Shown here one piece after another: positions 1 through 64,000 of a stretch of DNA of 64,000 nt; positions within the stretch are counted from its first letter, which is position 1, and every line of letters begins with the position of its first letter. Made by a program: the position numbers and the translations under genes. The stretch spans positions 696 to 64,695 of the forward strand of contig JAJYEA010000007.1 of assembly GCA_021790425.1 (NCBI GenBank), given 5' to 3'. The stretch comes from Thermoplasmata archaeon (lineage in GTDB: Archaea > Thermoplasmatota > Thermoplasmata > Lutacidiplasmatales > UBA184). The notes under the pieces are model-generated. The model was not told where the DNA came from, did not search any database, and saw nothing but the letters and a program-made list of their open reading frames with translations.

Positions 1-3000
1 CGACAGCGGGAGACTACGGAGGGGGCGGCTATGGGGGGGTCAATGGCGCCGACCCGTGTTCCGGCCCTTGCATGGAGTCTGACGGAGTCCCGTACCTGGT
101 CGACAACATCGGACAGATCACGCAGGGGATCACAGAGAAGAACGTCGGCGTGACCTCCTCGAGCCACGTCACCTTCTCGATGGTGGATTACTTCTCCAAC
201 CAGGGCGCGGACCACGACGACGGGGACGGGTCCGAATACAACGTGGACGTCTCGGCCTTCCAGCCAGCAACCAGCTTTGCGACGACGGTCAGTTCCATGG
301 CCTCGGGGAACACGCTCTTCGGCCGGAACTGGGTCTCGTCGATCCAGGTCTATGGCGACTCGGACTTCTCGGACAACTTCCTTTCCTCCTCGATGATCAC
401 CGCCCTCTACGGTGGTCTGCACGGTTCCGGCCTCTCCTGGGTGAACAACGCGAGCACCTACCACGTGGTCGTTCTCGTGGGCTCGACCCTTCCCCGGGAC
501 GCGAAGTACCAGGGCAGCTGGTGCCCCACGTACAACGACTACACGAACGCCTGCCCCGACCTCTCCTCGACCTCGGAACCCGCCTACACCTACGGCAGCG
601 GACTGTCCGAGCCGGCAGGGGAGAACATCAGCGACATCGTGACGCTGGCCCAGCAGGAGCACGTTCTCATCGACACGATAGACCTCCCCGACGGGATGAC
701 GGAGATGGGCTCCCGTGACTACGTCAACACGTCGGCCACCACCGCCTACGTGGCGAAGGATGTCCGGGCCATTCTGGGGGCCGGGTGCTACCTGGCGCAG
801 GCCACGGGGGGTAGCTGGGAGGGCCCCACACCTGGATACAGCGGGGTCGGGTTCACCTGCGCGGCCGCGGCCACGCACAATTCGAAAGGGAACCTGACGA
901 ACACCTTCCGTCCGGCTTCCGGGGGGAGCTTCGGGTGGTCCACGAACCCGGCCCTGGGCTGGGCGCTCACGAACGTCGCCTTCCCCGCCTTCACGACCAA
1001 CTACACCGTGATCGGCTGGGTGAAGGAGCAGACCTTCGTCTTCGACCCTTCCACGAACTTCGTCATTGATCCTACGCAGGCGATGACGTTCGATTGCATC
1101 AACAACGGCACGGTCGTGACGAGCAAGTGCGCCGCGGCCGCCAACAGCAGCTTGGGTGGGGGCGGATGGACCTGGAGCTGGCCCTACCCCGCCATGTACC
1201 CGAACGACATGTGGTCTGTCTCGCTCACGGTGAATGTCAGCAGCACCTTCAACCAGAGCCAGCTCAACACCCCGGTATCGGTGGATGCCTGCCTCAACAA
1301 CACCTACTGGACGGGTTGTCCGGGGCCTACGTCGGGAAACTTCTACAGCTGGGTCCAGTACACGAACATCACTCACGTCAGCGTCATCCAGTCCTTCCCA
1401 CCGGCCTTCGTGGACGTGGCGTCCAACGGGGTCGTCCCCTCGCTCGCGAGCGTATCGGTGAGCCCTCCGAACGCGACGCTGATGGCCGGCGCCAACCAGA
1501 CCTTCACGGCCATTCCCACCTGCTCCGGGGGCACTTGTCCCACGGGCACATCGTACTACTGGTCGATGACCAACGCGAGCATGGGATACCTCAACACGTT
1601 CACAGGCCCGACCGTGGTGTTCACCTCGAGCGGATCGACCGGCTCCGTGGCGCTCTTCGTGAACGCAACGCTCTATAGCGTCACCCAGTCGAGCAGTCCG
1701 GTCCCGATCGCCGTCTCACCCTCGGTGCGCCTGAGCGCGGTGTCCGTTACCCCGAACCCGGTCCAGATGCAGGTCAATACCAGCCAGGGGTTCTCGGCGA
1801 CTCCTTCCTGCACGGGGGGCACCTGTGCTTCCGGGACGACCTATGTCTGGAACCTTACCAACTCCCTGGCCACGCTCGTCTCTTCCACGGGAAGCTCGGT
1901 CGTGGTGACGGCCGGGGCCTCGGCCGGCAACGTGACGCTCTTCGTGAACGCTACCCTGAGCGGCACGACGGTGATGAGCCGTCCCACGAACATCACCATC
2001 ACGGTGATGCCCCCCCCGACGCTCGCGTCGGTGGCGGTCACCCCCACCTTCGCCCAGTTGACGGTCGGTCAAACCGCCAATTTCACCGCGGTCCCGCTGT
2101 GTGGCTCACAGTCGTGCAGCCCGACGCCGACGTACTCCTGGACCCTCACCTCGGCGAGCTACGGGTCCCTGAATTCGAACGTCGGCAATCCCGTGATGTT
2201 CAGCGCCACGGCGGCCGGCACGGTCACGCTCTTCGTGAACGCCACCCTGAGGGGTACCACGGTACGGAGCAATCCGATCCCCATCACCGTCCAGGCGATC
2301 CCCCCCCTGATCGGCGTCACGATCAGCCCCCCGTCCGACACCCTCCCCGCCGGCCATGTCCAGTCCTTTGCCGCCAGCCCGAGCTGCACGGGGTCCTGCC
2401 CGACCGGGATCACGTACTTCTGGACGCTGACGAACAGCAAGGCGTCCCTCAACACGAGCCTCGGTGACGTGGTCACCTTGACCGCCGGTCCGAACGCGGG
2501 CGTGGTGAACGTCTTCGTGAACGCGAGCCTCGGCTCCGTCACGCGGCAGAGCTCGCCGGCACCCATTACCATCACCATCGCCTCCAATCCGCTGACCGGG
2601 GTCTCCGTGTCCCCCGGCTCGTGGTCGCTGAGCTACCCCGCCAGCACCACCTTCAACGCCTCGATCACGTGCACCTCGGGACCCTGCCCATCGGGGACGG
2701 TGTACTCCTGGTCGCTCACCAACCTGAACTACGCCTCGATCGCCAGCGCCACCGGTTCGACCGCGGTCGTCCAGTCGGCGAATGCCACCGGCACGACCAC
2801 GCTCTTCGTGAACGCCACCCTCGGCAACGTGACGAAGATGAGCGCGCCGGTGCCCATCTCGGTCCAGGGGATCACGGCGGCACCGGTAACGCTGGACTCG
2901 GTGACCCTCAGCCCCGGCGCTCCGACCGTGAACGAGGGAGCCACCCAGGTCTTCACCGCGCTCCCCACGTGCAGTGCGACCCCGTGCCCGACCGGCATCA

Positions 3001-3317
3001 CCTACGGCTGGAAGCTCAGTTCTTCGCTCGGCAGTCTCTCGGCCGCGAAGGGCGTCTCCACCACGTTCGAGGCGGGGTTCGACCCGGGCAAGGTCACGGT
3101 GACGGTGTCGGCAACGTTGAACCAGACCACGGTGAACGCCTCGACGGTCGTCACCATCATCGGGACCTCTTCGGGCGGTGGCGCGAGCCAGCCCACGCTA
3201 CCGGCGGGGGTCGTCTACCTGTTGGTGGCGGCGATTGCCCTCGCCGCGATACTGTTGATCTTCGTGCTCTATCGCCAGCGCCGACGCCCCGCTCCGCCGA
3301 CCCCCCCAACGGGGTAA
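1..3317 (+). CDS. Large cell-surface glycoprotein, 5'-truncated by the window edge, with ~9 tandem ~95-aa Ig-like repeats and a C-terminal TM anchor
   Basis: The reading frame is open from nt 3 with no stop before the ATG at 72, so the gene starts upstream of the window. Each repeat carries a CxGGxCPxGxxYxW(S/N)LTN ... LFVNATL motif. There are dozens of NxS/T sequons. The C-terminus is a hydrophobic helix (LLVAAIALAAILLIFVLY) followed by RQRRRP. GC3 is high. Confidence 0.8.
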   Translation, partial: TAGDYGGGGYGGVNGADPCSGPCMESDGVPYLVDNIGQITQGITEKNVGVTSSSHVTFSMVDYFSNQGADHDDGDGSEYNVDVSAFQPATSFATTVSSMASGNTLFGRNWVSSIQVYGDSDFSDNFLSSSMITALYGGLHGSGLSWVNNASTYHVVVLVGSTLPRDAKYQGSWCPTYNDYTNACPDLSSTSEPAYTYGSGLSEPAGENISDIVTLAQQEHVLIDTIDLPDGMTEMGSRDYVNTSATTAYVAKDVRAILGAGCYLAQATGGSWEGPTPGYSGVGFTCAAAATHNSKGNLTNTFRPASGGSFGWSTNPALGWALTNVAFPAFTTNYTVIGWVKEQTFVFDPSTNFVIDPTQAMTFDCINNGTVVTSKCAAAANSSLGGGGWTWSWPYPAMYPNDMWSVSLTVNVSSTFNQSQLNTPVSVDACLNNTYWTGCPGPTSGNFYSWVQYTNITHVSVIQSFPPAFVDVASNGVVPSLASVSVSPPNATLMAGANQTFTAIPTCSGGTCPTGTSYYWSMTNASMGYLNTFTGPTVVFTSSGSTGSVALFVNATLYSVTQSSSPVPIAVSPSVRLSAVSVTPNPVQMQVNTSQGFSATPSCTGGTCASGTTYVWNLTNSLATLVSSTGSSVVVTAGASAGNVTLFVNATLSGTTVMSRPTNITITVMPPPTLASVAVTPTFAQLTVGQTANFTAVPLCGSQSCSPTPTYSWTLTSASYGSLNSNVGNPVMFSATAAGTVTLFVNATLRGTTVRSNPIPITVQAIPPLIGVTISPPSDTLPAGHVQSFAASPSCTGSCPTGITYFWTLTNSKASLNTSLGDVVTLTAGPNAGVVNVFVNASLGSVTRQSSPAPITITIASNPLTGVSVSPGSWSLSYPASTTFNASITCTSGPCPSGTVYSWSLTNLNYASIASATGSTAVVQSANATGTTTLFVNATLGNVTKMSAPVPISVQGITAAPVTLDSVTLSPGAPTVNEGATQVFTALPTCSATPCPTGITYGWKLSSSLGSLSAAKGVSTTFEAGFDPGKVTVTVSATLNQTTVNASTVVTIIGTSSGGGASQPTLPAGVVYLLVAAIALAAILLIFVLYRQRRRPAPPTPPTG

Positions 3318-3690
3318 GGCACCCGGAGCCCGCGGGTCCCCGGGATATCGACGTTGGCGTCTACGCCTCCTGGTGCCTTTCGTCCCCGTTTTGCACGGTT
3401 CGCGGGACGCAAACAATGGAAGGACACGGCGCGTTGCGTTCTGTAACATTTGAGCACTTACTTTAGAATAGTTGTAATCGCAAGTGATGAGCCAGTGACC
3501 GACCCGGTATATGAAACTGACAACTGAATTGTGCCCGCGCCGACAAAAGTACCGAGCACAATGTAGCGTTACGTTTTCAGCGGTCGAAATCACGCGGAAT
3601 GCGCTGTGACCGTTCCCGTGGTGGCGTACGGAAGTTAGGGAAAGACCATATCCCCTCTTGCCCATTATTTATGCAAGGAGGAAAGCTCGA

Positions 3691-4212
3691 GTGACGCGCG
3701 AAGAAACAATGAACGCCGAAGCTATGGATGTCACTCTCCTCCCCAAATCCGGGTCCTCCCGGGAGACCATCGAGCCCCAGTCCGTCTGGGTCTGCGAGGA
3801 GTGCGGCCGCCGGGAACGGATCCATCCGATGGGATGTCCCGAGTGCGGCTCTTCGGACTTCCGACTCGTCGTCGGGTTCAGCGACGACCTCACCCGGCGC
3901 CCCGTTTCCACCCGCGGAGTGCTCTCCCGGAGGGAGAAGTCCGATGTGGCCGTGATGGACCGCACCACCGGGCCGTCCGACCGCGAGCGGATCACGGTCT
4001 CCGCGAACGTATTCTCCTTCACCCCGGGAAGGTCGGACGGGGTCGACGTTCCCTATCCGGAGGAGGACCGTTCGGGAAAGCCTCGGATCTCCGCCCCCTG
4101 GTCTTCCCGGCCCAGCACGCGCTTTCGCACTCCCCCTCCCGCGCGACGCCCGCGCAAGAGCCTCGTGAGCACCCGCCCTCGCGTCGGGCGTCGCTCGCGT
4201 CAAAAGCGGTAG
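3691..4212 (+). CDS. Small zinc-ribbon protein (CEECG...CPECG) with a basic, low-complexity tail
   Basis: An AGGAGG Shine-Dalgarno at 3676-3681 sits 9 nt before the GTG at 3691. An ATG at 3709 is also possible; the track's TTG at 3658 is unlikely. A CxxC-x13-CxxC zinc-ribbon motif is present. Confidence 0.45.
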   Translation: MTREETMNAEAMDVTLLPKSGSSRETIEPQSVWVCEECGRRERIHPMGCPECGSSDFRLVVGFSDDLTRRPVSTRGVLSRREKSDVAVMDRTTGPSDRERITVSANVFSFTPGRSDGVDVPYPEEDRSGKPRISAPWSSRPSTRFRTPPPARRPRKSLVSTRPRVGRRSRQKR

Positions 4213-4242
4213 GGCCCCGCCCGTTTCGGTGGGATGCGACCG

Positions 4243-4815
4243 CTAGCGGCGGTCTCGTGCGGCCGGGTTTCTAAGCAGCTTCTCCACGGCGTCCTTCGCT
4301 GTCTGTTCCCTCGCTCCCCAGCTTCCCCGTACGTCGGTCCAGCGCATCCCACGCCGTTTCATTTCCTCTCTCAGCCGGTCGTGGATCCGGACCCGACCGA
4401 CCGGCAGGTCCCGCTGGGGGTCCTCCACCCAGGGTACGTCCGGATGGAGGAGGAGGATCAGGTCGTAGTGCTCTTCGTCGGCCATCCGGGACACGACCGG
4501 GTCAACGTAGCCGAAGTAGTGCTCGAAGTAGACGCAGGTCAGCAGGGCGTCGGTGTCGACGAAGAGTACCCGGCTCGCACGGCGCACCGCCTCCTCCTCG
4601 AGCCGTGCCTGGCCACGGGCGATGGTGACCTGATCGTCCCGCGTCAGTTTCCCCTGCCGTTGCTGGAAGTACTCCCGGAGATACTCCGGGCACCATGAGG
4701 TGCGGTAGGTTCGGGCGAGTTCCTGGCAGAGCGTGGACTTCCCGGTAGACTCCGCGCCCGTCACCAGCACTCGTCGGGGAGGCTCTGACCCCTCCGTCGT
4801 GGCGGCCCGATGCAT
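4243..4815 (-). CDS. NadR-type P-loop ATPase/kinase-like protein (AAA_28 family)
   Basis: Walker A motif VLVTGAESTGKSTLCQELA followed by WCPEYLREY, as in the NadR C-terminal ribosylnicotinamide-kinase domain; about 190 aa. Confidence 0.75.
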   Translation of the reverse strand: MHRAATTEGSEPPRRVLVTGAESTGKSTLCQELARTYRTSWCPEYLREYFQQRQGKLTRDDQVTIARGQARLEEEAVRRASRVLFVDTDALLTCVYFEHYFGYVDPVVSRMADEEHYDLILLLHPDVPWVEDPQRDLPVGRVRIHDRLREEMKRRGMRWTDVRGSWGAREQTAKDAVEKLLRNPAARDRR

Positions 4816-4911
4816 GGCGCCACCAGAGTCCGCAGGGAAAAAACGATGCTCCTAAGGTCCGCCGACCGTGTCTATCGCGGCTGGCGCGGGTATCGCGAGG
4901 GTGAAGTGGGA

Positions 4912-4983
4912 TGGACGTGGAGGGATTTGAACCCTCGGCCTCTGCTTTGCGAAAGCAGCGATCTTCCGCTGATCTACACGCCC
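4912..4983 (-). tRNA. tRNA-Ala (anticodon CGC)
   Basis: Manual cloverleaf: acceptor GGGCGUG/CACGUCC with the G3:U70 Ala identity pair, D-arm GAUC-AGCGGAA-GAUC, anticodon stem CUGCU/AGCAG around loop UUCGCAA, T-arm GAGGG-UUCAAAU-CCCUC, discriminator A. CCA is not encoded. Confidence 0.85.
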
Positions 4984-5492
4984 GTGGGGGAGCCCGTCGT
5001 CTTGTCCGAGGACTTTCGCCGGGCCAGCTTGAGCACGTTGTCTTCCGCGTCGTAACGGAAGAGTTCGGTGAAACGACCCCAGGTGATAAAGTTCTCGAAG
5101 GTCACGTCGCTCGGGACGGTCATGGGGGAGAGCATGGCGGCGAGCTCGTTTCCCCGGAGACGCTTCGTGAGCGACTTCTCCATCGCCCGGATGATGTCGC
5201 TGAACGGCGGGACCGATTTCAGGGCGTCCCGGAGGACGGCCTTCCGCATCCGGATCGTCCCGGAGAGGAGCTTCCGCCCGGCGTCGGTGAGGGTCCCCTT
5301 CCCGTCGGTCACCGTCACGAAACCGAGTGCCTCGGCGAACTCCACCGAGGGAAGTATCTCGTCGATCTCCAGGTCGAGATCATCGGCCAGCCGGGCCAGG
5401 TCCTCCGTACCGGCATGGTCCTTCAGGAGGACCAGCAGACCCATCATCTCCGATGGGGAACACTTTGGATATCCGGCCGACAACTTTCCCAC
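4974..5492 (-). CDS. Hypothetical protein resembling the stand-alone C-terminal 'AAA-associated' domain of NitT/TauT ABC-transporter ATPases (WGRFTELFRYD motif)
   Basis: 172-aa ORF with good GC3; its tail FITWGRFTELFRYD resembles the ABC-transporter AAA-associated C-terminal domain. The overlapping + strand ORF at 5068..5586 is Ser/Arg-rich junk. Its last 10 nt overlap the tRNA-Ala 5' end. Confidence 0.5.
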   Translation of the reverse strand: MGKLSAGYPKCSPSEMMGLLVLLKDHAGTEDLARLADDLDLEIDEILPSVEFAEALGFVTVTDGKGTLTDAGRKLLSGTIRMRKAVLRDALKSVPPFSDIIRAMEKSLTKRLRGNELAAMLSPMTVPSDVTFENFITWGRFTELFRYDAEDNVLKLARRKSSDKTTGSPTGV

Positions 5493-5621
5493 TACACCAG
5501 GGCGGGAAAGCAGGTGCGGGCTGGTGTATAAGGATTACGAATGGACCCGCAGGCGGGTCGGTCGGGGGCTTCGGGAGGTTAATTAGCTGTGGGCCCTCCG
5601 GGGGCGGAGGAGCGGGCCGTC

Positions 5622-6197
5622 ATGCACCAGGTCCAGCGACGGCGGGGGTCTCCATCGACCGCCCGGGGTCAACCTTCCCTCTTCGGCTCCGCCCGGGGCA
5701 TTCGTATCCGGCCCGCCACGGTGAGGGACCTCGAGACCCTCCGGGCCCACCGTCGGGGGATGTTCGTGGACATGGGGGTGGCCCCTTCGCGATCGTTGGA
5801 TGGTCACGACCGACGCTTCATCCCATGGGCGAGGGCCCGGCTGCGCAAGGGGGAGCTCTTCGGGCTCATCGCGGAGTCCCGCGACGGCGTCCCCGTGGCG
5901 AGTGGATGCGTCTGGTTACGGGAGGACCAGCCCCGTCCCTGGACGGAGCGCGAGCGGTCCCCGTACATCATGTCGATCTACACCCTGCCGGAATGGCGGC
6001 GCCGCGGTGTCGCCAATCGGATCGTCCGGGGGCTTCTCCGGGCCTGCCGTCGCCAGGGGTATCCGATGGTCCGGTTGAACGCTTCCCGCATGGGCCTGTC
6101 GGTCTACGAGGGCCTCGGTTTCGAGCGGACCACGGAGATGCGCCGCTGGTTGGACCCCTCCCGGAAACGCGCGTACTTCTCGAAGCGTAGGGGATAG
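5622..6197 (+). CDS. GNAT-family N-acetyltransferase
   Basis: Acetyl-CoA binding core YIMSIYTLPEWRRRGVANRIVRGLL...GLSVYEGLGFE. The start is taken at the ATG at 5622; the track's earlier start at 5589 is GC-rich lead-in. Confidence 0.75.
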   Translation: MHQVQRRRGSPSTARGQPSLFGSARGIRIRPATVRDLETLRAHRRGMFVDMGVAPSRSLDGHDRRFIPWARARLRKGELFGLIAESRDGVPVASGCVWLREDQPRPWTERERSPYIMSIYTLPEWRRRGVANRIVRGLLRACRRQGYPMVRLNASRMGLSVYEGLGFERTTEMRRWLDPSRKRAYFSKRRG

Positions 6198-6226
6198 TCA
6201 TTTTCTCCTCCTCTGCCCTACGGTCG

Positions 6227-6454
6227 GTGAGGTGGATTCCCGTGGCAGAAGACCGGTGGGCCGAGACCGCGATGAAACTCGAGGAGCTGCGCCAGCAGGT
6301 GGAGGCGCTCAAGAAGCAGCAGGCGGCCCTCATCACTGAGGTGGACGAACTGCTCCAGACGTTCCGGTCCCTGGCGATGCACATGGGTGTCGTCACCGAA
6401 GGCTACAAGTCGGGAGGGAAGAAGTCGACCGCCCCGCCCACGGGTTTCGCCTGA
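6227..6454 (+). CDS. Small coiled-coil protein (hypothetical)
   Basis: 75 aa with the heptad-like stretch MKLEELRQQVEALKKQQAALITEVDELL; it sits in the + strand run between GNAT and the deacylase. Weak. Confidence 0.3.
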   Translation: MRWIPVAEDRWAETAMKLEELRQQVEALKKQQAALITEVDELLQTFRSLAMHMGVVTEGYKSGGKKSTAPPTGFA

Positions 6455-6456
6455 GC

Positions 6457-7266
6457 GTGCACCTTCTACTCCTGAGCCAACCCGACCCGGTCGCCCGCGG
6501 GGTCGGGGAGCTCATCGGAGAGGGGACCCCCACCTCGTGCCACGTGGCAGGAGCGACGGTGCACCTGGTGGCCCCGAACCTGATGGCGGTCAAGCGGCCC
6601 GACTGGCACATCCGGGACGAACGGCTCGTCCAGGAGCTTCCCGCCGCCCTGCTCGCCCGCATCGATGCGATCATCTTCCCCTCGGTGCACCAGAGCGAGA
6701 GCCGCCGTCCCTGCCTGACGGTCCATCCGGTGGGCAACCTCACCGACGACGTCAGCGTGGGGGGGCGGCCCCGGACGGTGAACCCTGTCCCGGCCCTCCT
6801 GATGACCGAGGCCTTCCATCGGCTGCGGGAGGAAGGTGCCCGGGTCGGGATGGAGGCCACCTTCGAGGCCACGCATCACGGCCCTGCCCTTCCGGTCCCC
6901 TGTTTCTTCATCGAGGCGGGCAGCACGGAGACCGAGTGGAACCGGACGGACCTTCATCGGGCCATCGCCGACTCCCTGCTTGGCCTCCCCGACACGCTAC
7001 CCGAGCGGCCCATCGTGCTCGGGTTGGGGGGCGGGCACTACATGCCCTACTTCAAGGACCTCGTGCGTCGGCGGAGTGTCGCGCTCGGCCACATGGTTCC
7101 CACCCACCACCTCCCGGGGGTCACCCGGGAGTTCGCGCAGCAGCTCGTCCAGGCAAGCCCGGGGGCCACGGGCCTAGTCTACGCCAAGACGAAGGACCGT
7201 ACGGGCTCCCCGTTCGAGGGGCTCATGCCCTCCCTCGCTGAAGGGGAGCTCCCGAACGCCCCCTGA
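6457..7266 (+). CDS. Putative archaeal-type D-aminoacyl-tRNA deacylase (DTD2/DtdA-like)
   Basis: 269 aa with a GGGHY motif and the length and architecture of the archaeal tRNA_deacylase family; recalled from memory, not searched. Confidence 0.5.
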   Translation: MHLLLLSQPDPVARGVGELIGEGTPTSCHVAGATVHLVAPNLMAVKRPDWHIRDERLVQELPAALLARIDAIIFPSVHQSESRRPCLTVHPVGNLTDDVSVGGRPRTVNPVPALLMTEAFHRLREEGARVGMEATFEATHHGPALPVPCFFIEAGSTETEWNRTDLHRAIADSLLGLPDTLPERPIVLGLGGGHYMPYFKDLVRRRSVALGHMVPTHHLPGVTREFAQQLVQASPGATGLVYAKTKDRTGSPFEGLMPSLAEGELPNAP

Positions 7267-7299
7267 CCGGGCCGGTCCCGAGGCGAACGGTTTTCCGCT

Positions 7300-7809
7300 G
7301 TGGTGTCTGCCCCCATCATGGATTCGGCGGAGCTCACGGCGAAGCTCACAGAGCTCGGGCTGGCACTTCCCCCGGCTCCCGCTCCGAAGGGAGCGTATGT
7401 TCCCGTGGTCGTCCATGGGGACCTTGCCTGGGTCTCCGGGATGTTGCCGTTGGGTCCCGGGGGGCTCATTGCCACGGGCAAAGTGGACGCGGAGGTCGCG
7501 CTCCCGACGGCCCGGGAGGCGGCGCGCACTGCCGCGCTCAACGGTTTGTCGGCTCTCGTGACGGCCCTGAAGGGCCCGGACCGGATCCTCCGGGTGGTGC
7601 GGGTGGGCGTGTTCGTGGCGAGCTCTCCCAGTTTCACCGCGCAACCGGACGTGGCCAACGGGGCGTCCGAGCTCCTGCTCGGCCTCTTCGGCGAGGCGGG
7701 ACGTCACGCGAGGGCCGCGGTGGGAGTGGCCAGCCTCCCGCTCAACTCGCCGGTCGAGGTCGAGATCCTCGTTGCCCTGGGCGAAGCGAAGACGGCCCGC
7801 GGGCCGTAG
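7300..7809 (+). CDS. RidA/YjgF/RutC-family reactive-intermediate deaminase-like protein
   Basis: PKGAYVPVVVHGDLAWVSGMLPL...RVGVFV matches the YjgF/Rid fold pattern. Confidence 0.7.
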   Translation: MVSAPIMDSAELTAKLTELGLALPPAPAPKGAYVPVVVHGDLAWVSGMLPLGPGGLIATGKVDAEVALPTAREAARTAALNGLSALVTALKGPDRILRVVRVGVFVASSPSFTAQPDVANGASELLLGLFGEAGRHARAAVGVASLPLNSPVEVEILVALGEAKTARGP

Positions 7810-7822
7810 GGTGAGCCGAGCG

Positions 7823-8518
7823 ATGGATCTGTTCCGGGACCCGGGGGTCTACCGCCGTGGGAAGCGGTTCTACACCGAGAACATGGTCCCCGGCGCGAGC
7901 GTCTACGGCGAGGCGCTGGTCTCGGAGGAGGGCCGGGAGTTCCGGGTCTTCGATCCCTTCCATTCCAAGCTCGCGGCCTACCTCGCCAAGGGGGGAAGCC
8001 AATGGCCCTTCGACCACGTCGACCGCCTCCTCTACCTCGGCGCAGGCTCGGGGTCGACCGTGAGCCACATCTCCGACATGCTTCCGCGGGCCCACCTCTA
8101 CGCGGTGGAACGTTTCCCGCGCCCCTTCGGGGTCCTCCTCCAGATGGCCCGGTCCCGGCCCAACCTCTATCCGATCCTGGCCGACGCGCAGAGCCCGGAA
8201 CGCTACCGTGCCCTCCCCGGTGAGGTCGACCTGATCTACCAGGACGTCTCGCAGCGGAACCAGGTGGCCATCCTGCTCGACAACGTGCGGACCTCGCTCG
8301 ACCCGGACGGCGTGGTCCTCCTGCAGCTGAAGACCCGCTCCATCACCCAGTCCGAGTCCCCCCGGGCGGTGCTCAAGACGGCCCTCGGCGAGCTCGAGGC
8401 CGGGGGACTGGTGGCCTCCGAGACCGTGGACCTGGCCCCGTTCTCGCGCGACCACTACGCGCTGGTCCTCGAGCGGGCCATGGGCAAGCGGGGCGCGCGC
8501 CCCGCCCACCGCCGGTAG
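7823..8518 (+). CDS. flpA: Fibrillarin-like rRNA/tRNA 2'-O-methyltransferase
   Basis: Conserved fibrillarin blocks: ENMVPGASVYGE, FRVFDPFHSKLAAYL, YLGAGSGSTVSHISD, YAVERFPR, PNLYPILADA, DLIYQDVSQ. The start is taken at the ATG MDLFRD at 7823. Confidence 0.85.
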   Translation: MDLFRDPGVYRRGKRFYTENMVPGASVYGEALVSEEGREFRVFDPFHSKLAAYLAKGGSQWPFDHVDRLLYLGAGSGSTVSHISDMLPRAHLYAVERFPRPFGVLLQMARSRPNLYPILADAQSPERYRALPGEVDLIYQDVSQRNQVAILLDNVRTSLDPDGVVLLQLKTRSITQSESPRAVLKTALGELEAGGLVASETVDLAPFSRDHYALVLERAMGKRGARPAHRR

Positions 8519-8540
8519 TCGCTCCGGGTCGACCGGGATA

Positions 8541-8613
8541 AGCCGCGGGAGGGATTTGAACCCTCGACCTGCTCCTTACCAAGGAGCCGCTCTGCCTGCT
8601 GAGCCACCGCGGC
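8541..8613 (-). tRNA. tRNA-Thr (anticodon GGU)
   Basis: Manual fold: perfect acceptor GCCGCGG/CCGCGGC, D-arm GCUC-AGCAGGCA-GAGC, anticodon stem GCUCC/GGAGC around loop UUGGUAA, T-arm GAGGG-UUCAAAU-CCCUC, discriminator U. Confidence 0.85.
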
Positions 8614-8621
8614 GCGGACCG

Positions 8622-9683
8622 CTAGGCGCGTGTCCCGTTCCGGTTGCGAGCGGGGAGAAGATAGGGGGCCAGGGCGGCCCTCCAGGTCTCCTCCACCAAC
8701 TTCTGGTAGGTGTTGAAGCTCTCCACCGAGAGCGTGAGCATCTGGTTCAGGAGTTCGGCTCCCTCCGCCGAGTAGCCGGTGGAGAGAACGCCCTGCCCCT
8801 TGTCGCGGACGACGAGCTGGGCCTCGCGGGAGGCCTCATCGAAGGCATCGGTCGAGTTCTTCCAGGGCTGGCCCCTCCGCATCCGGTCCCAGTCCACGCG
8901 GTCGGTGAACTGGGCCGGGCGCTTGTCGAGGAACGCACCCATCCCTTCCTTCTGGTCGTGGCTGGAGAAGAGGATCTGCCAGAGGTCCCGCTCGTACTCG
9001 AGCCCGAGGAGCCGGGTGGCGTCGGAGGCCTGGTTCACCGCGTACTTGGCGGCCGCCATCGCGAGGGCCCCCTTCGAGGCCAGCTGCTGCGCGAGGCCGA
9101 TCGCCTCCTCCAGGAGCTTCTTGGGGGGGACCACGGAGTGGACCAGCCCGTCCGCGTAGGCGTGGGCCGCGCTGAACTTCTGTCCGGTGAAGATCCAGTG
9201 GCGCGCCCGGGCAACCCCGATGGCCCGGGTGAGACGCCGGGAGCCTCCCCATCCCGGGATGACCCCGATGTTGATCTCGGGCTGCGCGAACTGGGCATCC
9301 TCCGCCGCCACGATGAAGTCGCAGGAGAGGGAGAGCTCGCATCCTCCGCCCAGGCAGTAGCCCCGGACGGCGGCAATGACGGGCACGGGGGCCCGTTCGA
9401 TGAGGTTCGTGAGCGCCTGCCCCTTGCTGGAGTAGCGCGCCGCCTCTTCCGGGCCGAGGGAGGCCATCTCCTTCACGTTCGCCCCGGAGGAGAACGCCTT
9501 GTCGCCGGAGCCCGTGATCACGATGGCACGCACCGTCGCGTCCCGCGTCAGCTCCACCACGGCGCCGGCGAGGCCGTCCACCACCGGTGTCGTGAGCACG
9601 TTGAACGGTGGATTGTTGATGGTAACGACTGCGATGTTCCCCACTCGGCGCACGAGCACCGGGTCGGAAGGGGCGGCGGACAT
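8622..9683 (-). CDS. Enoyl-CoA hydratase/isomerase (crotonase family) with a ~95-aa C-terminal extension
   Basis: Crotonase core AVVTINNPP...GSGDKAFSSGANVKE...GYCLGGGCELSLSCDFIVAAEDAQFAQPE...GMGAFLDKRPAQF. The start is taken at MSAAPSD (9683); an A/T-rich element lies ~25 nt upstream. Confidence 0.8.
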   Translation of the reverse strand: MSAAPSDPVLVRRVGNIAVVTINNPPFNVLTTPVVDGLAGAVVELTRDATVRAIVITGSGDKAFSSGANVKEMASLGPEEAARYSSKGQALTNLIERAPVPVIAAVRGYCLGGGCELSLSCDFIVAAEDAQFAQPEINIGVIPGWGGSRRLTRAIGVARARHWIFTGQKFSAAHAYADGLVHSVVPPKKLLEEAIGLAQQLASKGALAMAAAKYAVNQASDATRLLGLEYERDLWQILFSSHDQKEGMGAFLDKRPAQFTDRVDWDRMRRGQPWKNSTDAFDEASREAQLVVRDKGQGVLSTGYSAEGAELLNQMLTLSVESFNTYQKLVEETWRAALAPYLLPARNRNGTRA

Positions 9684-9751
9684 GGAGAGGGCCAATCTGC
9701 GTTGGCTTTTTAGCTTACTGCCGTCCCCGACGGATCCCCGGGCGCGCACCA

Positions 9752-10879
9752 TCACTTCGCCGGGGTCTTCCGGAACCACTCGGCAACCCGGGGCCACAGC
9801 TCCCGGTGCGCCCGGCGGCTGACGGAGAGACCGATGTGCCCCGACTCCTGCTGGAACCGGGCCTTCTCCTGGCTCCGGACGAGATCGAGGATCCGGTTGG
9901 TGCTCTCAGCCGGGATGATATTGTCCTGGGTACCGGTGATCGTCGCGATCGGCATCGTGATCTTCTCGAGCTGGACCCGGCGGCCTCCCAGTTCCCAGGT
10001 TCCCCGGACGAGCCGGTTCTCCTGGTAGCCGTTCCGGACGAACTCGCCGTAGGTGGGTCCCGGCATGGGGATCCCGTCCCGGTTCCAGTACTCCATCCGG
10101 AGGAAGTTCGCCACGAAGTCGGAGTCCTCCACGTGGAGGATCAGCTCGCGATACTTCTGGTAGCTGTTCTTGAACGGATCGAGGTTGTCGAAGGCGAGGT
10201 TGAAGAACTCGGGGGGGACCATCCCGAAGGTCGATCCGATCTTCACCGGGTCGAACCCGGGCGCCTTCGCCCAGACGTTGAGGAAGCTCCCGTCGACGTC
10301 GAAATCGATCCCTGCCGCCAGGAGGGCCAGGCGCGCCACCTTCTCGGGGTGGAGGGCGGTGTACATCGCCATGAAGGAGCCCCCCATGCAATAGCCCAGG
10401 ACCCCGATCTGGTCCTTGCCCGAGGTCTTCCGGACCGCGTTGACGCACCGGTCGACGATCCCGTTGACGTAGTCGTCCACGGTGAGCGAGGCGTCCAGCT
10501 CCGTCGGGGTTCCCCAGTCCACGAGGTAGACGTCGAGACCCCCCCGGAGGAGGGTCTCCACCACGGAGAGGCCGGGCTGGAGGTCCATGATGTAGGGCTT
10601 GTTGATCAGCGCGTAGACGAAGAGGACGGGCGGTCGCGCCTTTCCCTTCCACTCCGGCGGCGCGTCGTAACGGAGGACGGACGTGTGGCCCTCCCGGTAG
10701 ATGACCTCGTGGGGGGTCAGCCCGGCCGGGACCTCGGGCGGATCGAAGGCCATGGCCATCACTCGGCCCAGTCGTTCGTAGAAGTCGTGGAGGGCCTCCA
10801 GCGATGCGGTCCCATCGACGGGGCCCCCGGCCGGCAGGCCGGTCGGGGACGGTGCAGGATCTCTGCGTGCGGCGGGCAC
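9752..10879 (-). CDS. phaC: Class III poly(3-hydroxyalkanoate) synthase catalytic subunit PhaC
   Basis: ~375-aa alpha/beta-hydrolase with the lipase box GYCMGG, Asp/His downstream, and the size and features of class III PhaC. It is adjacent to a phaE-like gene. Confidence 0.8.
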   Translation of the reverse strand: MPAARRDPAPSPTGLPAGGPVDGTASLEALHDFYERLGRVMAMAFDPPEVPAGLTPHEVIYREGHTSVLRYDAPPEWKGKARPPVLFVYALINKPYIMDLQPGLSVVETLLRGGLDVYLVDWGTPTELDASLTVDDYVNGIVDRCVNAVRKTSGKDQIGVLGYCMGGSFMAMYTALHPEKVARLALLAAGIDFDVDGSFLNVWAKAPGFDPVKIGSTFGMVPPEFFNLAFDNLDPFKNSYQKYRELILHVEDSDFVANFLRMEYWNRDGIPMPGPTYGEFVRNGYQENRLVRGTWELGGRRVQLEKITMPIATITGTQDNIIPAESTNRILDLVRSQEKARFQQESGHIGLSVSRRAHRELWPRVAEWFRKTPAK

Positions 10880-10901
10880 AGTGGAGGTAGGGGGAGCTTT
10901 C

Positions 10902-11696
10902 CTACCTAATCTTGTCTTCGAGGCGGCTCACCTTGTTCGCAAGCTCCGCGAGGCTCTGCTGGAGCTGGGCGATCTCCTTCTTGGTGGGGAGCGGGGACAG
11001 GTTGGCGAGGGCCCCTCCCGTCTCCTTCAGCTGGCGCTGGAGGTCGAGGCTCGCATCGAGGGTCTTCCCGAAGAGGGTGACGAAGGGCGGGCTCGTGAAG
11101 TACGAGTAGGTCAGCTTCCGGAAGTTCTCGGCGAAGTCCTTCATCGACTCCTCCTGGGTGCGGACGAAGTCCTCGAACTTGACCTGCGGCGCGAAGGAGG
11201 CCATGGCCTTCTCGTAGAGCTCCTTGGAGAGACCGGACCAGAACTTCTGCGTCATCTCGGCGTACTCCCGGACCTGGTCGGCCGGGTTCTGGGACCCTCC
11301 CGTCTGGGCCTTGCTCCAGTTCTCGAAGAGCTGCTTCTGGAGGTCCTGGCCGGTCGTGAAGGCCGCGGTGACCTTCTGGCCGATCTCCTGGGCGAGCTCG
11401 TTCCAGTCCCGGAACCGCTCCCGGATCTCCTCGACGTCGGGGACCGACTGGCGGGGCTTCATCTGGTCGCGGAGCGACGCGGCCCACTTCTCGTAGTTCT
11501 GCTGCTGCTCGTCACCGAACCGGCGGACGAACTCGCTGGTGGTCGTGCCGACCTCCTTCGCGAAGTTGAGCCAGACCCGGAGCGATTCCTCGGCCGGGTT
11601 GGTGTTCCGGCGGGGGGACGCCGCGGGGGCCTCGGTCGTTTCGGTCGTCGGGGGCGTCTTGCGCACGTTCTGGGTCTTCTTGGTTGCCATCTTCAT
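10902..11696 (-). CDS. phaE: PhaE-like PHA synthase subunit
   Basis: 264 aa starting MKMATKK, with GGAGGA immediately upstream. It is hydrophilic and helix-rich with a C-terminal coiled coil (LSPLPTKKEIAQLQQSLAELANKVSRLEDKI), typical of PhaE. It lies directly upstream of phaC. Confidence 0.55.
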   Translation of the reverse strand: MKMATKKTQNVRKTPPTTETTEAPAASPRRNTNPAEESLRVWLNFAKEVGTTTSEFVRRFGDEQQQNYEKWAASLRDQMKPRQSVPDVEEIRERFRDWNELAQEIGQKVTAAFTTGQDLQKQLFENWSKAQTGGSQNPADQVREYAEMTQKFWSGLSKELYEKAMASFAPQVKFEDFVRTQEESMKDFAENFRKLTYSYFTSPPFVTLFGKTLDASLDLQRQLKETGGALANLSPLPTKKEIAQLQQSLAELANKVSRLEDKIR

Positions 11697-12010
11697 TCCT
11701 CCTTCTGAGTTTGCTTGACAATGTTTCCGACCATGCCGGAGATGGTCTCCGTCCCGGTCGGGACCTTCCACCAGTTGGGAAGGGTCGCTCCGAGTCGCTG
11801 GAAGAGGGCGACCTGCTCCTCTCCCGCGCGGGTCACCTGCCGGAGCCCGAACCAGTAGTATTCGAGAAGGTCCTTCTGGACGTTCTTGGTCCAGTCCAGG
11901 TAGGCCTCCAGTTCCTGCAGGTATAGGTCCGAGGCCTTGGACACGGCCTCGCCGACTTCCTTCCACGCCGCCGTCGTCTGCCCGAGTTGTTCCTGTACTG
12001 TTTCGCTCAT
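11693..12010 (-). CDS. Small phasin-like protein (105 aa) of the PHA operon
   Basis: An ATGA start/stop overlap at both ends (with the phaB stop and the phaE start) implies translational coupling. It is helical, with W/Y-rich amphipathic segments. Its position matches phaP in haloarchaeal phaR-phaP-phaE-phaC clusters. Confidence 0.45.
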   Translation of the reverse strand: MSETVQEQLGQTTAAWKEVGEAVSKASDLYLQELEAYLDWTKNVQKDLLEYYWFGLRQVTRAGEEQVALFQRLGATLPNWWKVPTGTETISGMVGNIVKQTQKEE

Positions 12011-12753
12011 AGATACATGCCCCCATTCAGATTGAGGACTGCGCCCGTGATGTAGTCGGCATCGGGGGAGAGGAGGTAGACCACGCTCCGCGCCACCTCC
12101 CGCGATGTGCCGAACCTTCCCATCGGGATCTGGGCCAGGATCTTGTCCCGCACCTTGTCGGGGATCTTCTGGACCATCGGAGTGTCGATGAAGCCGGGGG
12201 CCACGACGTTCACGGTGGTGCCCTTGGGGGCGAGTTCCCTCGCCAGGGCCTTGGCGAACCCGATGATGCCGCTCTTGCTGGCGGCATAGTTCACCTGGCC
12301 GAAGTTCCCCATCTGGCCGACCACGCTCGAGATGGTCACGACCCGGCCGTGACCGCTCGCCACGATCTCTTCCACGAAGGCCCGGGTGGTGTAGTAGACC
12401 CCGGAAAGGTTGACCTTGATGACGTCGTCCCACTGGGCATCCGTCATCTTCGTGAAGAGGCTGTCGCGATTGATCCCCGCCGCGTTGACCAGGCAGTCGA
12501 TGCGGCCGAACTTGTCGTGGACCTCCTCGGTCATCCCATTCATCCCCTCGGGACTGTCCAGCTCGCCGTGAACGGCCACACACTTGCGGCCCATCCCGCG
12601 GACCTCGGCGACCACCCGGTCGGCCTCGTCCTTGTGGGTGTGGTACTGAATGGCGACGTCGGCGCCCTCGGCGGCCAAGGCACGCACGATCTCGACCCCG
12701 ATCCCCCCGCTTCCCCCCGTCACCAGGGCCCTGCGGCCGGCGAGAAGGGTCAT
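12007..12753 (-). CDS. phaB: Short-chain dehydrogenase/reductase; acetoacetyl-CoA reductase (PhaB)/FabG-like
   Basis: The motifs TGGSGGIG, NAAG and a YAASK catalytic tetrad; 248 aa; PHA operon context. Confidence 0.8.
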   Translation of the reverse strand: MTLLAGRRALVTGGSGGIGVEIVRALAAEGADVAIQYHTHKDEADRVVAEVRGMGRKCVAVHGELDSPEGMNGMTEEVHDKFGRIDCLVNAAGINRDSLFTKMTDAQWDDVIKVNLSGVYYTTRAFVEEIVASGHGRVVTISSVVGQMGNFGQVNYAASKSGIIGFAKALARELAPKGTTVNVVAPGFIDTPMVQKIPDKVRDKILAQIPMGRFGTSREVARSVVYLLSPDADYITGAVLNLNGGMYL

Positions 12754-13058
12754 CGGCGGTCCCCTGACTTGGACCCCGCCTTGGGGTTCCGTTCGCCTTC
12801 CCGGGGCGTCTCGGGCTGGGCGATGAAGAGCTTCTGCAGGGCGAGGTAGCCCTCCAGCGAGCGCTTGACCTGCTCCTGGACGGCATCCTCGAGGTCCTTG
12901 AGATAGTCCTCAGGAGAGGCGAAGCCCTTACCGGGTTCTCCCGGTAGGATCACGAGGACCTCCTTGCCTGCCAACTCACGAAGGCCGCTGACCTGGCCGT
13001 TGGGGCTGACACGCCGTGTGCCGATGATCTTGCCCCCTGCTCCGAGTTCGATCCGCAT
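12750..13058 (-). CDS. AbrB/SpoVT-family (swapped-hairpin) DNA-binding protein, PhaR-like regulator candidate
   Basis: The N-terminal MRIELGAGGKIIGTRRVSPNGQVSGLRELAGKEVLVIL resembles the AbrB/MazE looped-hinge helix fold. It is the first gene of the operon and overlaps the phaB start by 4 nt. A TATA-like gtatataatg lies ~40 nt upstream. Confidence 0.6.
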   Translation of the reverse strand: MRIELGAGGKIIGTRRVSPNGQVSGLRELAGKEVLVILPGEPGKGFASPEDYLKDLEDAVQEQVKRSLEGYLALQKLFIAQPETPREGERNPKAGSKSGDRR

Positions 13059-13096
13059 AGGTCAGTGTATGGCGCACAGCATCCCACATCAGCGCA

Positions 13097-13106
13097 GTAT
13101 ATAATG
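13097..13106 (-). promoter_or_regulatory. TATA-box-like element upstream of the PHA operon (AbrB-like gene start 13058)
   Basis: gtatataatg (palindromic TATATA) ~40 nt upstream of the first operon gene on the minus strand. Confidence 0.4.
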
Positions 13107-13270
13107 TCTGGCTGCGGAGGGTGTCCAAACGAGGCCCTCGATCGATGAACTTGGGTAGAGGCGGGGTTGAGGTCCAACGGGGTGCGCGTTCCTCGGCGGG
13201 AGCGCAGATCGAAGCAGCGTCTTTCCCTGTATGGGTGAGTGTGAATTTGATAGTGTCTAATCGGTGTGCG

Positions 13271-13280
13271 ACTTATATAC
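13271..13280 (+). promoter_or_regulatory. TATA box for pilin-like paralog A
   Basis: acttatatac centred ~23 nt before the ATG at 13298, suggesting a leaderless mRNA. Confidence 0.45.
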
Positions 13281-13297
13281 CCCTGTCATCATATAAC

Positions 13298-14041
13298 ATG
13301 CCGATGTCAGCTAGGGGGATTTTTGGTCGAAAGACGAAGCGCGGGGGAACACGCTGGGTCAGCCTCTTGCTTGGGGTGGGGATCGTCTTGGTGACGGGCA
13401 CGGTCCTGGCCGACGTGGTACTGACGTATACCTTGAACAACAGCGTGGGAAGTTCGAACACCAGCCCGTTCGAGTGGGAGGAGGGGACGAACTATGCCGC
13501 GGCGAGCTCGCTCTCGATTGTCTCTAACACTTGCAACCCAAGCAACATGGGTGCCACAAATCCTACGAACTGCTTTGCTCTTTCGATGACCGTTAATGGC
13601 GTTTCTTACGTTCCGACAACGGTTGCTGATGCTGTCCACTTCCAGTGGCTGGCCACCAGCGCCACGGTAGCGACGAGCGTGGGCACCGGGGTCCTGTCTG
13701 TCGTTACCACCGCTAACACACTTCCGGCTGGCTCGTGTGCCTGGGCTTTCATATCCAACGGCGCGCTGACGGCAACCAGTTTCACGTACACCGCCGGCAC
13801 TCCGTGCTCCGTGAGCGCGGCCGCACCAGCTTCGGTCTATACGGCTTGTGGCGCGTCGACGGCAGCAACGGCTTCCGTTAATCTGCTGACGGGTGCCGTG
13901 AACGGTGCAGTCACTTGCTCTATCGCCAAGGCGACCGCCGCCGGCTCCGCCTTGGACATTAGCTACTTCGTCTACGTTCCCGGCGGTGCGGTTGCTCCCC
14001 AGGGTGTCGCAAGCCTGTACCTTTCCCCTGTCCTTAGTTGA
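13298..14041 (+). CDS. Secreted/anchored Thr-Ser-Ala-rich protein, paralog A of a tandem pilin-like trio
   Basis: N-terminal basic stretch (GRKTKRGGTR), hydrophobic helix, then ADVVLTYTLNNSVGSSNTSPFEWEEGTNYAAAS. A TATA-like acttatatac lies ~23 nt upstream, consistent with a leaderless transcript. Confidence 0.6.
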   Translation: MPMSARGIFGRKTKRGGTRWVSLLLGVGIVLVTGTVLADVVLTYTLNNSVGSSNTSPFEWEEGTNYAAASSLSIVSNTCNPSNMGATNPTNCFALSMTVNGVSYVPTTVADAVHFQWLATSATVATSVGTGVLSVVTTANTLPAGSCAWAFISNGALTATSFTYTAGTPCSVSAAAPASVYTACGASTAATASVNLLTGAVNGAVTCSIAKATAAGSALDISYFVYVPGGAVAPQGVASLYLSPVLS

Positions 14042-14045
14042 GGGG

Positions 14046-14855
14046 ATGGTCGTGAAGACATCTGAGAAGGGAAAGCTGGAGCAGGGGGTCCGACGGGGGA
14101 GGGAGCGGCGCAGGCGGCGCTTCCTCTGGGGCGCCCTGCTGCCACTCCTGGTGGGGGGGGCGATGATCGGGTCAATTGCTGTCGCCGATGTGATTCTGTC
14201 CTATCAGGCCACTTCGTCAGTGGGGGCGAACGTCAACACGAACTACTACTGGCAGGACGGAACAAACTATGCGGTGGCTCACGCCGACAACTTCGTGACC
14301 ATCGCCTGTTCGGGGGCTACTCTTGCGACGCCCACCACGTGCGGCGGAACGGCCACTCCAGCGGGGCAGTCGACGGAGACGATCACCCTGAACGGGGTTC
14401 AGTCCGCGGCGGTCTACGATGTGCAGCTGACGGAATTCGCGGTGGTCGCGGGCTTCCCCGCGGCTGGCCAGACGTTCAACCTCGGGGCCGTGCTGGCGAC
14501 CACGACGATCACGGGACCCACGTGCGTATACGTCTTCATCACGACGGTGGCCCCCAGCGCACCCGCCTCGCTCTCCACTGCGGTGCCCTCGAACCAGCCC
14601 GTGGGGTGCGGGCTCTTCGAGCCCACGGTCGCGAGCGGGGATGAGGAGGACATAAACCTCATGACCGGGGCGATCAGCAATCCCGCGACCGGACAGGCCG
14701 GAGTGACGTACATCGGAGCCGGCGGCGACTTCTACCTGAACCAGGTCCCGTTCGGCGCCGCCACTCCGCTCCTCTACATCTCGATGGCGGTCGTGTCGTC
14801 CGCTACGGCTCCGGCCGGCTCCGCGACGTTCTTCGCGAACCCTGTGGTGACGTAG
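14046..14855 (+). CDS. Paralog B of the tandem pilin-like trio
   Basis: Starts 4 nt after the paralog A stop. It has RRRRRFLWGALLPLLVGGAMIGSIAVADVILSYQATSSVGANVNTNYYWQDGTNYAVAH, and the conserved WxxGTNYA block is shared with A. Confidence 0.6.
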   Translation: MVVKTSEKGKLEQGVRRGRERRRRRFLWGALLPLLVGGAMIGSIAVADVILSYQATSSVGANVNTNYYWQDGTNYAVAHADNFVTIACSGATLATPTTCGGTATPAGQSTETITLNGVQSAAVYDVQLTEFAVVAGFPAAGQTFNLGAVLATTTITGPTCVYVFITTVAPSAPASLSTAVPSNQPVGCGLFEPTVASGDEEDINLMTGAISNPATGQAGVTYIGAGGDFYLNQVPFGAATPLLYISMAVVSSATAPAGSATFFANPVVT

Positions 14856-14872
14856 AAGAGAAGGGTCGGTCG

Positions 14873-15550
14873 ATGAAGGGGGGGAAGGGTCGCCGCCGCG
14901 TCAGCCAGGCGGCCCTTCTCGTCGGCTTTTTCTTGGTTTTTGTCTTGGTCTCGGGTGACGTCGGTCTTGCCGGCGCTGACATGATCTCTTCTTATTCGGA
15001 TCATCCGGGAGCGGCGAACCACGCGGCACCCGCGCCGCTGACCGTGAACAACAACAATGTGCGGGTCCGGTGCCGAGCCCTGTTGGTGACCGTGAGGATC
15101 ACGAGCACGGTCAACGCCGCAGGCACCCAGGGGGTCATCACGATCAACATTCCCGCTCGATGCGCGGGAGTGGCGTTGGCGGCATTCCACAATCCTGGCC
15201 TGCTCTTCCGAAGCGTGAACAACATGGCCACGGGGATGTCCCTCACGTCCAACCCCCCATGGACCGCGCCCGGGACGGGTCAACTGACGCTCTGCGTGGC
15301 TCGTCAGAACAGTCCGTGCCTGACCACCACCATGGTCCTGATGAGCGGGAGCAGCTCGGGGCCGACCTCGGTGGTGGCGGTTGCGAACGCCCGCAACTTC
15401 GGTCCCTCGGTGCAGGTGACTCAGGGGATGGGGGCGGGGACCTCGGCCACGGTCGGACTCGACCTCTATCAGGATTTCCGCAACACGGCGACGGGGGACT
15501 ATGCGGTGATCCAGGTCGATCACGTCACCCTGGTGGTCAATCAAGCTTAA
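14873..15550 (+). CDS. Paralog C (more divergent) of the tandem pilin-like trio
   Basis: KGRRRVSQAALLVGFFLVFVLVSGDVGLAGADMISSYSD, with a TM helix after the basic N-terminus and an ADMISSY motif; Thr/Ser/Ala/Gly-rich. Confidence 0.55.
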   Translation: MKGGKGRRRVSQAALLVGFFLVFVLVSGDVGLAGADMISSYSDHPGAANHAAPAPLTVNNNNVRVRCRALLVTVRITSTVNAAGTQGVITINIPARCAGVALAAFHNPGLLFRSVNNMATGMSLTSNPPWTAPGTGQLTLCVARQNSPCLTTTMVLMSGSSSGPTSVVAVANARNFGPSVQVTQGMGAGTSATVGLDLYQDFRNTATGDYAVIQVDHVTLVVNQA

Positions 15551-15576
15551 CAGGGCTCATGCCCTCGTGATGTCAC

Positions 15577-16797
15577 GTGGTAGAGACGGGGGGGGATCTC
15601 CATAACCGGGCCTTCGTGGCGGGCCTCCTGCTGGTGGGCTCTGCCGCGGTGGTCTGGGGGCTATACCTCCTCCTGACCGGGGATACGATCGATGCCCCGG
15701 CCATCTTCGCGATCGCGATCGGGGGTTCGATCCTCGTCGTGACCGCGTTCTTCATCATCCCCGAACTGAGTTCTGCTCCCGCCCCCGTCCCCCTACCGCT
15801 CGTTGCCGCCTCCCCCTCTTCGAACCGTCTCCCCATCGAAACGATGCGGGAGTACCTTACCCTCCTGAGCCAGGCCGAGGAGAAGTGGCTGAAGCATCTG
15901 GACGCGGTCACCTCCGCCCAATCCGCTCCGGCGCCTGGCCCGGCTCCCCGGGTGGTCCCCGTCGCTGTCGCTGCCCCGCCCCGGGAGACGCTTGCGGCCA
16001 AGTCGGTGGACGAGCGCGTGGAATCCGAGCTCCTGGCCTTTGACACGGCGATACAGACCGGAATGAAGCGCCGGGCGAATGAGGATGCCCTCTCCTACGT
16101 GGGCCGGGTGCAGGCGGACCGGCCGGCGGGGTCCCGTTCCCTCCCTCCGGTCACTGCCTCCGTAGCTGCGGAGAGCATGGTCGAGGACCTTCTGGAGGCC
16201 CACCGCACCCTTCCATCCCGTTCCCTCAGCCAGTTGGGCGAGACGATCCAGGAGCGGGTGAACCAGGTGGGCGCCTCCGTCGGGGTAGGCCGTTCACCGG
16301 GCGAGCCGATGATGGACTACGCGAACCGGCTTCGCTCCAAGCTCACGGCTCCCGCACCGCCTCCGGCCGCCAAGCCCACCCTCGACTTCATTCTCCGTCC
16401 CCCCGCGCGGCCGGCCGCCGGGGTTGCCGCCGCTCCCAAGCCGGCCCCGCCCGTCTCCCCACCGCCCGGGCAGAATCCCGGGCTCACCTGGGCCCTGGCG
16501 CTCTACCGCGGGTTCCTGCAGAACTACTTCAACCCCACGGAGATCGACCAGCTGTCGAAGGATGTGGTGGCCTCGAGCTCGGGGACGCCGCGGGGCGCGC
16601 GTTCCGAGGAGGAGCTGCTGATGTACAGCCGGCTGGTGAAGAATGCCATTCGGGCCTCCCAACGCACCTCGCGCGCACCTTCGGAGGTCGACAAGGTGCT
16701 CAGAGAATTCGACCAGTTCGTGGAGCTCCTTCACGCGGCGCAGGCTCCGCCCACTCCCCCGGCCCGATCCCCGCCCCGCAGTTCCACGCCGGCCTGA
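15577..16797 (+). CDS. Membrane protein with two N-terminal TM helices and a long Pro/Ala-rich region (hypothetical)
   Basis: GTG start 26 nt after paralog C. Two TM helices (AFVAGLLLVGSAAVVWGLYLLL and IFAIAIGGSILVVTAFFIIP) are followed by PAPAPxP-type repeats. 406 aa. Confidence 0.5.
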   Translation: MVETGGDLHNRAFVAGLLLVGSAAVVWGLYLLLTGDTIDAPAIFAIAIGGSILVVTAFFIIPELSSAPAPVPLPLVAASPSSNRLPIETMREYLTLLSQAEEKWLKHLDAVTSAQSAPAPGPAPRVVPVAVAAPPRETLAAKSVDERVESELLAFDTAIQTGMKRRANEDALSYVGRVQADRPAGSRSLPPVTASVAAESMVEDLLEAHRTLPSRSLSQLGETIQERVNQVGASVGVGRSPGEPMMDYANRLRSKLTAPAPPPAAKPTLDFILRPPARPAAGVAAAPKPAPPVSPPPGQNPGLTWALALYRGFLQNYFNPTEIDQLSKDVVASSSGTPRGARSEEELLMYSRLVKNAIRASQRTSRAPSEVDKVLREFDQFVELLHAAQAPPTPPARSPPRSSTPA

Positions 16798-16842
16798 GCG
16801 TCCGGGGTCATCGTAAAGGGGGGTCTCGCGCTGCTACTCACG

Positions 16843-17286
16843 ATGGCCACGCATCTCCCCCCCGTCTCGCCCGGTCGCTCATCCCCTGGGGCGATCCACG
16901 AGTGGGCGCTCGCCGCGGAGGAGCCCCTCCCCCACCGTCGTGAGGTGGAGGAGAAGGACGAGACGGACGAGGGGGAGTATCCCCTCTTCCGTGGGGTCCT
17001 GCTCGGAATCGCCATGGTCACGGTGGCGGTCGCCGGGCTGACCTTCTTCCAGCACGGAAACCTCGAATACGTGCTCGCCGGCATTGCGGCGGGGATCGTG
17101 CTCTACGTCACGACGGAGCTCATGGTGCCGTTAGAAACTCATGCCCGCAAACCGGAGGATGTCGAGGATCCGGAGGAGCCCGACGAGCGTCATGAGGAAG
17201 AGGGGAATGGTGGCGAACCCGATGGTCCGGAGCCCGAGGAGCGCCTGTCCGTGCCGCGCCCGGAGCTCCACCCCGACGGCCAGTAG
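16843..17286 (+). CDS. Possible small membrane protein (questionable)
   Basis: The N-terminal half has two hydrophobic helices. The acidic C-terminal half is the antisense of the Leu-rich end of the DUF2085-like gene and is probably artefactual extension. Confidence 0.25.
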   Translation: MATHLPPVSPGRSSPGAIHEWALAAEEPLPHRREVEEKDETDEGEYPLFRGVLLGIAMVTVAVAGLTFFQHGNLEYVLAGIAAGIVLYVTTELMVPLETHARKPEDVEDPEEPDERHEEEGNGGEPDGPEPEERLSVPRPELHPDGQ

Positions 17287-17823
17287 CACGAGGAAGAGCC
17301 CCGCGGGGAGCAAGATGGCCGCGGAGGGCAGGAAGGGGGACAGGAGGAGTGCCGCGAGGGTACCTACCACCGCCGCCCGGCCCAAGACCTCCCGGTCGTG
17401 GGCCTTCTCCTGGAGCAGGTAGGTCCCGAGGAGCAGCGAGCTCAGGAGGCAGGTCGCGAGCAGCATCCCGTAGAGCACCCAGGTCAGGACAGGGCTCACG
17501 AAGGGGAGGATGTAGCTGTCCACCACCTGCGGGAAGAAGAGGAACAGGATCGAGAGCCCCGCGGTGAAGGTGAAGAGGAAGATCGGCAGGGCCGGGATCA
17601 CGTTCACGGTGCAGGGTTCGACACAGTAGCCCCGCCGGAGCAGCGCGGGCTCGTGGAGGCAGGTACGGCAGAACTCCCGCTTGTGCGGGACTCCGTGGCG
17701 GCTCGCCCGCCAGAGGAAGACGGCCAGGGTCGTGGAGAAGCACCCGCTGATCAGGAGGGGGAGCGCCACGATCCAGAGATTGTCCCAGGCGATGACGAGC
17801 GCGCCGGCCACGGGGGATAACAT
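17131..17823 (-). CDS. Polytopic membrane protein with CxxC motifs (DUF2085-like)
   Basis: Start MLSPVAG. HKREFCRTCLHEP...GYCVEPC, then four or more TM helices. Confidence 0.6.
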   Translation of the reverse strand: MLSPVAGALVIAWDNLWIVALPLLISGCFSTTLAVFLWRASRHGVPHKREFCRTCLHEPALLRRGYCVEPCTVNVIPALPIFLFTFTAGLSILFLFFPQVVDSYILPFVSPVLTWVLYGMLLATCLLSSLLLGTYLLQEKAHDREVLGRAAVVGTLAALLLSPFLPSAAILLPAGLFLVLLAVGVELRARHGQALLGLRTIGFATIPLFLMTLVGLLRILDILRFAGMSF

Positions 17824-17939
17824 GGGCAATCGGCCAGATATAGACTGCCCGGGAGGGATGCGCACGAGGTTCCCGCGGGTTCCGTAGTCTCCGTCCCGAC
17901 GTGCAGGATATCTACTCCTCCCGGATGGACGGCGTAACG

Positions 17940-20072
17940 ATGTCGAGAACGAGCGCCACCTCGGTCCCGTCGGGCACCCGCGAAGGTGCGTGGCGGCTGG
18001 CCGCGGCACCGTCGGTCTACCTCCGCGAGGCGGCGCACCAGCGGGTCAACTGGTTCCCCTGGGGCGAGGAGGCCTTCGGGGAGGCGAAGCGCAGCCGGAG
18101 GCCGATCCTGCTCGACATCGGGGCATCCTGGTGCCACTGGTGTCACGTGATGGACGAGGGGACCTACTCGGACCCCGAGGTCGTGCGCCTGATCAACGAG
18201 TTCTTCGTCCCTGTCAAGGTCGACCGGGACCAGCACCCCGAGATCGACCGGCGCTACCAGCGGGACGTGAACCTTCTCACGGGGGGCGGTGGCTGGCCGC
18301 TCACGGCCTTCCTGACCCCCGACGGGGAGACGCTGCTTGGAGGCACCTACTTCCCGCCGCGCGACCAGGGGAGCCACCCTGGCATGGTCCGGGTGCTGCG
18401 CGAGGTCTCCCGGCTGTGGCGGGAGGAGCCCGCATCGCTCCGGCAGAACCAGCACGCCCTGCAGCAGGCCATCGAACGGATGGAAGGCTCCCGGCACCCC
18501 GAGAAGGGTGACGACCTGGTGGGGGCCGCGGAAGCCATCGCGCTCCGCCTCGACGAGGCGTTCGACCGGACGAATGGCGGGTTCGGGAGTGCTCCCAAGT
18601 TCCCCCATCCCACGGCCCTGTCGCTCCTGCTGGCGCACGCCCGGAAGTCGGGCGACGAGTCCCACGCCCAATTCGCCGCACTCACCCTGCGGAAGATGGC
18701 CGAGGGTGGGGTGTACGACCAGCTGGGGGGTGGGTTCCACCGGTACTCGGTGGACGAGGGCTGGCACATTCCCCACTTCGAGAAGATGGCGATCGACAAC
18801 GCCCACCTCCTGGGCGCATACTCCGAAGCCGCGGAGTATTTCGGGGTCGACCCGTTCCGTCCGGTGATCGAGGGGATCCTCCGGCACTGCCTGGTCGATC
18901 TTCGACCTCAGGGCTCGAAAGGGTTCGCCGCCAGCGTCGACGCCGACAGCGGACCTGAGGACGACGGAAGCTACTACACCTGGAGCAAGGAACAGCTCCG
19001 TACCATCCTTTCCCCCGACGAGCTCCGCACCGTCCAGTGGAGGTTCGGCCTGGGCGCGGACGGTTCGATGCCGACGGACCCGGAGCAGAACGTCCTCTAC
19101 CAGCTGTTCTCCCCGCGAGAGGTCGCAGAAAAGAAGAAAAAGGAGGTGCCGGAGGTCGAGTCCCTCCTCGAGACCGCCGTCGCCAAGATGGTCGCCGAAC
19201 GCGGGAAACGTCCCCCGCCCGCGGTGGACCCCGCCGTATACTCCTCCCTCAACGGGTGGTTGATCGGCTCCTTTGCCCGGGCAGGTAGGGTCCTTGGCCG
19301 GGCGGACGTCATCGAGTCTGCGGGAGAGGCCGCCGACCTCGTCCTGGGCTCATCGTATTCGGTGGAGCGGGGCGTCGCCCACCGTGTCGCCCCCGACGGC
19401 CCGGCGGGCTGGGGGCTCCTGGAGGACCAGGTCGCGATGGCTTCCGGGCTCCTCGAACTTGCCGAGGTCACCGGGGTCCCTCGCTATCTGGAGGGGGGGC
19501 GCGCGCTCCTGGATCTCCTCTTCCGGGAGTTCCTGGTCCCGGAGACCGGGCTCCTGCGCGACGTGGCCCCCGGGCTCTACGACGGGGGGAGGAGACCGCA
19601 GGTGGCGGACGTTCCCAGCTATCCACTGGAGGACAGCCCCCACCTTTCCGCGAACGCCGGTGCCGCCCTCGCGTGGATCCACCTCTCCGACCTCACGGAG
19701 GACCCGGCCCCGCTCGAGAAGGCGCGATCCCTGCTGCGGGCCATGACCGGTCGTGTCCACGACGCGGGGCTCTTCGCAGCCGGAACCGCGCTCGCGGTGC
19801 TCCGGGCGGAGGTCCCTCCGGTACGGATCGTGGTCGAGGGAAAAGGAAAGGAGGCAGAGGCGCTCTACCGAGTGGCCGTGTCCTCGTATCACCCCCGCAA
19901 GGTGGTCTTCCGCGGGAGACCGACGGCGCCCTTCGCGATGCCTGATGAAGCGTCGGCCGTATCGGGGAGCGCTCGTGGAGGTGCCCGGGCACTTCTCTGT
20001 CGCGGCACAACGTGTCTCCCGCCATTCACCACCTCCGACGCGCTTGCGGCGGCCATCCGGCAGCAGGCATAG
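17940..20072 (+). CDS. Thioredoxin-domain protein of the YyaL/DUF255 family (thioredoxin-like N-domain plus (alpha/alpha)6 barrel)
   Basis: N-terminal WFPWGEEAF...KRSRRPILLDIGASWCHWCHVM, then a long alpha-rich domain. About 710 aa, typical of the family. Confidence 0.85.
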   Translation: MSRTSATSVPSGTREGAWRLAAAPSVYLREAAHQRVNWFPWGEEAFGEAKRSRRPILLDIGASWCHWCHVMDEGTYSDPEVVRLINEFFVPVKVDRDQHPEIDRRYQRDVNLLTGGGGWPLTAFLTPDGETLLGGTYFPPRDQGSHPGMVRVLREVSRLWREEPASLRQNQHALQQAIERMEGSRHPEKGDDLVGAAEAIALRLDEAFDRTNGGFGSAPKFPHPTALSLLLAHARKSGDESHAQFAALTLRKMAEGGVYDQLGGGFHRYSVDEGWHIPHFEKMAIDNAHLLGAYSEAAEYFGVDPFRPVIEGILRHCLVDLRPQGSKGFAASVDADSGPEDDGSYYTWSKEQLRTILSPDELRTVQWRFGLGADGSMPTDPEQNVLYQLFSPREVAEKKKKEVPEVESLLETAVAKMVAERGKRPPPAVDPAVYSSLNGWLIGSFARAGRVLGRADVIESAGEAADLVLGSSYSVERGVAHRVAPDGPAGWGLLEDQVAMASGLLELAEVTGVPRYLEGGRALLDLLFREFLVPETGLLRDVAPGLYDGGRRPQVADVPSYPLEDSPHLSANAGAALAWIHLSDLTEDPAPLEKARSLLRAMTGRVHDAGLFAAGTALAVLRAEVPPVRIVVEGKGKEAEALYRVAVSSYHPRKVVFRGRPTAPFAMPDEASAVSGSARGGARALLCRGTTCLPPFTTSDALAAAIRQQA

Positions 20073-20221
20073 TCGACCCGGCCCGGAAGGATGGGCCACC
20101 CTTGGACGAAGCCCAGCGCTTGCGTGAAGCCGTCGATCAGGTCGCGAGGGTCCCGTAAGGTTCCCGAGCAGTGGCGGGCCACCCTCAGGCAGAGGCCCCG
20201 AATGTCCTCGCGCGAACCGAC

Positions 20222-22348
20222 CTACCAGTGAAGCCCCGAGAGGTACCCGAACAGGTTGTGGCTGACGACCAGCGTGACGAAGAGGATGCTGATCGTGTTC
20301 ACGACCTTGATCAGCGGGTTGATGGCCGGCCCGGCGGTGTCCTTCGTCGCGTCGCCCACGGTGTCCCCGACGACCGCGGCCTTGTGCGGCTCGGACTTCT
20401 TGCCGCCGAAGTGCCCCATCTCGATGTACTTCTTCCCGTTGTCCCAGGCCCCTCCGCCCACCGTCATGAAGACGGCCAGGGGAAGCCCCGAGAGGATGAC
20501 GCCGAAGAGGAGTCCGCTCACCGCGATGGGCCCCAGGAGGAACCCGACCGCCAGCGGCGTGATGACGGCGATCGCCGCAGGGAGGGCCAGCTCGCTGATG
20601 GCCGTCTTGGTGACGATGTCGACGCAGGGCCCGTACTCGGGCTTTCCGGTCCCCTCCATGATCCCCTTGATCGTCCGGAACTGGCGGCGCACTTCCTCGA
20701 CGACGGCCTGGGCCGCCGTGCCCACCGCGCGCATCAGGAAGGCGGTGAAGAAGAAGGGAAGGGTCGCGCCAATCAGGAGCCCGACGATCACGAGGGGCTG
20801 GTTGACGGCGAGGTCCCCGAGCGCGATCCCGCTCCCGCCGACCGCCGCCGAGGCCGCCTGGTAGTAGGCGGCGAAGAGGACGAGGGCACCGAGCGCGGCC
20901 GATCCCACGGCGTATCCCTTGGTGACCGCCTTCGTGGTGTTCCCGACGGCGTCGAGCGGGTCCGTGATCTCGCGGGCCTCCTTCGGGAGTTCCGCCATCT
21001 CGGCGATCCCTCCCGCGTTGTCCGTGATCGGGCCGAAGGCATCGATCGAGATGATCATGCCGGTGGCCGAGAGCATGGAGGCGGCGGCGAGCCCGATCCC
21101 GTAGAGACCAAAGTGGACGGGAGAGACACCGGCCGGAGCCGCCAGGTACATCACGCTGTAGGAGGTGATGATCCCGCCCACGATGGCGAGGGCAGGGACC
21201 AAGGCGGCCTCGAGGCCGACGCTCATCCCCTCGATCACGACCGGGCCAGCGCCCCGCTGGGCTGCCTCCGCGATCGAGGTCACCGGGCGACGCCCGGTGC
21301 CGGTGTAGTAGTCCGTAGAGAAGACGATCACGATCATGACGATCAGCCCGACCGCGCCCGCCACGAAGACCCCGACCCAGGCGGGGCCCATCAGGAGGTA
21401 GGACAGTACTCCAATGCCGGCGATGCCCACGACGACCGTGGCAATGAACCCCTTGTACAGGGCGCCCATGATTGTCCCTCCTTCCGACATGCGGACGAAG
21501 GGGAAGGCAACGAGGGTCGCGACGATCGACCAGGCCGAGATGATGAGCGGGAAGAGGACCGCCCACGCGAAGGTGTTCTTGACATCCGCGAGCAGGTAGG
21601 CGAGGAGCATCGTGGAGACGGCCGTGACGACATAGGTCTCGAAGAGGTCCGCCGCCATGCCCGCACAGTCTCCCACGTTGTCGCCGACGTTGTCGGCGAT
21701 GACCGCCGGGTTCCGGGGGTCGTCCTCGGGGATCCCCGCCTCGACCTTGCCCACCAGGTCGGCGCCGACGTCCGCACCCTTGGTGTAGATCCCGCCTCCG
21801 ACCCGCGCGAAGAGGCTCATCAGGGAGGCGCCGAAGATGAACCCGACCATCTCCATGATGTTGCCGCCGAAGCCCACATAGAAGCCGACAAGGCCGAGGA
21901 GGGCGAATCCGGCCACCGAGAGTCCAGTGACCGAGCCGCCGCGGAAGGCGAAGCGCATGGCGGGGTCGAGCTTGCCCCCACGGGCAACCCCGGCCGTTCG
22001 CACGTTGGCGCGCACGCTCACGTACATGCCCAGGTACCCAGCGAGGGCGCTGCCCACGGTCCCCACGACGAACCCGAGGGCGAGGTGGGGGCTGAACATG
22101 GGGTCGGAGGGGGTGTAGAGGCCCACGAGAATGAGCACGGTGAGGACGACCCCCACGATGGCCGCGGTCTTGTACTCCCGCGTCAGGAAGGCCTCGGCTC
22201 CCTCCCGGATGGCCTTCGCGATGGACTTCATCTTCTCTGTTCCCTCGTCCTCCCGGAAGACGAGATAGGTCTGGAGCCCGGCGACCGCCAAAGCCGCAAT
22301 CGCAGCGAGGAAGATCAGCGCCTCTACTAGGGCCACATCCACCGTCAT
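20222..22348 (-). CDS. hppA: Membrane-bound proton/sodium-translocating pyrophosphatase (V-type H+-PPase)
   Basis: 708 aa and polytopic. The conserved motifs GGG(I)YTKGADVGADLVGKVE, DNVGDNVGDCAGMAADLFE and GDTVGD are present. Confidence 0.95.
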   Translation of the reverse strand: MTVDVALVEALIFLAAIAALAVAGLQTYLVFREDEGTEKMKSIAKAIREGAEAFLTREYKTAAIVGVVLTVLILVGLYTPSDPMFSPHLALGFVVGTVGSALAGYLGMYVSVRANVRTAGVARGGKLDPAMRFAFRGGSVTGLSVAGFALLGLVGFYVGFGGNIMEMVGFIFGASLMSLFARVGGGIYTKGADVGADLVGKVEAGIPEDDPRNPAVIADNVGDNVGDCAGMAADLFETYVVTAVSTMLLAYLLADVKNTFAWAVLFPLIISAWSIVATLVAFPFVRMSEGGTIMGALYKGFIATVVVGIAGIGVLSYLLMGPAWVGVFVAGAVGLIVMIVIVFSTDYYTGTGRRPVTSIAEAAQRGAGPVVIEGMSVGLEAALVPALAIVGGIITSYSVMYLAAPAGVSPVHFGLYGIGLAAASMLSATGMIISIDAFGPITDNAGGIAEMAELPKEAREITDPLDAVGNTTKAVTKGYAVGSAALGALVLFAAYYQAASAAVGGSGIALGDLAVNQPLVIVGLLIGATLPFFFTAFLMRAVGTAAQAVVEEVRRQFRTIKGIMEGTGKPEYGPCVDIVTKTAISELALPAAIAVITPLAVGFLLGPIAVSGLLFGVILSGLPLAVFMTVGGGAWDNGKKYIEMGHFGGKKSEPHKAAVVGDTVGDATKDTAGPAINPLIKVVNTISILFVTLVVSHNLFGYLSGLHW

Positions 22349-22384
22349 GTTGTCACTTCGTCGGGCCCCGACCTGAGAGGGCTC

Positions 22385-22888
22385 TTAAGTCTTGCTGGGG
22401 GAATTCTCCGTGAGCCGCATGGACTCCCGTGCATGTTCCCTAAGATGGCGGAGGACGGCTAGGATGATCAGGGCCAGGAGCCCGTCCACCACGAATGTCA
22501 CCCAGTAGAAGGGAAAGTACTGGGAGGAGCGCTGGGAGAGGGCTACTCCCAAGGCGGTCAGGCTCGACGTGATCTTCAGTACGAGCAAGACAATGAGGTA
22601 GGCCGTCGGGTGGTCCGGCTCGCGTGCCGCGAGCACGCTGGAGACCCCCGCCCCCACCATGTAGGCCGCGGTGAAGACGAGCCACCCGTAGAACGGCGCC
22701 GAAGGGCCGCCCGCGGTGACCGCCGTTCCCGAGGTGCCCAGGGTCCGGTCGACGAAGCCCACGACCCAGTCGGGGGCCGCGAAGTAGAGCGCCCCGAAGG
22801 CGAAGAAGAGCGCGCCGAGGAAGTAGAGGATCACCGAGGACGGCAGGCAGATGGGAAACCAGGCGGAGCGGCGCGGGGTCTCGGTCAT
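22385..22888 (-). CDS. Small 4-TM membrane protein (hypothetical)
   Basis: 167 aa with four hydrophobic helices; it overlaps the downstream GMC oxidoreductase gene end by 4 nt. Confidence 0.5.
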   Translation of the reverse strand: MTETPRRSAWFPICLPSSVILYFLGALFFAFGALYFAAPDWVVGFVDRTLGTSGTAVTAGGPSAPFYGWLVFTAAYMVGAGVSSVLAAREPDHPTAYLIVLLVLKITSSLTALGVALSQRSSQYFPFYWVTFVVDGLLALIILAVLRHLREHARESMRLTENSPSKT

Positions 22889-24780
22889 CCGGCTCCCACG
22901 CCTTGCTTCACCCAGCGGTCCGCGTGCTGCTCCGCCAGGGCGATGATGGAGATCATGGGATTCACGGTCGGCGAGCCCGGCAAGAGGCTCGCGTCGGAGA
23001 CGAAGAGCCCCTCGGTCCCCCAGACCCGGCCCTCCGGGTCCACGGCTCCGAGCTCGGGTTCCCCTGCCATGCGTGCGGTCCCGAGCGGGTGGAAGGCAAA
23101 AAGGTGTAGGGAGGAGGGACGGGGAGGGGATTTCTCGAGCTCGCGGAGTGCCCCCTCGTCCCGAACGACCCGGCCGCCTCCGAGCGGAAGGTAGACCCGC
23201 TTTGATCCCGCGGCGAGGAGCACCCGGCCCGCGAGCGCCATGGCGGCCCCGACCCGAAGGAGGTCCTCGGGGGTCAGGTCATAGCGCATGGTGCCCCGAC
23301 CCGCCAGGGTCGGGAGGAGTCGTCCCTCGCCCTCCTCGCTCACCATCCCTCCGAGGATCGCCAGGTGGGAGAGTCGCGGGAGGAATGCCTTGTACTCCGG
23401 GCCCGAGAGCGGCAGGAGCCCGGCCGTGCTCACCAGCCCCCGGGGCTGGAACGTCGCCTCGAGAAGGATCCGGCGGCTCCGGTCCTCGATGTAGTACGAC
23501 TGTAGCACTCCTTCCCAGCCTTGGACGCGCCGGTCCAGCTCCCCCGCCACCTCGAACGAGGGATGGAGCCGCAGGTGTCGGCCCCGGTGACGCCGGGCCC
23601 GGCGGTCGCCCGAGGGGGGAAGCAGGTACGGGGTGTGGAGCGCCCCCGCCGACAGGACGACGTTCCGCGCGCGCACCACGACCGGGATCCCCGCGGCTCC
23701 CCCGGAGCCTCCCCGGACGACGCCCTCCACGGCCCACCGCCACTCCCCTTCCCGCAGCGGGCGGACCCGCCGCACCTGGGTGCGGGAGGCGATCCGGGCC
23801 CCGGCCGCGAGCGCGCGCGGGAGATAGCTCAGGGCCATGCTCCGCTTCGCGTCGGTGGGGCAGCCGAGCACGCACTCGTCGGAGCCCCGGCATCCGGGCG
23901 CAGGTCGCCGGATGATGCCGTGGTCCGGGAGCCGGAGCGCGGAGGCCCCGACCCTCGCGACCTCCGCGTTCTGTCCGAGGATGGCCGCGTCGGGGATCCC
24001 CACCTGGAGGAAACGTTCGACCCGCTCGAAGTAGGGGTCGAGTTGGGCCAGGCTCACGTTGGGGAGCCGCAGGCCCTTTTCCCACTCGTGGAGCACTGGC
24101 TCGGGAGTGCGGAAGCAGCTCCCCGAATTGAAGACCGTGGTGCCGCCGACGGCCGCGGCCTCGACCACCTGGACCATCGGTCGGCCCATCGTGACGAGCA
24201 CGCCGTTCCCGCGGTAGTAGTCGACCATCCGCCCGAGCGGGTTCCCCTGGAACTGGTCGCGACCGTACGATCCCCCTTCCTCGAGGACGAGCACGTCCCA
24301 GCCGGCCTCGGCGAGGAGGGCGGCCACGGGGGCCCCTCCGGCCCCGCTCCCGATGATGCACGCGTCGCACGTGAGCGTTGTCGTCACACCGACACCGGTC
24401 ATGTCGATCGTCCGGGGAGCCGGTGCCACTGGGGGGAGGGGAGTCGCCGCGGGAAGCGGGGCCAGCGTCACCCCGAGGAGGTCCCGGAACGGGGGGGTGT
24501 ACGAGTAGAGCCCTTCGAGGAGGTGCTTCATCAGCAGGGGGAGCGCTCCGGCGAGCCCTCCCCGGTCCATCCACGATTCCAGGGCCTTGGCCGCGGCCTC
24601 CGGGTCGGCCCGGGAGAGTCTCCGGCCGGCCGACGAGAAGAAGGGCTCCGCCTCGCAGACGGCCGTCGCGAGCCGGACGAGGAGGCGCGTATCGACCGAT
24701 CCCCGCGAGACGAGATCCTCGAACTGTTTCGGGACGCCCAGCGAGCGGGCGCCAGCGGGGAGGGGGCCTCCGTCGGGCAT
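22885..24780 (-). CDS. GMC-family FAD-dependent oxidoreductase with a ~90-aa N-terminal extension
   Basis: Rossmann fold DACIIGSGAGGAPVAALLAEAGWDVLVLEEG and the GMC C-terminal signature HPLGTARMAG...GLFVSDASLLPGSPTVNPMISIIALAE. The start is chosen at MPDGG (24780), just after the SRPBCC stop. Confidence 0.75.
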   Translation of the reverse strand: MPDGGPLPAGARSLGVPKQFEDLVSRGSVDTRLLVRLATAVCEAEPFFSSAGRRLSRADPEAAAKALESWMDRGGLAGALPLLMKHLLEGLYSYTPPFRDLLGVTLAPLPAATPLPPVAPAPRTIDMTGVGVTTTLTCDACIIGSGAGGAPVAALLAEAGWDVLVLEEGGSYGRDQFQGNPLGRMVDYYRGNGVLVTMGRPMVQVVEAAAVGGTTVFNSGSCFRTPEPVLHEWEKGLRLPNVSLAQLDPYFERVERFLQVGIPDAAILGQNAEVARVGASALRLPDHGIIRRPAPGCRGSDECVLGCPTDAKRSMALSYLPRALAAGARIASRTQVRRVRPLREGEWRWAVEGVVRGGSGGAAGIPVVVRARNVVLSAGALHTPYLLPPSGDRRARRHRGRHLRLHPSFEVAGELDRRVQGWEGVLQSYYIEDRSRRILLEATFQPRGLVSTAGLLPLSGPEYKAFLPRLSHLAILGGMVSEEGEGRLLPTLAGRGTMRYDLTPEDLLRVGAAMALAGRVLLAAGSKRVYLPLGGGRVVRDEGALRELEKSPPRPSSLHLFAFHPLGTARMAGEPELGAVDPEGRVWGTEGLFVSDASLLPGSPTVNPMISIIALAEQHADRWVKQGVGAG

Positions 24781-24815
24781 CCACACGTCGCAGAGGGACT
24801 CGAGGGTCGAGCGCG

Positions 24816-25265
24816 TCACCGTTCCACCAGCGAGGCGGCCTTCGCCAGGGAGCCCTCCATCTGCGGCCGGAGCCGACGATGGAGCACCAGACGGTCGATC
24901 AGCCAGCCGAGAGGACCGCCCCTGAGGGCGTAGTCCACACCGAACGTGACACGGGTCCCTGCGGCGGTCGCTTCGAACTGTCCCCAGTCCTCGAACCTGT
25001 GGAACGGCCCCTCTCCCGGCACCAGCCGGTCCCGGAAGACACGGGGAGGGTCCCACGCCGTGACCTCCTGGGTCCAAGCGTACGAGCGACGTCCGACCTC
25101 GGCCTGGACCCGGAGCCGGGAGCCCACCCGGATCGGCGGGGCCGTTTCGTGATGGGCGGACACCACCGAGAGATGCCACTGGGGGGCGTTGTCACCGTTG
25201 GCGATGAGCTCGAAGACCCGCTCGCATGGGGCGGCGATCGTGCGCTGGACCTCGACCCGACCCAC
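24816..25265 (-). CDS. SRPBCC (START/Bet v1/polyketide-cyclase-like) ligand-binding protein
   Basis: VEVQRTIAAPCERVFELIANGDNAPQWH...EATAAGTRVTFGVDY, an arrangement typical of Polyketide_cyc2. A GTG start is inferred ~14 nt after the thioredoxin stop. Confidence 0.6.
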   Translation of the reverse strand: MGRVEVQRTIAAPCERVFELIANGDNAPQWHLSVVSAHHETAPPIRVGSRLRVQAEVGRRSYAWTQEVTAWDPPRVFRDRLVPGEGPFHRFEDWGQFEATAAGTRVTFGVDYALRGGPLGWLIDRLVLHRRLRPQMEGSLAKAASLVER

Positions 25266-25279
25266 GGTTCCGGATCTCC

Positions 25280-25606
25280 CTAGCGGAAGGCTTCCTTCAG
25301 GGCCACCACGTCCTTCTCGACGAGACCGACGCCGGCGACCCCATCCTTTCTCCACACGGGCGCGCCGTTCCGGAAGGCGATCAGGACGGGAACCACGTCG
25401 AGGTTGAACTTCGACCAGAGGGGGTTCTCCATCTCCGTGACATCCCCCCACGCCACCGAGAAGGGCGCGTTCCCCTCGAGCTTGGCGAAGTGGTTGCGGC
25501 GGAAGCCCATGCAGAAGCGGCACCAGTCGGCGCCGAAGCAGACCGCCCAGTCCCCGGGGCGCGTCAGCCGGTCCCCATCGAAATCCTTCGCCGTCAGTGT
25601 GTCCAT
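25280..25606 (-). CDS. Thioredoxin-like protein (WCRFC active site)
   Basis: 108 aa; CxxC in a thioredoxin-fold context (AVCFGADWCRFC...VVPVLIAF). Confidence 0.7.
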   Translation of the reverse strand: MDTLTAKDFDGDRLTRPGDWAVCFGADWCRFCMGFRRNHFAKLEGNAPFSVAWGDVTEMENPLWSKFNLDVVPVLIAFRNGAPVWRKDGVAGVGLVEKDVVALKEAFR

Positions 25607-25776
25607 GGTTCCCTAAGGAGGTCCGCGGCTATAAGTCGGATTCGGTCGGGGCGCGGCCCCCGCTCCTCACAGGTTCCGCTTATAGCACATCGACCCTATG
25701 CAGCGTGGGCCGCCCTCCGACCCACGCTCGACCCTGGAGCCACGGGATGCGAGTATCGGCTCAACGAGATACGAGC

Positions 25777-28743
25777 ATGCATCGGGAGCCACTGCAGCCT
25801 CGGGCCTCTCTTCCTCACCGAAGGAACCGCCTTGCGCGGGGGGAAGGACAGATCCGTCTCCTCGTCTGGTGCGTGATACCGGCGCTGCTGGTCGTGTCCC
25901 TCCCCGCCTCGTCCGCCCAGGTCGTTTCCCCTCGTTCGGACCTCGCGGTCATGGGGTCGCCGCCCGCCTCGGGCACGGGATTCTCCCTTTCGGGGGTGAG
26001 CGTCAGCCCCTCCTCGGCCACCTTGCCCCTCGGGACCTCCACCAACTTCACCGCGATCCCGGCGTGCTCGGGGGGGCCGTGCCCCGACGGCGTCACCTAC
26101 GCGTGGTCGCTCACGAACGCCTTGGGCTCCCTCGCATATTCCACCTCCAACTCGGTCATCGCGAGGGTGGGCACCGGGGGCGAGGTCCCCTCGGGCATCG
26201 CGTACGATGGCGCCAATGGGGACATCTACGTGACGAACGACAACGCCTTCGCGACGAGCCTGCCGAGCAACGTCAGCGTGTTCAACGGAAGCACGAACAC
26301 GCTCCTCACGAAGATCACCGTGGGAGCGAGCCCGGCGGGGATCGCCTACGACCGGGACAACGGTGACCTCTACGTCGCGAACTGCGGTTCGGGCAACCTG
26401 AGCGTCATCAACGGGTCGACCAACACGGTGGTCGGCTCCCTCCCCGTCACCCTGTCGGGGTGCACGATCGGCTCGAAGCTGTACATGAACTACGCCGGAC
26501 TGGCGTATGACTGGGGCAACCACCTGCTCTACTTCTCGGAGTACGGGAACAGCGAGGTAGGGGTGCTCAACACCACGACCGGCCGGGTCGTCGCCACCGT
26601 CGGCGTCCTCGGGGATCCCTGGGGGCTGGTCTACGTCCCTTCGAGCCACGCCGTCTACGTGACCGACTTCCTCCACAACACCATGAACGTGATCGACGAC
26701 GCCACGAACCTCGTGACGACGACCGTCACCGTGGGCCTGAACCCGAGCGGCGTCGACTACGACTCGGCCAACGGCGACCTCTACGTTGCCGACGCGGGCA
26801 CGTGGGTGAAGAACTCCACCGGCTTCGGCAATGTGACCGTCGTCAACGCCTCCACCAACAAGGTGGTCTCCACGATCTTCGTGCGGGGGTATCCGTGGAT
26901 GGTCACCTACGACAGCGCGAACGGGTGCATCTACGAGACCGACAGCAACTCGACCGTCCTGCAGGTGATCTCGGGGAGCACGAACACGGTGGTGTCCAAG
27001 ATCGTCCTTTCGCCTTCCGGTTACTACAAGACGGCGGCCTTCGCCGAGGCCTACGACACGGGGAACGGGAACCTCTATGTCTCCGGCTTCAATCTCAACA
27101 TCGTCACCGTCGTCGGGGGAGCATCGCCGTCCGACCGGTTCACCGCCGGGCTCGTCCCCGGCAACGTGACCCTCTGGGTCAACGCCACCTGGAACGGGAC
27201 GCGCGCGCAGGCTCCCCCCGTCCCCATCTCCCTGTACGCCGCCCCTCCCTCGCTCGTGGGGGTGTCGATCAATCCCCCGACAGGATATCTGCTCGAGAAC
27301 CGTTCGATGAGCTTCCGGGCAACGCCCTCCTGTACGGGATCCCCCTGTCCGACCGGGATGGCGATCACGTGGGCCGTCAACAACAGCCTCAGTACCCTGA
27401 ACACCACCCAGGGCCCCGTCGTGAACCTCACCGCCGGGCCCCTAGCCGGGTCCCTGCGGCTGTCCGCGACCGCCTCGTGGAACGGTACCACCGAGACCGG
27501 GTACGCGTTTGTCACGATCGGGGGCGTCGTCCCGGCCTTCTATCCCCTGAAGTTTCTCGCCCGGGGGCTCCCTTCGGGAGTTCCCTGGAACGTCACGGTG
27601 GAAGGAGTGACGCTCCGTTCGACCAACGGCTCGCTCGTCTTCGAGGAGACCAACGGGACGTACGCCTTCACCGTCGGGGTCGCCTCCTCCTATCACCCGT
27701 CCCCGGGCAGCGGGACCATCACCCTCCGCGACAGTGGCCAGAACGTGACCGTGAACTTCACCCTCGTGACCTACCCGGTCGGATTCGGGGAGGTCGGCCT
27801 GGCCTCCGGGACGAGCTGGACGGTCACGGTGGGCACCGATGTCCGGTCCACGATCGGCTCGAGCCTGACGTTCCCCGAACTGAACGGGACGTATGCGTAC
27901 GAGGTCCCGGCCGTCTCGGGCTACTCCGGGTCCCCGAGCACGGGAACGGTCCAGGTCCTGGGGGCGGGGACGTCCGTCTCCCTCCTCTTCGTGCCGAATC
28001 CGACGGTGGCGTCCGTCGTGATCGTTTCCGCTCCCTCCCGCCTGGCCGTGGGAGACCTGGCGTCCTTGACCGCCGAACCCACGTGCTCGGCCGGCGCATG
28101 CCCCCTGGGTTCGGTGACCTACCAGTGGATCGTCAACTCGTCGGCGGGTTCGGTGGCCCCCTCGACCGGCGCCTCGACCATGTTCACGGCGGGACCCGAC
28201 CCCGGGCTAGCGGTGGTCTCGGTGCTCGCCTCTCTGAACGACCGGTCGGCCGCCGCGACGGCGAACATCACCGTCTACCGCATCGAGCTCACCTCGGTGA
28301 GCATCACCCCCTCGACCGTGTCGATGTCGGCCGGAGGGTCGAAGACGTTCACCGCGGGGCTGACCTGCGGCACGGACCCTTGCCCGTCGGGCGCATCGTT
28401 CGCGTGGTCCCTGCCCTCGTCCGCGGGCTCGCTCAGCTCCCGGAACGGACCCAGCACGACGGTGGCGGCCGGCTGGGACTCCGGTATCGTGAACCTGACC
28501 GTGACCGTGACGCTGGATGGGGTGACCGAGCGGGCCGTGGCCGCACTCCACGTCACCGAGAAACCTGGCCCGGGCCCCATCCCGTTCGGGTCCTCCGGGG
28601 CTCCCGGCGTGCCGGAGACGCTGGTCGCGGGCGTCGCGCTCCTCATCGGGGCCGCGGGAGTGGCGCTGGGCACCCGGCGGCGCAACGCGCATCCCCTGGA
28701 CCTGCCACCGTCATCGCACGGATCGGGACCTCCGACCCACTAG
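25777..28743 (+). CDS. Large surface protein with a signal peptide, YVTN-type beta-propeller repeats, Ig-like CxGGxCP repeats and a C-terminal TM anchor
   Basis: Signal-like LLVWCVIPALLVVSLPASSAQ. Repeated ~40-aa units (GIAYDGANGDIYVTN, GIAYDRDNGDLYVAN, GLAYDWGNHLLYFSE, GVDYDSANGDLYVAD, MVTYDSANGCIYETD) are YVTN/NHL-like. The same Ig-like repeat family as in 1..3317 is present. The tail is LVAGVALLIGAAGVALGTRRRN. An alternative ATG lies at 25747. Confidence 0.85.
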   Translation: MHREPLQPRASLPHRRNRLARGEGQIRLLVWCVIPALLVVSLPASSAQVVSPRSDLAVMGSPPASGTGFSLSGVSVSPSSATLPLGTSTNFTAIPACSGGPCPDGVTYAWSLTNALGSLAYSTSNSVIARVGTGGEVPSGIAYDGANGDIYVTNDNAFATSLPSNVSVFNGSTNTLLTKITVGASPAGIAYDRDNGDLYVANCGSGNLSVINGSTNTVVGSLPVTLSGCTIGSKLYMNYAGLAYDWGNHLLYFSEYGNSEVGVLNTTTGRVVATVGVLGDPWGLVYVPSSHAVYVTDFLHNTMNVIDDATNLVTTTVTVGLNPSGVDYDSANGDLYVADAGTWVKNSTGFGNVTVVNASTNKVVSTIFVRGYPWMVTYDSANGCIYETDSNSTVLQVISGSTNTVVSKIVLSPSGYYKTAAFAEAYDTGNGNLYVSGFNLNIVTVVGGASPSDRFTAGLVPGNVTLWVNATWNGTRAQAPPVPISLYAAPPSLVGVSINPPTGYLLENRSMSFRATPSCTGSPCPTGMAITWAVNNSLSTLNTTQGPVVNLTAGPLAGSLRLSATASWNGTTETGYAFVTIGGVVPAFYPLKFLARGLPSGVPWNVTVEGVTLRSTNGSLVFEETNGTYAFTVGVASSYHPSPGSGTITLRDSGQNVTVNFTLVTYPVGFGEVGLASGTSWTVTVGTDVRSTIGSSLTFPELNGTYAYEVPAVSGYSGSPSTGTVQVLGAGTSVSLLFVPNPTVASVVIVSAPSRLAVGDLASLTAEPTCSAGACPLGSVTYQWIVNSSAGSVAPSTGASTMFTAGPDPGLAVVSVLASLNDRSAAATANITVYRIELTSVSITPSTVSMSAGGSKTFTAGLTCGTDPCPSGASFAWSLPSSAGSLSSRNGPSTTVAAGWDSGIVNLTVTVTLDGVTERAVAALHVTEKPGPGPIPFGSSGAPGVPETLVAGVALLIGAAGVALGTRRRNAHPLDLPPSSHGSGPPTH

Positions 28744-28848
28744 CCCTGACCGCTGGCGACGCGGGTTCCCTCTCCCCCTTCAGATGAGCGCCACCGCGTC
28801 TCTCGGGCGCTTCGTGCGGGTTATATCTCCGGGGCCGATGCCTGCACC

Positions 28849-30867
28849 GTGCCGTTCGAGCTCGTGACCCCTATGACCCCTCGCGGGGACCAGCCGGAGG
28901 CCATCCGGGCGCTGGTCGCCTCCCTGCGCGAGGGCAAGCGCCACCAGACGCTGCTGGGGGTCACCGGGTCGGGGAAGACGTTCACGATGGCCCACGTGAT
29001 CGCGGAGCTGGACCGGCCCGCGCTCGTGATCTCGCCGAACAAGACGCTCGCGGCCCAGTTGACGAGCGAGTTCCGGGACCTCTTCCCCCACAATGCCGTG
29101 GAGTACTTCGTCAGCTACTACGACTACTACCAGCCGGAGGCGTACGTTCCCTCCATCGATCTCTACATCGAGAAGGACGCCTCGATCAACGAGGAGATCG
29201 ACCGGCTCCGCCACCGGGCCACGCAGGCCCTCCTGACCCGCCGCGACGTCATCATCGTGGCCTCCGTGAGCTGCATCTACGGGTTGGGGTCCCCGGAGGA
29301 GTATCGCGCGAGCGTCCTCGAGATCCGCCGGGGAAGCGAGTGGCCCCGGAAGACGCTCCTCTCTAAGCTCGTGTCGATGCGCTACGAGCGGAACGACACG
29401 GTGCTCGAGCGGGGTTGCTTCCGGGTGCGGGGCTCCACCATCGACGTGATGGACACGACCTCCCTCGCCTACCGACTCGCGTTCGACGGCGACCGGGTGG
29501 AGGGCGTCCAGGAGCTCGACGCGCTCTCCGGCGAGCCGGGGGCGGAGCTCCCGTCCGTCGTCCTCTTCCCGGCGACCCACTTCATCGCCTCCCCCGAGCG
29601 GGTGGCCGAGGCCGTCGAGGGGATACGGAAGGAGCTCGGGGAGCGCGTGGCGGAGCTCGACCGGGAAAAGAAGGTCGTGGAGTCCTCGAGGATCCGGAGC
29701 CGGACCGAGTACGACCTCGACATGATCCGGGAGACCGGCTACTGCACGGGCATCGAGAACTACTCCCGGTACTTCTCCGGCCGACCGGCGGGGGAGCCCC
29801 CCTTCACGTTGATGGACTTCTTCCCCGAGGACCGCCTGGTCTTCCTCGACGAGTCCCACGTCACGGCCCCCCAGCTCCGGGGAATGTACGAGGGGGACAA
29901 GAGCCGCAAGAACAACCTCGTCGACTTCGGGTGGCGGCTTCCCTCCTGTCGGGACAACCGCCCCCTGCGCTGGCACGAGTTCCTGGAGCGCTCCCCCCAG
30001 GTGGTCTTCGTGTCGGCCACGCCGGGGCCGCTCGAGCTCAAGTTGAGCGGGTCCGTGGTGGAGCAGATCATCCGCCCCACCGGGCTCGTAGACCCTCCCA
30101 TCGAGGTCCGGCCGCTGAAGGGGCACGTGAAGGACCTGCTGGGGGAGCTGGAGGCGCGCGCGAAGCGGGGCGAGCGCTCGCTCGTCACCACGCTCACGAA
30201 GGCCACCGCGGAGGACCTCGCCTCGCACCTGAGCTCCCAGGGGCTCAAGGTCCGCTATCTGCACTCGGAGGTGGAGACGCTCAAGCGCATCGAGATCATC
30301 CGCGACCTGCGGATGGGACGCTTTGACGTCCTCGTCGGGGTCAACCTCCTCCGCGAAGGGCTCGACATGCCCGAGGTGAGCCTCGTGGCCATCCTCGACG
30401 CCGACAAGGAGGGCTACCTGCGCTCCGAGACCTCGATCATCCAGACCTCGGGCCGCGCCTCGCGTAACCTGAACGGGCGGGTGATCCTCTACGCGGACCG
30501 CATTACCGGGTCGATGGAGAGGGCCATCCGCGAGATGGAGCGGCGGAGGGAGAAGCAATCGCATTTCAACGAGGCCCACGGGATCGTCCCGGAGACGATC
30601 GTCAAGGAGGTGCACAGCCTGCTGGGGACGGAGTCGGCGCCGTCCGGGGAGCTCTCGACCACGGGTCTCGGGAAGCACTGGAAGGACCGCCTTCCGCTCC
30701 TCATCGCGAACATGGAGGAGGAGATGCGCCTGGCCGCCGAGCGGCTCGACTTCGAGGAGGCGGCGCGCATCCGCGATCGCATCCGCTCGTTCCTGAGCTC
30801 GGGGGCCTCCGGGCCGCCGCCCGATCCCGCACCGCCCAGCGCCCCACGCGGCGGGAAGCGCCGATAG
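28849..30867 (+). CDS. uvrB: Excinuclease ABC subunit B
   Basis: GDQPEAI, GVTGSGKTF, the beta-hairpin YYDYYQPEAY, helicase motifs and the C-terminal UVR domain (EEEMRLAAERLDFEEAARIRDRI). Confidence 0.95.
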   Translation: MPFELVTPMTPRGDQPEAIRALVASLREGKRHQTLLGVTGSGKTFTMAHVIAELDRPALVISPNKTLAAQLTSEFRDLFPHNAVEYFVSYYDYYQPEAYVPSIDLYIEKDASINEEIDRLRHRATQALLTRRDVIIVASVSCIYGLGSPEEYRASVLEIRRGSEWPRKTLLSKLVSMRYERNDTVLERGCFRVRGSTIDVMDTTSLAYRLAFDGDRVEGVQELDALSGEPGAELPSVVLFPATHFIASPERVAEAVEGIRKELGERVAELDREKKVVESSRIRSRTEYDLDMIRETGYCTGIENYSRYFSGRPAGEPPFTLMDFFPEDRLVFLDESHVTAPQLRGMYEGDKSRKNNLVDFGWRLPSCRDNRPLRWHEFLERSPQVVFVSATPGPLELKLSGSVVEQIIRPTGLVDPPIEVRPLKGHVKDLLGELEARAKRGERSLVTTLTKATAEDLASHLSSQGLKVRYLHSEVETLKRIEIIRDLRMGRFDVLVGVNLLREGLDMPEVSLVAILDADKEGYLRSETSIIQTSGRASRNLNGRVILYADRITGSMERAIREMERRREKQSHFNEAHGIVPETIVKEVHSLLGTESAPSGELSTTGLGKHWKDRLPLLIANMEEEMRLAAERLDFEEAARIRDRIRSFLSSGASGPPPDPAPPSAPRGGKRR

Positions 30868-30925
30868 CTCTCTCGGGTCTGCGAAGAGGCCCCGGCCCCC
30901 CGTATGACCCGGGGTGACCGCTCTC

Positions 30926-31759
30926 CTACGGGAGCGGGATCCTTCCGGTCTCGACGCGGATCTGGCCGTTCTTCCGCGTCGCGTGAAGGTACGTCCCGTT
31001 CACGAGGGGATGCCAGTCGGTGCGGGACCAGTCCATGGGCTCGCTGGCCACGACGACGTTCCCCGGGCCCTCGCGGTAGGTCATCTGATAGTAGGGGAGG
31101 TCGGGTCCTCCGACGGACTTGCCGTGGTCTCCCGTATAGTGGCAGAAGGCCCAGAGCTCGTCCGGGGACCGGGAGAAGAGCACGTTGAGCCCGCTGTAGG
31201 GGAAGCGGCGGGGGTGCCCGTTCTTCTGCCACACGTCCCCGAGGGTCCGGACGGTCCGCCCGTACCCCTGAAGAGGATCGTGCTCCGCGTCGATCGAGGC
31301 GAGGAGGAGATAGAAGAGGACCTCGGAGTCGTTCACGCCCAGGAGGGAGTTGGCGTAGGCCCCGAGGTAAGGGCGGGTCGCCTGGGGCAGCGGGATCGAT
31401 CCGTTGTGGGCGAAGAGATGGGTCCCGTGGGAATACGGCTGGCTGTTCGCGAGGCCGATGATCTCCCCCCGGGAGAGCTTCATCGGATTGCTCGCCTTGC
31501 GGAGGTGCGCTATGACCATCGGGCCGCGGGCGTGCTCGGCGGCGGCCTCAAAGTGGGGCCGCTCGGAGAGCGCGTAGGCCCCGCCGGCTCCCTTGACGAC
31601 CTCGGGACGGCCGTTCTTCCACCACGCGATCCCCCATCCGTCCTGCTGCAGGTGCGCGGGGTTGATGTTCGACTGACGGAGGAGGGAGTTCTCGGAGCGG
31701 AGGAGCCACCCCGCGGGGGAGAGTTCCCCGGTGGCGAGGAGGCCGAAGAGGCGACACAT
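30926..31759 (-). CDS. Class II (Ntn) glutamine amidotransferase-like protein (YafJ/EgtC-type)
   Basis: The N-terminal MCRLFG has the Cys2 nucleophile context, and the length and pattern fit GATase_4. Confidence 0.7.
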   Translation of the reverse strand: MCRLFGLLATGELSPAGWLLRSENSLLRQSNINPAHLQQDGWGIAWWKNGRPEVVKGAGGAYALSERPHFEAAAEHARGPMVIAHLRKASNPMKLSRGEIIGLANSQPYSHGTHLFAHNGSIPLPQATRPYLGAYANSLLGVNDSEVLFYLLLASIDAEHDPLQGYGRTVRTLGDVWQKNGHPRRFPYSGLNVLFSRSPDELWAFCHYTGDHGKSVGGPDLPYYQMTYREGPGNVVVASEPMDWSRTDWHPLVNGTYLHATRKNGQIRVETGRIPLP

Positions 31760-31801
31760 GGTCGGGTACGGGCCTCCCTGACGCGGATGACCGGGACGCG
31801 G

Positions 31802-32023
31802 TTACTTGACGATGTAGTAGCCGGCGGCCTTCTCGCGGACCTTGCGGCGGACGTATCCCTTGTTCTGGAGGTCCTGGAGCACGTTCATGACCATGTTCTT
31901 GGGGAGCTTCGAGGCCATGGTGATCCGCTCGGCGGTCCCCATCTTGTCCTCGGTGCTCAACCCGAGATCTTTCATTGACTTGTAGACCTTCAGGGCGTTG
32001 CCGCCCAGCTCCTCGTCTGCCAT
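31802..32023 (-). CDS. Small winged-helix DNA-binding protein (73 aa)
   Basis: MADEELGGNALKVYKSMKDLGLSTEDKMGTAERITMASKLPKNMVMNVLQDLQNKGYVRRK: helix-turn-helix plus wing. Confidence 0.5.
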   Translation of the reverse strand: MADEELGGNALKVYKSMKDLGLSTEDKMGTAERITMASKLPKNMVMNVLQDLQNKGYVRRKVREKAAGYYIVK

Positions 32024-32108
32024 TGTCCCGAGGCATTTAGGGGGAGCAGTATAAAAAGTTCCCCGGGAGGACCGGCTCGTCCCCCCGGGGGGGTTCACGC
32101 TCGGGCGT

Positions 32109-34460
32109 CTACTGGTGGGGAGGTGCTCCTCCGGAGTTGTCCCAGCCGGCCGAGCCCTGGGCATCCGAGGCGGGCGCGGCGGGGGGGGTCTTCTTGCGCA
32201 TCAACACCACGACGAGGACGCCGACCACGACCACGGCGACCACCCCGATGACGATGTAGAGGGTGGTTCCCGAGAGTCCTCCCGCTCCCCCGCCCGAGGA
32301 TCCCCCGGAGGAGGTCGCGGTGAACGTCACGGTCGAGGTCGCGTTCCCGGACACCGTCAGCGTGCCCTGGGCCGTCCCGACGGAGTATCCCGATGGCACG
32401 AGGACCCTGTAGTTGTAGGTCCCGGCCTTCACCGTGAAATCGAGTGACGCGGTCGAGGCGTTCTCGTACGTCCCGTTGAACTCGATCCCCCACGTGGTCC
32501 CGCCCGCCAGGCCCTGCTCGGTGAAGGTCACCGTGTAGGGGGGCACGATCTTGGTGAAGTTCACCTGCTGGGAGGCCGGGCCGCCCTGGACGGTGATCGA
32601 ACCGGAGGCCGGGCTTATCGAGTACCCCGCCACGTTCGCGACCGTGTAGAGGAACGTGGTGTTCGGTTCGTTGAAGACGATGGGGGTTCCCGCGGGGGCG
32701 GTGACCGTCGTCGCGCTGTTGTTGACCGACCACGAGGTGCCGGCGGGAAGCCCCACGGCCGTGAACGTCACCGCGTACTGCATCGGGACGAAGGTGAAGA
32801 CCACGCTGAGGGGCCCGACGTTGGTCCCGCTGATCGTGACCGAGCCCGTCGTGTTGGCGGGGGCGTACCGGTCCACCATCGGGATGGTGAAGGAGTACGT
32901 GCCGTTGATGTAGGGGCCGAAGCCGAGTGTCGGGGTCGTGGAATGGACGGTCATCCCGTTGAGCGTCACCGACCAGTTCGTGCCCGAAGGCAGGTTCACT
33001 TCCGTGAAGGCCACCGTGAACACGGCCCGGAAGGTGATCTGGACCGGTGCGGTGGAGGCACTCACGGTCACATTGCCCGACGACGGGGACGCGAGGTATC
33101 CTGCGGGCGCCGTTACCGTGTAGGGTAGGGTTCCGCCGGGCGCGATGAACGCCATCGTGGGGCCCGTTCCCAACTGCGTAGTCCCGTTGAAGAAGACCGA
33201 CCAGGCGATCCCGCCGTGGATCCCAGTCTGGTCGAACATGACCCCGTAGAAGCCGGGGACGACCTGCGTCCAGTTGATGAAGACCGTGACGCCGGCCCCC
33301 GCCACCGTGACGACCCCCGAGGCGTTGGTGGTCGGCTCCCAGCCGGAGACGGCACCCACGGAATAGGCGTACGTGCCGTTGTGCATGCCGCCGACGCTGA
33401 TGATGTAGGAGCTGGTCGTGTAGAGAGTGCCGTTGAAGGTCACGGTCCACGTGGTGGGACCGAAGCCGGCGAACTGGACGGCGTACTCCCCGGGGATCGG
33501 GGCGAACGTGATGTTCTGGAGCATGTTCATGGTGGCGACGTTGAGCGTTCCGCTCCCCGGCGTCGCCGAGTACCCGATCAGGGTGGTGTTCCACGGGTAC
33601 GACTTCGGGAGGATGTGCAGGACGACGATGGACGTCGTGCCTCCGAAGACGTTGGTGGAGTAGAGCGTGCTGTTGAACGTTACCGCGAAGGTGAGCCCGC
33701 GGGCGATCCCCTTCTCGGCGAACGTGACGGTGTACTGGCCCGGCGGCTCGTTGAAGGTGATGTTCTGGGTCACCGACGCCCCGTTGATCACGATGGTCCC
33801 GCTTGCGGGGCTGGGGATCAGGCCGAGGGCGTTCGAGGTGTTCCAGGAGTACGATCCGTTCTTGAACGGCTGGAACGTCAGTCCCCGGAAGCCGGCCGGC
33901 TGGTACGTCCCGTTGAAGGTCACTCCCCAGGAGGTTCCGCGGGGGAGACCGGTCTGCTGGAAGGTGACGGCGTACTCCCCAGGCGGGAGCACGAAGGTGA
34001 TGTTCTGCCGCACGGAAAGGCCGGCGACCGGGACCGTGCCGGAGGCCGGGGAAGCGTCCAGACCGGCCGCGGTGGGCACGCTGAAAGCGTACGACCCGTT
34101 GGGGATCGGGGCGTAGTAAATGGAGGAATAGCCGTCACTGAACTGGGTCACGCTGTTGAAGGTGACCGACCAGTTGGTGCCGGAGGGGAGGCCGGACTCG
34201 TGGAAGGTGACGTTGTATCCCTGGAAGGCCGACGCGCGGTCGGGGGCCGCGGAGGCGCGGGCGAAGCCGACGTGGCGAGGAACGCTCGCCGGGGAGACGG
34301 GGGCGAGGGTGAAGATCCCGGAGGCGACAAAAAGTATCACGACGACCACCGTGAGCACGACCATGCGTGCCGTCCACCGATCGCCGTTGCCGTGCGAGTT
34401 CCCGAGACGGACGAGTTTCGCCGTGCCTTCTGCTCCCTTGGGTCGACCGAGTATGCCCAT
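32109..34460 (-). CDS. Large surface protein with ~9 tandem ~75-85-aa repeats (motif YxVTFxExGLPxGTxWxVTFNGT...NGTYxY) and a C-terminal TM anchor
   Basis: Start MGILGRP, with a GGGGG Shine-Dalgarno-like element 6 nt upstream. It has an N-terminal TM/signal, then repeats distinct from the Ig-like family. It is NxT/S-rich. The C-terminal helix IVIGVVAVVVVGVLVVVLM is followed by RKK. Confidence 0.8.
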   Translation of the reverse strand: MGILGRPKGAEGTAKLVRLGNSHGNGDRWTARMVVLTVVVVILFVASGIFTLAPVSPASVPRHVGFARASAAPDRASAFQGYNVTFHESGLPSGTNWSVTFNSVTQFSDGYSSIYYAPIPNGSYAFSVPTAAGLDASPASGTVPVAGLSVRQNITFVLPPGEYAVTFQQTGLPRGTSWGVTFNGTYQPAGFRGLTFQPFKNGSYSWNTSNALGLIPSPASGTIVINGASVTQNITFNEPPGQYTVTFAEKGIARGLTFAVTFNSTLYSTNVFGGTTSIVVLHILPKSYPWNTTLIGYSATPGSGTLNVATMNMLQNITFAPIPGEYAVQFAGFGPTTWTVTFNGTLYTTSSYIISVGGMHNGTYAYSVGAVSGWEPTTNASGVVTVAGAGVTVFINWTQVVPGFYGVMFDQTGIHGGIAWSVFFNGTTQLGTGPTMAFIAPGGTLPYTVTAPAGYLASPSSGNVTVSASTAPVQITFRAVFTVAFTEVNLPSGTNWSVTLNGMTVHSTTPTLGFGPYINGTYSFTIPMVDRYAPANTTGSVTISGTNVGPLSVVFTFVPMQYAVTFTAVGLPAGTSWSVNNSATTVTAPAGTPIVFNEPNTTFLYTVANVAGYSISPASGSITVQGGPASQQVNFTKIVPPYTVTFTEQGLAGGTTWGIEFNGTYENASTASLDFTVKAGTYNYRVLVPSGYSVGTAQGTLTVSGNATSTVTFTATSSGGSSGGGAGGLSGTTLYIVIGVVAVVVVGVLVVVLMRKKTPPAAPASDAQGSAGWDNSGGAPPHQ

Positions 34461-34761
34461 GTTTTCCCCCTGACCGGTGAGGTCGGACCCTGCCCACCAC
34501 AATCCGCGGGATGATAACCATTTCCTACCCGTGCTTTTGCATACCATACCACTCCTTTTCACTGATAGGCTCAGGTCCCCTGCAGATCGTCTCGGCGAGG
34601 GCGAGGGGAGGGGCCCGCGGACCGGCCCTCGACACCCCCGCCCTTCCAGTCGAGGTAAACCATTAAATACCGGGAACCGGTAGATGTAACAGCCGACAAA
34701 TGTCAGACAAAGAGCGCAGAATCATGGCACGCCTGTCCGACAGAGCCGGGGTGAACGTCCC

Positions 34762-37700
34762 ACGTACCTGAAGAAGATACGGCTCCACAACTTCAAGTCC
34801 TTCGCCGGGACGACGGAGATCCCCTTCAATCCCGGATTCACCGGTGTCGCGGGTCCCAACGGGATGGGGAAGTCCAACATCTCGGATTCCATCCTCTTCG
34901 TCCTGGGCCCTCCGAGCTCGAAGGCGCTCCGGGCGGACCGTCTGACGCGCCTCTTCTTCAACGGCGGCAAGCAGGGCAAGCCGGCCACGGAGTGCGAGGT
35001 CTCGCTGATCTTCGACAACTCCGACCGGGCCATGGCCGTTGATTCCGACGAGGTGGAGCTGACCCGCTACGTCAAGGTCGCCCCCGGGGACCCCGACGGT
35101 TACTATTCCTACTTCTACGTGAACGGGCGGCGGAGCACCCAGACCGAGATGGACTCCCTCCTCGCCCGCGCCCGCCTCTCCGCCGAGGGATACAATGTCA
35201 TCCAGCAGGGAGAGGTGAACCGCATCATCGTGATGTCCCCCTTGGAGCGGCGCGGCCTGGCCGAGCGCCTTGCGGGGATCGCCCAGTATGACGAGGACCT
35301 CTCCAAGGCCGCCGACAAGCGGACGGCGGTCGAGACGAACATGTCCCAGCTCGGGACGATCCTCGGAGAGGTCGAGCGGAACCTCGCCCAGCTCGACGGC
35401 CAGCGCACGCAGGCGATCCGGTACCGGGACCTGTCGACCGCCAAGCACCAGTTGGAGGTCGCGATGGCCCGGACGAACATCAACAAGCTCCGTTCGGAGG
35501 TCGCGTCGGCCGAGAAGCAGCAGACCCAGTTGACCGCCGAGCTGGAGAAGCTCGGGTCCAAGCTCGCCGAGCTCCGGTCGCGGAAGACCGCCACCGAGGC
35601 CCAGATCCGGGAGCTCGAGGGGCAGATCGCCCAGCGGGCCGGGGCGGAGGCCCTTAAGGTCCAAGAGGAGAAGGACCGACGCAAGCTCGAGGTCGGCCGT
35701 CAGGAGATGGCCCTGACCAACACCCAGGCCGCGTTCAACGAGGCCACGGAGTCGAAGGCGCAGGTCGAGCACGAGCTCGCGACGCGCCGCAAGGACCTCA
35801 AGGCGCTCGAAGAGCGCACCCGCCGGCTCGAGGTGGAGGTCGCCACCATCGAGAAGCAGGTCGCAGAGCACCAGCGGTCGCTCACCTCCGCCCACGAGTC
35901 GAAGGAACTCTCCCAGAAGGCGGTGGAGCTCAAGCGGTCGCAGCTCGTCAACGAGCGGGACCAGGCCGCCAAGGGCGACGCCTGGCAGAAGGCCGTCCAG
36001 AAGGCGGAGACCGCCAAGGCGGAGCTCGCCTCGCTCGAGCAGAACAAGGCCCTCCTGGAAGAGGAGCTCGGGACCCGCCAGGCCGAGGTCAAGGACGCCG
36101 AGTTCCGGATCAAGAACACCTCCTCCTCCCGCAAGGGGGGCGAGAGCTCCATCCAGTCCCTGACGGACGAGATGCACTCGCTCAAGGCGAAGGAGAAGAA
36201 CCTCTCCGCCGCCTCCGAGCGGCTGAAGATCGAGACCCTCGAGCTGAACCGCTCGTACGCGGGCTTGGAGGCCAAGCTCAAGGAGCGCGGCGGTGGCGGA
36301 GGGGGCCCCGGCATGGCTGCCGACTTCCTCCTCTCGCAGCACAACCTGGGCCGGCTGCCCGGGATCCGGGGCAAGGTCGAGGACCTCGTCACGGTCGATC
36401 CCGAGCTCACCACGGCGATCTCCGTGGCCGGGGGAAGCCGCCTTCAGGCCCTCGTCGTCGACAACGATGAGGTGGCCGCCCAGTGCATCGACCTCCTGAA
36501 CAAGGAGAAGCGGGGCCGGGTCACCCTGCTCCCGCTGAACAAGATGGTCCCGGGACGCCCCAGGGGAAAGGCGCTGGTCGTCCAACACTCCCCCGGGTGC
36601 CGGGGATTCGCCCTCGACCTCGTCAAGTTCGACAAGAGCTTCGAGGACGCCCTCTGGTTCGTCTTCGGCGAGACCCTCATCATGGACAACCTGGACGCGG
36701 CCCGGAAGCAGATGGGCGGCGTCCGGCTGGTCACGCTCCGCGGGGAGCTCCTGGAGGCGACCGGTGCGATCACGGGGGGATTCCTCGGGGGATCGTCCGC
36801 GAGCCGGATGGCCGAGAACGCGGCCACCCTGAAGCACCTCGCCGAGCAGCTCGGTTCGAGGACGGCCGAGGAGGGCCGGGTCAACTCCGAGCTCCAGACG
36901 GTCACCCAGCGGCTCAAGGTCGTCACGGAAGAACTGGCCCGCCACTCGGGCGAGGTCACCGGGGCCCAGAGCGCCATGGACCAGCTCCAGAAGGACCTCA
37001 CCTCCGCCCGCGAGCGCCTCCGGGAGACCGAGGAACGGAGCCGCAAGGCGACGGCCCGGTACACGGAGCTCTCCCAGGAGTTCGAGGGGCTCAGCCGTCA
37101 GGCCGAGTCGGTCCAGAAGGAGCTCTCCGCGCTCAAGGCCGCCCACGAGGAGATCCAGAAGCAGTTCATCGATTTCCTGCCCGCCTCCCTCGGGGCCCGG
37201 ATGAAGAAGCTCCAGGAGGAGGGCCAGCAGCTCAACGAGACGCACGTGGCCAAGGTCCGCGACCTCGAGTCCGCGCGTTCGACATTGACCGCGTCCACCG
37301 AGACCCTGCGGTCGCGCGAGGCGGAGCTCGAGCGGCTGAAGACCCTGGTGGCCACGAAGGACACCGAGGTCAAGAAGATCGCCAAGGCTCTGGCCGAGGA
37401 GCGGGAGAAGCTCGCGACGGTCGAGAAGGTCGTCGAGTCCCAGAACCAGGTGTCGCGTACGCTCACCGTGAAGAAGGACGGGCTGCAGATCGAGCTCAAC
37501 AAGGTGACCGCCGACGAGGCCAGCACCGCGACGAAGCTGCAGACCCAGGAAGGCCTGGCGAAGGACTTCCAGATCCGGCTCGACACCCAGCGGGCCGCCC
37601 TCCAGGAGGCGGAGTCCGCGGTCCATGACCTGCCCGAGCTGCCCAAGGAGCTCCAGGGCAAGAGCCTGGAGGAGCTCCGCAAGGCCATGGTCGAGGCCAC

Positions 37701-38391
37701 CAACGCCCTCGAGGCGCTGGGTTCCGTCAACACCCTCGCCATCGACCAGTACGACTCCGAGAAGAAGCGCCTGGACGAGTTCCAGGGCGAGGTCACCCGG
37801 CTGAAGGAGGAGCGCGAAGGGCTCCTCGCGCTCGTGAAGGAGCTCGAGGAGAAGAAGCGGTCCCGGCTCGGCGAGGTCATCGGCGGCATCGACGAGAACT
37901 ACCGGAAGATCTACACGGAGCTCTCCGGCGGCGGGGAAGGCGAGCTCGTCATGGAGAACCCGAACGACCCGCTGGCGGGGGGCCTCCTCCTCCGCGCGCG
38001 TCCCCTCGGGAAGAAGGCGGACCGACTGGAGCAGCTCTCGGGCGGGGAGAAGTCCCTCGCCTCGCTGGCCTTCATCTTCGCCCTCCAGCGCTACGACCCC
38101 TCCCCGCTCTACGTGCTCGACGAGGTCGACATGAGCCTCGACGGGGTCAACGCGGAGAACATCGGCCGCATGTTCCGGCGCAACTCCGCGAAGGCCCAGT
38201 TCATCGTGATCTCGCTCCGGAAGGTAACGCTCAAATGGTCGGAGCACCTGTTCGGCGTGACGATGCGGGGGGACGGCCGTTCACAGGTGGTGGGCCTCCG
38301 CCTCGATGACATCAAGGACATCGACGAGCGGGAGCTGTCGGAGATGGCTTCCCAGCCGAACAACGTCGCCAAGGCGGACGGAGGGAGCTAG
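34762..38391 (+). CDS. smc: Chromosome segregation protein SMC (apparent non-AUG start)
   Basis: Conserved N-terminus (T)YLKKIRLHNFKSFAGTTEIPFNPGFTGVAGPNGMGKSNISDSILFVLG. The frame is open back to a TAA at ~34690 with no ATG/GTG/TTG in frame; the first canonical start (34864) would delete Walker A. Long coiled coils, a hinge, and the C-terminal LSGGEKSLASLAFIFAL plus DEVD are present. Confidence 0.9.
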   Translation, partial: TYLKKIRLHNFKSFAGTTEIPFNPGFTGVAGPNGMGKSNISDSILFVLGPPSSKALRADRLTRLFFNGGKQGKPATECEVSLIFDNSDRAMAVDSDEVELTRYVKVAPGDPDGYYSYFYVNGRRSTQTEMDSLLARARLSAEGYNVIQQGEVNRIIVMSPLERRGLAERLAGIAQYDEDLSKAADKRTAVETNMSQLGTILGEVERNLAQLDGQRTQAIRYRDLSTAKHQLEVAMARTNINKLRSEVASAEKQQTQLTAELEKLGSKLAELRSRKTATEAQIRELEGQIAQRAGAEALKVQEEKDRRKLEVGRQEMALTNTQAAFNEATESKAQVEHELATRRKDLKALEERTRRLEVEVATIEKQVAEHQRSLTSAHESKELSQKAVELKRSQLVNERDQAAKGDAWQKAVQKAETAKAELASLEQNKALLEEELGTRQAEVKDAEFRIKNTSSSRKGGESSIQSLTDEMHSLKAKEKNLSAASERLKIETLELNRSYAGLEAKLKERGGGGGGPGMAADFLLSQHNLGRLPGIRGKVEDLVTVDPELTTAISVAGGSRLQALVVDNDEVAAQCIDLLNKEKRGRVTLLPLNKMVPGRPRGKALVVQHSPGCRGFALDLVKFDKSFEDALWFVFGETLIMDNLDAARKQMGGVRLVTLRGELLEATGAITGGFLGGSSASRMAENAATLKHLAEQLGSRTAEEGRVNSELQTVTQRLKVVTEELARHSGEVTGAQSAMDQLQKDLTSARERLRETEERSRKATARYTELSQEFEGLSRQAESVQKELSALKAAHEEIQKQFIDFLPASLGARMKKLQEEGQQLNETHVAKVRDLESARSTLTASTETLRSREAELERLKTLVATKDTEVKKIAKALAEEREKLATVEKVVESQNQVSRTLTVKKDGLQIELNKVTADEASTATKLQTQEGLAKDFQIRLDTQRAALQEAESAVHDLPELPKELQGKSLEELRKAMVEATNALEALGSVNTLAIDQYDSEKKRLDEFQGEVTRLKEEREGLLALVKELEEKKRSRLGEVIGGIDENYRKIYTELSGGGEGELVMENPNDPLAGGLLLRARPLGKKADRLEQLSGGEKSLASLAFIFALQRYDPSPLYVLDEVDMSLDGVNAENIGRMFRRNSAKAQFIVISLRKVTLKWSEHLFGVTMRGDGRSQVVGLRLDDIKDIDERELSEMASQPNNVAKADGGS

Positions 38392-39380
38392 TGACGCTAC
38401 CCGCCCAGGAGGCCAAGGAACTCGCGCTCACCGCCTCGCCGGTCTCGCGCGAAGCGGCCGAGCACGTGCTCGACTACCTCCTCTGGAACAAGGCCATGAT
38501 CGGGGAGAACATGGCCGTCACCGAGCGGCTCGAGAAGTACCTCGACATGGTCCGGAACCTGAAGGAGGGGGTCCACGTCGTGATCCAGGATCCCTACGAG
38601 CGGGCGACGGCGCTCCTCTTCGAGCTCGTGCTCTCCGAGGAGTTCAACCCGTGGGCGATCGACCTGGTCCGCTTCACCCAGCTCTATCTCGACCGCATCA
38701 AGGTCACCGGGATGGACTTCCCGATCGCGGGACGCCTCATCTACATGGCCTGGAACATCCTCTTCCTGCAGTCCCAGGTGGTCCTCTCCTCCCGCAAGGA
38801 CCCGGACCCGCTCCCCCAGGACCCGGGGGCCGTCCCGCTCGAGGACGGGTATCTCGGGGAGATGTCCTCCCCGGAGGAGCTGGACGTCACGAACACGATC
38901 CTCACCTCCCCGGAGCCCCCCTTCTCGGCGATGGTGCGCCACGCCGAGACCCGGCCCGTCAGCCTGATGGAGCTCGCTCGGGCGTTCACCGAGGCCGAGA
39001 CCGAGGCCCGCCTGGCCCTCGAGGCCGAGGAGGCGCGCCAGAAGATGCGGAAGGAGCAGGCGCTCGTCCGCGACGTGCTGGTCCACGGGGAGGAAGTGCC
39101 CCTGAGCGACCTCACCGCGGTGTGGGACATCGCGCTCAAGCACCCGATCGGGGAGCGCTTCACCTTCGAGGAGGCCCTGGAGGGCATCAGCAGCCGGGAG
39201 CGCGTGGTGTCGCTCTTCCTCTCCATGCTCTTTCTCGTCCAGCGCGGCGGCATCACCCTTCACCAGGACATGATCGGCCGAGGGGCCATCTTCCTGGTCC
39301 GGACGCAGGATACGATGGACTCCACCGGGATGCTCGTGAAGAGCGACGTCCCCCCGCCGGTGGCCACGCCCAACAACTGA
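38391..39380 (+). CDS. scpA: Segregation and condensation protein A (kleisin)
   Basis: The GTG overlaps the smc stop (TAGTG). ScpA-like N-terminus LDYLLWNKAMIGENMAVTE...FNPWAIDLVRFTQLYL; 329 aa. Confidence 0.85.
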   Translation: MTLPAQEAKELALTASPVSREAAEHVLDYLLWNKAMIGENMAVTERLEKYLDMVRNLKEGVHVVIQDPYERATALLFELVLSEEFNPWAIDLVRFTQLYLDRIKVTGMDFPIAGRLIYMAWNILFLQSQVVLSSRKDPDPLPQDPGAVPLEDGYLGEMSSPEELDVTNTILTSPEPPFSAMVRHAETRPVSLMELARAFTEAETEARLALEAEEARQKMRKEQALVRDVLVHGEEVPLSDLTAVWDIALKHPIGERFTFEEALEGISSRERVVSLFLSMLFLVQRGGITLHQDMIGRGAIFLVRTQDTMDSTGMLVKSDVPPPVATPNN

Positions 39381-39384
39381 ACCC

Positions 39385-40053
39385 ATGGGCAGCAACAAGG
39401 TCCCGGCAACGGAGAACGATCTCCTCCTCAAGATCGAGGCCCTCCTCTTCGCCGCGGGCAAGCCCCTCACCGTCCACGAGCTGGCCGGTTCCCTGGGCAC
39501 CCCGGACTGGAACGCCGTCCAGCACCTCCTGAAGAAGCTCCAGCACAACTACGGCTCCCGGCAGACGGCCCTCGAGATCCGGCGGGCCGGGGACGGCTGG
39601 GCCATCCAGCTGAAGAAGGACCTCACCCCGGTCGCCCACAAGGTGGCCGCCGCCGAGATCCCCCGCAGGACCCTGAAGACCCTCGCGCTCATCGCCTACC
39701 ACCAGCCGATCCGGCAGAGCCGCCTCGCCCGGATGATCGGGGACTACGTCTACGAGGACATCCCCCGGCTCCGCGAGCTCGGGTTCATCCGGGCGGCCGA
39801 GCGCGCCAACACGCTCGAGCTCACCACCACCTCGAAGTTCGCGGAGTACTTCGGCTTCGAGACCGCGGACAAGGCGAAGCTCAAGGTGCTGATGGAGCAG
39901 GGGCTCGGGATCGAGCGCCCGGCCGCCCCGGCCGATGCCGCCCCCGCGGAGGAGGGCGAACCTCCGGCGGACCCTCCCGCGGAGTCACAGGCCGCCGAAC
40001 CCTCGCCCCCCCGCCCCAAAGAGGGCCTTCCCCGCGCCGGTCCCGGGGCCTGA
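39385..40053 (+). CDS. scpB: Segregation and condensation protein B
   Basis: Two winged-helix ScpB signatures: IEALLFAAGKPLTVHELAG and LKTLALIAYHQPIRQSRLARMIG. It is 4 nt after scpA. Confidence 0.85.
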   Translation: MGSNKVPATENDLLLKIEALLFAAGKPLTVHELAGSLGTPDWNAVQHLLKKLQHNYGSRQTALEIRRAGDGWAIQLKKDLTPVAHKVAAAEIPRRTLKTLALIAYHQPIRQSRLARMIGDYVYEDIPRLRELGFIRAAERANTLELTTTSKFAEYFGFETADKAKLKVLMEQGLGIERPAAPADAAPAEEGEPPADPPAESQAAEPSPPRPKEGLPRAGPGA

Positions 40054-40069
40054 CCGCGTCCCGGTCGGA

Positions 40070-43000
40070 TTACGCGCTCTTCTCGGCGGCCTTGGAACCG
40101 ACGGCGTTCCGGAGTTCCTGGACGGCCTCGTTCGCCGCCGACAGGGCTCCCTCGTAGTTCCCGTCCGCCTTGAGCTGGATCGACCGGTCCAGGAGCTCGG
40201 AGGGGTGGGCCGTGGGCAGGTGCGCCTCTTGCGCCTGTCCGATAAGCGTGTCGATGAGGTAGTGGAGGTCCGCCAGCTCCTTCTGCCAGCCCTTCCTTCG
40301 GGTGAGCTCCACCCCGAGGTCGATGAGCTCGCGGGTGGCCCCGAGGAGCTTGCCCTGGGCCTGCTGCTCCTGGGCCGACTTGATGCGCTCCGGGAGCCCC
40401 TGGATCGCCACGTTGAACCCGTCGCGGGCCTTCTGGACGCTCTTCTCCATCTCCTGGAGCTTCGCGGTGAGCGGCGCGGCGAGGAGGTGCTCCAGCTTCG
40501 TCCGCGTCGCGATGATCCGCTGGACTGCCGCGTCGGGAGTGTCCTGGCGCAGGAGGGTCCGGGCCTCGGTGACCCCTTCGGCGATGGGACTCCCGTCGAC
40601 CCCGATCTTCTCCGCCAGCCGGGCCCCCTTTTCGAGCTTCTCCATCTCGCCGTTGACGTAGGCGAGGAGCACCTCGTTGATGCGGGTGTGGAGTCCCCGG
40701 GTCGACTCGGTGGCCTCCGCGAAGCCCCGACGGGACAGTTCCCCCCGGACCGCCGTGGCCTTCTCGTCGACCGAGGCGACGTCCGCATCGGACAGCCGCC
40801 CCTTGACGGGTTCCAGACGCTCGGCCTCCTCCGCGAGGATCGCCTCGATACGGGTGACCGCGGTCTTCTGGGTCTCCTCCGAGATCCGTACCGCCGCGGA
40901 CCAGTCCTCGAGCGCTCGGGCCTGGCGGGCCTCCTGGGTGGCCTTCGTGAAGGCGACCGCCGGGCTCTCGTCCCCCGCGAAGTAGTCGATCACGGGCCGG
41001 AGGGAGTCCAGACGGGCGCTGAGCGACTGGTCGAAGAGCGTGCGGGCGCGTTCGTAGGCGCCCCGGACGGTGCTGTCCGCCTCGAGGTAGCTTCCCTTGC
41101 TGGCGAGCGCATCCGCGGAGTGCAGCGCGGTCTCGATATCGGCCCGGTCCACCGAGAGCCGGTCGAGCGCGCCGAGGATCGGTTCCATCCGCTGCCTCGT
41201 CTCCTGGAACCGGTTGCGTTGCAGGGTGGCCTGCTGGATCAGGTCGTTCGTCCGCATCACCAGCTCGAGGAGCTGGGAGTACTCCCCGCTCTCGAAGGAC
41301 TTGCGGGCGGTGGCGAGGTCCGTGGCCGCCTGGGGGACGATGAGGCCCGCCTTGTCGGCGTCTTCCACGTGCGCCGAGATGGTCTGGAGCGAGTTCTGCG
41401 CGATGGAGTATTGGAGTTCCACCTTCTCGAGCTCGTTCTCGGCCTGGGTCACGAGCTGCAGGACCTCCATGGGGGTGGTCGACCCCACGAGTCCCCGGGC
41501 CTTCGCGAGGTAGTTCTCGGCCACCATGGTGAGGGCTCCCTCCCGCTTCGCGCGGGTGATCAGCCCCTGGAGGTTGGACAGGACCTGGTTCAGGTGCGCG
41601 CGCACCAGCGTTCCCGCCTGGTCCTTGACGCCCTGGGCACCCTCGAGCACCCCGCCGTAGTCCATGGCCCGGTGGCGGTCCTCCAGCTGAGCCAGCCGGG
41701 GAAGGATCGCCTTCACGTCGAGGCGCATCAGGTCGGCCTGGTTCACGATCTCGCGGGACTCCGCGAGCGCGCGATTGGCGGTCTCCTGGAAGGCCTTGCT
41801 CTGGAAGAACTGCTTCCGGACCTGCCCGATGGCCCGGCCCACGCCCGTGGGGAACTTCTCGGACATCTTGGTCCGGACGTCGGAGAGGAGCGCATCGGCC
41901 TCCCGGGTCTCGAGGCCCTGCTCCCGGGCGACCCGGAGCTCCCCATCGAGGGTCGCGAGCTGCTCGTCGAGGACCGGGCGGAGCTTCGCCAGGATCTCGA
42001 CCCCCAGCTCCTCCAATTGCTTCTGCGGACCCTGGGGGTCGCCGGCCTGGGAGTCCTTGAGGCAGGCCTCCGCGCGCTCGAGCCAGGCGGTCTCGGGCAG
42101 CCCCAGGGCCCCCGTCCCGTCGACCACCGCCTTCAGCGTCTCGTTGAGGGTGCGGGAGTCCATGCGCAGCGAGAGCTGGTTCCCCAGCTGACGGATCTCC
42201 ACGATCGTGGCCTCGGCGGTGTCGAACGCGAGCGACTGGTAGGCGGTCCGGACGTCGGCGATCTTCGAGGTGAGGAGGCGGAGCTCCTCCGGAGTGGCAC
42301 CGCGCTTCCGGAGCGCGGTCATCTGGTTCACGATCTGGCTGATCCGGTCCACGATGCTCTGGGCCGTGGACTGGATGGAGTGGGCCGTGTTGGTGGCGCG
42401 CTGGGCGGTCTCCAGCGCCTCGAGAGGGTTCCCCGACTGGAGGGACGTGCGGGCGGCCTCGAGCAGGTCCTTTACGGTCGCGGGTTCGGGCACGGTCTTC
42501 GAGACCTCGACCAGAGCGAGCTTGGCCTCGGAGAGCGCCTCCTCCGCCCGCGTGGCCGCGAGCTGGGACATCGCGGCGAGGATCTCCTGGCCCGACTTCG
42601 CGGCGCGGGGGTAGTCCCCGAGGTCGAAGATCTCCCGGACCCGGGTGATCTCCCGGGACCGGTCCTCGAGGGGTATCCCCATCTTTCCGAGGCGCGTGAG
42701 GGCATCATCCAGGTCGGCGACGACCCGGCCCACCTCGGTGGCCATGGTGATGTTGATCTCGCGTTCGGCCTCTGTGAGCTTCTGGAGGAACCCGAGCGTG
42801 TCCGGGCCCGCAAAGGCCCGTACCTGGGCGAGAGTGGCCTGGGCCTGGTTGCGCGTGGTCTCGTCCGCGATGAGGGATGCGGTCTGGTCGAGCTCATCGA
42901 GCCGGGCTTGGATCGAGGGAGCCACCGCCTCCTTGAGCTGGATCGAGAGCTGGGAGAGAACCTCCGCGGCCTCGGCTACCCGTGCGGAGGAGAGGAGAAG

Positions 43001-44491
43001 GTTCGCTTCCTCGATGTGGGCGCTCATCTCGTCCGGGTACGTCCAGTGGCGCTCGGAGAGCGCCGTGAGGGTGCGTTCGACCCGGTCCAGCTGTTCCCCG
43101 AGGAACTGGCTGCTCTCGCGTCCGACGGCCCGGATGCCCTCGCGCAGGCTGGCCCGCGCGACGGTGAAGTCGCGCTTGACGAGCGCGGCCTCGGCCTCCT
43201 GGATGTACTGCTGGAAGCGCGAGGCGTCGAGGCCTCCGGAGCCGAGCCGGCCGATCAGGGCCTTGAACTCCTCGAGCTCGGTGTGGGCGATCTCCATGTC
43301 CTCCACGGAGGACCGGGCACTATCGAGGACGTCCGAGGAGACCTTGAGCGCGCGGGTGTAGTCCTTGTCGCGGATCGCGTCCCGGACCCCGCGGATCTTC
43401 TCCACGGTCTGGTCGACGTTGCGGCCGAGGTCCCGCGCCTCCTCCATGTAGGTGCGCACCTCCTCCAGGCGTTCGAAGACGACCCGGAGCACGGGAGGCT
43501 CGATGAGCCCCTGGGCCCGGGCGAGCAGGGGGAATCCTTCGGGGAGCGGGACCCGGTCCACCTCGACCACGAGGGCCTCCAATTCGTGCGGCACCTCTCC
43601 GGCGTCCGCGCCGGAGTTCGTGGCGGTGGTGAGCGCGTCCTTGAGCTCTTGAAGGCGAGCACGGAGGCTGCTCCGTCCCTGCTCCTCCAGCTGGGTGCGA
43701 GCCGCAGCGAGCTTGGCCCCCACCTTGTCGGCGGAGATCAGCGAGGAGGACCGGCTCCGTTCCGCCAGCTTCTGCGCCTCGGTGACGTCGACCCCGAGGT
43801 TCTTCGCCACCGGGATCGCGGCCTCGAGGTCGGAGAACTCCTTGCGGAGCTTCTCCACCACCTGGGGGGCGGAGGACTTCAGGTTCTCCTCAAAGCAGCC
43901 TGCGGCACCCTTGAGGTCCCGCTTCTCAACGAACTCGAGACAGGGAGAGAGCGCCTTCCGGACGCCCTCCTCCATCTCGGAGGGAACCGCCCACTTCAGG
44001 AGGGCATCGACCTGGTCACCGAGCCAGACCAGCCCGGACTCCTCGGTCTTCTGGAGGTCCGGCTCGAGGGCCCTGATCTCCTCCAGCGCCTCGGCGGGCT
44101 TGTTCTCGGAGACGAAGCGGTTGAGCGCCTCCACCCGGGTGCGCTGCTCGTCCGTGGGCTCGAGTCCCATCGTCGGGAGTCCCTCGAGACGGAGCTGGAG
44201 CGCCTTGGAGCGTTCCTCGAGCTTGGACTGCAGTAGGGTCCGCGCCTCCTGTTCCAGGGCGGTGGTGAGCTTCTCGGCCTCGTCCCACGCCGGACGGCGG
44301 GTGGCCCGTGTGATCGCCTCTTCCTTGTCCGGGAAGGCGAAGGCGCCGTTGTCGAGGGAACGGCCAAGTCCGAGGATGGACTCGAGCTTCGATCGGGCGG
44401 TCTCGTAGGCGGCCTTCTGCGTCCGGAGCTCTTCGGCCTTTTGGGCCAGGCTCTTTTGCCGAAAACCGTCCAACCTCCCACCCGGTATCAC
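40070..44491 (-). CDS. Giant (1473-aa) all-alpha-helical coiled-coil/spectrin-like protein of unknown function
   Basis: GTG start with GAGGG ~7 nt upstream. The composition is balanced (A/L/E/R/Q/T/K/S) and no TM or P-loop was found. Long heptad-compatible segments run throughout. The opposite-strand ORF (39935..44236) is L/G/R/P-rich antisense noise and overlaps scpB. Confidence 0.75.
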   Translation of the reverse strand: MIPGGRLDGFRQKSLAQKAEELRTQKAAYETARSKLESILGLGRSLDNGAFAFPDKEEAITRATRRPAWDEAEKLTTALEQEARTLLQSKLEERSKALQLRLEGLPTMGLEPTDEQRTRVEALNRFVSENKPAEALEEIRALEPDLQKTEESGLVWLGDQVDALLKWAVPSEMEEGVRKALSPCLEFVEKRDLKGAAGCFEENLKSSAPQVVEKLRKEFSDLEAAIPVAKNLGVDVTEAQKLAERSRSSSLISADKVGAKLAAARTQLEEQGRSSLRARLQELKDALTTATNSGADAGEVPHELEALVVEVDRVPLPEGFPLLARAQGLIEPPVLRVVFERLEEVRTYMEEARDLGRNVDQTVEKIRGVRDAIRDKDYTRALKVSSDVLDSARSSVEDMEIAHTELEEFKALIGRLGSGGLDASRFQQYIQEAEAALVKRDFTVARASLREGIRAVGRESSQFLGEQLDRVERTLTALSERHWTYPDEMSAHIEEANLLLSSARVAEAAEVLSQLSIQLKEAVAPSIQARLDELDQTASLIADETTRNQAQATLAQVRAFAGPDTLGFLQKLTEAEREINITMATEVGRVVADLDDALTRLGKMGIPLEDRSREITRVREIFDLGDYPRAAKSGQEILAAMSQLAATRAEEALSEAKLALVEVSKTVPEPATVKDLLEAARTSLQSGNPLEALETAQRATNTAHSIQSTAQSIVDRISQIVNQMTALRKRGATPEELRLLTSKIADVRTAYQSLAFDTAEATIVEIRQLGNQLSLRMDSRTLNETLKAVVDGTGALGLPETAWLERAEACLKDSQAGDPQGPQKQLEELGVEILAKLRPVLDEQLATLDGELRVAREQGLETREADALLSDVRTKMSEKFPTGVGRAIGQVRKQFFQSKAFQETANRALAESREIVNQADLMRLDVKAILPRLAQLEDRHRAMDYGGVLEGAQGVKDQAGTLVRAHLNQVLSNLQGLITRAKREGALTMVAENYLAKARGLVGSTTPMEVLQLVTQAENELEKVELQYSIAQNSLQTISAHVEDADKAGLIVPQAATDLATARKSFESGEYSQLLELVMRTNDLIQQATLQRNRFQETRQRMEPILGALDRLSVDRADIETALHSADALASKGSYLEADSTVRGAYERARTLFDQSLSARLDSLRPVIDYFAGDESPAVAFTKATQEARQARALEDWSAAVRISEETQKTAVTRIEAILAEEAERLEPVKGRLSDADVASVDEKATAVRGELSRRGFAEATESTRGLHTRINEVLLAYVNGEMEKLEKGARLAEKIGVDGSPIAEGVTEARTLLRQDTPDAAVQRIIATRTKLEHLLAAPLTAKLQEMEKSVQKARDGFNVAIQGLPERIKSAQEQQAQGKLLGATRELIDLGVELTRRKGWQKELADLHYLIDTLIGQAQEAHLPTAHPSELLDRSIQLKADGNYEGALSAANEAVQELRNAVGSKAAEKSA

Positions 44492-44544
44492 AATCGAACC
44501 CTCGGTTATCAGAGGGGGGGAAGACGGAAAAAACCTCCGACCGC

Positions 44545-44931
44545 TCAGTCGAGGTTGATCTGCCGCCGTCCCATCGTGGAGATGTAGGGTACCTCGTTAC
44601 CGGGCTTCAAGCGCTCCTTGAGCTCGCCCTTCAGGGGGAGGTTGAAGGTCTCGTAGCTCTCCATGTCCATGAGCTGGACTTCCTCCTCCGACAACGAGAG
44701 GACCTGGGCGGTGCGCTTGTTGATGATCGGGACCTGCACCTTGTGCTTGACAGGGTGCACCACGGAGCGCTTGTTGCCGTCGAAGATACCGACGGCGTCG
44801 ATCCGGGCCTTCGCTTCACCGTGCTTCCCCGGTTTGGAGGTTTGGATGGACAGAATTTTGCAGGGCTCGTTGTCCACGATCATGTACCGTCCTTCCTTGA
44901 GCTCTCTCACTTCAGCCTGCGTCCACGCCAT
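44545..44931 (-). CDS. Translation initiation factor 5A (aIF-5A)
   Basis: Start MAWTQAEV. Hypusination loop [11 protein letters not shown], plus the SH3-like and OB domains. The stop is 53 nt before the giant coiled-coil gene. Confidence 0.9.
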
Positions 44932-45099
44932 CTCTGTAGCCTCTACTGGTGTGAGGGGAAGGGTCGTCAGATAAAAAGCCAACCCCTTGACTCCGGGGTC
45001 AACTTCGCTCGACTCGCCCCAAGGAGAGTTGTCGCGGGACCGGCCGGACAACCGGTCCCCGACCGAAAACAGGCCCGTTTCTTCCGGTGCAAGACAAAT

Positions 45100-45109
45100 G
45101 TTTATATAG
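45100..45109 (+). promoter_or_regulatory. TATA box for the RHH regulator gene
   Basis: gtttatatag ~30 nt upstream of the ATG at 45135. Confidence 0.45.
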
Positions 45110-45134
45110 GCGTACTACAATATGTATTACGCCG

Positions 45135-45530
45135 ATGCAGCCGAGGGGGTTGGTGAGTGTCCGCCTCACCGAGGAAGAGACACGTCAACTCGACCTCCTC
45201 GCCATTACCTGGGGGCTCCCGACGCGGTCCGACGTACTACGCGTCTTGATCCAGCGGGCGGAGAAGCTCTCTCCCCCCGGCGAAGAGCCGATCGAACTTC
45301 CTCCCATGCTCGTGAACTCCCTCGAGCATCTCATGGAGAACGGCTGGGCCCGGACGCTCTCGGAGGCGGTCACGAAGGCCGCCGACCGGGGCCTCACGGT
45401 CCTGGTGGAGGAGTACGGGGCTCGCGAGAACCGCATGGACGAGATCGCGGCAGCCTTGCACAAGCGGTCCTCGGACCGGAAATCGATGGCACCCAGTGGT
45501 GACCGATTGTTGAAAGGGAGGCAGGAGTAA
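45135..45530 (+). CDS. Ribbon-helix-helix (CopG/Arc-like) DNA-binding protein
   Basis: Start MQPRGL; VSVRLTEEETRQLDLLAITWGLPTRSDVLRVLI is an RHH motif. A TATA tttatata lies ~30 nt upstream. Confidence 0.65.
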   Translation: MQPRGLVSVRLTEEETRQLDLLAITWGLPTRSDVLRVLIQRAEKLSPPGEEPIELPPMLVNSLEHLMENGWARTLSEAVTKAADRGLTVLVEEYGARENRMDEIAAALHKRSSDRKSMAPSGDRLLKGRQE

Positions 45531-45531
45531 G

Positions 45532-45729
45532 ATGCTGTCAAATGAGAGCGTTGGGCGAGCACCGATTCCCGACCGCGGCGCGATCGTACAGGGAGCGATC
45601 CTCGTCTGTCGCACATGCCGGATGGAAGCCACACACAACAAGACCCTGCGGCTGAGCTACTGTCCCATCCACGGGTTTGACAGCGCCCTTGACTACCGGG
45701 TGACCTCCTTCCGACAGGCCCCGAGCTGA
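45532..45729 (+). CDS. Possible small Cys-containing protein (CRTC...CPIH)
   Basis: 65 aa, 1 nt after the RHH stop, with a four-Cys/His zinc-ribbon-like arrangement. Weak. Confidence 0.3.
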   Translation: MLSNESVGRAPIPDRGAIVQGAILVCRTCRMEATHNKTLRLSYCPIHGFDSALDYRVTSFRQAPS

Positions 45730-46336
45730 GAGCGGCCACCCGCCACGCGTGTGGCCGCAGGATGGCATTGTGTAGGGCGGGCCGCTCCTGCGGCCATCCG
45801 TGCAGAGTGCCGAGGGTGGTACGGGAAGCGGCTTCGGAGAGGTCGGACCAGTCTAGGGCCCTTTCTGGGAGAGGTAGGGCGCAACAGTGAGGTCCACCCC
45901 CACGAGCACGAGGGTCATTGCGAGAAGGACAAGCCAGGTCTTGAAGAGGTAATCCGCAAGGAGGATCAGGAATGGGGTGACCACTCCGAGAATTAGCCCC
46001 CGATTCCTTGCCGTGGCGACAACAACGGGATGCTTTCCAGTCCCCTACACGAGTACCCTCGCAGAAACCCCGGGAGGACAAGCTCCTTGGAGGACGGCGT
46101 TCCTTCCCCCTCACAGGGAGAAGGCGGCCCGTCTGCTGTCGTGCGATGCGAGGCTGGCGGTCGCTCTAAAGGACGGTTCCCTCTTCGAGCAGACGTACTC
46201 GCTCCTGTCGTGCGGGCCCTCATCCAGCGGGTCCTCTCACCGACCGGGACGATCCCGGCACGCGAACGGTTTCATTTGCGGGTAGAGGCTAAATAGTGTT
46301 ACGACTAACAGGGTCCCGCAGGAAGGCGACAGAGCA

Positions 46337-47629
46337 ATGGCAGAGAAACCCCACCTGAACCTTGTGTTCATTGGCCACGTCGATCACGGAAAGTCCACGA
46401 CCGTCGGACGCATCCTTTTGGATGCCGGCATCATCCGCCAGGAGGAGGTCGACAAGTTCCGGGCCGAGGCCGAGGCCAAGGGAAAGGCCACCTTCGAGTT
46501 CGCCTGGGTCATGGATGACCTCAAGGAGGAGCGCGAGCGTGGTGTGACCATCGATGTGGCCCACCGCCGGTTCGACACGCAGAAGTACTACTTCACCATC
46601 ATCGATGCCCCGGGCCACCGGGACTTCGTCAAGAACATGATCACCGGTGCGAGCCAGGCCGACGCGGCCGTGCTCGTGTGCTCCGCCGCCGAGGGTGTGC
46701 AGGAGCAGACCCGGGAGCACGTGTTCCTCTCCCGGACGCTCGGGATCCGCCAGCTCATCGCGGCGGTCAACAAGATGGACCGGCAGGAGGTCCAGTACTC
46801 CGAGAAGAAGTTCAACGAGACGAAGGAGGAGCTCTCGAAGCTCCTGAAGGGCGTCGGCTTCCGTATCCCGGAGGACGTGACCTTCATCCCCATCTCGGCC
46901 TTCAAGGACGACAACATCAACAAGGCCTCTCCCAACATGACGTGGTACAAGGGCCCGACCCTCATGCAGGCCCTCGACGCCCTCAAGGTCCCGGAGAAGC
47001 CGGTCGACAAGCCGCTCCGCCTGCCCATCCAGGACGTCTACACCATCACCGGGATCGGAACCGTCCCCGTCGGCCGCGTCGAGACGGGCCGGCTCAAGAT
47101 CGGTGACAAGGTCGTCTTCATGCCCTCGGGCAAGACGGGCGAAGTGAAGAGCATCGAGATGCACCACGAGCAGCTGCAGCAGGCCGAGCCCGGCGACAAC
47201 GTCGGGTTCAACGTGCGCGGCATCGACAAGAACGACATCAAGCGCGGCGACGTCGTGGGACCGTCCTCGAGCCCCCCCACCGTGGTCGAGAGCTTCACGG
47301 CCCAGGTCCAGATCCTGAACCACCCGTCCATCGTCACGGAGGGGTACACCCCCGTGTTCCACTGCCACACCGCCCACGTGGCCTGTGAGTTCACCGAGAT
47401 CCAGAAGAAGCTGAACCCGAAGACCGGGCAGCCGATGGAGGAGCGCTCTCCCGACAAGGTCATCACCCTCCAGACGGGGGACGCGGCGATCGTGAAGATC
47501 ACCCCGACCCGCCCGCTCGTGGTCGAGAAGTACAAGGAACTCCCCCAGCTGGGCCGCTTCGCCATCCGTGACATGGGCCAGACCGTCGCGGCGGGCGTCG
47601 TCATCGACGTCAAGAAGCGCGAGGGTTGA
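46337..47629 (+). CDS. tuf: Elongation factor 1-alpha
   Basis: [21 protein letters not shown]; 430 aa, archaeal length. Confidence 0.97.
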
Positions 47630-47943
47630 TGCCCCAGCCGAAGGCACGTATCTCACTGAGCGGCCGGGACCCGGCCCGCGTGGACTCCGTCTGCAAGCAG
47701 ATTCGCGACATCTCCAGCAAGACCGGCATCGAGATGGCCGGACCGATCCCCCTGCCCACCAAGCGCCTCAAGGTGCCGGTGCGGAAGGGACCCGACGGCG
47801 GTGGGTCCAGCACGATCGACCACTGGGAGATGCGCATCCACAAGCGGCTCATCGACATCGATGCCGATGAGCGGGCCCTGCGCCAGATCATGCGTATCCA
47901 GGTCCCCGACGGGGTCAACATCGAGATCGTCCTCAAAGCCTGA
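47626..47943 (+). CDS. rps10: 30S ribosomal protein S10 (uS10)
   Basis: ATGA overlap with tuf. KARISLSG...[12 protein letters not shown]...[17 protein letters not shown]. Confidence 0.93.
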
Positions 47944-48003
47944 GCGCGCGGAACGTCCACCGCCCCCCGCGAGCTTTACGAGCCGGGAGGACTTCCGGAC
48001 ACC

Positions 48004-48618
48004 GTGTTCGCCCAGGCCGGACGCCCCTGGATCCTCTTCGACGCGCTCCTCGTGGCTGCCCTCAGCCTGGTCAACCTCTGGACCGGCTGGGAGCCCGCCC
48101 TGTACCTGGCCTCGGTGGCGGTCGGGGTCCTCTTCCTCTTCCTGATCTTCTTCCGCGACCCGGAGCGGACCGTCGCCTCCGGGATCGTGGCCCCCGCGGA
48201 CGGCCGTGTGCTCCGGGTGGCCCGGGAGGGGACGCGCATCCGCGTGGCGACGTTCATGAACGTGACGAACGTCCACGTGAACCGCGTGCCCTTCCAGGGG
48301 TACCTCCTCCGCGTGGACGACCGCGGGGGCCCGAAGCGACCCGCCTTCTCTCCCGAGGCCTCGGGGAATGCGCAGAAGCGCTACCTCTGCGTCACCCCCA
48401 TCGGGCTCATCGAGGTGGTCCAGATCACGGGCCTGGTCGCGCGCCGATGCGTCTCCTACCTTCCGGACGGGAGCCCGCTCCGGCGGGGCGAGCGGTTCGG
48501 GATGATCCTCTTCGGCTCGCGGGTGGACGTCGTGCTCCCCGCGGACCGGGTACGGGTCACAGTCAAGGTGGGACAGAAGGTCCATGCCGGCACGACCTCC
48601 TTGGCGGTGGTCCAGTGA
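48004..48618 (+). CDS. asd: Phosphatidylserine decarboxylase-related protein (archaetidylserine decarboxylase proenzyme)
   Basis: N-terminal TM region; the C-terminal GERFGMILFGSRVDVVLP matches the PSD-family self-cleavage region (FGS). Confidence 0.75.
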   Translation: MFAQAGRPWILFDALLVAALSLVNLWTGWEPALYLASVAVGVLFLFLIFFRDPERTVASGIVAPADGRVLRVAREGTRIRVATFMNVTNVHVNRVPFQGYLLRVDDRGGPKRPAFSPEASGNAQKRYLCVTPIGLIEVVQITGLVARRCVSYLPDGSPLRRGERFGMILFGSRVDVVLPADRVRVTVKVGQKVHAGTTSLAVVQ

Positions 48619-49457
48619 GCGGGCCCGCTCCCGGACCGACAGGCACGGGACGAACGGGAGGCCGCCGGCCGGTGCGTCACCCGCGTCTCTGGAGGGCCTA
48701 TGCCAACCTCGCCACCCTCGCCAACGGGCTCTGCGGCGCGGGCGCCATCGCGTACGTGGTGCTGGGGAACAAGCTCTTCGCACTGGCCCTCGTCTTCATC
48801 GGCATAGGGTGGGACGGCCTCGACGGCTTCTTCTCCCGGAGGTCCGGTCTCCCTCCCAACCTCTTCGGGCGGGTGGCGGACTCGGTCGCGGATGCGGTGA
48901 CGTTCGCGCTCGCGCCTGCGGCCATCATCTTCTTCGACAACTACCCGCGCTCCGCCTGGGCGGCGTACGACGGGGCCTCCCTCGCGGTCGCGGTCCTGGT
49001 CGGAGGGCTTGCGATCGCCCGGCTCGTCTACTTCACCGTCAGGGCGCACGCCCTGCCGCACTTCCTGGGGGCCTCGACCCCGCAGAACGCGCTGGCCCTC
49101 GCCCTGCTCGTGCTCCTGTTGCAGAACCCGGCGTACCTCACGCTCTCCCCGCCGCTCTTCCTGGTGTTGGCGGCGCTCCTCGCGATCGTCATGGTCCTCC
49201 CTATCCCCTACCCCAAGATGCGGGGCCACGCGTCCCTGCGTGCCCTGGTGGTCGCCATGACCGTGACGGACGTCTTCGCCCTCGCCATCCCGAACTTCCG
49301 GCCGGACGCCGGGACCGTCCCCTATCTCGCGGCGGAGGCGATGGCCATCGTGGCCATGGCGCTATTGTTGACCTTTTATGGTATGGGCCCCTGGGTCGCA
49401 CGAAATGACGCCGTCCAGAAAGACCCGAGCGCCCCGCGGACGGGTGCGAACCCGTAG
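48615..49457 (+). CDS. CDP-alcohol phosphatidyltransferase (archaetidylserine synthase-like)
   Basis: GTGA overlap with the asd stop. DGLDGFFSRRSG...GRVADSVADAV corresponds to the D-G-x2-A-R...G-x3-D-x3-D motif. Polytopic. Confidence 0.8.
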   Translation: MSGPAPGPTGTGRTGGRRPVRHPRLWRAYANLATLANGLCGAGAIAYVVLGNKLFALALVFIGIGWDGLDGFFSRRSGLPPNLFGRVADSVADAVTFALAPAAIIFFDNYPRSAWAAYDGASLAVAVLVGGLAIARLVYFTVRAHALPHFLGASTPQNALALALLVLLLQNPAYLTLSPPLFLVLAALLAIVMVLPIPYPKMRGHASLRALVVAMTVTDVFALAIPNFRPDAGTVPYLAAEAMAIVAMALLLTFYGMGPWVARNDAVQKDPSAPRTGANP

Positions 49458-49836
49458 TCCCCCGCGCGTCATCGCCCAGGGGAGCCGCCTCCCCTCGGAG
49501 AGGGAACAGGCGCTCTTCGAGGCCGGGATCAAGCTGGGAGGGATCTTCCACCAGTTCATCGGGGTGCCGGTGGCCGCCCGCACCGCCGCCAGCCTGGCGC
49601 AGGCGATCGAGGAGGCGGTCGGTCTCCAGCCCTTCGTGATCTCCGTCCGCGTCTCCATCGACCCCGCGAGGGGAGGCCCGGCCGGGACCGGGCGGTTCGG
49701 CTACCGCTATCTCGTGGCCGAGATGTTGCACGCCGAGGTCCAGATACGGGTCGGCCGTGCCGAGGTAAGCGCGGCGCTCACCTTCCGCGAGGACCTCAAC
49801 TATCCGCTCATGCGCGTGCTCTCGGTGACCGGCTAG
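49444..49836 (+). CDS. Small conserved protein, possibly archaeal dihydroneopterin aldolase (MptD)-like
   Basis: GIKLGGIFHQFIGVPV...AIEEAVGLQPFVISVRV; the start is uncertain (a GTG overlaps the end of the previous gene by 12 nt). Confidence 0.35.
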   Translation: MRTRSPPRVIAQGSRLPSEREQALFEAGIKLGGIFHQFIGVPVAARTAASLAQAIEEAVGLQPFVISVRVSIDPARGGPAGTGRFGYRYLVAEMLHAEVQIRVGRAEVSAALTFREDLNYPLMRVLSVTG

Positions 49837-49875
49837 CGGCCTTCCCGGGGACGGTCGTCCCTCCGGTCGCCGGGC

Positions 49876-51042
49876 TCACCGGGACCCTGCGACCACCCCG
49901 GTCCGGTCCTCGGGAAGCTGTCGCGGGGGCCTGCCGACGTAACGTGCCTGGGGGCAGATGAGACGTAGATCGGCGTATTCCTCCATGATGTGGGCGGTCC
50001 AGCCCGGCATCCGGGCGGCCGCAAAGATCGACCCGTGGAGCTCGCGGGAAATACCGAGGGAATGGTAGATGGACCCGGAATAGAGGTCCACGTTGGGGAA
50101 CAGCCCCCGGTGTTTCCGCACGCTCCGCTCCACTTCCGTCAGGATGTCGTGGATGCGGGAGTCCCCGGTGCGCTCCGCGCGCTCGCGGGAGAGTTCGCGG
50201 AGCACGGTGGCTCGGGGGTCCTCGCCCCGATAGACCCGGTGGCCGAAGCCCATGATGCGCTCTCGCCGCTCGAGCTTGGCCCGGATGAACCGGTCGGCAT
50301 CCTCCGGTTTACCGATGGACTCCACCATCTCCATCACCTGCTCCCCCGCCCCTCCGTGCAGCGGACCCTTGAGCGTGGCGATAGCGCTGGTGACCCCGCT
50401 CACCATGTCGGCGGAGGTGCTGGCCGCGACCCGCGCCGCGAACGTGCTGGTGTTCATCTCGTGGTCCGCATGGAGCACGAGGACGGACTCGAAGACCCGG
50501 TTCTCCTCCTGGGACCGGATCGAGCCGGTCAGTCTCCGGAGGAAATCCTCGCTATGCGAGAGGGAGGGGTCCGGGTCAAGGGGGGCCATCCCCTTGCCCA
50601 ACCGCACGAGATCGGTGATGAGCGTGGGTGCCAGGGAAGTGAGGCGCTCCGCCATCTCGCGCTGAGCCGCGCCGTCGGTGCCCGGGGACGGGGCATCGTG
50701 AGGAGACAATGCGCTCATCGCGGTCCGGAGCGCATCCAGCGGAGCCATGTCCCTCGGGATTTGCGGGAGGAACGTGCGGAGTCCCGGAGGACATTTCCGC
50801 ATGGACGCCAGCCTATGCAGAAGGTTGTTGCGCTGCGAAAGAGTCGGCAGCTCGCCGGTCCAGAGGAGTTCGGCCACATCCTCGAACGTCGAGTGGCGTG
50901 CCAGCTCGGTGACATCGTACCCTCGATAGTACAGCTTGTTCGAGGCTCCGTCGAGGAGCGTGATCGAGGAGTCGCTCTCGATGACGCCCTCGAGGCCGCG
51001 CGCGACCTCCTTCGAACGCGGGTTGCCAGTTGATCGCGCCAT
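49876..51042 (-). CDS. Citrate synthase
   Basis: Catalytic His and Asp contexts GFGHRVY, LVLHADHE and LYSGSIYHSLGI; 388 aa, archaeal/short type. Confidence 0.93.
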   Translation of the reverse strand: MARSTGNPRSKEVARGLEGVIESDSSITLLDGASNKLYYRGYDVTELARHSTFEDVAELLWTGELPTLSQRNNLLHRLASMRKCPPGLRTFLPQIPRDMAPLDALRTAMSALSPHDAPSPGTDGAAQREMAERLTSLAPTLITDLVRLGKGMAPLDPDPSLSHSEDFLRRLTGSIRSQEENRVFESVLVLHADHEMNTSTFAARVAASTSADMVSGVTSAIATLKGPLHGGAGEQVMEMVESIGKPEDADRFIRAKLERRERIMGFGHRVYRGEDPRATVLRELSRERAERTGDSRIHDILTEVERSVRKHRGLFPNVDLYSGSIYHSLGISRELHGSIFAAARMPGWTAHIMEEYADLRLICPQARYVGRPPRQLPEDRTGVVAGSR

Positions 51043-51114
51043 CTTTCGGTCGAAACCGCTTCCAATGGAACGCGCACTTTAAGTACCCCTCCGAGCAATT
51101 CTGTTGTCTGACAG

Positions 51115-51570
51115 ATGTCCGACGGACCCTTCTACCCGGAATACAAACCGCGAAAGGTCGGTGACATCTGGTCGCTCAAGAAGATCGTGGAGCAGGTCAC
51201 CGGCAAGCCGCTCTCCTCATTCCAAGATCCGGTGAAGACCGTGCGGCCGGAACCGGATTACGTGAACCCGCCTCCACCTCGCGCACCCCCCGTCACGTCG
51301 TTCCTGGCCCGACCGGATCCCGACACGCTGCCGACGCTCCCCGAGCTTGATGCTCCCCCCCGGCGGGTGCTCACATATCACACCGTCTCCTCGTCCCGGC
51401 CATCGCACAGGTCGCCGGCGGACCTGGAGCGCAAGTACCTCGCCTACCTGATGCTCCACCTCGATTCCCTGAGCGACCCGGCGCTCCGGTACCTGCGGCA
51501 GGCCGTGGAAGATGAGTACCACGGACGAGGCGAAGAGCAGCGCAAGCCCGCCCGCCGCGCGCGGCGCTGA
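51115..51570 (+). CDS. Hypothetical Pro-rich protein
   Basis: 151-aa ORF with coding-like GC3 in the gap between citrate synthase and the thermosome; no recognisable domain. Confidence 0.4.
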   Translation: MSDGPFYPEYKPRKVGDIWSLKKIVEQVTGKPLSSFQDPVKTVRPEPDYVNPPPPRAPPVTSFLARPDPDTLPTLPELDAPPRRVLTYHTVSSSRPSHRSPADLERKYLAYLMLHLDSLSDPALRYLRQAVEDEYHGRGEEQRKPARRARR

Positions 51571-51604
51571 GGGTCGGCCACCGCTCTTCCTCGCTCAGGA
51601 AGGG

Positions 51605-51612
51605 TTTATATA
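51605..51612 (+). promoter_or_regulatory. TATA box of the thermosome gene
   Basis: tttatata ~40 nt before the ATG, with a GAGG SD-like element between. Confidence 0.45.
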
Positions 51613-51648
51613 GAAGAACTAACTTACTCCCGCCCGAGGTTTTGCACC

Positions 51649-53271
51649 ATGATGCAGAGCGCAGGGACTCCGATACTGGTACTTCGAGAGGGTAGCGAAC
51701 GCGAGAAGGGCAAGGGCGCGACATCGAGCAACGTGGCGGCCGCGAAGGCGATCGCCGACACGGTGAAGAGCACCCTGGGTCCGCGGGGCATGGACAAGAT
51801 GCTCGTTGGCGGGATGGGGGACATCACCATCACGAACGACGGGGTAACGATCCTCAAGGAGCTCGAGGTCGAGCATCCTGCGGCGAAGATGATGGTCGAG
51901 GTCGCCAAGACCCAGGACCAGCAGTGCGGGGACGGAACCACGTCCGCCGTGGTCCTCGCCGGGGAGTTCCTCAAGCGCTCCGAGCCGCTCCTCGACCAGA
52001 ACGTCCACCCCACCGTCCTTACTCGCGGATTCTCCGTTGCGCTCCAGGAGGCGGAGCGGATTCTGAAGGAGGAGATCGGCATCCCCGTCAAGGACGACGA
52101 CACGTCCGGCCTCATCACCGTCGCGAACACGGCCATGAACTCCAAGGGGGTCGATGGCAAGGAAGGGCTCGCGGAGAAGGTGGTCAAGGCCGTCAAGACC
52201 ATCGCCGAGAAGCGCGACCACCGGACGGTCGCGGACGTCACGCTCGTCCAGATCGTCAAGAAGACGGGTGGGACGATCTCCGATACGGAACTCATCGATG
52301 GGCTCGTGCTCGACAAGGAGCGCGGCCACCCCCGGATGCCCAAGGAGATCAAGAACGCGAAGATCGCGCTCCTCAACAGCGCCCTCGAGATCAAGAAGAC
52401 CGAGTTCGAGAGCAAGATCAACATCAAGTCCCCCGGCCAGATCCAGAACTTCCTCGACGAGGAGGACCGGACCTTCCGGGAGTACGTCGACCGGGTCAAG
52501 GGAGCCGGAGCCAACGTCGTGATCTGCCAGAAGGGGATCGACGACGTCGTGTTGCACTACCTGGCCAAGGCCGGAATCTACGCGATCAAGCAGGTCAAGG
52601 AGTCCGACATGCAGAAGCTCGCCCGCGCCACCGGGGCCCGGGTCGTCACCGGCATCCGCGAGCTCACCCCGAAGGACCTCGGATCCTCGGCGAAGGTCGA
52701 GGAGAAGAAGGTCGGGGACTCGGACATGACCTACGTGACCGGCTGCAACAACGCCCGCAGCGTCTGCCTGCTCATCCGCGGTGGAACGGAGCACGTGGCC
52801 GACGAGGTCGAGCGCTCCCTGCAAGACGCCCTCAAGGTGGTCTCGGCTACGGTGGAGGACGGCTTCATCTGCCCGGGAGGCGGCGCGACCGAGATGGAGC
52901 TCGCCATCAAGCTCCGGAAGTTCGCCCCGACCGTCGGCGGACGCGAGCAGCTCGCCGTCGAAGCCTTCGCCCAGGCCCTCGAGGTCATCCCGTGGGCCCT
53001 CACGGAGAACGCCGGGTTCGACGCCATCAACACGATCATCGAGCTCCGCCAGGCCCATGAGTCCGGCCACAAGAACGCGGGCGTCAACATCGAGAACGGA
53101 AAGACGCAGGACATGGTCGAGCGCAAGATCCTGGAGCCCCTCCGGGTGAAGACCCAGGCGCTCTCCTCGGCGACCGAGGCGGCCAACATGGTCCTCCGGA
53201 TCGACGACGTCATCGCGTCGAGGAAGTCGGGCGGCGCCGGCCCCATGCCCGGCGGCCACTCGCACGACTAG
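51649..53271 (+). CDS. ths: Thermosome subunit (group II chaperonin)
   Basis: GPRGMDKML, ITNDGVTIL, GDGTTS and an apical domain; the C-terminal GG(M)PGG tail is absent, ending ...GPMPGGHSHD. A TATA tttatata lies ~40 nt upstream, with GAGG before the ATG. Confidence 0.97.
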   Translation: MMQSAGTPILVLREGSEREKGKGATSSNVAAAKAIADTVKSTLGPRGMDKMLVGGMGDITITNDGVTILKELEVEHPAAKMMVEVAKTQDQQCGDGTTSAVVLAGEFLKRSEPLLDQNVHPTVLTRGFSVALQEAERILKEEIGIPVKDDDTSGLITVANTAMNSKGVDGKEGLAEKVVKAVKTIAEKRDHRTVADVTLVQIVKKTGGTISDTELIDGLVLDKERGHPRMPKEIKNAKIALLNSALEIKKTEFESKINIKSPGQIQNFLDEEDRTFREYVDRVKGAGANVVICQKGIDDVVLHYLAKAGIYAIKQVKESDMQKLARATGARVVTGIRELTPKDLGSSAKVEEKKVGDSDMTYVTGCNNARSVCLLIRGGTEHVADEVERSLQDALKVVSATVEDGFICPGGGATEMELAIKLRKFAPTVGGREQLAVEAFAQALEVIPWALTENAGFDAINTIIELRQAHESGHKNAGVNIENGKTQDMVERKILEPLRVKTQALSSATEAANMVLRIDDVIASRKSGGAGPMPGGHSHD

Positions 53272-53282
53272 ACCCGAACCAA

Positions 53283-53322
53283 CCCCTCCCCTGCGGAAGC
53301 GGGGGAGGCCCCTTTCGGGGGC
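53283..53322. terminator. Tandem GC-rich hairpins between the convergent thermosome and hydrolase genes
   Basis: cccctcccc-tgcggaagc-gggggagg followed by gcccc-tttc-ggggc. This could act as a bidirectional terminator, though archaeal terminators usually need T-tracts and only a short TTTC is present. Confidence 0.3.
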
Positions 53323-53400
53323 ATTGGGAGACCGTGCCTCCGTGTCGTTTTTCTCTGAGGGTTGCCCCGCTGTCCCACGGCAAGCGACCGGACCCCGGTT

Positions 53401-54207
53401 TCAGGGGATGGCCAAAGGCCGTTCCTTCGTGATGAACTCGAGGACGGCGGCGTTGAACTCCTCGGGGCGCTCGACGTTGACGATGTGCCCCGTGTCGGGA
53501 AGGAGCTTCACCTCGGCCCCCGGGATCGCCTGGCGCATCCGGCGGGCATAGGCCGGGTCCACGACCCGGTCGTTCAGACCGTGGATGGCGAGGGTGGGTA
53601 TCCGGATCTTCGGGAGCTCGCTGCGCACGTCGAACCCGAGGTTCCCGACGCCGGACGGGGCGATCCCGGCGAAGTTCCGGTGCTTCTGGGTCTCCAGGAA
53701 GTGGTCGACCTCCTTCTCGTGCTCCAGGAAGAAATCGAGCGTGAAGATGTCCTTCGTGACCCGGGACAGGTAGGCCTCCACCCCTTCCTTGCGGAAGATC
53801 TCCGCCCAGCGCTCGGCCACCGCGCGGGTGTCCGCATCGACCATCGGGGCGGTCGCCGCGAGGACGATGCCGCGGAGCCGGTCCGGGTGGTGCACCGCCA
53901 AGGCGAGGGTCACGAACCCTCCCGCGCTCAGTCCGACGACCCAGGTCTTGGCGATGCCCAGGGCATCGAGCAGGGCGACCACGTCGCGCGCATGGTCGAA
54001 CGGAGTGTACGTGGGCGTCTGGGGCATGTCGGAGCGGCCGTGTCCCCGTAGGTCGGGGGCGATCACGCGGAACTGCCGGGAGAAGGGTTCCATCTGGCCC
54101 TCCCACTCGTAGCAGTTGCCCCCCAGTCCGTGCAAGAAGACGATGGGGTCGCCGGTCCCCACGTCGAGGTAGTGCATCTTGAAGCCGTTGATGCGGGCTT
54201 CGGCCAT
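53401..54207 (-). CDS. Alpha/beta-fold hydrolase
   Basis: HGLGG, the nucleophile elbow GLSAGG and a C-terminal His; 268 aa. Confidence 0.85.
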   Translation of the reverse strand: MAEARINGFKMHYLDVGTGDPIVFLHGLGGNCYEWEGQMEPFSRQFRVIAPDLRGHGRSDMPQTPTYTPFDHARDVVALLDALGIAKTWVVGLSAGGFVTLALAVHHPDRLRGIVLAATAPMVDADTRAVAERWAEIFRKEGVEAYLSRVTKDIFTLDFFLEHEKEVDHFLETQKHRNFAGIAPSGVGNLGFDVRSELPKIRIPTLAIHGLNDRVVDPAYARRMRQAIPGAEVKLLPDTGHIVNVERPEEFNAAVLEFITKERPLAIP

Positions 54208-54246
54208 CGGCGCTTTGGCAGGCGCACCTTCTTTTAAACTCGCGCT

Positions 54247-55896
54247 GTGGCGCCGTGGAGGAGGACCGTGGCCCCGAATGATTGGTGGCGGTGGAAGTCG
54301 GGAGGATCACCCTTTCCTGCCCCTCGCGTCCAGTCGGTCCTCCAGTATCTCGTTGAGGTGCTCGGCACGACCCCGCCGTCCCCGCCCAAGGCGAGCCCCG
54401 TCGAGATCCCCGCCGGGAGGTTCCGGGCGGCCACCCTCGGTCCTGTCGCCGTGGACCGTGGGAACGGGTTGCGGCTCCGGTATTCCTACGGCATGTCCTA
54501 CCCCGACCTGCTGGCCCTCCGCCGCGGGCGCGTGGGCCCCGTGACGGACGGCGTCGCCTTCCCGGCCTCGACCGCCGAGGTGGAGGGACTGGTGGCGGCC
54601 GCGCGGGCGGAGGACGTCGCCCTGGTCCCTCGTGGCGGAGGGACCTCCGTGGTGGGCGGGCTTACCCCGGAGTCCGGCTCCCATCGCGCCGTCGTCACGG
54701 TCTCCTTGGAACGGATGAACCGGGTGCTCTCCATCGACCGGCGGGACCGGGTGGGCCGATTCGAGTGCGGCATCCTGGGCCCCGAACTCGAGCGGCATCT
54801 TTCCCAGGAGAAACTCACGCTGGGCCACTTCCCCCAATCGTTCGAGCTATCGACCCTGGGGGGATGGCTGGCGGCCCGTTCCTCGGGCCAGGCATCGACC
54901 CTCTACGGGGATGCCTCGGCGCGCGTGAGGGGGGCAGTGGTCGTGACCCCGGGCGGGACCCTGCGGTGGGACCGCCCGGTCGAGGAGGCGACGGGCCCGC
55001 AGCTCCAGGACCTCCTCGTGGGGAGCGAGGGGACGCTCGGCATCTTCACGGAGGCCACGCTGGAGCTCTCCCCTCTGCCGGCCGCTTCGGAGTACCGAGG
55101 GGTACTCTTCCCGGACTGGGACGACGGGCTCCGGGCGTTGCAGGAGGTGGTCCAGCACGGGATCCGCCCCGCGGTCGCCCGCCTCTCGGACGCGGAGGAG
55201 ACCGCCCTGAGCGTCGCGGGCCGTTCCCCCGGTTCGGGGTTCGAGCGGGTCATCGAGCGGGGGTTCCTCCGGGCCAAGGGTACCCGGCTCGAGGGGTCTT
55301 GCCTCGCGATCCTCGGCTATGAGGGGGAGGCCGCGGTCGTCCGGGAGGGCGTCCGCACGATGGCAGCCACGGTCCGGTCGCACCACGGGGTGGACGTCGG
55401 CGAAGGGGTGGGGGAGTCCTGGCGCAGGGACCGCTTCCTCGTGCCGTCGCTCCGGGACGATCTGATGGACCGCGGGTGGATGGTCGAGACCCTGGAGACC
55501 GGGGGGGCATGGAAGACCCTTCCGGCGATCTACGCCGCCGTGCGGAAGGCCCTGCACGAGCGCGCCGCGAAGAGCAAGGTCGCGCTCCACGTCGGGACCC
55601 ATCTCTCGCATGCCGTTCCTACCGGGGGGTGCCTGTACTTCACGCTTATCGCCCCCCAGCCTCCGGACCAGTTCGACGAGCCCCTGGCCGGGCTCAAGGT
55701 CGCCGCGACGGACGCCATCGTCCGGTCCGGAGGGGCCCTCAGCCATCACCACGGGATCGGGACCATGCATCGCCCGTGGCTGGGGAGCCAGAGGGACGCG
55801 GCGAGCGTCACCCTGCTGCGGGCCGCGAAGAAGGCGTTGGACCCCTCTAGCTTGCTAAATCCTAGCAAGGTATGGCCTGAGGAGGGGGGTCATTGA
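54247..55896 (+). CDS. FAD-linked oxidase, alkyl-DHAP synthase (AGPS)/GlcD-like
   Basis: FAD_binding_4 region (ALVPRGGGTSVVGG). The C-terminal SHHHGIGTMHRPWL...LDPSSLLNPSKVW closely resembles the AGPS HHHGVG...NP tail. GTG start. Confidence 0.8.
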   Translation: MAPWRRTVAPNDWWRWKSGGSPFPAPRVQSVLQYLVEVLGTTPPSPPKASPVEIPAGRFRAATLGPVAVDRGNGLRLRYSYGMSYPDLLALRRGRVGPVTDGVAFPASTAEVEGLVAAARAEDVALVPRGGGTSVVGGLTPESGSHRAVVTVSLERMNRVLSIDRRDRVGRFECGILGPELERHLSQEKLTLGHFPQSFELSTLGGWLAARSSGQASTLYGDASARVRGAVVVTPGGTLRWDRPVEEATGPQLQDLLVGSEGTLGIFTEATLELSPLPAASEYRGVLFPDWDDGLRALQEVVQHGIRPAVARLSDAEETALSVAGRSPGSGFERVIERGFLRAKGTRLEGSCLAILGYEGEAAVVREGVRTMAATVRSHHGVDVGEGVGESWRRDRFLVPSLRDDLMDRGWMVETLETGGAWKTLPAIYAAVRKALHERAAKSKVALHVGTHLSHAVPTGGCLYFTLIAPQPPDQFDEPLAGLKVAATDAIVRSGGALSHHHGIGTMHRPWLGSQRDAASVTLLRAAKKALDPSSLLNPSKVWPEEGGH

Positions 55897-57446
55897 CAGG
55901 TAACGGTGGGCATGGCCGCTCGGATCTCCTAGACCGTCTCGAGCGGGACACGTTCGACATGGTCGTGGTCGGCGGCGGGATCACGGGGGCCGCGATCGCC
56001 CGTCGGGCAGCGCGCGAGGGATACTCGGTGGCCCTCCTAGAGCGCAACGACTTCGGTTCCGGCACGACGAGCGCGTCCTCGAAGATGCTGCACGGGGGAC
56101 TGCGCTATCTGGAGCACGGTCACCTCCGCCTCGTCCGGGAGGCGCTCCACGAGCGGGGCGAGCTCGTGCGTTCCCTCGGGAAATCGCGGGTCGCCGTGGT
56201 GCCCTTCCTCCTTCCGGTCTATGGCGGGCGCTGGCGCGAGTGGCGTCTCCGTTTCGGCACCTGGCTCTACCAGCATCTCTCCGGGGAGCTGGCGCTGGGG
56301 CCGCGGAGCGTGCTTTCGCCGGCCGAGACGCTGAAGGTGGTACCCCCGTTGAACCCCCAGGGGCTCTCGCGGGGGATCCTCTACTACGAGGGGGTCGTCG
56401 ACGACGCGCTCCTGACGGTGCACGTGGTCGAGGAGGCCGTCCTCGCGGGCGCGGTGGCGGTGAACCACGTGGAGGTGATGCGCCCCACCCTCACGGCGGG
56501 GCGGATCACGGGGCTGGCCTACCGGGACTTCCTGGGGGGCCGGACCGGGGAGGTCAAGGCCCGCGGGGTGGTGAACGCGGCCGGGGTCTGGTCGCGCGGA
56601 TGGGCGGGGGACTGGCGAACCCCGGAGCTCCGCCCCTCGAAGGGCGTTCACCTCGTCTTCTACCGCAAGCGCCTCCCGCTCGACGCCGCCGTCGTCATGG
56701 ACGCCGGAGACGGGCGGTGGGTTTTCGCGCTCCCGTACGGCCGGCTGGTCGTGGTGGGCACCACCGACACGGCCTTCAACGGGAACCCGGACACGGTGCG
56801 TCCCGAGGTCGAGGACGTGCGCTACCTCCTCCAGGTCGTGAACTCCACTTTCCCCCAGGCCCGGGTGCGGGCCCAGGACATCGTGGACGTCTTCGCCGGG
56901 CTCCGACCCCTCCTGCGGGGTTCCGGCAACTCGACCTCCGACCTCTCTCGGGAGTATGCCATCCATCAGGACCCGAGCGGGCTCATCACGGTCGTGGGAG
57001 GGAAGCTGACGACCCACGGCGCCATGGCGGAGAAGGCGCTCGAGGCCTGGCAGCACGACCATCCCCTCCCCCCCACAGCCCGGTCCCTTGCGCGAGGGGG
57101 AGAGCCCCCGGACGAGATCCCCTGGCCGGGGAGCGAGATCATCCTCAGCATCTGGCCCCCGGGAAGCGACGGTTGGAGGTCTGACGTGGAGCAGATCGCG
57201 CGGCGCGCGCTCGCGCGACTCAACCCGGCGACCCTGGCGGACGTCATCGACCGCCGCCTCCATCTCCTGAACAAGCTGGACCCGGACTTCGAGCAGGCCC
57301 TGGACGAGCTGGCCGTTATCACGGGGAAGGCGCTGGGGTGGTCGGCGGAGCGGGAGGCCACCGAGAAGCGCCAGTATCGGGAGCGCGCGTCGTGGCTGAC
57401 CGAGAGCGTTCACCTGTGTCGTGAGCAAGAGGCCCGAGCCGCGTGA
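55893..57446 (+). CDS. glpA: FAD-dependent glycerol-3-phosphate dehydrogenase (GlpA/GlpD family)
   Basis: VVVGGGITGAAIARRAAREGYSVALLE and GGLRYLEHG; TTGA overlap with the upstream gene. Confidence 0.85.
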   Translation: MTGNGGHGRSDLLDRLERDTFDMVVVGGGITGAAIARRAAREGYSVALLERNDFGSGTTSASSKMLHGGLRYLEHGHLRLVREALHERGELVRSLGKSRVAVVPFLLPVYGGRWREWRLRFGTWLYQHLSGELALGPRSVLSPAETLKVVPPLNPQGLSRGILYYEGVVDDALLTVHVVEEAVLAGAVAVNHVEVMRPTLTAGRITGLAYRDFLGGRTGEVKARGVVNAAGVWSRGWAGDWRTPELRPSKGVHLVFYRKRLPLDAAVVMDAGDGRWVFALPYGRLVVVGTTDTAFNGNPDTVRPEVEDVRYLLQVVNSTFPQARVRAQDIVDVFAGLRPLLRGSGNSTSDLSREYAIHQDPSGLITVVGGKLTTHGAMAEKALEAWQHDHPLPPTARSLARGGEPPDEIPWPGSEIILSIWPPGSDGWRSDVEQIARRALARLNPATLADVIDRRLHLLNKLDPDFEQALDELAVITGKALGWSAEREATEKRQYRERASWLTESVHLCREQEARAA

Positions 57447-58363
57447 CGACGCTCTTCCTCGTCAATCCGTACGCCGGCGGGGGCCGATGCCTCGCCGCCT
57501 GGCGACAGGTCGCGCCCATCGCCGAGGCCCATTTCCCGGGCGCGCGGACGGTCTACACCTCCCGGGCCGGGGAGGAGTCCACCGTCGCCGCGGACGTGCG
57601 CCGGGAGGGGGGCGTGGACCTCCTGGTGACCGTGGGCGGTGACGGGACCTTCCATGGGGTTGTGAACGGTCTCCTGGGCGAGGGCTTGCCCCCCTTCCGG
57701 ACCGGCTTCGCGGTCGCTCCGCTGCCGCTGGGTACCGGGGGAGATTTCGCGCGGGGGCTGGGGTACCCGGCGGAGCCCGCCGCCGCGCTGGACATGCTCG
57801 TCGCAGCGCGCAGGACCTACGTCGATGTCGGCAAGATCACCTTCGGCGGCGAGAGCCCCGGGCGGGTCCGGTACTGGGTGAACCAGTCCTACGTGGGGCT
57901 GGGGGCGAAGGTGGTCGATCGCGTCAACCGCGCCCCCCGTTGGAGGGGCGGGCACTCGTACGTGTTCTCCTCCCTGCTCGAGGCGATGCGGGCCCATCCG
58001 CTCGAGGTCGAGCTCGATGGCGACGGGGCGGTGAAGGTGCCCACGCGGCTGGTGAACATGATCGTCGCGAACGGACGCTACTCCGGGAAGGGGATGCTCA
58101 CTTCCCCCTCGTCGAACCCCTCCGACGGCACGTTCGAGGTGATCACCATCGACCCCATGTCCCGGCTCAAGCTTCTCCGTGGGCTCCAGAAGTTCCGGGA
58201 CGGAAGCTACCTCCAGCTTCCCGGCGTGAAGCAGTGGCGCGCCCGGTCTCTCCTCATCGAGGGGAAGGGGGAATTAGTGGAGGCGGACGGTGAAATAGTG
58301 GGCAATCTCCCGGCGCGATACGAGATTTTACCCAGGGCGCTCCAGATCCTGGCTCCGCCGTAG
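57443..58363 (+). CDS. Diacylglycerol-kinase-catalytic-domain lipid kinase (YegS/BmrU-like)
   Basis: LFLVNPYAGGG...LLVTVGGDGTFHGVVNGL is the DAGK_cat signature; its start overlaps the glpA stop. Confidence 0.8.
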   Translation: MTTLFLVNPYAGGGRCLAAWRQVAPIAEAHFPGARTVYTSRAGEESTVAADVRREGGVDLLVTVGGDGTFHGVVNGLLGEGLPPFRTGFAVAPLPLGTGGDFARGLGYPAEPAAALDMLVAARRTYVDVGKITFGGESPGRVRYWVNQSYVGLGAKVVDRVNRAPRWRGGHSYVFSSLLEAMRAHPLEVELDGDGAVKVPTRLVNMIVANGRYSGKGMLTSPSSNPSDGTFEVITIDPMSRLKLLRGLQKFRDGSYLQLPGVKQWRARSLLIEGKGELVEADGEIVGNLPARYEILPRALQILAPP

Positions 58364-58384
58364 CGGTAGGGGATATTTCAAGAG

Positions 58385-58411
58385 TTTAAATTCGGCCAAG
58401 CATTTATATTC
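58385..58411 (+). promoter_or_regulatory. Two TATA-like boxes (tttaaatt, tttatatt) in the divergent intergenic region upstream of the ArsR-like gene
   Basis: AT-rich 80-nt island in otherwise ~65% GC DNA, 35-60 nt before the ATG at 58447. Confidence 0.4.
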
Positions 58412-58446
58412 TTTTCACTTAGTTAAATGGCCACAGTAGGGCGACC

Positions 58447-59097
58447 ATGGGCGCATTGGAAACACTCTTGGGCGAGGGCACGAAGGGGAGGATACTCGAG
58501 GAACTCTTGGATGGGGGCCGGACCACCCGGGAGCTGGCAGCGATGCTCAAGATCCGGGAGAGCGCGGTGCGGATGCACCTGGAGCGCATGGTCGAGATGG
58601 GCTTGCTCACCTCGAGCTTCCATCGCGAGGGCATCGGCCGGCCCCGCAAGAAGTTCTTCCTGACGCCCTCGGGCCACGAGCTCTTCGCGCGGCGCTACGA
58701 CCTCGCGCTCGACACCCTGGTGGAGTCCATGATCGACAAGGAGGGGGAACCCTTCGTGCGGTCCGTCTTCACGGACGCCGGGAAGCGGCTGGCCGAGAAG
58801 ATGAGCAAGGACCTGCCCTACGTCGCGTCCGGGGCGCCGTACGAGGAGCGCCTCCAGGCCGTGCTCCGGCTCATGAACGTCCTGGGCCAGCGGGCCAAGG
58901 TCGTCAAGGTCAACGGGAAGACCTGCATCGAGAGCCACAACTGCATCTTCCGCACCTCGGCCGGGAAGCACCCGAACTACTTCTGCGACCTGATGCACAA
59001 GGGGATGGTCGAGAAGGTGCTCAGCCCGACGAAGGTCGAGCTCCCCGAGACGATCGCGAAGGGCGCGAAGAACTGCCTCTTCGTGCTCCCGAGCTAG
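58447..59097 (+). CDS. ArsR-family HTH regulator fused to a Cys-rich C-terminal domain
   Basis: Winged-helix RILEELLDGGRTTRELAAMLKIRESAVRMHLERMVEMGLL, then KTCIESHNCIF...NYFCDL...NCLF. Two TATA-like boxes lie upstream. Confidence 0.65.
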   Translation: MGALETLLGEGTKGRILEELLDGGRTTRELAAMLKIRESAVRMHLERMVEMGLLTSSFHREGIGRPRKKFFLTPSGHELFARRYDLALDTLVESMIDKEGEPFVRSVFTDAGKRLAEKMSKDLPYVASGAPYEERLQAVLRLMNVLGQRAKVVKVNGKTCIESHNCIFRTSAGKHPNYFCDLMHKGMVEKVLSPTKVELPETIAKGAKNCLFVLPS

Positions 59098-59125
59098 CGA
59101 GAAAGAGGGGGGGCGCCGGGCACCG

Positions 59126-60556
59126 TCACAGGTGCCAGGTGGGCCCCCCATAGCCGTCCGGCAGCGGAGGGGGGCTCCCTCCGTCCAGCGGTCCGGGCCG
59201 TGGTGTCGGGGGGCGGCCCCGCTTCCGGGCGAGATAGGCGTCGATGGCCTCGGCGACCTTCGCTCCGGCTCCCATGGCATACACGATGGACCTTCCCCCG
59301 CCCGCGAAGATCCCCTCCACGTCGGTCATCCAGTCGTCCCGACGTCCCTCGGGCCCTCCCGGCACTCGGGTGGCCAGATTGAGCTCGGTGGGGAGTCCTG
59401 CGAGATCGGCCCTTTCCCCGACGGCCTCGATGATGGTGTCGCATGCGATGGTGGTCTCGGAGCCAGGGACCACCACCTGGGTGGGCTTGCCCTTGTCGTC
59501 CAGCGGGCCGGTGGACACGGATTGGACCACGACCCCTTCGACGTGGCCCTCCCCCACGATCCGCACGGGGGTGCGTTCGAAGAGGAAGCGGACCCCTTCC
59601 TCCTCCGCGCCCCGGAGCTCCTCCTCCCCCGCGGGCATCTCCTCCCGCTTCCGGCGGTAGATGACCGTGACCTCCCCCTTCCGTGACAGGCGGAGGCTCG
59701 AGCGTGCCGCATCCATGGCGACGTCCCCGCCACCGATCACGACCACGCGACGCCCCATCCGTCCCAGGAGACCCTGGGGGCCGGTGTTCGTCGCGATGAG
59801 GAAGGGCAACGCCAGGAAGACGCCGGGGAGCGCCTCCCCGTCGAGCCCGAGGCGGCGGGGGTCCACGGTCCCGATGGCCACGTAGACGGCGAGGTATCCC
59901 TCGCTGAGGAGTCCCTCCGGGGTGAAATCCCGGCCGGCCTTCCGGCCCATCCGGAAGGTGATGTCCAGCTGGGAGAAGCGGGCGAGATCGGTGGAGAGTT
60001 CGGTCCCGTCGAGGTGATACTTCGGTATCGACTCGATCTCTCCCCCGACGTACTCTTCCGACTCGAAGACGGTGACGGAGTAGCCCCGCAGCGCGAGGTC
60101 CCACGCGGCGGCGAGGCCTGCCGGCCCGGCACCCACGATGGCCACCCGCTCGTGCTTCGGAGCGCTCGGACGGTAGGCCTCCGGGCTCGCCCCGAATTCG
60201 AGCGCGGCCCGTTTCAGGTGGCGGATGGCGATGGGGACCCCCCGTTCGCCCATGATGCAGTCCTCCTCGCAGTAGTGGTAGCAGGTCTTGCAGAGGACCG
60301 TGGCCAGGGGATTGTCCCGGACGGTGAGACGCGCGGCCTCGTCGAACTTCTTCTCCCCGATCAGGCGGATGTACCCGCGGCAGTCCTGGGTGATCGGGCA
60401 GGCCTGCACGCAGAAGGGCATCGCACACTGGAGGCACCGCTGGGCCTCCAGTACGGCCTCCTCCCGGCTGTACGGGCGCAGGATGCCCCCGAAGGTGGTC
60501 CGGCGTTCCTCCCGGTTCTCTTCCGGGATCGGAGTTCGGATATACCGCCCGGGCAC
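59126..60556 (-). CDS. GltD-family NAD(P)H-dependent FeS/FAD oxidoreductase (glutamate synthase small-subunit-like / SudA / NfnB-like)
   Basis: Two Cys clusters (CLQCAMPFCVQACP, CKTCYHYCEEDC), an FAD site VAIVGAGPAGLAAA and an NAD(P) site VVVIGGGDVAMD. A GTG start at VPGRYIRT is inferred. Confidence 0.85.
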   Translation of the reverse strand: MPGRYIRTPIPEENREERRTTFGGILRPYSREEAVLEAQRCLQCAMPFCVQACPITQDCRGYIRLIGEKKFDEAARLTVRDNPLATVLCKTCYHYCEEDCIMGERGVPIAIRHLKRAALEFGASPEAYRPSAPKHERVAIVGAGPAGLAAAWDLALRGYSVTVFESEEYVGGEIESIPKYHLDGTELSTDLARFSQLDITFRMGRKAGRDFTPEGLLSEGYLAVYVAIGTVDPRRLGLDGEALPGVFLALPFLIATNTGPQGLLGRMGRRVVVIGGGDVAMDAARSSLRLSRKGEVTVIYRRKREEMPAGEEELRGAEEEGVRFLFERTPVRIVGEGHVEGVVVQSVSTGPLDDKGKPTQVVVPGSETTIACDTIIEAVGERADLAGLPTELNLATRVPGGPEGRRDDWMTDVEGIFAGGGRSIVYAMGAGAKVAEAIDAYLARKRGRPPTPRPGPLDGGSPPPLPDGYGGPTWHL

Positions 60557-60569
60557 CCGCCTGCCTCCT

Positions 60570-61298
60570 TCAGCGCTTGCGGGGGGCGCGACCCTTGCGT
60601 CCGGGGCCCACCCACGAACCTTCGAACTCCTGACCCTCGAGCGCAGCCTCGAGGTTCTCGAGGTTGCGGCCATCGACGACCGCGAGCGGTATTCGCGATC
60701 GGGCGACGGACCGGGCGCCGAGCGCATCGAAGACGAAGTGCTGGCCGGCCGTGCCCTCCGTGTGGACGCGGACCCACTCGGCGAACTCAGCGAAGCCCAT
60801 GTGGTCCACGAACGGGGCGCGGGGGTTGACCCGCGGGTCCTCGGCGTAGAATCCCTTGACGTTCGTGGCGTTGACGATCAGACCCGCGTGGATGCGCTCC
60901 GCGAGGAGGGAGGCCACCGCGTCCGTCGTGTGGCTCGGCTCCGTCCCGCCCATGACGACGATCGGCCACCGCGCCACCGCCTCGGCCGCCTCCGTCAGCG
61001 TGCCGGGAGGGGAGGAGGGGGCATCGGGACCGAGCAGGTGGGCCAGGAGCCGGGCGTGGAGCCGGGTGATGGCGATCCCGAGCTCATCGAGCTCGACCTC
61101 GTTCAGTCCGAGATCCCGGCCGAGATCGATGTACTGGCGGGCGGTGGGACCACCCCCTACCACGACCGCGAGGGGTCGTCGCGCGGCCACGCGTACGAGG
61201 ACCTCGGCGAGGGATTCCAGATACTTCCGATCGTTGTCCCCTCGAAGGAGCACGGAACCTCCGAGCGAGAGCACGACCGGAGGGGCGAGGTGAGGCAT
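60570..61298 (-). CDS. pyrH: Uridylate (UMP) kinase, archaeal type
   Basis: Amino-acid-kinase fold VVLSLGGSVL...VVVGGG...VVMGGTEPSHTTD; the start is taken at MPHLAPP. Confidence 0.8.
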   Translation of the reverse strand: MPHLAPPVVLSLGGSVLLRGDNDRKYLESLAEVLVRVAARRPLAVVVGGGPTARQYIDLGRDLGLNEVELDELGIAITRLHARLLAHLLGPDAPSSPPGTLTEAAEAVARWPIVVMGGTEPSHTTDAVASLLAERIHAGLIVNATNVKGFYAEDPRVNPRAPFVDHMGFAEFAEWVRVHTEGTAGQHFVFDALGARSVARSRIPLAVVDGRNLENLEAALEGQEFEGSWVGPGRKGRAPRKR

Positions 61299-61420
61299 GC
61301 CGCTGAAGATGGGCCCGGAGTATATACGGTGCTCGAAGCGCACGCGTCGGGGGACGCCGCGGAGCCCCCTTCCGAGCCTGCCGCCCCTTCGCTTATGAGC
61401 CCGGCGGCTCTCGAAGGCAC

Positions 61421-62209
61421 ATGCCCTCCGTCAGCCTGGCCGAAGCGAAGGCTCTCAGCGCGCGCGCCGCCGTGGGACTCGTGCGGGAACGGGAAGTAGT
61501 CGCGGTCGGGAGCGGAAGCACCGTGGAGCTCGCGCTCGAGGAGATCGCCCGGCGGTTCGCGGAGGATGTCCGCCCTACCGTCGTGGTCGCCTCCCGCAAG
61601 GCGGAAGAGGTCGCCCGCCGGGTCGGCCTTCGGATGAGCTCGATCGAGAAGGTGCACCAGTTCCGCCTCATGCTCGACGGAGCTGACGAGGTCACCCCGT
61701 CCCTTTCCCTCATCAAGGGAGGCGGGGGGGCCCACTTCCGGGAGAAGCTCCTTGCCCGGATGAGCGAGAACCTGACCATCATGGTCGACTACTCGAAGCT
61801 GGTGCGACGCCTGGGGGAGAACACGCCCCTCCCGCTCGAGGTCGTCCCATTCGCCCTTCCGCTCGTCGAGCGTTCCGTGGCCCCGCTGGGGCTCTCACCC
61901 TCCGTGCGCATGGACCCGAACGCGCCCGGGACCCCCTATCGGACGGACAACGGGAATCTCATCCTCGACTGCCGGATCACCCGGGAGCCCGCCGACGAGA
62001 GCGCTCTCGAGACGGCCCTCGCTCACGTCCCCGGCGTCGTGGCGACCGGGCTCTTCATCGGCATGACGAGCCGGGTCCTCGTCGGGATGCCGGACGGACG
62101 AGTGGAGGAATTGCTCCCGGGAGAAGGTCCGGTCCACGGCACCCTTCCCCCTGTCGTCCAAGAGGCGATCTCCGCCCGCCGGGCCCTCGCGAAGACCCAT
62201 CACGGGTGA
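61421..62209 (+). CDS. rpiA: Ribose-5-phosphate isomerase A
   Basis: VVAVGSGSTV, DGADEV, KGGGGAHFREK; ~35-aa C-terminal extension. Confidence 0.88.
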   Translation: MPSVSLAEAKALSARAAVGLVREREVVAVGSGSTVELALEEIARRFAEDVRPTVVVASRKAEEVARRVGLRMSSIEKVHQFRLMLDGADEVTPSLSLIKGGGGAHFREKLLARMSENLTIMVDYSKLVRRLGENTPLPLEVVPFALPLVERSVAPLGLSPSVRMDPNAPGTPYRTDNGNLILDCRITREPADESALETALAHVPGVVATGLFIGMTSRVLVGMPDGRVEELLPGEGPVHGTLPPVVQEAISARRALAKTHHG

Positions 62210-62254
62210 GGCAAGGACCGGGCCGTGGTCCCCCCCTGGCAGGAACGGAGCGGT

Positions 62255-62962
62255 CTACGCGTCCAGGTATGGGTGCGAGGGAAGCGCGAGCATGTGCTCC
62301 TGGAGGGCGAGCGCGTGCTGGGCGGCGGTGACCTCGTCGCAACCGAGGAAAGCCGCGATGCCCTTGACCGTGGTGAGTTGAGCGAACTCGCCGTGCGTGA
62401 GGGACATCGTGGCCCTCCAGGTCTCGTCCTCCTTTGCCCGCCGTAGGCTTTGGGGGCGCGGGGGAAACTCCCGGTCCACGGCCCGCAGGCTGAGCCGGGC
62501 TCCGGTCTGCCGGGCCGTCTCGAAGAGCGCCGCCACCGATGCCTTCGTTCCGGGGAAGAACCGGACCAGCCGTCCGTGGTCGACGATGAAGGTGCACCGC
62601 AGGCATTCGGTCAGGTTCGTCAGGGTCTGATGGAACGGGGAGATCTTGCAGGAGACAGCCAGGAGCACCAGCCCCTTCGACCTCGAGGTCACCATGACCG
62701 ATTGGACCCTCGGTCCCGTGCCCAGCCACCTGACCACGGTATGGGGGCTCACCTCTCCTGCCACCCGCAGGTAGCTGAGCACCAGGTTCGAGCTTGCCGA
62801 AGCGGTGGACAACAGCTCGACGTGGAGCTGAGGATGCTTCTCGGACAGGACCGTGATGGTGCAGTTGTCCTCGGAGGGGGGATGGATCTCCAACCGGTAG
62901 AGCGCTTCCGGGGGTGGGAGCTCGGGCGATGAGGTTTCCAGGGAGTTGTACGTGCGGGTCAT
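62255..62962 (-). CDS. Hypothetical protein, paralog 1 of a tandem pair (possible C-terminal HTH)
   Basis: Starts MTR; it shares LYRLEIHPP...HPQLHVELLST...LSYLRVAG...CK...LTNLTE...LF..ARQTGARLSLR...ALPSHP with the next gene. Confidence 0.55.
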   Translation of the reverse strand: MTRTYNSLETSSPELPPPEALYRLEIHPPSEDNCTITVLSEKHPQLHVELLSTASASSNLVLSYLRVAGEVSPHTVVRWLGTGPRVQSVMVTSRSKGLVLLAVSCKISPFHQTLTNLTECLRCTFIVDHGRLVRFFPGTKASVAALFETARQTGARLSLRAVDREFPPRPQSLRRAKEDETWRATMSLTHGEFAQLTTVKGIAAFLGCDEVTAAQHALALQEHMLALPSHPYLDA

Positions 62963-63146
62963 GTTCTCCCTTTATGGGCGGACGGTAACGGGGCCTGCGC
63001 GGAGGCGACGTGAGTGGGATGTACGCCGCACGCGGGAACCTCTATTCCAATGTAAGCATGTCCTAGAATATACAGGTATTGGTGTAGAAACTGCCTTGGG
63101 CCGCACGGGCCCCCGGGTCGCCCCAGGGGTCGGAGCGCCCGGGGCC

Positions 63147-63851
63147 TCAGCTGCCCAAGAAGGGGCGGGAGGGCAAGGCGAAGAGGTGGGTTCGGAGGCC
63201 GGAGATCTCCCGGGCGGCGCGCACCTCATCCCACCCGGTGACGGAGGCGACCCCTCGGATCGATGTAAGTTGAACCAGTTCCCGCTTTCCGCGCTCCATG
63301 GCGGATCTCAGGACCGCTTCGACAGACCCCCGGAGCTTGTGGGAAGGAGCGCGGGGGAGGTCGACCTCCATCAGCCGCAGGCTCACCCCGAGACCGGTCT
63401 GGCGGGCCCGGGCGAAGAGGTTCGTCGCGTCCGCCTCCGACGTGCACATGAGATGCACGAGGCCGCCCTGGTCCAGGACAAAGCTGTGGTGGAACTCTTG
63501 CGTGAGGGTCACGAGGGCCCGGTGCAGGGCGCACGACTTGCAGACCACCGAAACCAGCGCCAGGCCTTTCGCGTGCGCGATCACGTCCGCCGACCGCACC
63601 TGGGGACGGGCACGGAGCTCCCGGATCAGGGTCCGGGGCTCGATGGGTCCGGCGGCCCTCAGGTAGCTCAACGTGAGCTCCGGCCCGATCTCCACCGTGG
63701 AAACCACCTCGAGATGCAATTCCGGGTGGTCAACGGAGAGAGCGTTCGCACACAACTCTCCCACGGGGGGATGGATCCTCAGGAGGTAGAGGCTCTCCTC
63801 CGGAGAAGGGCCGGCGGACGCGGACTCGAGGGAGAGGCAGGGCCGGGTCAT
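63147..63851 (-). CDS. Hypothetical protein, paralog 2 of the tandem pair
   Basis: Starts MTRPCLSLES and is collinear with paralog 1 (LYLLRIHPP...HPELHLEVVST...LSYLRAAG...ARQTGLGVSLR...ALPSRP). The track's longer ORF start is probably upstream noise. Confidence 0.55.
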   Translation of the reverse strand: MTRPCLSLESASAGPSPEESLYLLRIHPPVGELCANALSVDHPELHLEVVSTVEIGPELTLSYLRAAGPIEPRTLIRELRARPQVRSADVIAHAKGLALVSVVCKSCALHRALVTLTQEFHHSFVLDQGGLVHLMCTSEADATNLFARARQTGLGVSLRLMEVDLPRAPSHKLRGSVEAVLRSAMERGKRELVQLTSIRGVASVTGWDEVRAAREISGLRTHLFALPSRPFLGS

Positions 63852-64000
63852 GCTCCCCCTCCCTTCGTGGCACACCGCCCCTCGTGGGGTCCTCGCGACG
63901 GATGGCTGGCAAATCGTAGCATGCTGGGCCTTCTCTAGGAGCGGGAGGGCTGTTCTGGTATTTAGGCACACGTACCCAGGGTCCGTCACCGGATACTGAC

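Follow-up and report, generated by a model that had tools for sequence, protein, structure and literature searches.

The minus strand of the window (the whole 64-kb stretch of DNA analysed) carries six same-direction, closely packed ORFs between 8622 and 13058, preceded by a TATA box and an operator-like element (Table 1). In the direction of transcription, they encode a 102-aa protein, an SDR reductase, a 105-aa protein, a PhaE-like subunit, the PhaC synthase and a crotonase-family hydratase. The first three junctions are ATGA overlaps, located between the 102-aa and SDR genes (12750-53), the SDR and 105-aa genes (12007-10), and the 105-aa gene and phaE (11693-96), the last existing only with the first ATG of phaE as start. 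A 22-nt gap separates phaE from phaC, which begins with a GTG codon, and phaC is joined to the hydratase gene through either a GTGA overlap of 4 nt or a TGATG overlap of 1 nt. The translational coupling described in an initial annotation of this DNA is real, but five junctions exist where four had been given. The same annotation placed the operon in a non-halophilic host, and the proteins are indeed not acidic: 30 window proteins have a median pI of 6.9, whereas the pha proteins of Haloferax lie at 4.1-4.5.

[quoted passage not shown]
Feature	Coordinates	Strand	Basis
TATA box (ATTATATA)	13098..13105	-	40-47 nt upstream of first start codon
Operator-like element, between TATA box and start codon	13063..13088	-	conserved in orthologous loci
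102-aa protein, candidate regulator or granule-associated	12750..13058	-	conserved family, position
SDR 3-ketoacyl reductase, FabG/PhaB type, 248 aa	12007..12753	-	adh_short_C2 1.7e-60
105-aa acidic protein in phasin position, phasin candidate only	11693..12010	-	predicted long amphipathic helix
PhaE-like non-catalytic synthase subunit, 264 aa (262 aa from second ATG)	10902..11696	-	PF09712, hhalign
PhaC, class III-type PHA synthase catalytic subunit, 375 aa	9752..10879	-	TIGR01836, triad
Crotonase-family enoyl-CoA hydratase, 376 aa	8622..9752	-	ECH_1 (PF00378) 4e-68

The PhaC protein contains a lipase-like box, GYCMGG (aa 162-167), with C164 as the nucleophile, and the triad C164-D319-H348 is invariant across 33 aligned PhaCs. 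Solved class I PhaC structures (5hz2, 9knj) align with it across the triad, C164 falling on the catalytic Cys. The class III model TIGR01836 is matched at 1.2e-100 over positions 11-349 of 350, with a score of 337.0 bits that lies below the cutoff of 365.3; PHB_depo_C and other hydrolase models give weak matches. Within the segment RMEYWNRDGIP, 5 of the 7 specified positions of the class III motif R-M-E-x-W-I-x-D-x-x-D (PMC7137286) are matched. The RMExW core is common to haloarchaeal and bacterial class III enzymes, while class IV enzymes have LLQKW or LVQKW instead. Identity reaches 44-47% to haloarchaeal PhaC and 34-36% to both bacterial class III and Bacillus PhaC. In a neighbor-joining tree, following the phylogeny suggested in the initial annotation, the Thermoplasmata PhaCs form a clade with 100% support that is sister to the haloarchaea at 98% bootstrap among the PhaCs sampled, a set without Nitrososphaera-type, Ca. 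Methanoperedens and Archaeoglobaceae sequences.

The PhaE-like partner matches PF09712 at 5.8e-7 (29.5 bits; gathering cutoff 25.7) over about 60 C-terminal residues only. Its score against TIGR01834 (26.8) is far below the cutoff of 154.95, and TIGR02132 (phaR_Bmeg) is matched at 5e-4. BLASTP aligns it with Haloferax PhaE at 4e-6, and hhalign extends the alignment with haloarchaeal PhaE to 152 columns interrupted by an insertion of ~57 aa (probability 90%, E 1.5e-6). The alignment with the Bacillus PhaR profile covers 55 columns, corresponding to a common C-terminal motif (probability 79%). At the level of sequence, PhaC is thus a synthase of class III type whose Cys-Asp-His triad is intact and whose partner is a PhaE homolog, and the pair is nearest to the haloarchaeal PhaEC subtype.

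The SDR belongs to the FabG/PhaB type. TIGR01830 (FabG) is matched at 4e-88 (295 bits, cutoff 297.75) and TIGR01829 (AcAcCoA_reduct) at 6e-82 (274.9, cutoff 302.1); only the FabG subfamily model NF009466 clears its cutoff (257 against 222). The hydratase consists of a crotonase core (aa 30-285) and a lineage-specific C-terminal extension of ~90 aa (aa 286-376, window 8625-8897). The top PDB match is EchA8 (1e-59), and every solved homolog stops at query residue ~285. Both catalytic Glu motifs, GGGCEL and QPEI, are kept and align with their counterparts in EchA8. The extension, marked by a DW..FPWE motif and a helix, is kept in orthologs and is unlike anything else in the cluster. Of the calls of the initial annotation, a PhaE-like protein, a class III PhaC with GYCMGG and a crotonase in the absence of MaoC stand, and the HMM searches it proposed match the SDR, PhaC, PhaE (C-terminal part only) and the crotonase, leaving the 102-aa and 105-aa proteins unmatched. 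Neither the 64-kb window nor the 6-kb flanks of related loci contain a thiolase, PhaJ or depolymerase gene, so that substrate supply and mobilisation are unaccounted for locally.

In the 102-aa protein, an ultra-conserved, beta-rich N-terminal domain of 40 aa (GKIIGTRRVSPNGQVSGL..EVLVILPG) is followed by a long helix at aa 49-79 and then by a disordered tail of basic character (AF2 pLDDT 75). None of its 127 homologs is informatively named or carries a Pfam domain, and the taxon labels, where given, are all Thermoplasmata, Thermoplasmatota or Euryarchaeota. The initial annotation read this protein as an AbrB/SpoVT-like regulator, a label that does not hold. At E <= 10, the Pfam AbrB/MazE models (PF04014, PF14250) match none of the family members tested (36 + 3), NCBIfam gives no match, the family profile finds no AbrB-type chain in the PDB, and Foldseek returns no match for the AF2 model. 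Against haloarchaeal PhaR, BLASTP yields no alignment and hhalign a probability of 0.2-0.3% (0.3% with a 27-sequence PhaR profile). The positive controls pass: genuine PhaR matches PF04014 at E 0.01-0.03, and the PhaR profile finds PDB 2glw at 2e-7 as well as SpoVT. The AbrB domain is moreover C-terminal in PhaR, whereas the conserved domain of the 102-aa protein is N-terminal.

The 105-aa protein forms a single long amphipathic helix (aa 2-76) followed by a conserved VPKGTETISGMV C-terminal motif. The AF2 model has a pLDDT of 80, rising above 90 over aa 10-70, and the hydrophobic moment of 0.65 lies ~3 sd above that of shuffled sequences (0.42+/-0.07). Only 9 relatives are found among 1.84 billion cluster representatives, and Pfam and NCBIfam, phasin models included, give no match. 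Comparison with haloarchaeal PhaP yields a BLASTP E of 0.059 over 57 aa and an hhalign probability of 0.4%; homology to PhaP is not supported, and the earlier 'phasin-like' label finds no footing in homology. To judge by these searches, the 102-aa and 105-aa proteins are narrow, lineage-specific Thermoplasmata families.

The cluster is conserved in at least 17 Thermoplasmata genomes. Gene order is the same across 17 MAG loci and additional contigs spanning 33-69% GC, and the arrangement is far above chance. The 102-aa gene heads the cluster in 15 of the 17 loci, the 105-aa gene adjoins phaE in 16, and the SDR is missing from 5; phaE lies directly upstream of phaC in every locus. In the 33% GC relative, the cluster is present and the hydratase gene is missing.

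Upstream of the first gene, the TATA box is kept at -42..-36 in 16 orthologous promoters, and TTATATA occurs in 4 copies in the window against 0.05 expected. Another of these copies lies at the same distance upstream of a thermosome gene. Position 13106, where the initial annotation ended the operon, coincides with the TATA box. The element below it reads TGTG (13088-13085), TGTG (13078-13075), N7 and CACTG (13067-13063) in the window. Anchored on the start codon, 16 independent loci give the consensus TGTG(-30)..TTGCTGTG(-24..-17)-N5-7-CACAG(-11..-7), with an information content of 0.97 bit/column, whereas the flanks reach 0.22-0.27. The exact TGTG-N5-7-CACA pattern at -20 is found in 9/17 loci and in 0.33% of background windows, and TGTG-N6-TGTG occurs just once in the 64-kb window. 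The motif is missing at distant members of the 102-aa family located outside pha clusters. TGTG-N6-TGTG-N5-7-CACAG is a new observation, a conserved operator-like element common to these lineages. It overlaps the expected transcription start, so protein binding there would repress the operon.

The closest known arrangement is the maoC-phaR-phaP-phaE-phaC cluster on pHM300 of Haloferax mediterranei (PMC7137286). Both systems have a two-subunit PhaE-PhaC synthase (PhaC 44% identical, PhaE homologous), two small genes ahead of phaE-phaC, an attached hydratase gene and a FabG-type SDR, 44% identical between the two. The SDR lies inside the operon here and beside the cluster in Haloferax, the hydratase is a crotonase with a novel C-terminal extension in place of a MaoC (R)-hydratase, the window proteins are not acidic, and the promoter elements differ. 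At 264 aa, the window PhaE exceeds its 182-aa counterpart in length. Haloarchaeal PhaC has an extended C-terminal region required for full activity (PMC7137286); the window PhaC, at 375 aa, is without this long tail, its Thermoplasmata orthologs measuring 359-411 aa and the haloarchaeal enzymes 422-519 aa.

Bacterial class III PhaEC includes the Allochromatium vinosum type. Plasmid-borne representatives from Sinorhizobium and Bosea share with the window a ~40 kDa PhaC, the G-x-C-x-G-G box, the triad, RMExW and an adjacent PhaE, but the accessory genes differ, PhaC identity is limited to 34-36%, and PhaE is alike only in its C-terminal motif, at an hhalign probability of 7%. The phaR-phaB-phaC operon of Bacillus (class IV) resembles the window in its SDR within the synthase operon, a PhaC of similar length (35% identity) and the GYCMGG box. 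Among non-halophilic archaea, phaEC has been described in Nitrososphaera-type ammonia oxidisers (PMC7554672), Ca. Methanoperedens (PMC8561730) and Archaeoglobaceae, the last with phaRP-like clusters (bioRxiv 10.1101/2025.05.06.652502). These genome-inferred sets likewise have class III-type PhaC/PhaE, in lineages that are not Thermoplasmata. The 2025 screen recorded no PhaC in the Thermoplasmata genomes examined there (bioRxiv 10.1101/2025.05.06.652502), and a literature search turned up no account of Thermoplasmata PHA genes.

Read together, the genes would form a single-promoter, translationally coupled PHA storage-polyester operon in a non-halophilic, high-GC, uncultured Thermoplasmata archaeon, a reading to which a probability of roughly 0.8 is assigned. 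It is a known kind of PHA system with known-type enzymes, in a new lineage and with a variant accessory set. The SDR probably acts as an acetoacetyl-CoA reductase yielding (R)-3-hydroxybutyryl-CoA, which PhaEC would then polymerise. The hydratase, from its crotonase family membership, is presumably (S)-specific and would interconvert crotonyl-CoA and (S)-3-hydroxybutyryl-CoA. The (S)-enantiomer produced by crotonases is not directly usable by PhaC. The enzyme would connect the acetoacetyl-CoA pool with the breakdown of butyrate, fatty acids or amino acids, or alternatively help drain this pool during PHA mobilisation. The C-terminal extension may anchor the hydratase on the granule or on the synthase, the amphipathic 105-aa protein may serve as a phasin-like granule coat, and either the 102-aa protein or the product of another locus may bind TGTG-N6-TGTG-N5-7-CACAG and repress the operon in a manner analogous, not homologous, to haloarchaeal PhaR. 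It is position, conservation and predicted helicity that suggest these three roles. In a bolder and tentative form, this soil/peat Thermoplasmatota system would have invented its granule-associated and regulatory layer independently of bacteria and haloarchaea, through a new small family of DNA-binding repressors acting on this element, a new single-helix phasin family and a crotonase tethered to granule or synthase by its C-terminal module. If so, tethering of the crotonase would turn the granule into a place where (S)/(R)-3-hydroxybutyryl-CoA metabolism is channelled.

The initial annotation held that the gene order mirrors haloarchaeal phaR-phaP-phaE-phaC, and both small genes could accordingly be divergent true homologs of PhaR (AbrB-type) and PhaP within an orthologous unit. 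The succession of two small proteins, PhaE and PhaC does match, with the SDR inserted between the first two, and the PhaEC pairs are sisters. Phasins and small regulators diverge fast, and RRVSPNGQVSG loosely recalls, by eye, the AbrB loop R-V-x-x-x-G-R/Q-V/I-S/T-I-P. Profiles of 17-36 sequences against 4-27 nevertheless give hhalign probabilities of 0.2-0.4% for both pairs, and 0/39 family members match the AbrB/MazE models that true PhaRs do. The PDB search that retrieves 2glw and SpoVT with the PhaR profile fails with the 102-aa family, the conserved domains occupy opposite ends, and the promoter motifs differ between the two lineages. Orthology of the whole unit is unlikely; since the small proteins lack PhaR/PhaP similarity, the likeness is positional only.

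The SDR and crotonase are also classic beta-oxidation partners, and a PhaC-like hydrolase with weak PHB_depo_C matches and a score below the curated class III cutoff might be an esterase, acyltransferase or depolymerase in a fatty-acid or lipid-ester operon. Hydrolases use a Ser nucleophile, whereas here it is the Cys of G-Y-C-M-G-G, within a full synthase triad and accompanied by RMExW. The class III model is matched end to end, a PhaE homolog is encoded directly upstream in every locus, and the cluster is without acyl-CoA dehydrogenase, thiolase and (S)-3-hydroxyacyl-CoA dehydrogenase. A generic beta-oxidation cluster is therefore highly improbable, and the PHA operon named in the initial annotation is upheld by the synthase box and triad together with the PhaE partner. 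Hardly any weight falls on the acquisition of a class IV synthase (Bacillus-type PhaC-PhaR) from Firmicutes, even though the non-archaeal matches of a genome scan are mostly Bacillus PhaCs at 34-36% identity and the partner matches both phaR_Bmeg and the Bacillus PhaR profile. PhaC is closer to the haloarchaeal enzymes in identity and in the tree and carries RMExW, which class IV replaces, and the partner aligns with haloarchaeal PhaE well beyond the C-terminal motif to which its alignment with class IV PhaR is confined.

In the pha operon, which lies in a window of about 67% GC, ATGA overlaps join the first gene to the SDR gene (12750-53), the SDR gene to the 105-aa gene (12007-10), and the 105-aa gene to that of the PhaE-like protein (11693-96), with a GGAGGA motif just ahead of the last of these junctions. 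A 22-nt gap then leads to the GTG start of PhaC, and PhaC and the crotonase (ECH) overlap through GTGA or TGATG. Public gene callers agree on all six genes except PhaC, which they shorten to 333 aa. The longer form with the GTG start is supported by sequence comparison, because orthologs align from residue 8-10 and the alignment to the class III model begins at residue 29. On the same strand, a tRNA-Thr(GGU) starts 8 nt past the crotonase stop codon; it may be expressed by read-through from the operon or from its own promoter inside the 3' end of ECH. Divergent from the operon are three consecutive, apparently paralogous ORFs, each with a basic N-terminus, then a hydrophobic segment, then a stretch rich in Ser/Thr/Ala. 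No Pfam match was obtained for the first, and all three may be pilin-like or surface proteins.

Genes, promoter motifs and side features discussed in the text, in window positions.
Feature	Position	Strand	Remark
First gene, uncharacterised small protein, 102 aa	12750-13058	-	
SDR, 248 aa	12007-12753	-	
Small gene, uncharacterised small protein, 105 aa	11693-12010	-	
PhaE-like, 264 aa	10902-11696	-	
PhaC, 375 aa	9752-10879	-	
Crotonase (ECH), 376 aa	8622-9752	-	
Operator-like element	13088-13063	-	
TTATATA	13098-13104	-	~40 nt upstream of pha operon start
TTATATA	51606-51612	+	~40 nt upstream of thermosome gene start
TTATATA	13273-13279	+	
TTATATA	45102-45108	+	
tRNA-Thr(GGU)	8541-8613	-	
Three paralogous ORFs	13121-15550	+	
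Second TGTG-N5-CACA site	2098-2110		
329-aa ORF	38391-39380	+	
1473-aa ORF	40070-44491	-	
268-aa alpha/beta hydrolase	53401-54207	-	

PhaC matches the class III model TIGR01836 from end to end (E 1.2e-100), with a score of 337 bits that lies below the curated cutoff of 365.3. Its catalytic region aligns with solved class I synthases, and C164 (in GYCMGG), D319 and H348 are shared by every one of 33 aligned PhaCs. The C143/C190 positions cited for haloarchaeal PhaC follow Haloarcula numbering and do not fit the Haloferax sequence. In the PhaE-like protein, the PF09712 match is confined to the last 62 residues. BLASTP against Haloferax PhaE gives 4e-6, and a 17-sequence profile aligns with haloarchaeal PhaE in hhalign over 152 columns (probability 90%, E 1.5e-6), the alignment containing an insertion of ~57 residues. 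The PHA operon proposed in the initial annotation is thus borne out by the intact Cys-Asp-His triad of PhaC and by a PhaE partner homologous to that of haloarchaea. A generic beta-oxidation operon is rejected because PhaC has a Cys as nucleophile and the full triad, and because a PhaE partner is present. Assignment to class IV is rejected on the strength of sequence identity, the tree and the class III RMExW motif of PhaC, the position of which is occupied by LLQKW in class IV enzymes. In the neighbour-joining tree (360 columns, 100 bootstraps), which is incomplete in that it lacks Nitrososphaera, Methanoperedens and Archaeoglobi, the Thermoplasmata PhaCs are monophyletic (100) and sister to the haloarchaeal PhaCs (98), with the bacterial class III and class IV enzymes of the sample falling outside this group. 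PhaC and PhaE both score under the NCBIfam curated cutoffs, so cutoff-based annotation probably names neither as a PHA synthase subunit, which may be the reason the system has escaped remark.

Archaeal housekeeping genes in the window include those for EF-1alpha, thermosome, fibrillarin and archaeal D-aminoacyl-tRNA deacylase. Thirty window proteins have a median pI of 6.9, compared with values of 4.1-4.5 in the Haloferax pha proteins; the host is accordingly no salt-in halophile, in keeping with its earlier description as non-halophilic. PhaC is found at 52-60% identity in 17 species-level Thermoplasmata genomes, with the common order first gene, (SDR), small gene, PhaE, PhaC and ECH, the SDR being absent in five of the 17. 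The nearest clusters all come from Thermoplasmata MAGs, one of which has the adjacent fibrillarin and YjgF genes in common with the window. The flanks vary between genomes, and the pha cluster is therefore a self-contained module. In a Thermoplasmatota genome of 33% GC (GCA_027324445.1, locus L095, 6001-9335), the first gene, SDR, small gene, PhaE and PhaC are present without the crotonase; there, divergence puts both the small gene and PhaE beyond the reach of Pfam, and the small gene beyond that of BLAST as well. At the related locus L074 (6001-8137), PhaC aligns in two frames and ECH in three, frameshifts that represent pseudogenes or assembly errors.

The SDR scores as a FabG/acetoacetyl-CoA reductase (E 1e-82 to 1e-88), and the SDR beside the Haloferax pha cluster is 44% identical to it. 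The hydratase is a canonical crotonase (ECH_1 at 4e-68; EchA8 at 1e-59) that holds both catalytic Glu motifs. Residues 286-376 form an add-on, because every solved crotonase homolog stops at about residue 285. This extension, with its DW..FPWE motif and helix, is conserved, which suggests a docking role; it has no similarity to PhaE, PhaP, PhaR or the 102-aa and 105-aa proteins. Neither MaoC/PhaJ nor thiolase was found in the window and the flanks of the 17 loci, and no depolymerase was found near the operon. An alpha/beta hydrolase (Abhydrolase_1 at 6e-42), which might be a PHA depolymerase, lies ~40 kb from it.

Judged from its sequence, the operon co-transcribes a class III-type PhaEC pair, its catalytic residues intact, along with genes for a crotonase and a ketoacyl reductase. 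The SDR would reduce acetoacetyl-CoA to (R)-3-hydroxybutyryl-CoA, which PhaEC would polymerise. The crotonase would produce or use up (S)-3-hydroxybutyryl-CoA and would therefore not feed PhaC directly. It probably connects the acetoacetyl-CoA pool with catabolic routes that form crotonyl-CoA, or else has a part in mobilisation. The latter role would resemble that of Haloferax PhaJ, which acts in mobilisation and not in synthesis (PMC7137286).

The initial annotation is right in its finding and in its main interpretation; the labels it gave to the two small proteins, AbrB/PhaR for the first and PhaP for the 105-aa protein, are unsupported. The 102-aa protein has 127 relatives, all without Pfam domains, whose taxon labels, where given, are Thermoplasmata, Thermoplasmatota or Euryarchaeota. 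Members of the family, usually ~153 aa long, consist of a nearly invariant N-terminus of 40 residues (G-K-I-x-G-T-x-x-V-S-P-N-G-Q-V-S-G ... L-V-I-L-P-G), a helix and a variable basic tail. In the 33% GC genome this N-terminus retains ~80% identity to that of the window protein, while PhaC reaches only 40% there. No AbrB match appears in Pfam for the window protein or for sets of 36 and 3 family members, nor in NCBIfam for the window protein. A PDB profile search and AF2 with Foldseek are negative for AbrB/PhaR, as is hhalign of the family profile against PhaR profiles of 4 and 27 sequences. Authentic PhaR, used as a positive control, gives PF04014 at E 0.01-0.03 and PDB 2glw at 2e-7, along with SpoVT. 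The AbrB domain of haloarchaeal PhaR is C-terminal, whereas the conserved domain of the 102-aa protein lies at the N-terminus. The invariant N-terminal 40 aa are also kept in two distant members of the family that lie away from pha clusters (L096, 3010-3402; L097, 5378-5719), one of them beside an M20/M28 peptidase, the other beside gyrase and a small CDC48_N-like protein; PHA loci are thus not the only setting of this domain.

For the 105-aa protein, an exhaustive phmmer search over 1.84 billion cluster representatives returns nine matches, two of them probably spurious, leaving about 7 short relatives and no PhaP homolog. BLASTP and hhalign likewise find no similarity to haloarchaeal PhaP. 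The protein is predicted with high confidence to be a single long helix, more amphipathic than shuffled controls; Foldseek gives no match, since a lone helix is uninformative. With neither PhaR nor PhaP homology in the small proteins, the parallel to the phaR-phaP-phaE-phaC order is positional, not homologous.

A TATA box, ATTATATA, is located at 13098-13105, and the right-hand limit first drawn for the operon, 13106, falls on it. TTATATA occurs in four copies in the window against 0.05 expected and is apparently the TATA consensus of strong promoters in this region. Promoters from 16 independent pha loci of Thermoplasmat(ot)a (33-69% GC), aligned on the first-gene start codon, have the TATA box (-42 to -36) followed by TGTG (-30), TTGCTGTG (-24 to -17), a spacer of 5-7 nt and CACAG (-11 to -7). 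The information content of this operator-like element is 0.97 bit per column, compared with 0.22-0.27 in the flanks. Of 17 loci, 9 have an exact TGTG-N5-7-CACA at -20, a pattern present in 0.33% of background windows; base shuffles yield 0.03 loci on average. The window element contains TGTG-N6-TGTG, which is unique within the 64 kb. The element occupies the usual site of archaeal repressor binding, beyond the TATA box, ahead of the start codon and across the expected transcription start site. The pha operon is apparently under conserved transcriptional control, as read from these promoter alignments. The element was not found in haloarchaeal phaRP promoters or upstream of 102-aa family members outside pha clusters; as the putative operator does not follow the family there, the 102-aa protein is no more than a candidate to bind it. 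The second TGTG-N5-CACA site falls inside an ORF of 1081 aa and was treated as a chance occurrence.

Experimental work on archaeal PHA storage concerns mainly haloarchaea. Storage has been proposed from genomes for Nitrososphaera-type ammonia oxidisers (PMC7554672), Ca. Methanoperedens (PMC8561730) and Archaeoglobaceae (bioRxiv 10.1101/2025.05.06.652502), with phaEC reported in Ca. Methanoperedens (PMC8561730) and ammonia-oxidising archaea (PMC7554672). The 2025 preprint, a screen of thermophile genomes, found no PhaC in the Thermoplasmata examined, its archaeal matches being confined to Halobacteria and Archaeoglobaceae (bioRxiv 10.1101/2025.05.06.652502). Full-text searches of the open-access literature turned up no account of genes for PHA synthesis in Thermoplasmata or Thermoplasmatota, a negative that with this coverage is no proof of novelty. 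The enzymes of the operon all fall into known families and are unremarkable within them. What makes it a variant that merits modest follow-up is its lineage, together with its accessory proteins, the extension of its crotonase and the conserved operator-like element. Such an operon in mesophilic, non-halophilic Thermoplasmata would make widespread soil archaea likely PHA producers. A PhaEC of this type would be non-acidic yet near the haloarchaeal subtype, and its expression in ordinary hosts should be easier. The 102-aa protein, the 105-aa helix protein and the crotonase extension are small and testable, with a clear functional context.

Further housekeeping genes in the window encode SMC-ScpB, H+-pyrophosphatase and citrate synthase. 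Two ORFs, of 1473 and 329 aa, have coding-like GC3 and no Pfam match; the shorter lies between SMC and ScpB, the position where the kleisin (ScpA) is expected.

Follow-up and report, generated by a model that had tools for sequence, protein, structure and literature searches.

The window analyzed here, a 64,000-nucleotide stretch of a contig from an uncultured Thermoplasmata archaeon, contains among housekeeping genes a cluster of four + strand genes (A, B, C, and D, in this order), separated by spacers of 4 nt (14042-14045), 17 nt (14856-14872), and 26 nt. The coordinates confirm the original prediction that A, B, and C are consecutive, with 4-nt and 17-nt spacers. The interval first proposed ended at 16797, which is too early, since two conserved genes, F and E, also belong to the module.

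13273 to 13279, + strand: TATA-like element TTATATA, read from the sequence, 22 nt upstream of the gene A ATG
13298 to 14041, + strand: gene A, 247 aa
13496 to 14114, + strand: strain-variable cassette (blastn) covering the A head from residue 67, the A-B junction, and the B signal peptide
14046 to 14855, + strand: gene B, 269 aa, paralog of A
14873 to 15550, + strand: gene C, 225 aa, with an A/B-type signal and tail and a different head
15577 to 16797, + strand: gene D, 406 aa, two-TM hairpin
16843 to 17286, + strand: gene F, small two-TM protein
17131 to 17823, − strand: gene E, about 230 aa, six predicted TM helices

The position of the TTATATA element favours a gene A start at 13298 over the longer public call at 13145, and suggests a leaderless or short-leader transcript. 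Counter to the public call, homologs of gene A also start at the Met equivalent to 13298. Gene B is preceded by a Shine-Dalgarno-like site, GAGGGG.

In a six-frame scan, the motif A-D-[VM]-[VI]-x-[ST]-Y occurred exactly three times in the 64 kb (chance mean of 0.01 per window in 100 shuffles), and only in A (ADVVLTY, 13409), B (ADVILSY, 14184), and C (ADMISSY, 14975). As first described, each copy lies immediately after an uncharged hydrophobic helix that itself follows a basic N-terminus. As read from the sequence, the motif lies at a post-helix A-x-A/D signal-peptidase-I site (the slash marks the cut). The residue at −1 was A or G, and that at −3 was V, G, A, I, or T, in 49/49 family members; +1 was D or E in 45 of the 49 and N, T, or S in some paralogs. 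The location of the motif after the helix, together with the −3/−1 rule of signal peptidase I, suggests that the helix is a removable Sec signal and not a retained pilin helix. In gene A, the Sec-type signal spans residues 1-38 and ends in ...TVLA/D; the tail that follows, DVVLTYTLNNSVG, is a putative donor strand. Hydrophobic residues of the tail are conserved at alternate positions (V40, L42, Y44, A/L46, and V50), as expected of a buried strand, and motif conservation reaches position +12, beyond what a cleavage site needs.

The three proteins had been described as a tandem trio of paralogs, which holds for A and B (31% identity, E 3e-15, BLASTP) but not for C, which resembles A/B in its signal peptide and tail only (hhalign, 41 columns, probability 91.7%); no similarity was detected between the C head and the A/B heads. 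A and B also share the expected W-x-x-G-T-N-Y-A element (WEEGTNYA and WQDGTNYA, respectively). The mature bodies, announced as Thr/Ser/Ala/Gly/Asn-rich with paired Cys residues, are indeed rich in A, S, T, V, G, and N, with 6, 4, and 4 Cys in A, B, and C. Mature A has a single Lys or Arg and mature B has neither, while C (...LAGA/DMISSY) is basic, with a pI of 8.9. In blastn, the 13496 to 14114 cassette failed to align with a sister contig with which the preceding 9.6 kb share 98.3% identity, and it starts within A at residue 67, just past N65-Y66; A is 44% identical to its homolog P0003. Scarce Lys and Arg, even Cys counts in A and B, and a strain-swapped A head are typical of an exposed extracellular subunit, and A is a putative major, exposed pilin. 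B, whose homologs are 47-75% identical, is better conserved between genomes than A and is a putative second shaft or adaptor subunit. C, kept in the same position in several other loci (L004/5, L008/9/11, L012, and L019), is a putative minor subunit (nucleator, cap, or tip).

A structural model of A, a check suggested at the outset, pointed to the same class of proteins. The AF2 model, built from a 50-sequence alignment (pLDDT 80.4, pTM 0.73), had residues 58-247 folded into a beta-rich head, with the tail (34-57) left unstructured. When compared by Foldseek with 350,542 PDB chains, this predicted model best matched the bundling pilin AbpA (7ueg_A, E 6e-5, probability 1.00), followed by the thread subunit Saci_0406 (7pnb_A, E 1.4e-3, probability 1.00); all subsequent matches, including FimG, CfaB, and CanA, had probabilities of 0.33 or less. 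TM-scores between the predicted model and solved pilins were moderate (0.43-0.55, rmsd 7-9 Å).

The resemblance to the Sulfolobus acidocaldarius thread (Saci_0406; PDB 7PNB/8RZL, arCOG10215; PMC9715654, PMC11607397) extends to the signal and tail. Saci_0406 is cut at ...VLVA/DVIYYYQGQITVG (LVA/DVIYYYQ), and its mature Asp24 is visible in the cryoEM structure (PMC9715654); B (...IAVA/DVILSYQATSSVG) is identical to it at 9/17 positions across this site. An hhalign comparison of the family with Saci_0406 gave a match of modest significance, limited to 40 columns of signal and tail (E 7.5e-5, probability 62%); a divergent subgroup reached 69%. Both have, by prediction here, a mature N-terminal Asp released by signal peptidase I at ...VA/DV, a beta-strand tail with a conserved Tyr followed by a VG pair and a P-x-[YF]-F element, and a beta-sandwich head; a paralog or minor subunit and genes of unknown function adjoin, and no prepilin peptidase is needed. 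The window family differs from the thread in its host lineage (Thermoplasmata versus Sulfolobales), in having no significant sequence similarity to it past about 40 N-terminal columns, one invariant Tyr instead of YYY, 0-2 N-glycosylation sequons versus five N-glycans, and larger heads (about 190 versus 160 residues) with disulfide-capable Cys pairs; moreover, no equivalent of the thread isopeptide acceptor Asn57 could be identified. Ordinary Sec signals had been expected to speak against a filament. The signals appear to be of this kind, with basic n-regions followed by a signal-peptidase-I-type site, but a filament is not thereby refuted, since the thread and bundling pili, whose structures were solved experimentally, also depend on Sec signals and on signal peptidase I (PMC9715654, PMC9245690).

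We therefore consider it probable that these genes specify a surface pilus assembled by strand donation (donor-strand complementation), like the thread and the Pyrobaculum bundling pilus, and most likely a thin adhesive fibre whose subunits would be joined by an N-terminal strand slotted into the neighbour. The surface filament of pilin-like secreted proteins first proposed for this dedicated locus thus remains plausible. Sec signal peptides would direct A, B, and C to export, and the general signal peptidase I would remove them behind A-x-A, exposing an N-terminal Asp and the conserved tail DV[VI]L[TS]Y. This tail would enter the head of the next subunit, an incomplete beta-sandwich, producing a head-to-tail fibre. 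In this fibre, A would be the plentiful exposed subunit that varies between strains, B, which is conserved, a second subunit of the shaft or an adaptor, and C, with its different basic head, a minor subunit nucleating, capping, or tipping the fibre. One tail placed on different heads in three co-transcribed genes matches the major/minor pattern known from the thread (Saci_0405/0406, PMC9715654), TasA/TapA, and Tafi (PMC11821415). The membrane proteins D, F, and E may anchor or organise assembly.

No Pfam domain of a prepilin peptidase, secretion ATPase, or sortase was found within about 10 kb on either side of the locus, as originally noted, but the conserved membrane proteins E and F had been missed. 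Gene D is the predicted two-TM protein (helices 14-32 and 43-61, by TM scan), and a short acidic loop separates its helices; the hairpin is followed by several Pro/Ala-rich linkers and conserved K/R-rich helical segments such as LTWALALYRGFLQNYF. Given this topology, with a K/R-rich soluble part, the bulk of D is probably cytoplasmic, which makes an external anchor less likely; D is possibly a scaffold, anchor, or regulator. D had no match in Pfam, NCBIfam, or PHROG, and its relatives at other loci (L004-L012, L006, and L019) were 31-43% identical by tblastn. Gene F has a conserved core at about residues 46-105 (LFRG...AVAGLTF.QHGNL.YVL) and an acidic tail, possibly read-through, whose coding sequence runs into the 3' end of E on the other strand. 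Gene E, without a match in Pfam or the PDB, carries an invariant C-x2-C...C-x3-C in the loop that joins TM1 to TM2, which is K/R-rich and probably cytoplasmic, as well as invariant N14, Q137, R143, E185, and R189. Little of D, E, or F is exposed outside the membrane, which counts against these proteins holding a fibre.

The module was conserved across genomic contexts. The full A-B-C-D-F-E order recurred at a second genomic site, beside aldo-keto reductase/PAC2 genes (L004/5, L008/9/11, and L012), and reduced or rearranged versions were found at three further sites: A-B-D-E near rpl15e (L001), D-B-F-E (L006), and three A-like genes with C-D-E-F (L019), where the convergent F/E pair is retained although inverted relative to A-D. 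F is absent from L001. E is present in L001, L004-L009, L011, L012, and L019, and, in the high-GC clade to which the window belongs, is linked to the candidate pilin genes at every locus long enough to show it. Its L001 counterpart, whose genomic surroundings differ, is 41% identical to it (E 2e-42). All these loci come from Thermoplasmata/Lutacidiplasmatales MAGs. The candidate pilin family is very small, at about 45 clusters in 1.84 billion representatives, and, as anticipated, novel: it is not described in any library searched, with no sequence match in Pfam, NCBIfam, or the PDB, where a profile search was empty at E up to 10.

Alternatively, and with distinctly lower probability, A, B, and C could be cell-surface proteins that do not polymerise, such as adhesins or components of a surface coat or matrix, that leave the membrane once signal peptidase has cut them or stay in it through an uncleaved signal anchor, their juxtamembrane motif being a sorting or processing signal for a dedicated factor (E, D, or F) rather than a donor strand. 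The uncharged stretch (median of 19 residues in the 49 members versus 18 in Saci_0406) is long enough to span a membrane, the tail is disordered and not docked in the monomer model of A, conserved membrane proteins without an assigned role lie at the locus, and strain-level head variability suits any exposed surface protein. However, the strictly small −3/−1 residues are needed by signal peptidase I and not by an anchor, cleavage at almost the same site has been demonstrated for Saci_0406 (PMC9715654), the conservation of alternating hydrophobics to +12 exceeds what cleavage requires, and the best structural matches are specifically pilins that polymerise.

It is very unlikely that A, B, and C are secreted enzymes, for instance camelysin/M73-like proteases, or jelly-roll structural proteins of viral or mobile-element origin. 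Camelysin is among the TasA relatives (PMC9245690), the A model weakly matched birnavirus VP2 (E 0.04 or worse), and a distant family member adjoins a D5-type primase (L018). Against this, neither Pfam, NCBIfam, nor PHROG matched the window proteins, the viral structure library gave no match at E ≤ 0.001, no relatives were found among 2.9 million viral contigs, the Ala/Ser/Thr/Val-rich mature proteins are almost devoid of Lys and Arg and give no positive sign of an enzyme, and the locus is set among housekeeping genes.

The least credible reading treats A, B, and C as proteins like type IV pilins or archaellins, with class III signals, a prepilin peptidase encoded elsewhere, and assembly via N-terminal helices. 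Both kinds are cell-surface proteins of superficially similar architecture, in which a beta-rich body comes after a short basic N-terminus and a single hydrophobic helix, but a [KR][GA] site before the helix is found in none of the three and in 1/49 family members, the conserved motif and predicted cut lie on the other side of a helix that would not be retained, no PilB/PilC/PibD-type gene (ATPase, platform, or peptidase) occurs in or around any of the module loci, and the fold matches are jelly-roll strand-donation pilins, a different fold class. The class III/type IV identity first suggested was thus rejected as contradicted by the sequence.

The suggested SipW-cognate/TasA-like affiliation indicated the right structural class, but PF12389 (TasA/camelysin, Peptidase_M73) and TIGR04088 matched neither A, B, C, nor any of 50 family members. 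For AbpA, a link to PF12389 has been reported at the HHpred level. A strand-donation pilus at this locus would most resemble, besides the thread, that of Pyrobaculum calidifontis AbpA (7UEG, PMC9245690; target-normalised TM 0.55), with a Sec signal cut by signal peptidase I (predicted here), a jelly-roll head, an N-terminal donor strand, several multi-TM proteins of unknown role in the operon, and no dedicated peptidase nearby. AbpA differs in maturing at AMA/TL, without the D-V-x-x-x-Y tail, and no TapA/AbpB-like gene was recognised in the window. The Tafi fibre of Haloarcula/Natrinema (TafA/C/E subunits, TafD peptidase, and TafF anchor; PMC11821415, PMC12337348) is likewise a multi-subunit strand-donation system encoded in a single cluster, where membrane proteins accompany major, adaptor, and tip-like subunits. 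Those subunits carry Tat signals and have an S26 signal peptidase of their own, TafD, together with TafG, whereas the window locus has no Pfam-recognisable S26 peptidase or DUF5305 protein, and no sequence relationship between the two was detected. Chaperone-usher pili (FimA/FimG, CfaB) also complete a neighbour's beta-sandwich with an N-terminal strand, as proposed here, and weakly matched the A model (probability 0.16-0.33), but the locus has no chaperone or usher, there is no outer membrane here, and no homology was detected. The best reading of these results is thus the prediction of a new family of Sec-dependent strand-donation pilins accompanied by a new accessory set.

The genes under study, designated A to F, encode pilin-like proteins (A, B and C) and membrane proteins (D, F and E, with transmembrane or TM helices), and are arranged as follows (window coordinates):

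13298-14041, plus strand: A, pilin-like protein
14046-14855, plus strand: B, pilin-like protein, with GAGGGG just upstream
14873-15550, plus strand: C, pilin-like N-terminus with a different head
15577-16797, plus strand: D, two-TM protein
16843-17286, plus strand: F, small two-TM protein
17131-17823, minus strand: E, six-TM protein, convergent to F

The spacers in the A-B-C-D run are 4, 17 and 26 nt, in this order, and the run is flanked by a minus-strand PHA-synthesis cluster on one side and by a gene encoding a DUF255 thioredoxin-like protein on the other. The public gene call for A (P0001, 298 aa) begins at 13145, 51 codons upstream of the start of its homologs, and is probably too long, since a TATA-like TTATATA box (13273-13279), 22 nt 5' of the A ATG, falls within the extension. 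The G+C content across the window is 62-72%, and relatives of its genes are found in Thermoplasmata and Candidatus Lutacidiplasmatales MAGs. The minus-strand cluster directly upstream (8622-13058) is of the class III PHA-synthesis type and encodes an enoyl-CoA hydratase, a PhaC-like alpha/beta hydrolase, a PhaE-like protein, a short-chain dehydrogenase, and two small proteins. The cluster keeps its synteny in the sister contig of the window (L003) and in L015 but is missing from the remaining putative pilus loci, and is thus regarded as unrelated to the A-E module. Two minus-strand tRNA genes, tRNA-Ala(CGC) (4912-4983) and tRNA-Thr(GGT) (8541-8613), were the sole Rfam/ARAGORN matches in the window.

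The N-termini of A, B and C consist of a basic segment and an uncharged helix followed by ADVVLTY, ADVILSY and ADMISSY, respectively. The original prediction described these features accurately, since the tail motif was found in the six frames of the 64 kb at only three sites, all in these genes, against an expectation of 0.01. A and B share 31% identity over 240 residues (BLASTP, E 3e-15) and are paralogs. The body of C showed no similarity to those of A and B by BLASTP or hhalign, and only its signal peptide and tail aligned with the A/B profiles (41 columns, hhalign probability 91.7%). The proposed trio of mutually homologous paralogs thus stands for A and B but, for C, only in the signal and tail, and the locus consists of one N-terminal module placed on two kinds of head.

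In all 49 family members compared, position -1 is A or G and position -3 is V, G, A, I or T, while D or E occupies position +1 in 45 of them; the uncharged run before the cleavage site has a median of 19 residues. At the sequence level, this -3/-1 pattern following the helix is that of signal peptidase I, with cleavage predicted at VLA/DVVLTY in A, AVA/DVILSY in B, and AGA/DMISSY in C. D39 and N65 of A are almost invariant in the family, and hydrophobic residues occupy alternate positions of the tail in the family alignment (V40, L42, Y44, A/L46, and V50). No C-terminal sorting signal (PGF-CTERM/PEF-CTERM, or LPXTG with a TM helix) was detected in A, B or C. As they end in ...LSPVLS, ...ANPVVT and ...VVNQA, respectively, with no hydrophobic segment, we rejected the idea that they are archaeosortase or sortase substrates.

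Searches of 5.8 billion proteins returned only 4 homologs of A and 8 of B. When 1.84 billion cluster representatives were searched with a profile, 47 proteins were retrieved, among them a few fragments and one repeat-protein false positive. The latter, P0046 (1334 aa, 12 matched stretches), is an unrelated protein of near-identical tandem repeats whose match appears to be compositional. The remaining members are 200-280 aa long and share the same N-terminus followed by S-P-F-x-F-x-x-G-x-N-Y-x-x-A. Between genomes, B is 61-75% identical in most homologs and 47% in the most divergent one, compared with 38-57% for A. Nothing meaningful was found for A to F in Pfam, NCBIfam or PHROGs, no Pfam domain was detected in any of 50 family members, and PDB sequences gave no match to A, the 50-sequence family profile or the E profile. 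By these searches, the locus would define a protein family that is not recognised by Pfam or NCBIfam.

Several more distant loci were also inspected. In L018 (JGI 3300020479, low G+C), P0052, a distant family member, and a tandem paralog (5724-6906), both rich in N-x-S/T, adjoin a D5_N/DUF5906 primase-helicase gene (1450-3792), which suggests that the pair may be carried on a mobile element or provirus; no PHROG match and no relatives among IMG/VR contigs were found. L020 (8001-11042) and L021 (6410-9310), one with 35% and the other with 66% G+C, contain divergent relatives in which the pilin-like gene is flanked by one encoding a secreted protein of 500-540 aa, heavily sequon-rich. In L020, this protein has a comparable signal-plus-tail (...GSVVTGYNY), and an unrelated six-TM protein comes next. 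Such an arrangement (pilin, large tip-like protein, TM protein) is analogous, but no homology to D or E was detected, and comparisons of the 238-aa TM protein of L020 with E, and of its 536-aa secreted protein with the family, were not significant. Nor did the divergent gene lying upstream in L001, with an SSDVALRY motif, match the A/B or C profiles significantly.

An AlphaFold2 model of A built from 12 sequences was unusable (pLDDT 55), and the 50-sequence alignment was used instead (pLDDT 80.4, pTM 0.73). This model comprises the signal helix, an unstructured, low-confidence tail (34-57), and a 13-strand beta domain (58-247). Among 350,542 PDB chains searched with Foldseek, the best matches were 7ueg_A, the AbpA subunit of the Pyrobaculum calidifontis bundling pilus (E 6.2e-5, probability 1.00, target-normalised TM 0.55), and 7pnb_A, the Saci_0406 subunit of the Sulfolobus acidocaldarius thread (E 1.4e-3, probability 1.00, target-normalised TM 0.47). 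All other matches, including the donor-strand pilins FimG, CfaB, and CanA, had probabilities of 0.33 or less. The modeled head of A is thus, at moderate TM-scores, a jelly-roll or beta-sandwich like those of AbpA and Saci_0406; of the two folds originally put forward, the beta-sandwich was recovered for A, the protein modeled, and the type IV pilin fold was not.

The resemblance to the thread extends to the N-terminus. According to the thread paper (PMC9715654), signal peptidase I processes Saci_0406 at ...LVA/DV..., the mature chain starts at Asp24, and the strand at its N-terminus serves as the donor. An isopeptide link appears to join the Asp24 amine to Asn57 of a subunit two places away, and homologs share all of the first seven mature residues. 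The Saci_0406 sequence, taken from the supplement of PMC9715654 and corrected against the PDB, was compared with the window proteins around the cleavage sites, which are predicted in the latter:

Saci_0406: VLVA/DVIYYYQGQITVGNVAPPMYF
B: IAVA/DVILSYQATSSVGANVNTNYYW
A: TVLA/DVVLTYTLNNSVGSSNTSPFEW

Nine of 17 positions across the site are identical between Saci_0406 and B (pairwise BLASTP E 0.023). By hhalign, the family profile aligned with Saci_0406 over 40 columns, driven by the signal and tail (E 7.5e-5, probability 62%), and a divergent low-GC subgroup did so with a probability of 69%, the E-value over both profiles being about 5e-5. A family HMM search of PDB sequences did not retrieve Saci_0406, and P0052 and its neighbor had no significant BLASTP match to it. 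These comparisons are suggestive, but no proof, of common descent, at least for the N-terminal modules, whereas the heads, as modeled, would be related only at the fold level. The predicted cleavage site and the tail are shared with the thread (LVA/DVIYYY), but the YYY motif and the glycan density are not shared: A, B and C contain 2, 0 and 0 N-x-S/T sequons, respectively, which argues against thread-like glycosylation.

The head of A differs between closely related strains. The window and L003 are 98.3% identical over 9.6 kb, up to position 13495 (residue Y66 of A, right after the conserved N65-Y66), where the alignment breaks, to resume at 14115, inside B, at 90.6%. The unalignable stretch (13496-14114 in the window, 9627-10274 in L003) covers the head domain of A and the A-B junction, and A is only 44% identical in amino acids to its counterpart. 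The signal and tail of A were thus conserved while the head was replaced. The pattern resembles an allele replacement or the outcome of diversifying selection where a subunit is exposed, and it suggests selection by viruses or by surface specificity on the putative fibers.

A recurring set consisting of A, B, C, D, the two-TM F, and the convergent six-TM E was found on the homologous contigs in five settings. The full order was observed beside PHA genes (window and L003) and beside aldo-keto reductase/PAC2 genes (L004/5, L008/9/11, and L012). L001, near rpl15e, has A-B-D-E and lacks F as well as a recognisable C; L006 has D, B, F, and E, with an unrelated protein of 160 aa between D and B. L019 has three A-like genes with C, D, E, and F, its E/F pair being inverted relative to A-D while keeping its own convergent arrangement. 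The two extra A-like paralogs of L019 (638-2114, minus strand), upstream of the module, have Asn instead of Asp at the predicted +1 position (...LGNVILTY and ...IANVVLTY). Genomes differ in how many pilin-like genes they carry (2 to 4), and not every member has Asp at +1. One contig with a complete module, L011 (JAKBKR010000003.1), bears the label 'MAG: bacterium isolate DX1.bin10' in its database entry. Judging from its RadA, archaeal XPG/FEN, and PAC2 genes and its near-identity to Thermoplasmata MAG contigs, this taxonomy seems to be wrong.

D, E, and F had no match in Pfam, NCBIfam, PHROGs or PDB sequences. E is 41% identical to its copy in the most divergent cluster (E 2e-42) and has four invariant cysteines (C-x2-C...C-x3-C) within a K/R-rich, probably cytoplasmic loop; none of the protease signatures sought in it (A24 Asp pair, rhomboid/S26 Ser/His, CPBP Glu/His, archaeosortase Cys/Arg/His) was conserved. 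D combines two TM helices with a short acidic loop and a K/R-rich remainder, so both of its termini probably lie in the cytoplasm. F and E converge with an overlap of about 156 nt, and the acidic tail of F, which is the antisense of the hydrophobic C-terminus of E, may be read-through; in L019, F ends about 25 residues past its second TM helix. We tentatively propose that D, F, and especially E, with its six TM helices and invariant Cys4 knuckle, might form a dedicated membrane machine with a role in processing, nucleating or anchoring strand-donation pili.

Taken together, we consider it probable that the locus encodes a strand-donation pilus, a reading that is predictive throughout; the hosts are uncultured. 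A, B, and C would be exported via Sec and cleaved after A-x-A, and the exposed tail would dock into the head of the subunit that follows. In this scheme, A would serve as the major exposed subunit, B, which is better conserved, a second shaft or adaptor subunit, and C, with the shared tail on a basic unrelated head, a cap- or nucleator-like protein, following a logic like that proposed for Saci_0405 in the thread, TapA in TasA systems, and TafC/TafE in haloarchaeal Tat-fimbriae (Tafi) (PMC9715654, PMC11821415). Mature A contains one Lys+Arg and mature B none, and both have even numbers of Cys, a composition consistent with extracellular proteins that resist acid and proteases. The locus can be likened to the thread and the bundling pilus as a predicted Sec-dependent strand-donation pilus, but differs from Tafi in having no TafD peptidase. 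By HMM search, it falls outside the TasA/camelysin family: with the TIGR04088 and Peptidase_M73 (PF12389) models that had been suggested, neither A, B, and C (E up to 10) nor 50 family members (E up to 0.1) gave a match, no S26 peptidase was found in any locus examined by Pfam, and no TapA-like protein was recognised.

Alternatively, A, B, and C may be surface proteins that do not polymerise, which we regard as rather unlikely. An enzyme or a viral structural protein is very improbable, the latter because the model of A had no match in the viral structure library BFVD at E <= 0.001 and A1 and P0052 had no relatives in viral contigs. The class III signal of type IV pilins and archaellins, as first suggested, is the least credible option, as the [KR]-[GA] site before the hydrophobic stretch is absent from A, B, and C and present in 1 of 49 members (regex scan), and, as had been noted, no prepilin peptidase or secretion ATPase is adjacent: Pfam domains of PilB/ArlI-type ATPases, PilC/ArlJ platforms, and A24 peptidases were absent within about 10 kb in the window and in the Pfam-annotated loci, that is, those with called genes (L019 was screened by tblastn with window proteins only).

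Recognition of archaeal strand-donation pili (threads, bundling pili, Tafi, and cannulae) dates back no further than 2022. In the publications searched, structures come from Thermoproteota and haloarchaea, and Thermoplasmatota are represented only by HMM-level TasA (PF12389) matches, which within Thermoplasmata are those in Methanomassiliicoccales. The pilus class itself is already known; what is new is the family and the linked membrane proteins, which bear on the assembly of archaeal strand-donation pili. The locus would extend the class to Lutacidiplasmatales-like Thermoplasmata of acid soil and mine drainage, and would show the thread-type A/DV... N-terminus recurring in a distant lineage. 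It is a possibility that the shared A/D-V-x-x-x-Y tail marks a thread superfamily that spans Thermoproteota as well as Thermoplasmatota, in which covalent cross-linking at the N-terminus may be conserved. The locus would also supply three tightly linked membrane proteins that can be tested as the assembly or anchoring machinery missing so far for threads and bundling pili. If the role proposed for them is true, D, F, and E would be the first archaeal candidates for an assembly platform of strand-donation pili.

Follow-up and report, generated by a model that had tools for sequence, protein, structure and literature searches.

An ACG codon at the conserved initiator position of a selected archaeal smc gene

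We found that the smc gene of a Lutacidiplasmatales-like Thermoplasmata species has ACG at the position where its orthologues carry their initiator codon. This ACG is a real codon: it is common to two diverged strains, it occupies the conserved start position behind a Shine–Dalgarno (SD) sequence, and the open reading frame that it heads is under selection. Since the ACG is real and the gene is under selection, translation of smc probably begins at a non-standard codon. The best explanation, to which we give about an even chance on the sequence evidence, would be an ATG-to-ACG substitution that became fixed at the start of an intact smc in this one species, with SMC made by near-cognate initiation at the ACG. 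The mRNA would have a leader of ~65–70 nt carrying a strong SD, and ribosomes positioned by the SD would still initiate at ACG 34762 with the initiator Met-tRNA, probably at a much reduced rate that may be tolerable for a low-copy protein such as SMC. We infer that initiation takes place at the ACG rather than at the CTG of 34768, inefficiently and with Met as the inserted residue. Positions throughout are those of the window, the whole 64,000-nucleotide stretch of DNA that was analysed.

The smc gene and its initiator position

The smc frame of the window, QPTNVRQRAQNHGTPVRQSRGERP-TYLKKIRLHNFKSFAGTTEIPFNPGFTGVAGPNGMGKSN, is open from 34690, after a TAA at 34687–89. Inspection of the sequence places an in-frame ACG at 34762–64 and an in-frame CTG at 34768–70, and no ATG, GTG or TTG occurs in the frame between 34690 and the ATG at 34864. 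Because there is no earlier start of these three kinds, the ORF listing begins smc at 34864 (1175 aa). An earlier reading made from the sequence only had described the ACG at the initiator position, the frame open to the TAA and the first ATG at 34864, and was correct in all of this. The features of the gene and its neighbours are as follows.

34762..34764, + strand: proposed smc start codon ACG, at the conserved initiator position (ortholog alignment)
34768..34770, + strand: CTG (Leu3), alternative near-cognate start, making CTGA together with the stop of an upstream ORF (uORF)
34864..34866, + strand: first canonical in-frame ATG, within GPNGMGKS; used by gene callers, not the real start
34762..38391, + strand: smc coding sequence, 1209 codons and stop (TIGR02169, Pfam, ATPase motifs)
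38391..39380, + strand: scpA-like gene that begins with GTG and shares 1 nt with the smc stop (weak SMC_ScpA matches and operon position)
39385..40053, + strand: scpB (PF04079 SMC_ScpB, E = 4.8e-31)

Read from the ACG, the 1209 codons contain no stops and no frameshifts. The product scores 862 bits against TIGR02169 SMC_prok_A (cutoff 729.4), residues 2–1181 corresponding to model positions 1–1165, and it matches SMC_N and SMC_hinge of Pfam (hinge E = 5e-30); Walker A (GPNGMGKS), the signature (LSGGEKS) and Walker B (LYVLDEVD) are all intact. The genes for the partner proteins adjoin smc, ScpB being clear and ScpA a weak match encoded where it is expected. As in the canonical smc-scpA-scpB operon (TIGR02169), a full-length SMC with ATPase motifs and hinge is thus followed by scpA and scpB; the start codon is the sole difference.

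The alignment of ACG 34762 to the initiator of the orthologues is exact. Across the 81 orthologous loci, 73 have ATG and 8 have GTG at the aligned codon and none has any other, and of ~80 species only that of the window departs from the canonical codons here; as a single base has changed, chance is not an appropriate test for the ACG. Comparison of orthologous 5′ ends, which the sequence-only reading had proposed, placed the start at the aligned Met in 117 of the 120 best full-length homologues (NFKSF at residue 10). Over the 33 codons that precede this ATG, 29 of 33 amino acids are identical to those of the closest species (L003), and 14 of the 20 nucleotide differences from it are at third positions. 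By this pattern the 33 codons between the ACG and the internal ATG are coding, and the earlier judgement that the internal ATG is not the start holds. The ACG is a one-base variant of AUG at the initiator, and no canonical in-frame start keeps the conserved N-terminus. At just 64% identity, even the closest SMC from another species is too distant for a finer dating of the origin of the ACG.

Reproducibility of the ACG and selection on smc

Independent sequence data reproduce the ACG. The MEGAHIT contig ERZ27233562:k141_1604962 matches the window without a difference, and sample ERZ27233565 yielded a separate contig (L083) in which the ACG and the whole leader are unchanged, although 185 of ~9530 aligned positions (~1.9% over 9.5 kb) differ from the window. 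The same 1175-aa smc call is present on a third contig, of 73.5 kb, at NCBI. An exact look-up in a collection of 15 billion proteins showed that the hypothetical ATG-initiated 1209-aa SMC is absent from it, and exact-pattern scans around the smc start found no further strains in JGI metagenomes. One option of the sequence-only reading had been a mistake of sequencing or assembly, C for T, at 34763. The codon does hinge on one base, assembled from short metagenomic reads; however, with this base recovered from two samples whose contigs are 1.9% apart, the truncated call repeated on a third contig and the ATG version absent, an artefact (a T read as C, or an upstream indel, concealing a true ATG) is close to refuted, and we rate it as highly improbable.

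The window and L083 have no differences from 34585 to 35003. This tract is not unusual, because an equally long stretch inside smc, 36586–37025, is also free of differences. Formally, the ACG allele may have arisen after the two strains split and then spread by recombination.

Comparison of smc between the window and L083 gave Sd = 39 and Nd = 13 (dS = 0.045, dN/dS = 0.106) and one in-frame 3-nt indel; the neutral expectation is ~120 non-synonymous changes. For the neighbouring genes dN/dS was 0.07 (scpA), 0.17 (scpB) and 0.10 (the downstream gene). The smc gene is under purifying selection while carrying the ACG, at a level similar to that on scpA and scpB. We rejected a pseudogene, given a dN/dS of 0.106 rather than near 1 and no additional disabling lesions in smc. 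Alternatively, the ACG might be a recent loss-of-function or strongly hypomorphic allele, with scarce or absent SMC being tolerated. Mutation of the start codon is a typical first inactivating lesion, and deletion of smc is viable in Haloferax volcanii. Among 61,358 reconstructed AUG starts, moreover, switches to non-NUG codons are almost never seen, and only 3 went to CUG or AUU (PMC5622118). Such an allele, however, would have to be reconciled with an ACG found in two strains at dS = 0.045 with a dN/dS of 0.11, with 3.6 kb free of stops and frameshifts, and with an intact SD, leader, scpA and scpB; we consider it distinctly unlikely.

The leader, the Shine–Dalgarno sequence and the upstream ORF

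The region between the promoter and smc contains the following features.

34663..34669, + strand: TTAAATA, TATA box of the smc promoter, lying 99 nt before the ACG (orthologue conservation)
34695..34708, + strand: promoter-proximal conserved element GACAAATGTCAGAC, which holds the uORF ATG at 34700 (orthologous loci)
34700..34771, + strand: uORF of 23 codons, MSDKERRIMARLSDRAGVNVPRT and stop, read in frame +2 with respect to smc; the TGA at 34769–71 overlaps smc codons 3–4
34734..34740, + strand: second GTCCGAC copy, in the leader, confined to the window lineage and, at the same relative position, its closest relatives L003–L006
34748..34754, + strand: Shine–Dalgarno GGGGTGA (duplex energy, spacing)

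Nearly all orthologous loci have TTAAATA or a close variant ~95–110 nt before the start of smc, and by general archaeal promoter geometry transcription would start ~27–30 nt past the TATA box. GACnnnnGTCnGAC follows the start of the TATA box by ~34 nt in all ~75 orthologous loci with enough upstream sequence; the promoter-proximal element has 11 invariant positions, and at the place of the window's ATG 34700 most species have CTG or CCG. The leader gave no meaningful match to Rfam families, and bacterial-type promoters and terminators were not found, as expected in an archaeon. A survey of the window showed that both leaderless and SD-led genes occur in it, the TATA patterns used being too strict at 67% GC.

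An SD motif precedes the start codons of the 81 orthologous loci. The SD duplex of the window is predicted at −10.9 kcal/mol, the median of the orthologues being −8.6, for a 16S 3′ end of AUCACCUCCU that was assumed rather than taken from this genome; only 7 of 74 orthologues have an SD equally strong or stronger, which puts the window in about the top 10%. The spacing from the SD to the ACG is 6 nt, the modal value (5–8 nt in 56 of the 81 loci), whereas the CTG lies 12 nt from the SD, a distance that is 9 nt or less in 75 of 81. This geometry favours the ACG over the CTG. In the predicted local structure the start region is slightly less accessible than in most orthologues (mean unpaired probability 0.31 versus a median of 0.43). 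The sequence-only reading had left three options unranked; its observation was confirmed, and of its interpretations near-cognate initiation, at the ACG or the CTG, is the one now favoured by purifying selection and a strong SD at a normal distance.

Initiation at CTG 34768 would yield M-K-K-I-R-L-H-N-F-K-S-F, without residues 1–2 and with Leu3 replaced by Met, which would retain the hydrophobic residue of SMC strand beta-1. Genetic code table 11 recognises CTG as a rare start, and with the uORF stop this codon makes CTGA, the classic 4-nt overlap of termination–reinitiation; this overlap follows from the protein sequence, because CTG-AAG (Leu-Lys) is conserved in the orthologues. In E. coli, CUG works at 1–2% of AUG and exceeds ACG, which is in the class of 0.1–1% and gives a product with N-terminal Met and some Thr (Hecht et al., bioRxiv 10.1101/063800). 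That ACG is a poor initiator in E. coli, the one prokaryote measured, counts against its use here. However, besides the unfavourable SD distance, an N-terminus as short as that from the CTG is found in 0 of 120 full-length homologues, and the orthologues commonly use CTG for the Leu of codon 3. We regard a start at the CTG as unlikely, though it keeps an appreciable chance.

The uORF had been noted before with the right TGA stop, but it begins at ATG 34700 (23 codons), and the ATG at 34724, formerly taken as its start, is an internal in-frame Met. Equivalent uORFs of 24–26 codons, with the same frame and stop position, are present only in L003, L004/5 and L006. The distances from the uORF ATG to the smc start in the four species (62, 65, 65 and 71 nt) are all 2 mod 3, and the stop therefore always falls at smc codons 3–4. 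The window is like archaeal termination–reinitiation in having an upstream ORF that ends near the downstream start, an SD inside this ORF and an ATGA-type phase (Huber et al. 2019, PMC6728339; PMC10666635). Unlike in archaeal coupling, the partner is a 23-codon uORF and not a gene, and the overlap is −10 nt with the ACG or −4 nt (CTGA) with the CTG, typical values being −1, −4 and −8. The uORF may assist the smc start by termination–reinitiation.

A further step would be that SMC synthesis depends mainly on the uORF: the near-leaderless uORF would be translated, ribosomes would stop at the TGA and reinitiate locally at the ACG or CTG, and the identity of the smc start codon would matter less in the window lineage. 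Consistent with this, the uORF ATG lies 37 nt past the start of the TATA box, the same spacing as that of ATG 51115 (a 151-aa ORF of the same window) behind the same element; the uORF is open, in a constant frame relation to smc, in all four species that have the ATG of 34700; and termination–reinitiation has been shown in archaea as a local event (PMC6728339, PMC10666635). On the other side, this ATG belongs to a conserved DNA/RNA element and ~70 other species lack an ATG there, the conservation sample is four related species at a GC content (67%) where stop-free frames are common, the overlap with the ACG is not the favoured 1, 4 or 8 nt, and the relatives with the uORF still start smc at ATG or GTG. 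Main dependence on the uORF is, in our estimate, improbable; the proposal that a leaderless uORF drives smc in the window species and L003–L006, and that codon-tolerant reinitiation let the ACG become fixed as the only start, has a small chance of being right. If true, the uORF reading would give an example from nature of an archaeon that initiates a core chromosome-maintenance gene non-canonically, through coupling to a uORF.

Recoding might provide the start instead: a −1 frameshift out of the uORF would extend the N-terminus by 21 aa, or C-to-U editing of the mRNA would restore AUG. The uORF frame suits a −1 frameshift, C CCA followed by CGT could slip in principle, and in plant organelles ACG-to-AUG editing makes start codons. 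Codon-by-codon inspection of the 23 uORF codons, however, found no slippery heptamer X XXY YYZ, and no orthologue has an N-terminal extension. By this last point and the identical leader in both strains we also rejected the indel fusing the uORF to smc that had been raised earlier. We know of no C-to-U editing of archaeal mRNA. Recoding as a whole appears very unlikely, and editing that restores AUG in smc barely credible. We also found no initiator-like tRNA reading ACG in the window, which holds only tRNA-Ala(CGC) and tRNA-Thr(GGT).

Relation to known non-canonical starts and to gene calls

Well-supported natural starts outside AUG, GUG and UUG are very rare in prokaryotes; examples are the AUU of E. 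coli infC and pcnB and rare CUG starts. Initiation at the smc ACG would resemble these cases in that a codon one base away from AUG follows an SD at the conserved start position, the gene is otherwise intact and selected, and a lower efficiency is expected. Unlike in infC and pcnB, the codon is ACG, which is outside table 11 and in E. coli belongs to the weakest class; the host is an archaeon, whose initiation factors are of a eukaryote-like type, and an autoregulatory logic like that of infC/IF3 is not apparent. In eukaryotes and viruses ACG initiation is known from AAV VP2 and the Sendai virus C′ protein, and archaeal aIF1, aIF1A and aIF2 are homologous to eukaryotic initiation factors. By analogy, the smc ACG would be read by the initiator tRNA in a favourable context; the eukaryotic and viral examples involve scanning and Kozak context and usually make isoforms beside an AUG product, whereas in the window positioning would be by the SD and the ACG would be the sole start.

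Reviews give AUG, GUG and UUG as the only archaeal start codons (PMC7531240), and we found no documented natural ACG start in archaea in the literature. In Haloferax volcanii, ~30% of putative alternative initiation sites are near-cognate codons (PMC7261190). The smc ACG is a putative new instance of a known phenomenon, with a scope of one codon in one uncultured soil species. A selected smc with an ACG offers a concrete substrate for testing the stringency of start-codon selection in archaea, whose factors are eukaryote-like.

Gene callers cut 34 residues and half of Walker A off this SMC, public collections hold the 1175-aa and 1174-aa calls, and pipelines limited to ATG, GTG and TTG will repeat the truncation. 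A scan of the 64-kb window found no gene besides smc with a long coding-like stretch before its first canonical start. Irregular smc calls among the orthologues had other explanations. The protein P0018 is called from the internal MGKSN, but its contig (L002), a Flye long-read assembly, has a normal GTG with an SD and then a 1-nt deletion, which is an artefact. For P0174 the gene caller merely chose a GTG five codons further in; its contig (L084) carries an ordinary ATG where the conserved start lies. Programmed frameshifting, suggested by several orthologues that look frameshifted at one shared site after GISQY, was likewise put down to artefact, the contigs being Flye assemblies with smc in at least three pieces; one of these contigs (L085) has an additional C at the GTAC/GAC junction.

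The smc gene and its initiator position

The window has a G+C content of about 67%, and searches by protein and by locus put it with uncultured Thermoplasmata that are relatives of the Lutacidiplasmatales. A complete SMC is encoded at 34762-38391, matching TIGR02169 (SMC_prok_A) at 862 bits (cutoff 729) over model positions 1-1165, with Pfam matches to SMC_N and SMC_hinge and the following motifs intact:

Walker A, GPNGMGKS
Signature motif, LSGGEKS
Walker B, LYVLDEVD

Directly 3′ of smc lie scpA and then scpB; apart from its start codon, the smc-scpAB operon is ordinary. Convergent with scpB is a very long ORF (40070-44596, minus strand, ~1470-1500 aa), for which the contig gene table records no Pfam families.

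A sequence-only reading had noted ACG at the conserved initiator position of smc. Alignment of the N-termini from 80 orthologous loci of GTDB species representatives and one ENA contig bore this out exactly: at the position aligned with 34762, 73 of the 81 loci carry ATG and 8 carry GTG. As also noted there, the frame is open from 34690, with no in-frame ATG, GTG or TTG until 34864, within Walker A. The start M/V-x-L-K-x-h-x-h-x-NFKSF, without an extension, was found in 117 of the 120 best full-length SMC homologues; outside the window species, two homologues only seemed to deviate, owing to gene-caller choices. The 33-codon stretch from the ACG to the internal ATG is identical to the nearest species at 29 of 33 positions, and third codon positions hold 14 of its 20 nucleotide differences, a bias indicating that the stretch is coding. 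Because all outgroups carry ATG or GTG, the ACG is derived on the branch to the window species; with no outgroup SMC closer than 64% identity, that branch is long.

Authenticity of the ACG and selection on smc

The window is identical to a 69-kb MEGAHIT metagenome contig (ENA ERZ27233562:k141_1604962), and a 73.5-kb NCBI-held contig carries the identical 1175-aa SMC call. The 90%-identity cluster of this call also includes P0122, a 1174-aa protein from another sample, ERZ27233565; its contig, L083, shows 185 differences from the window over ~9530 aligned positions but has the same ACG, with identical leader and N-terminal region. A hypothetical ATG-initiated SMC of 1209 aa was absent from a collection of 15 billion proteins. 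Together, these observations exclude two of the options raised by the sequence-only reading, a random base error and an indel.

Between the two ACG-bearing strains, smc shows 39 synonymous and 13 non-synonymous differences (dS 0.045, dN/dS 0.106), versus ~120 non-synonymous changes expected under neutral decay, and one in-frame 3-nt indel in a glycine run just before the hinge (36292-36294; GGGGGG versus GGGGG). Its dN/dS is indistinguishable from those of scpA (0.07), scpB (0.17) and the downstream gene (0.10); judged by these substitutions, smc is alive in both strains. The strains show zero differences over 34585-35003, a tract that recent recombination, carrying the ACG with it, could have produced; it is not exceptional, as 36586-37025 inside smc, of similar length, is also difference-free. 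The large upstream gene (32109-34562, minus strand, ~783 aa), for which Pfam gave no convincing match, is evolving faster between the strains than the genes around it (dN/dS 0.33), with ~25 differences clustered at 32361-32464. Owing to one-nucleotide indels at 32087 and 34492, its called length of 783 aa becomes 751 aa.

Bacterial infC starts with AUU and ACG initiation occurs in eukaryotes; such rare bacterial non-NUG starts and the eukaryotic ACG starts are the closest known phenomena. Of 61,358 ancestral AUG starts surveyed, a switch to CUG or AUU had occurred in just 3 (PMC5622118), and reviews of archaeal initiation give AUG, GUG and UUG as the only start codons (PMC7531240). The smc case is thus rare; it is well supported at the genomic level and unproven at the protein level. 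The immediate practical consequence is that public databases hold a mis-annotated, N-terminally truncated SMC.

In the protein database, frameshifts cut short many other SMC orthologues (including P0001, P0014, P0021, P0022, P0024 and P0026), several at one shared place after GISQY. Two contigs were inspected, L002 (2960-2990) and L085 (4520-4535); both are Flye long-read assemblies with smc in several pieces, and L085 has one C too many at GTAC|GAC. The coincidence of position could stem from basecalling that errs repeatedly at GTAC, a site that may be methylated.

Proposed initiation at ACG or CTG

All orthologous loci share one architecture, retained entirely in the window: a TATA box (TTAAATA) ~100 nt upstream, a conserved element ~34 nt downstream of the box, a leader of ~65-70 nt, and a purine-rich Shine-Dalgarno motif (SD) before the start. 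The window's SD, GGGGUGA (34748-54), forms a -10.9 kcal/mol duplex with the assumed 16S 3′ end; in orthologues the median is -8.6, and just 7 of 74 equal or exceed the window's SD in strength. Its spacing to the ACG, 6 nt, is the orthologue mode (5-8 nt in 56 of 81), versus 12 nt to the CTG at 34768, so that SD-directed initiation at the ACG is favoured. Initiation at this CTG is a serious alternative: CTG outperforms ACG as a near-cognate codon in E. coli, and Met in that position would keep residue 3 hydrophobic. There is precedent for near-cognate initiation: in E. coli, ACG belongs to a class initiating at 0.1-1% of AUG, with N-terminal Met on the product (10.1101/063800); harringtonine profiling of H. 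volcanii assigned ~30% of putative alternative initiation sites to near-cognate codons (PMC7261190).

The promoter element and the upstream ORF

The smc promoter and leader (34663-34740) are strikingly conserved upstream of smc in ~75 Thermoplasmata species (L002-L084), with the pattern TTAAATA-TGGCKGACAGG...GCTGACAWCYGTCNGACAAACRG and 11 invariant positions. Its 3′ part could fold into a 7-bp hairpin with an ACAAA loop (75% of cells paired, versus 26-42% in slid controls; CG/UA covariation at one pair). An equally tenable reading is a series of CTGACA repeats in 11-nt phase, which would form a transcription-factor operator across the transcription start. The 3′ arm is missing from the window lineage, which has a second GTCCGAC at 34734-40 instead. 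A second copy lies elsewhere in the window:

51078-51123, second element copy, palindrome GTCTGACAGATGTCCGAC 28 nt after the TATA-like TTTAAGTA
51115-51570, 151-aa ORF, its ATG (51115) internal to the copy, beginning MSD like the upstream ORF of smc

The 151-aa ORF, without a Pfam or NCBIfam match, lies just upstream of a thermosome gene (Cpn60_TCP1) at 51649. This arrangement suggests a small regulon with the operator in common.

The ORF upstream of smc, which the sequence-only reading gave as 16 codons, in fact spans 23 (34700-34771). Its ATG lies within the conserved element GACAAATGTCAGAC and is not generally conserved, as ~70 species have CTG or CCG there. The ATG stands 37 nt after the TATA start, the same distance as at 51115, which suggests a near-leaderless start. 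Frameshift fusion of this ORF to smc is unlikely, because no X XXY YYZ slippery site was found in it and no orthologue has an N-terminal extension. Four related species, on which the comparison rests (the window species and its closest relatives L003, L004/5 and L006), have the ATG and an open ORF, with 62, 65, 65 and 71 nt between this ATG and the smc start; these distances are all 2 mod 3, so the stop always falls at smc codons 3-4. Since termination-reinitiation is established, and local, in archaea (PMC6728339, PMC10666635), such coupling could, as a hypothesis only, contribute to smc translation.
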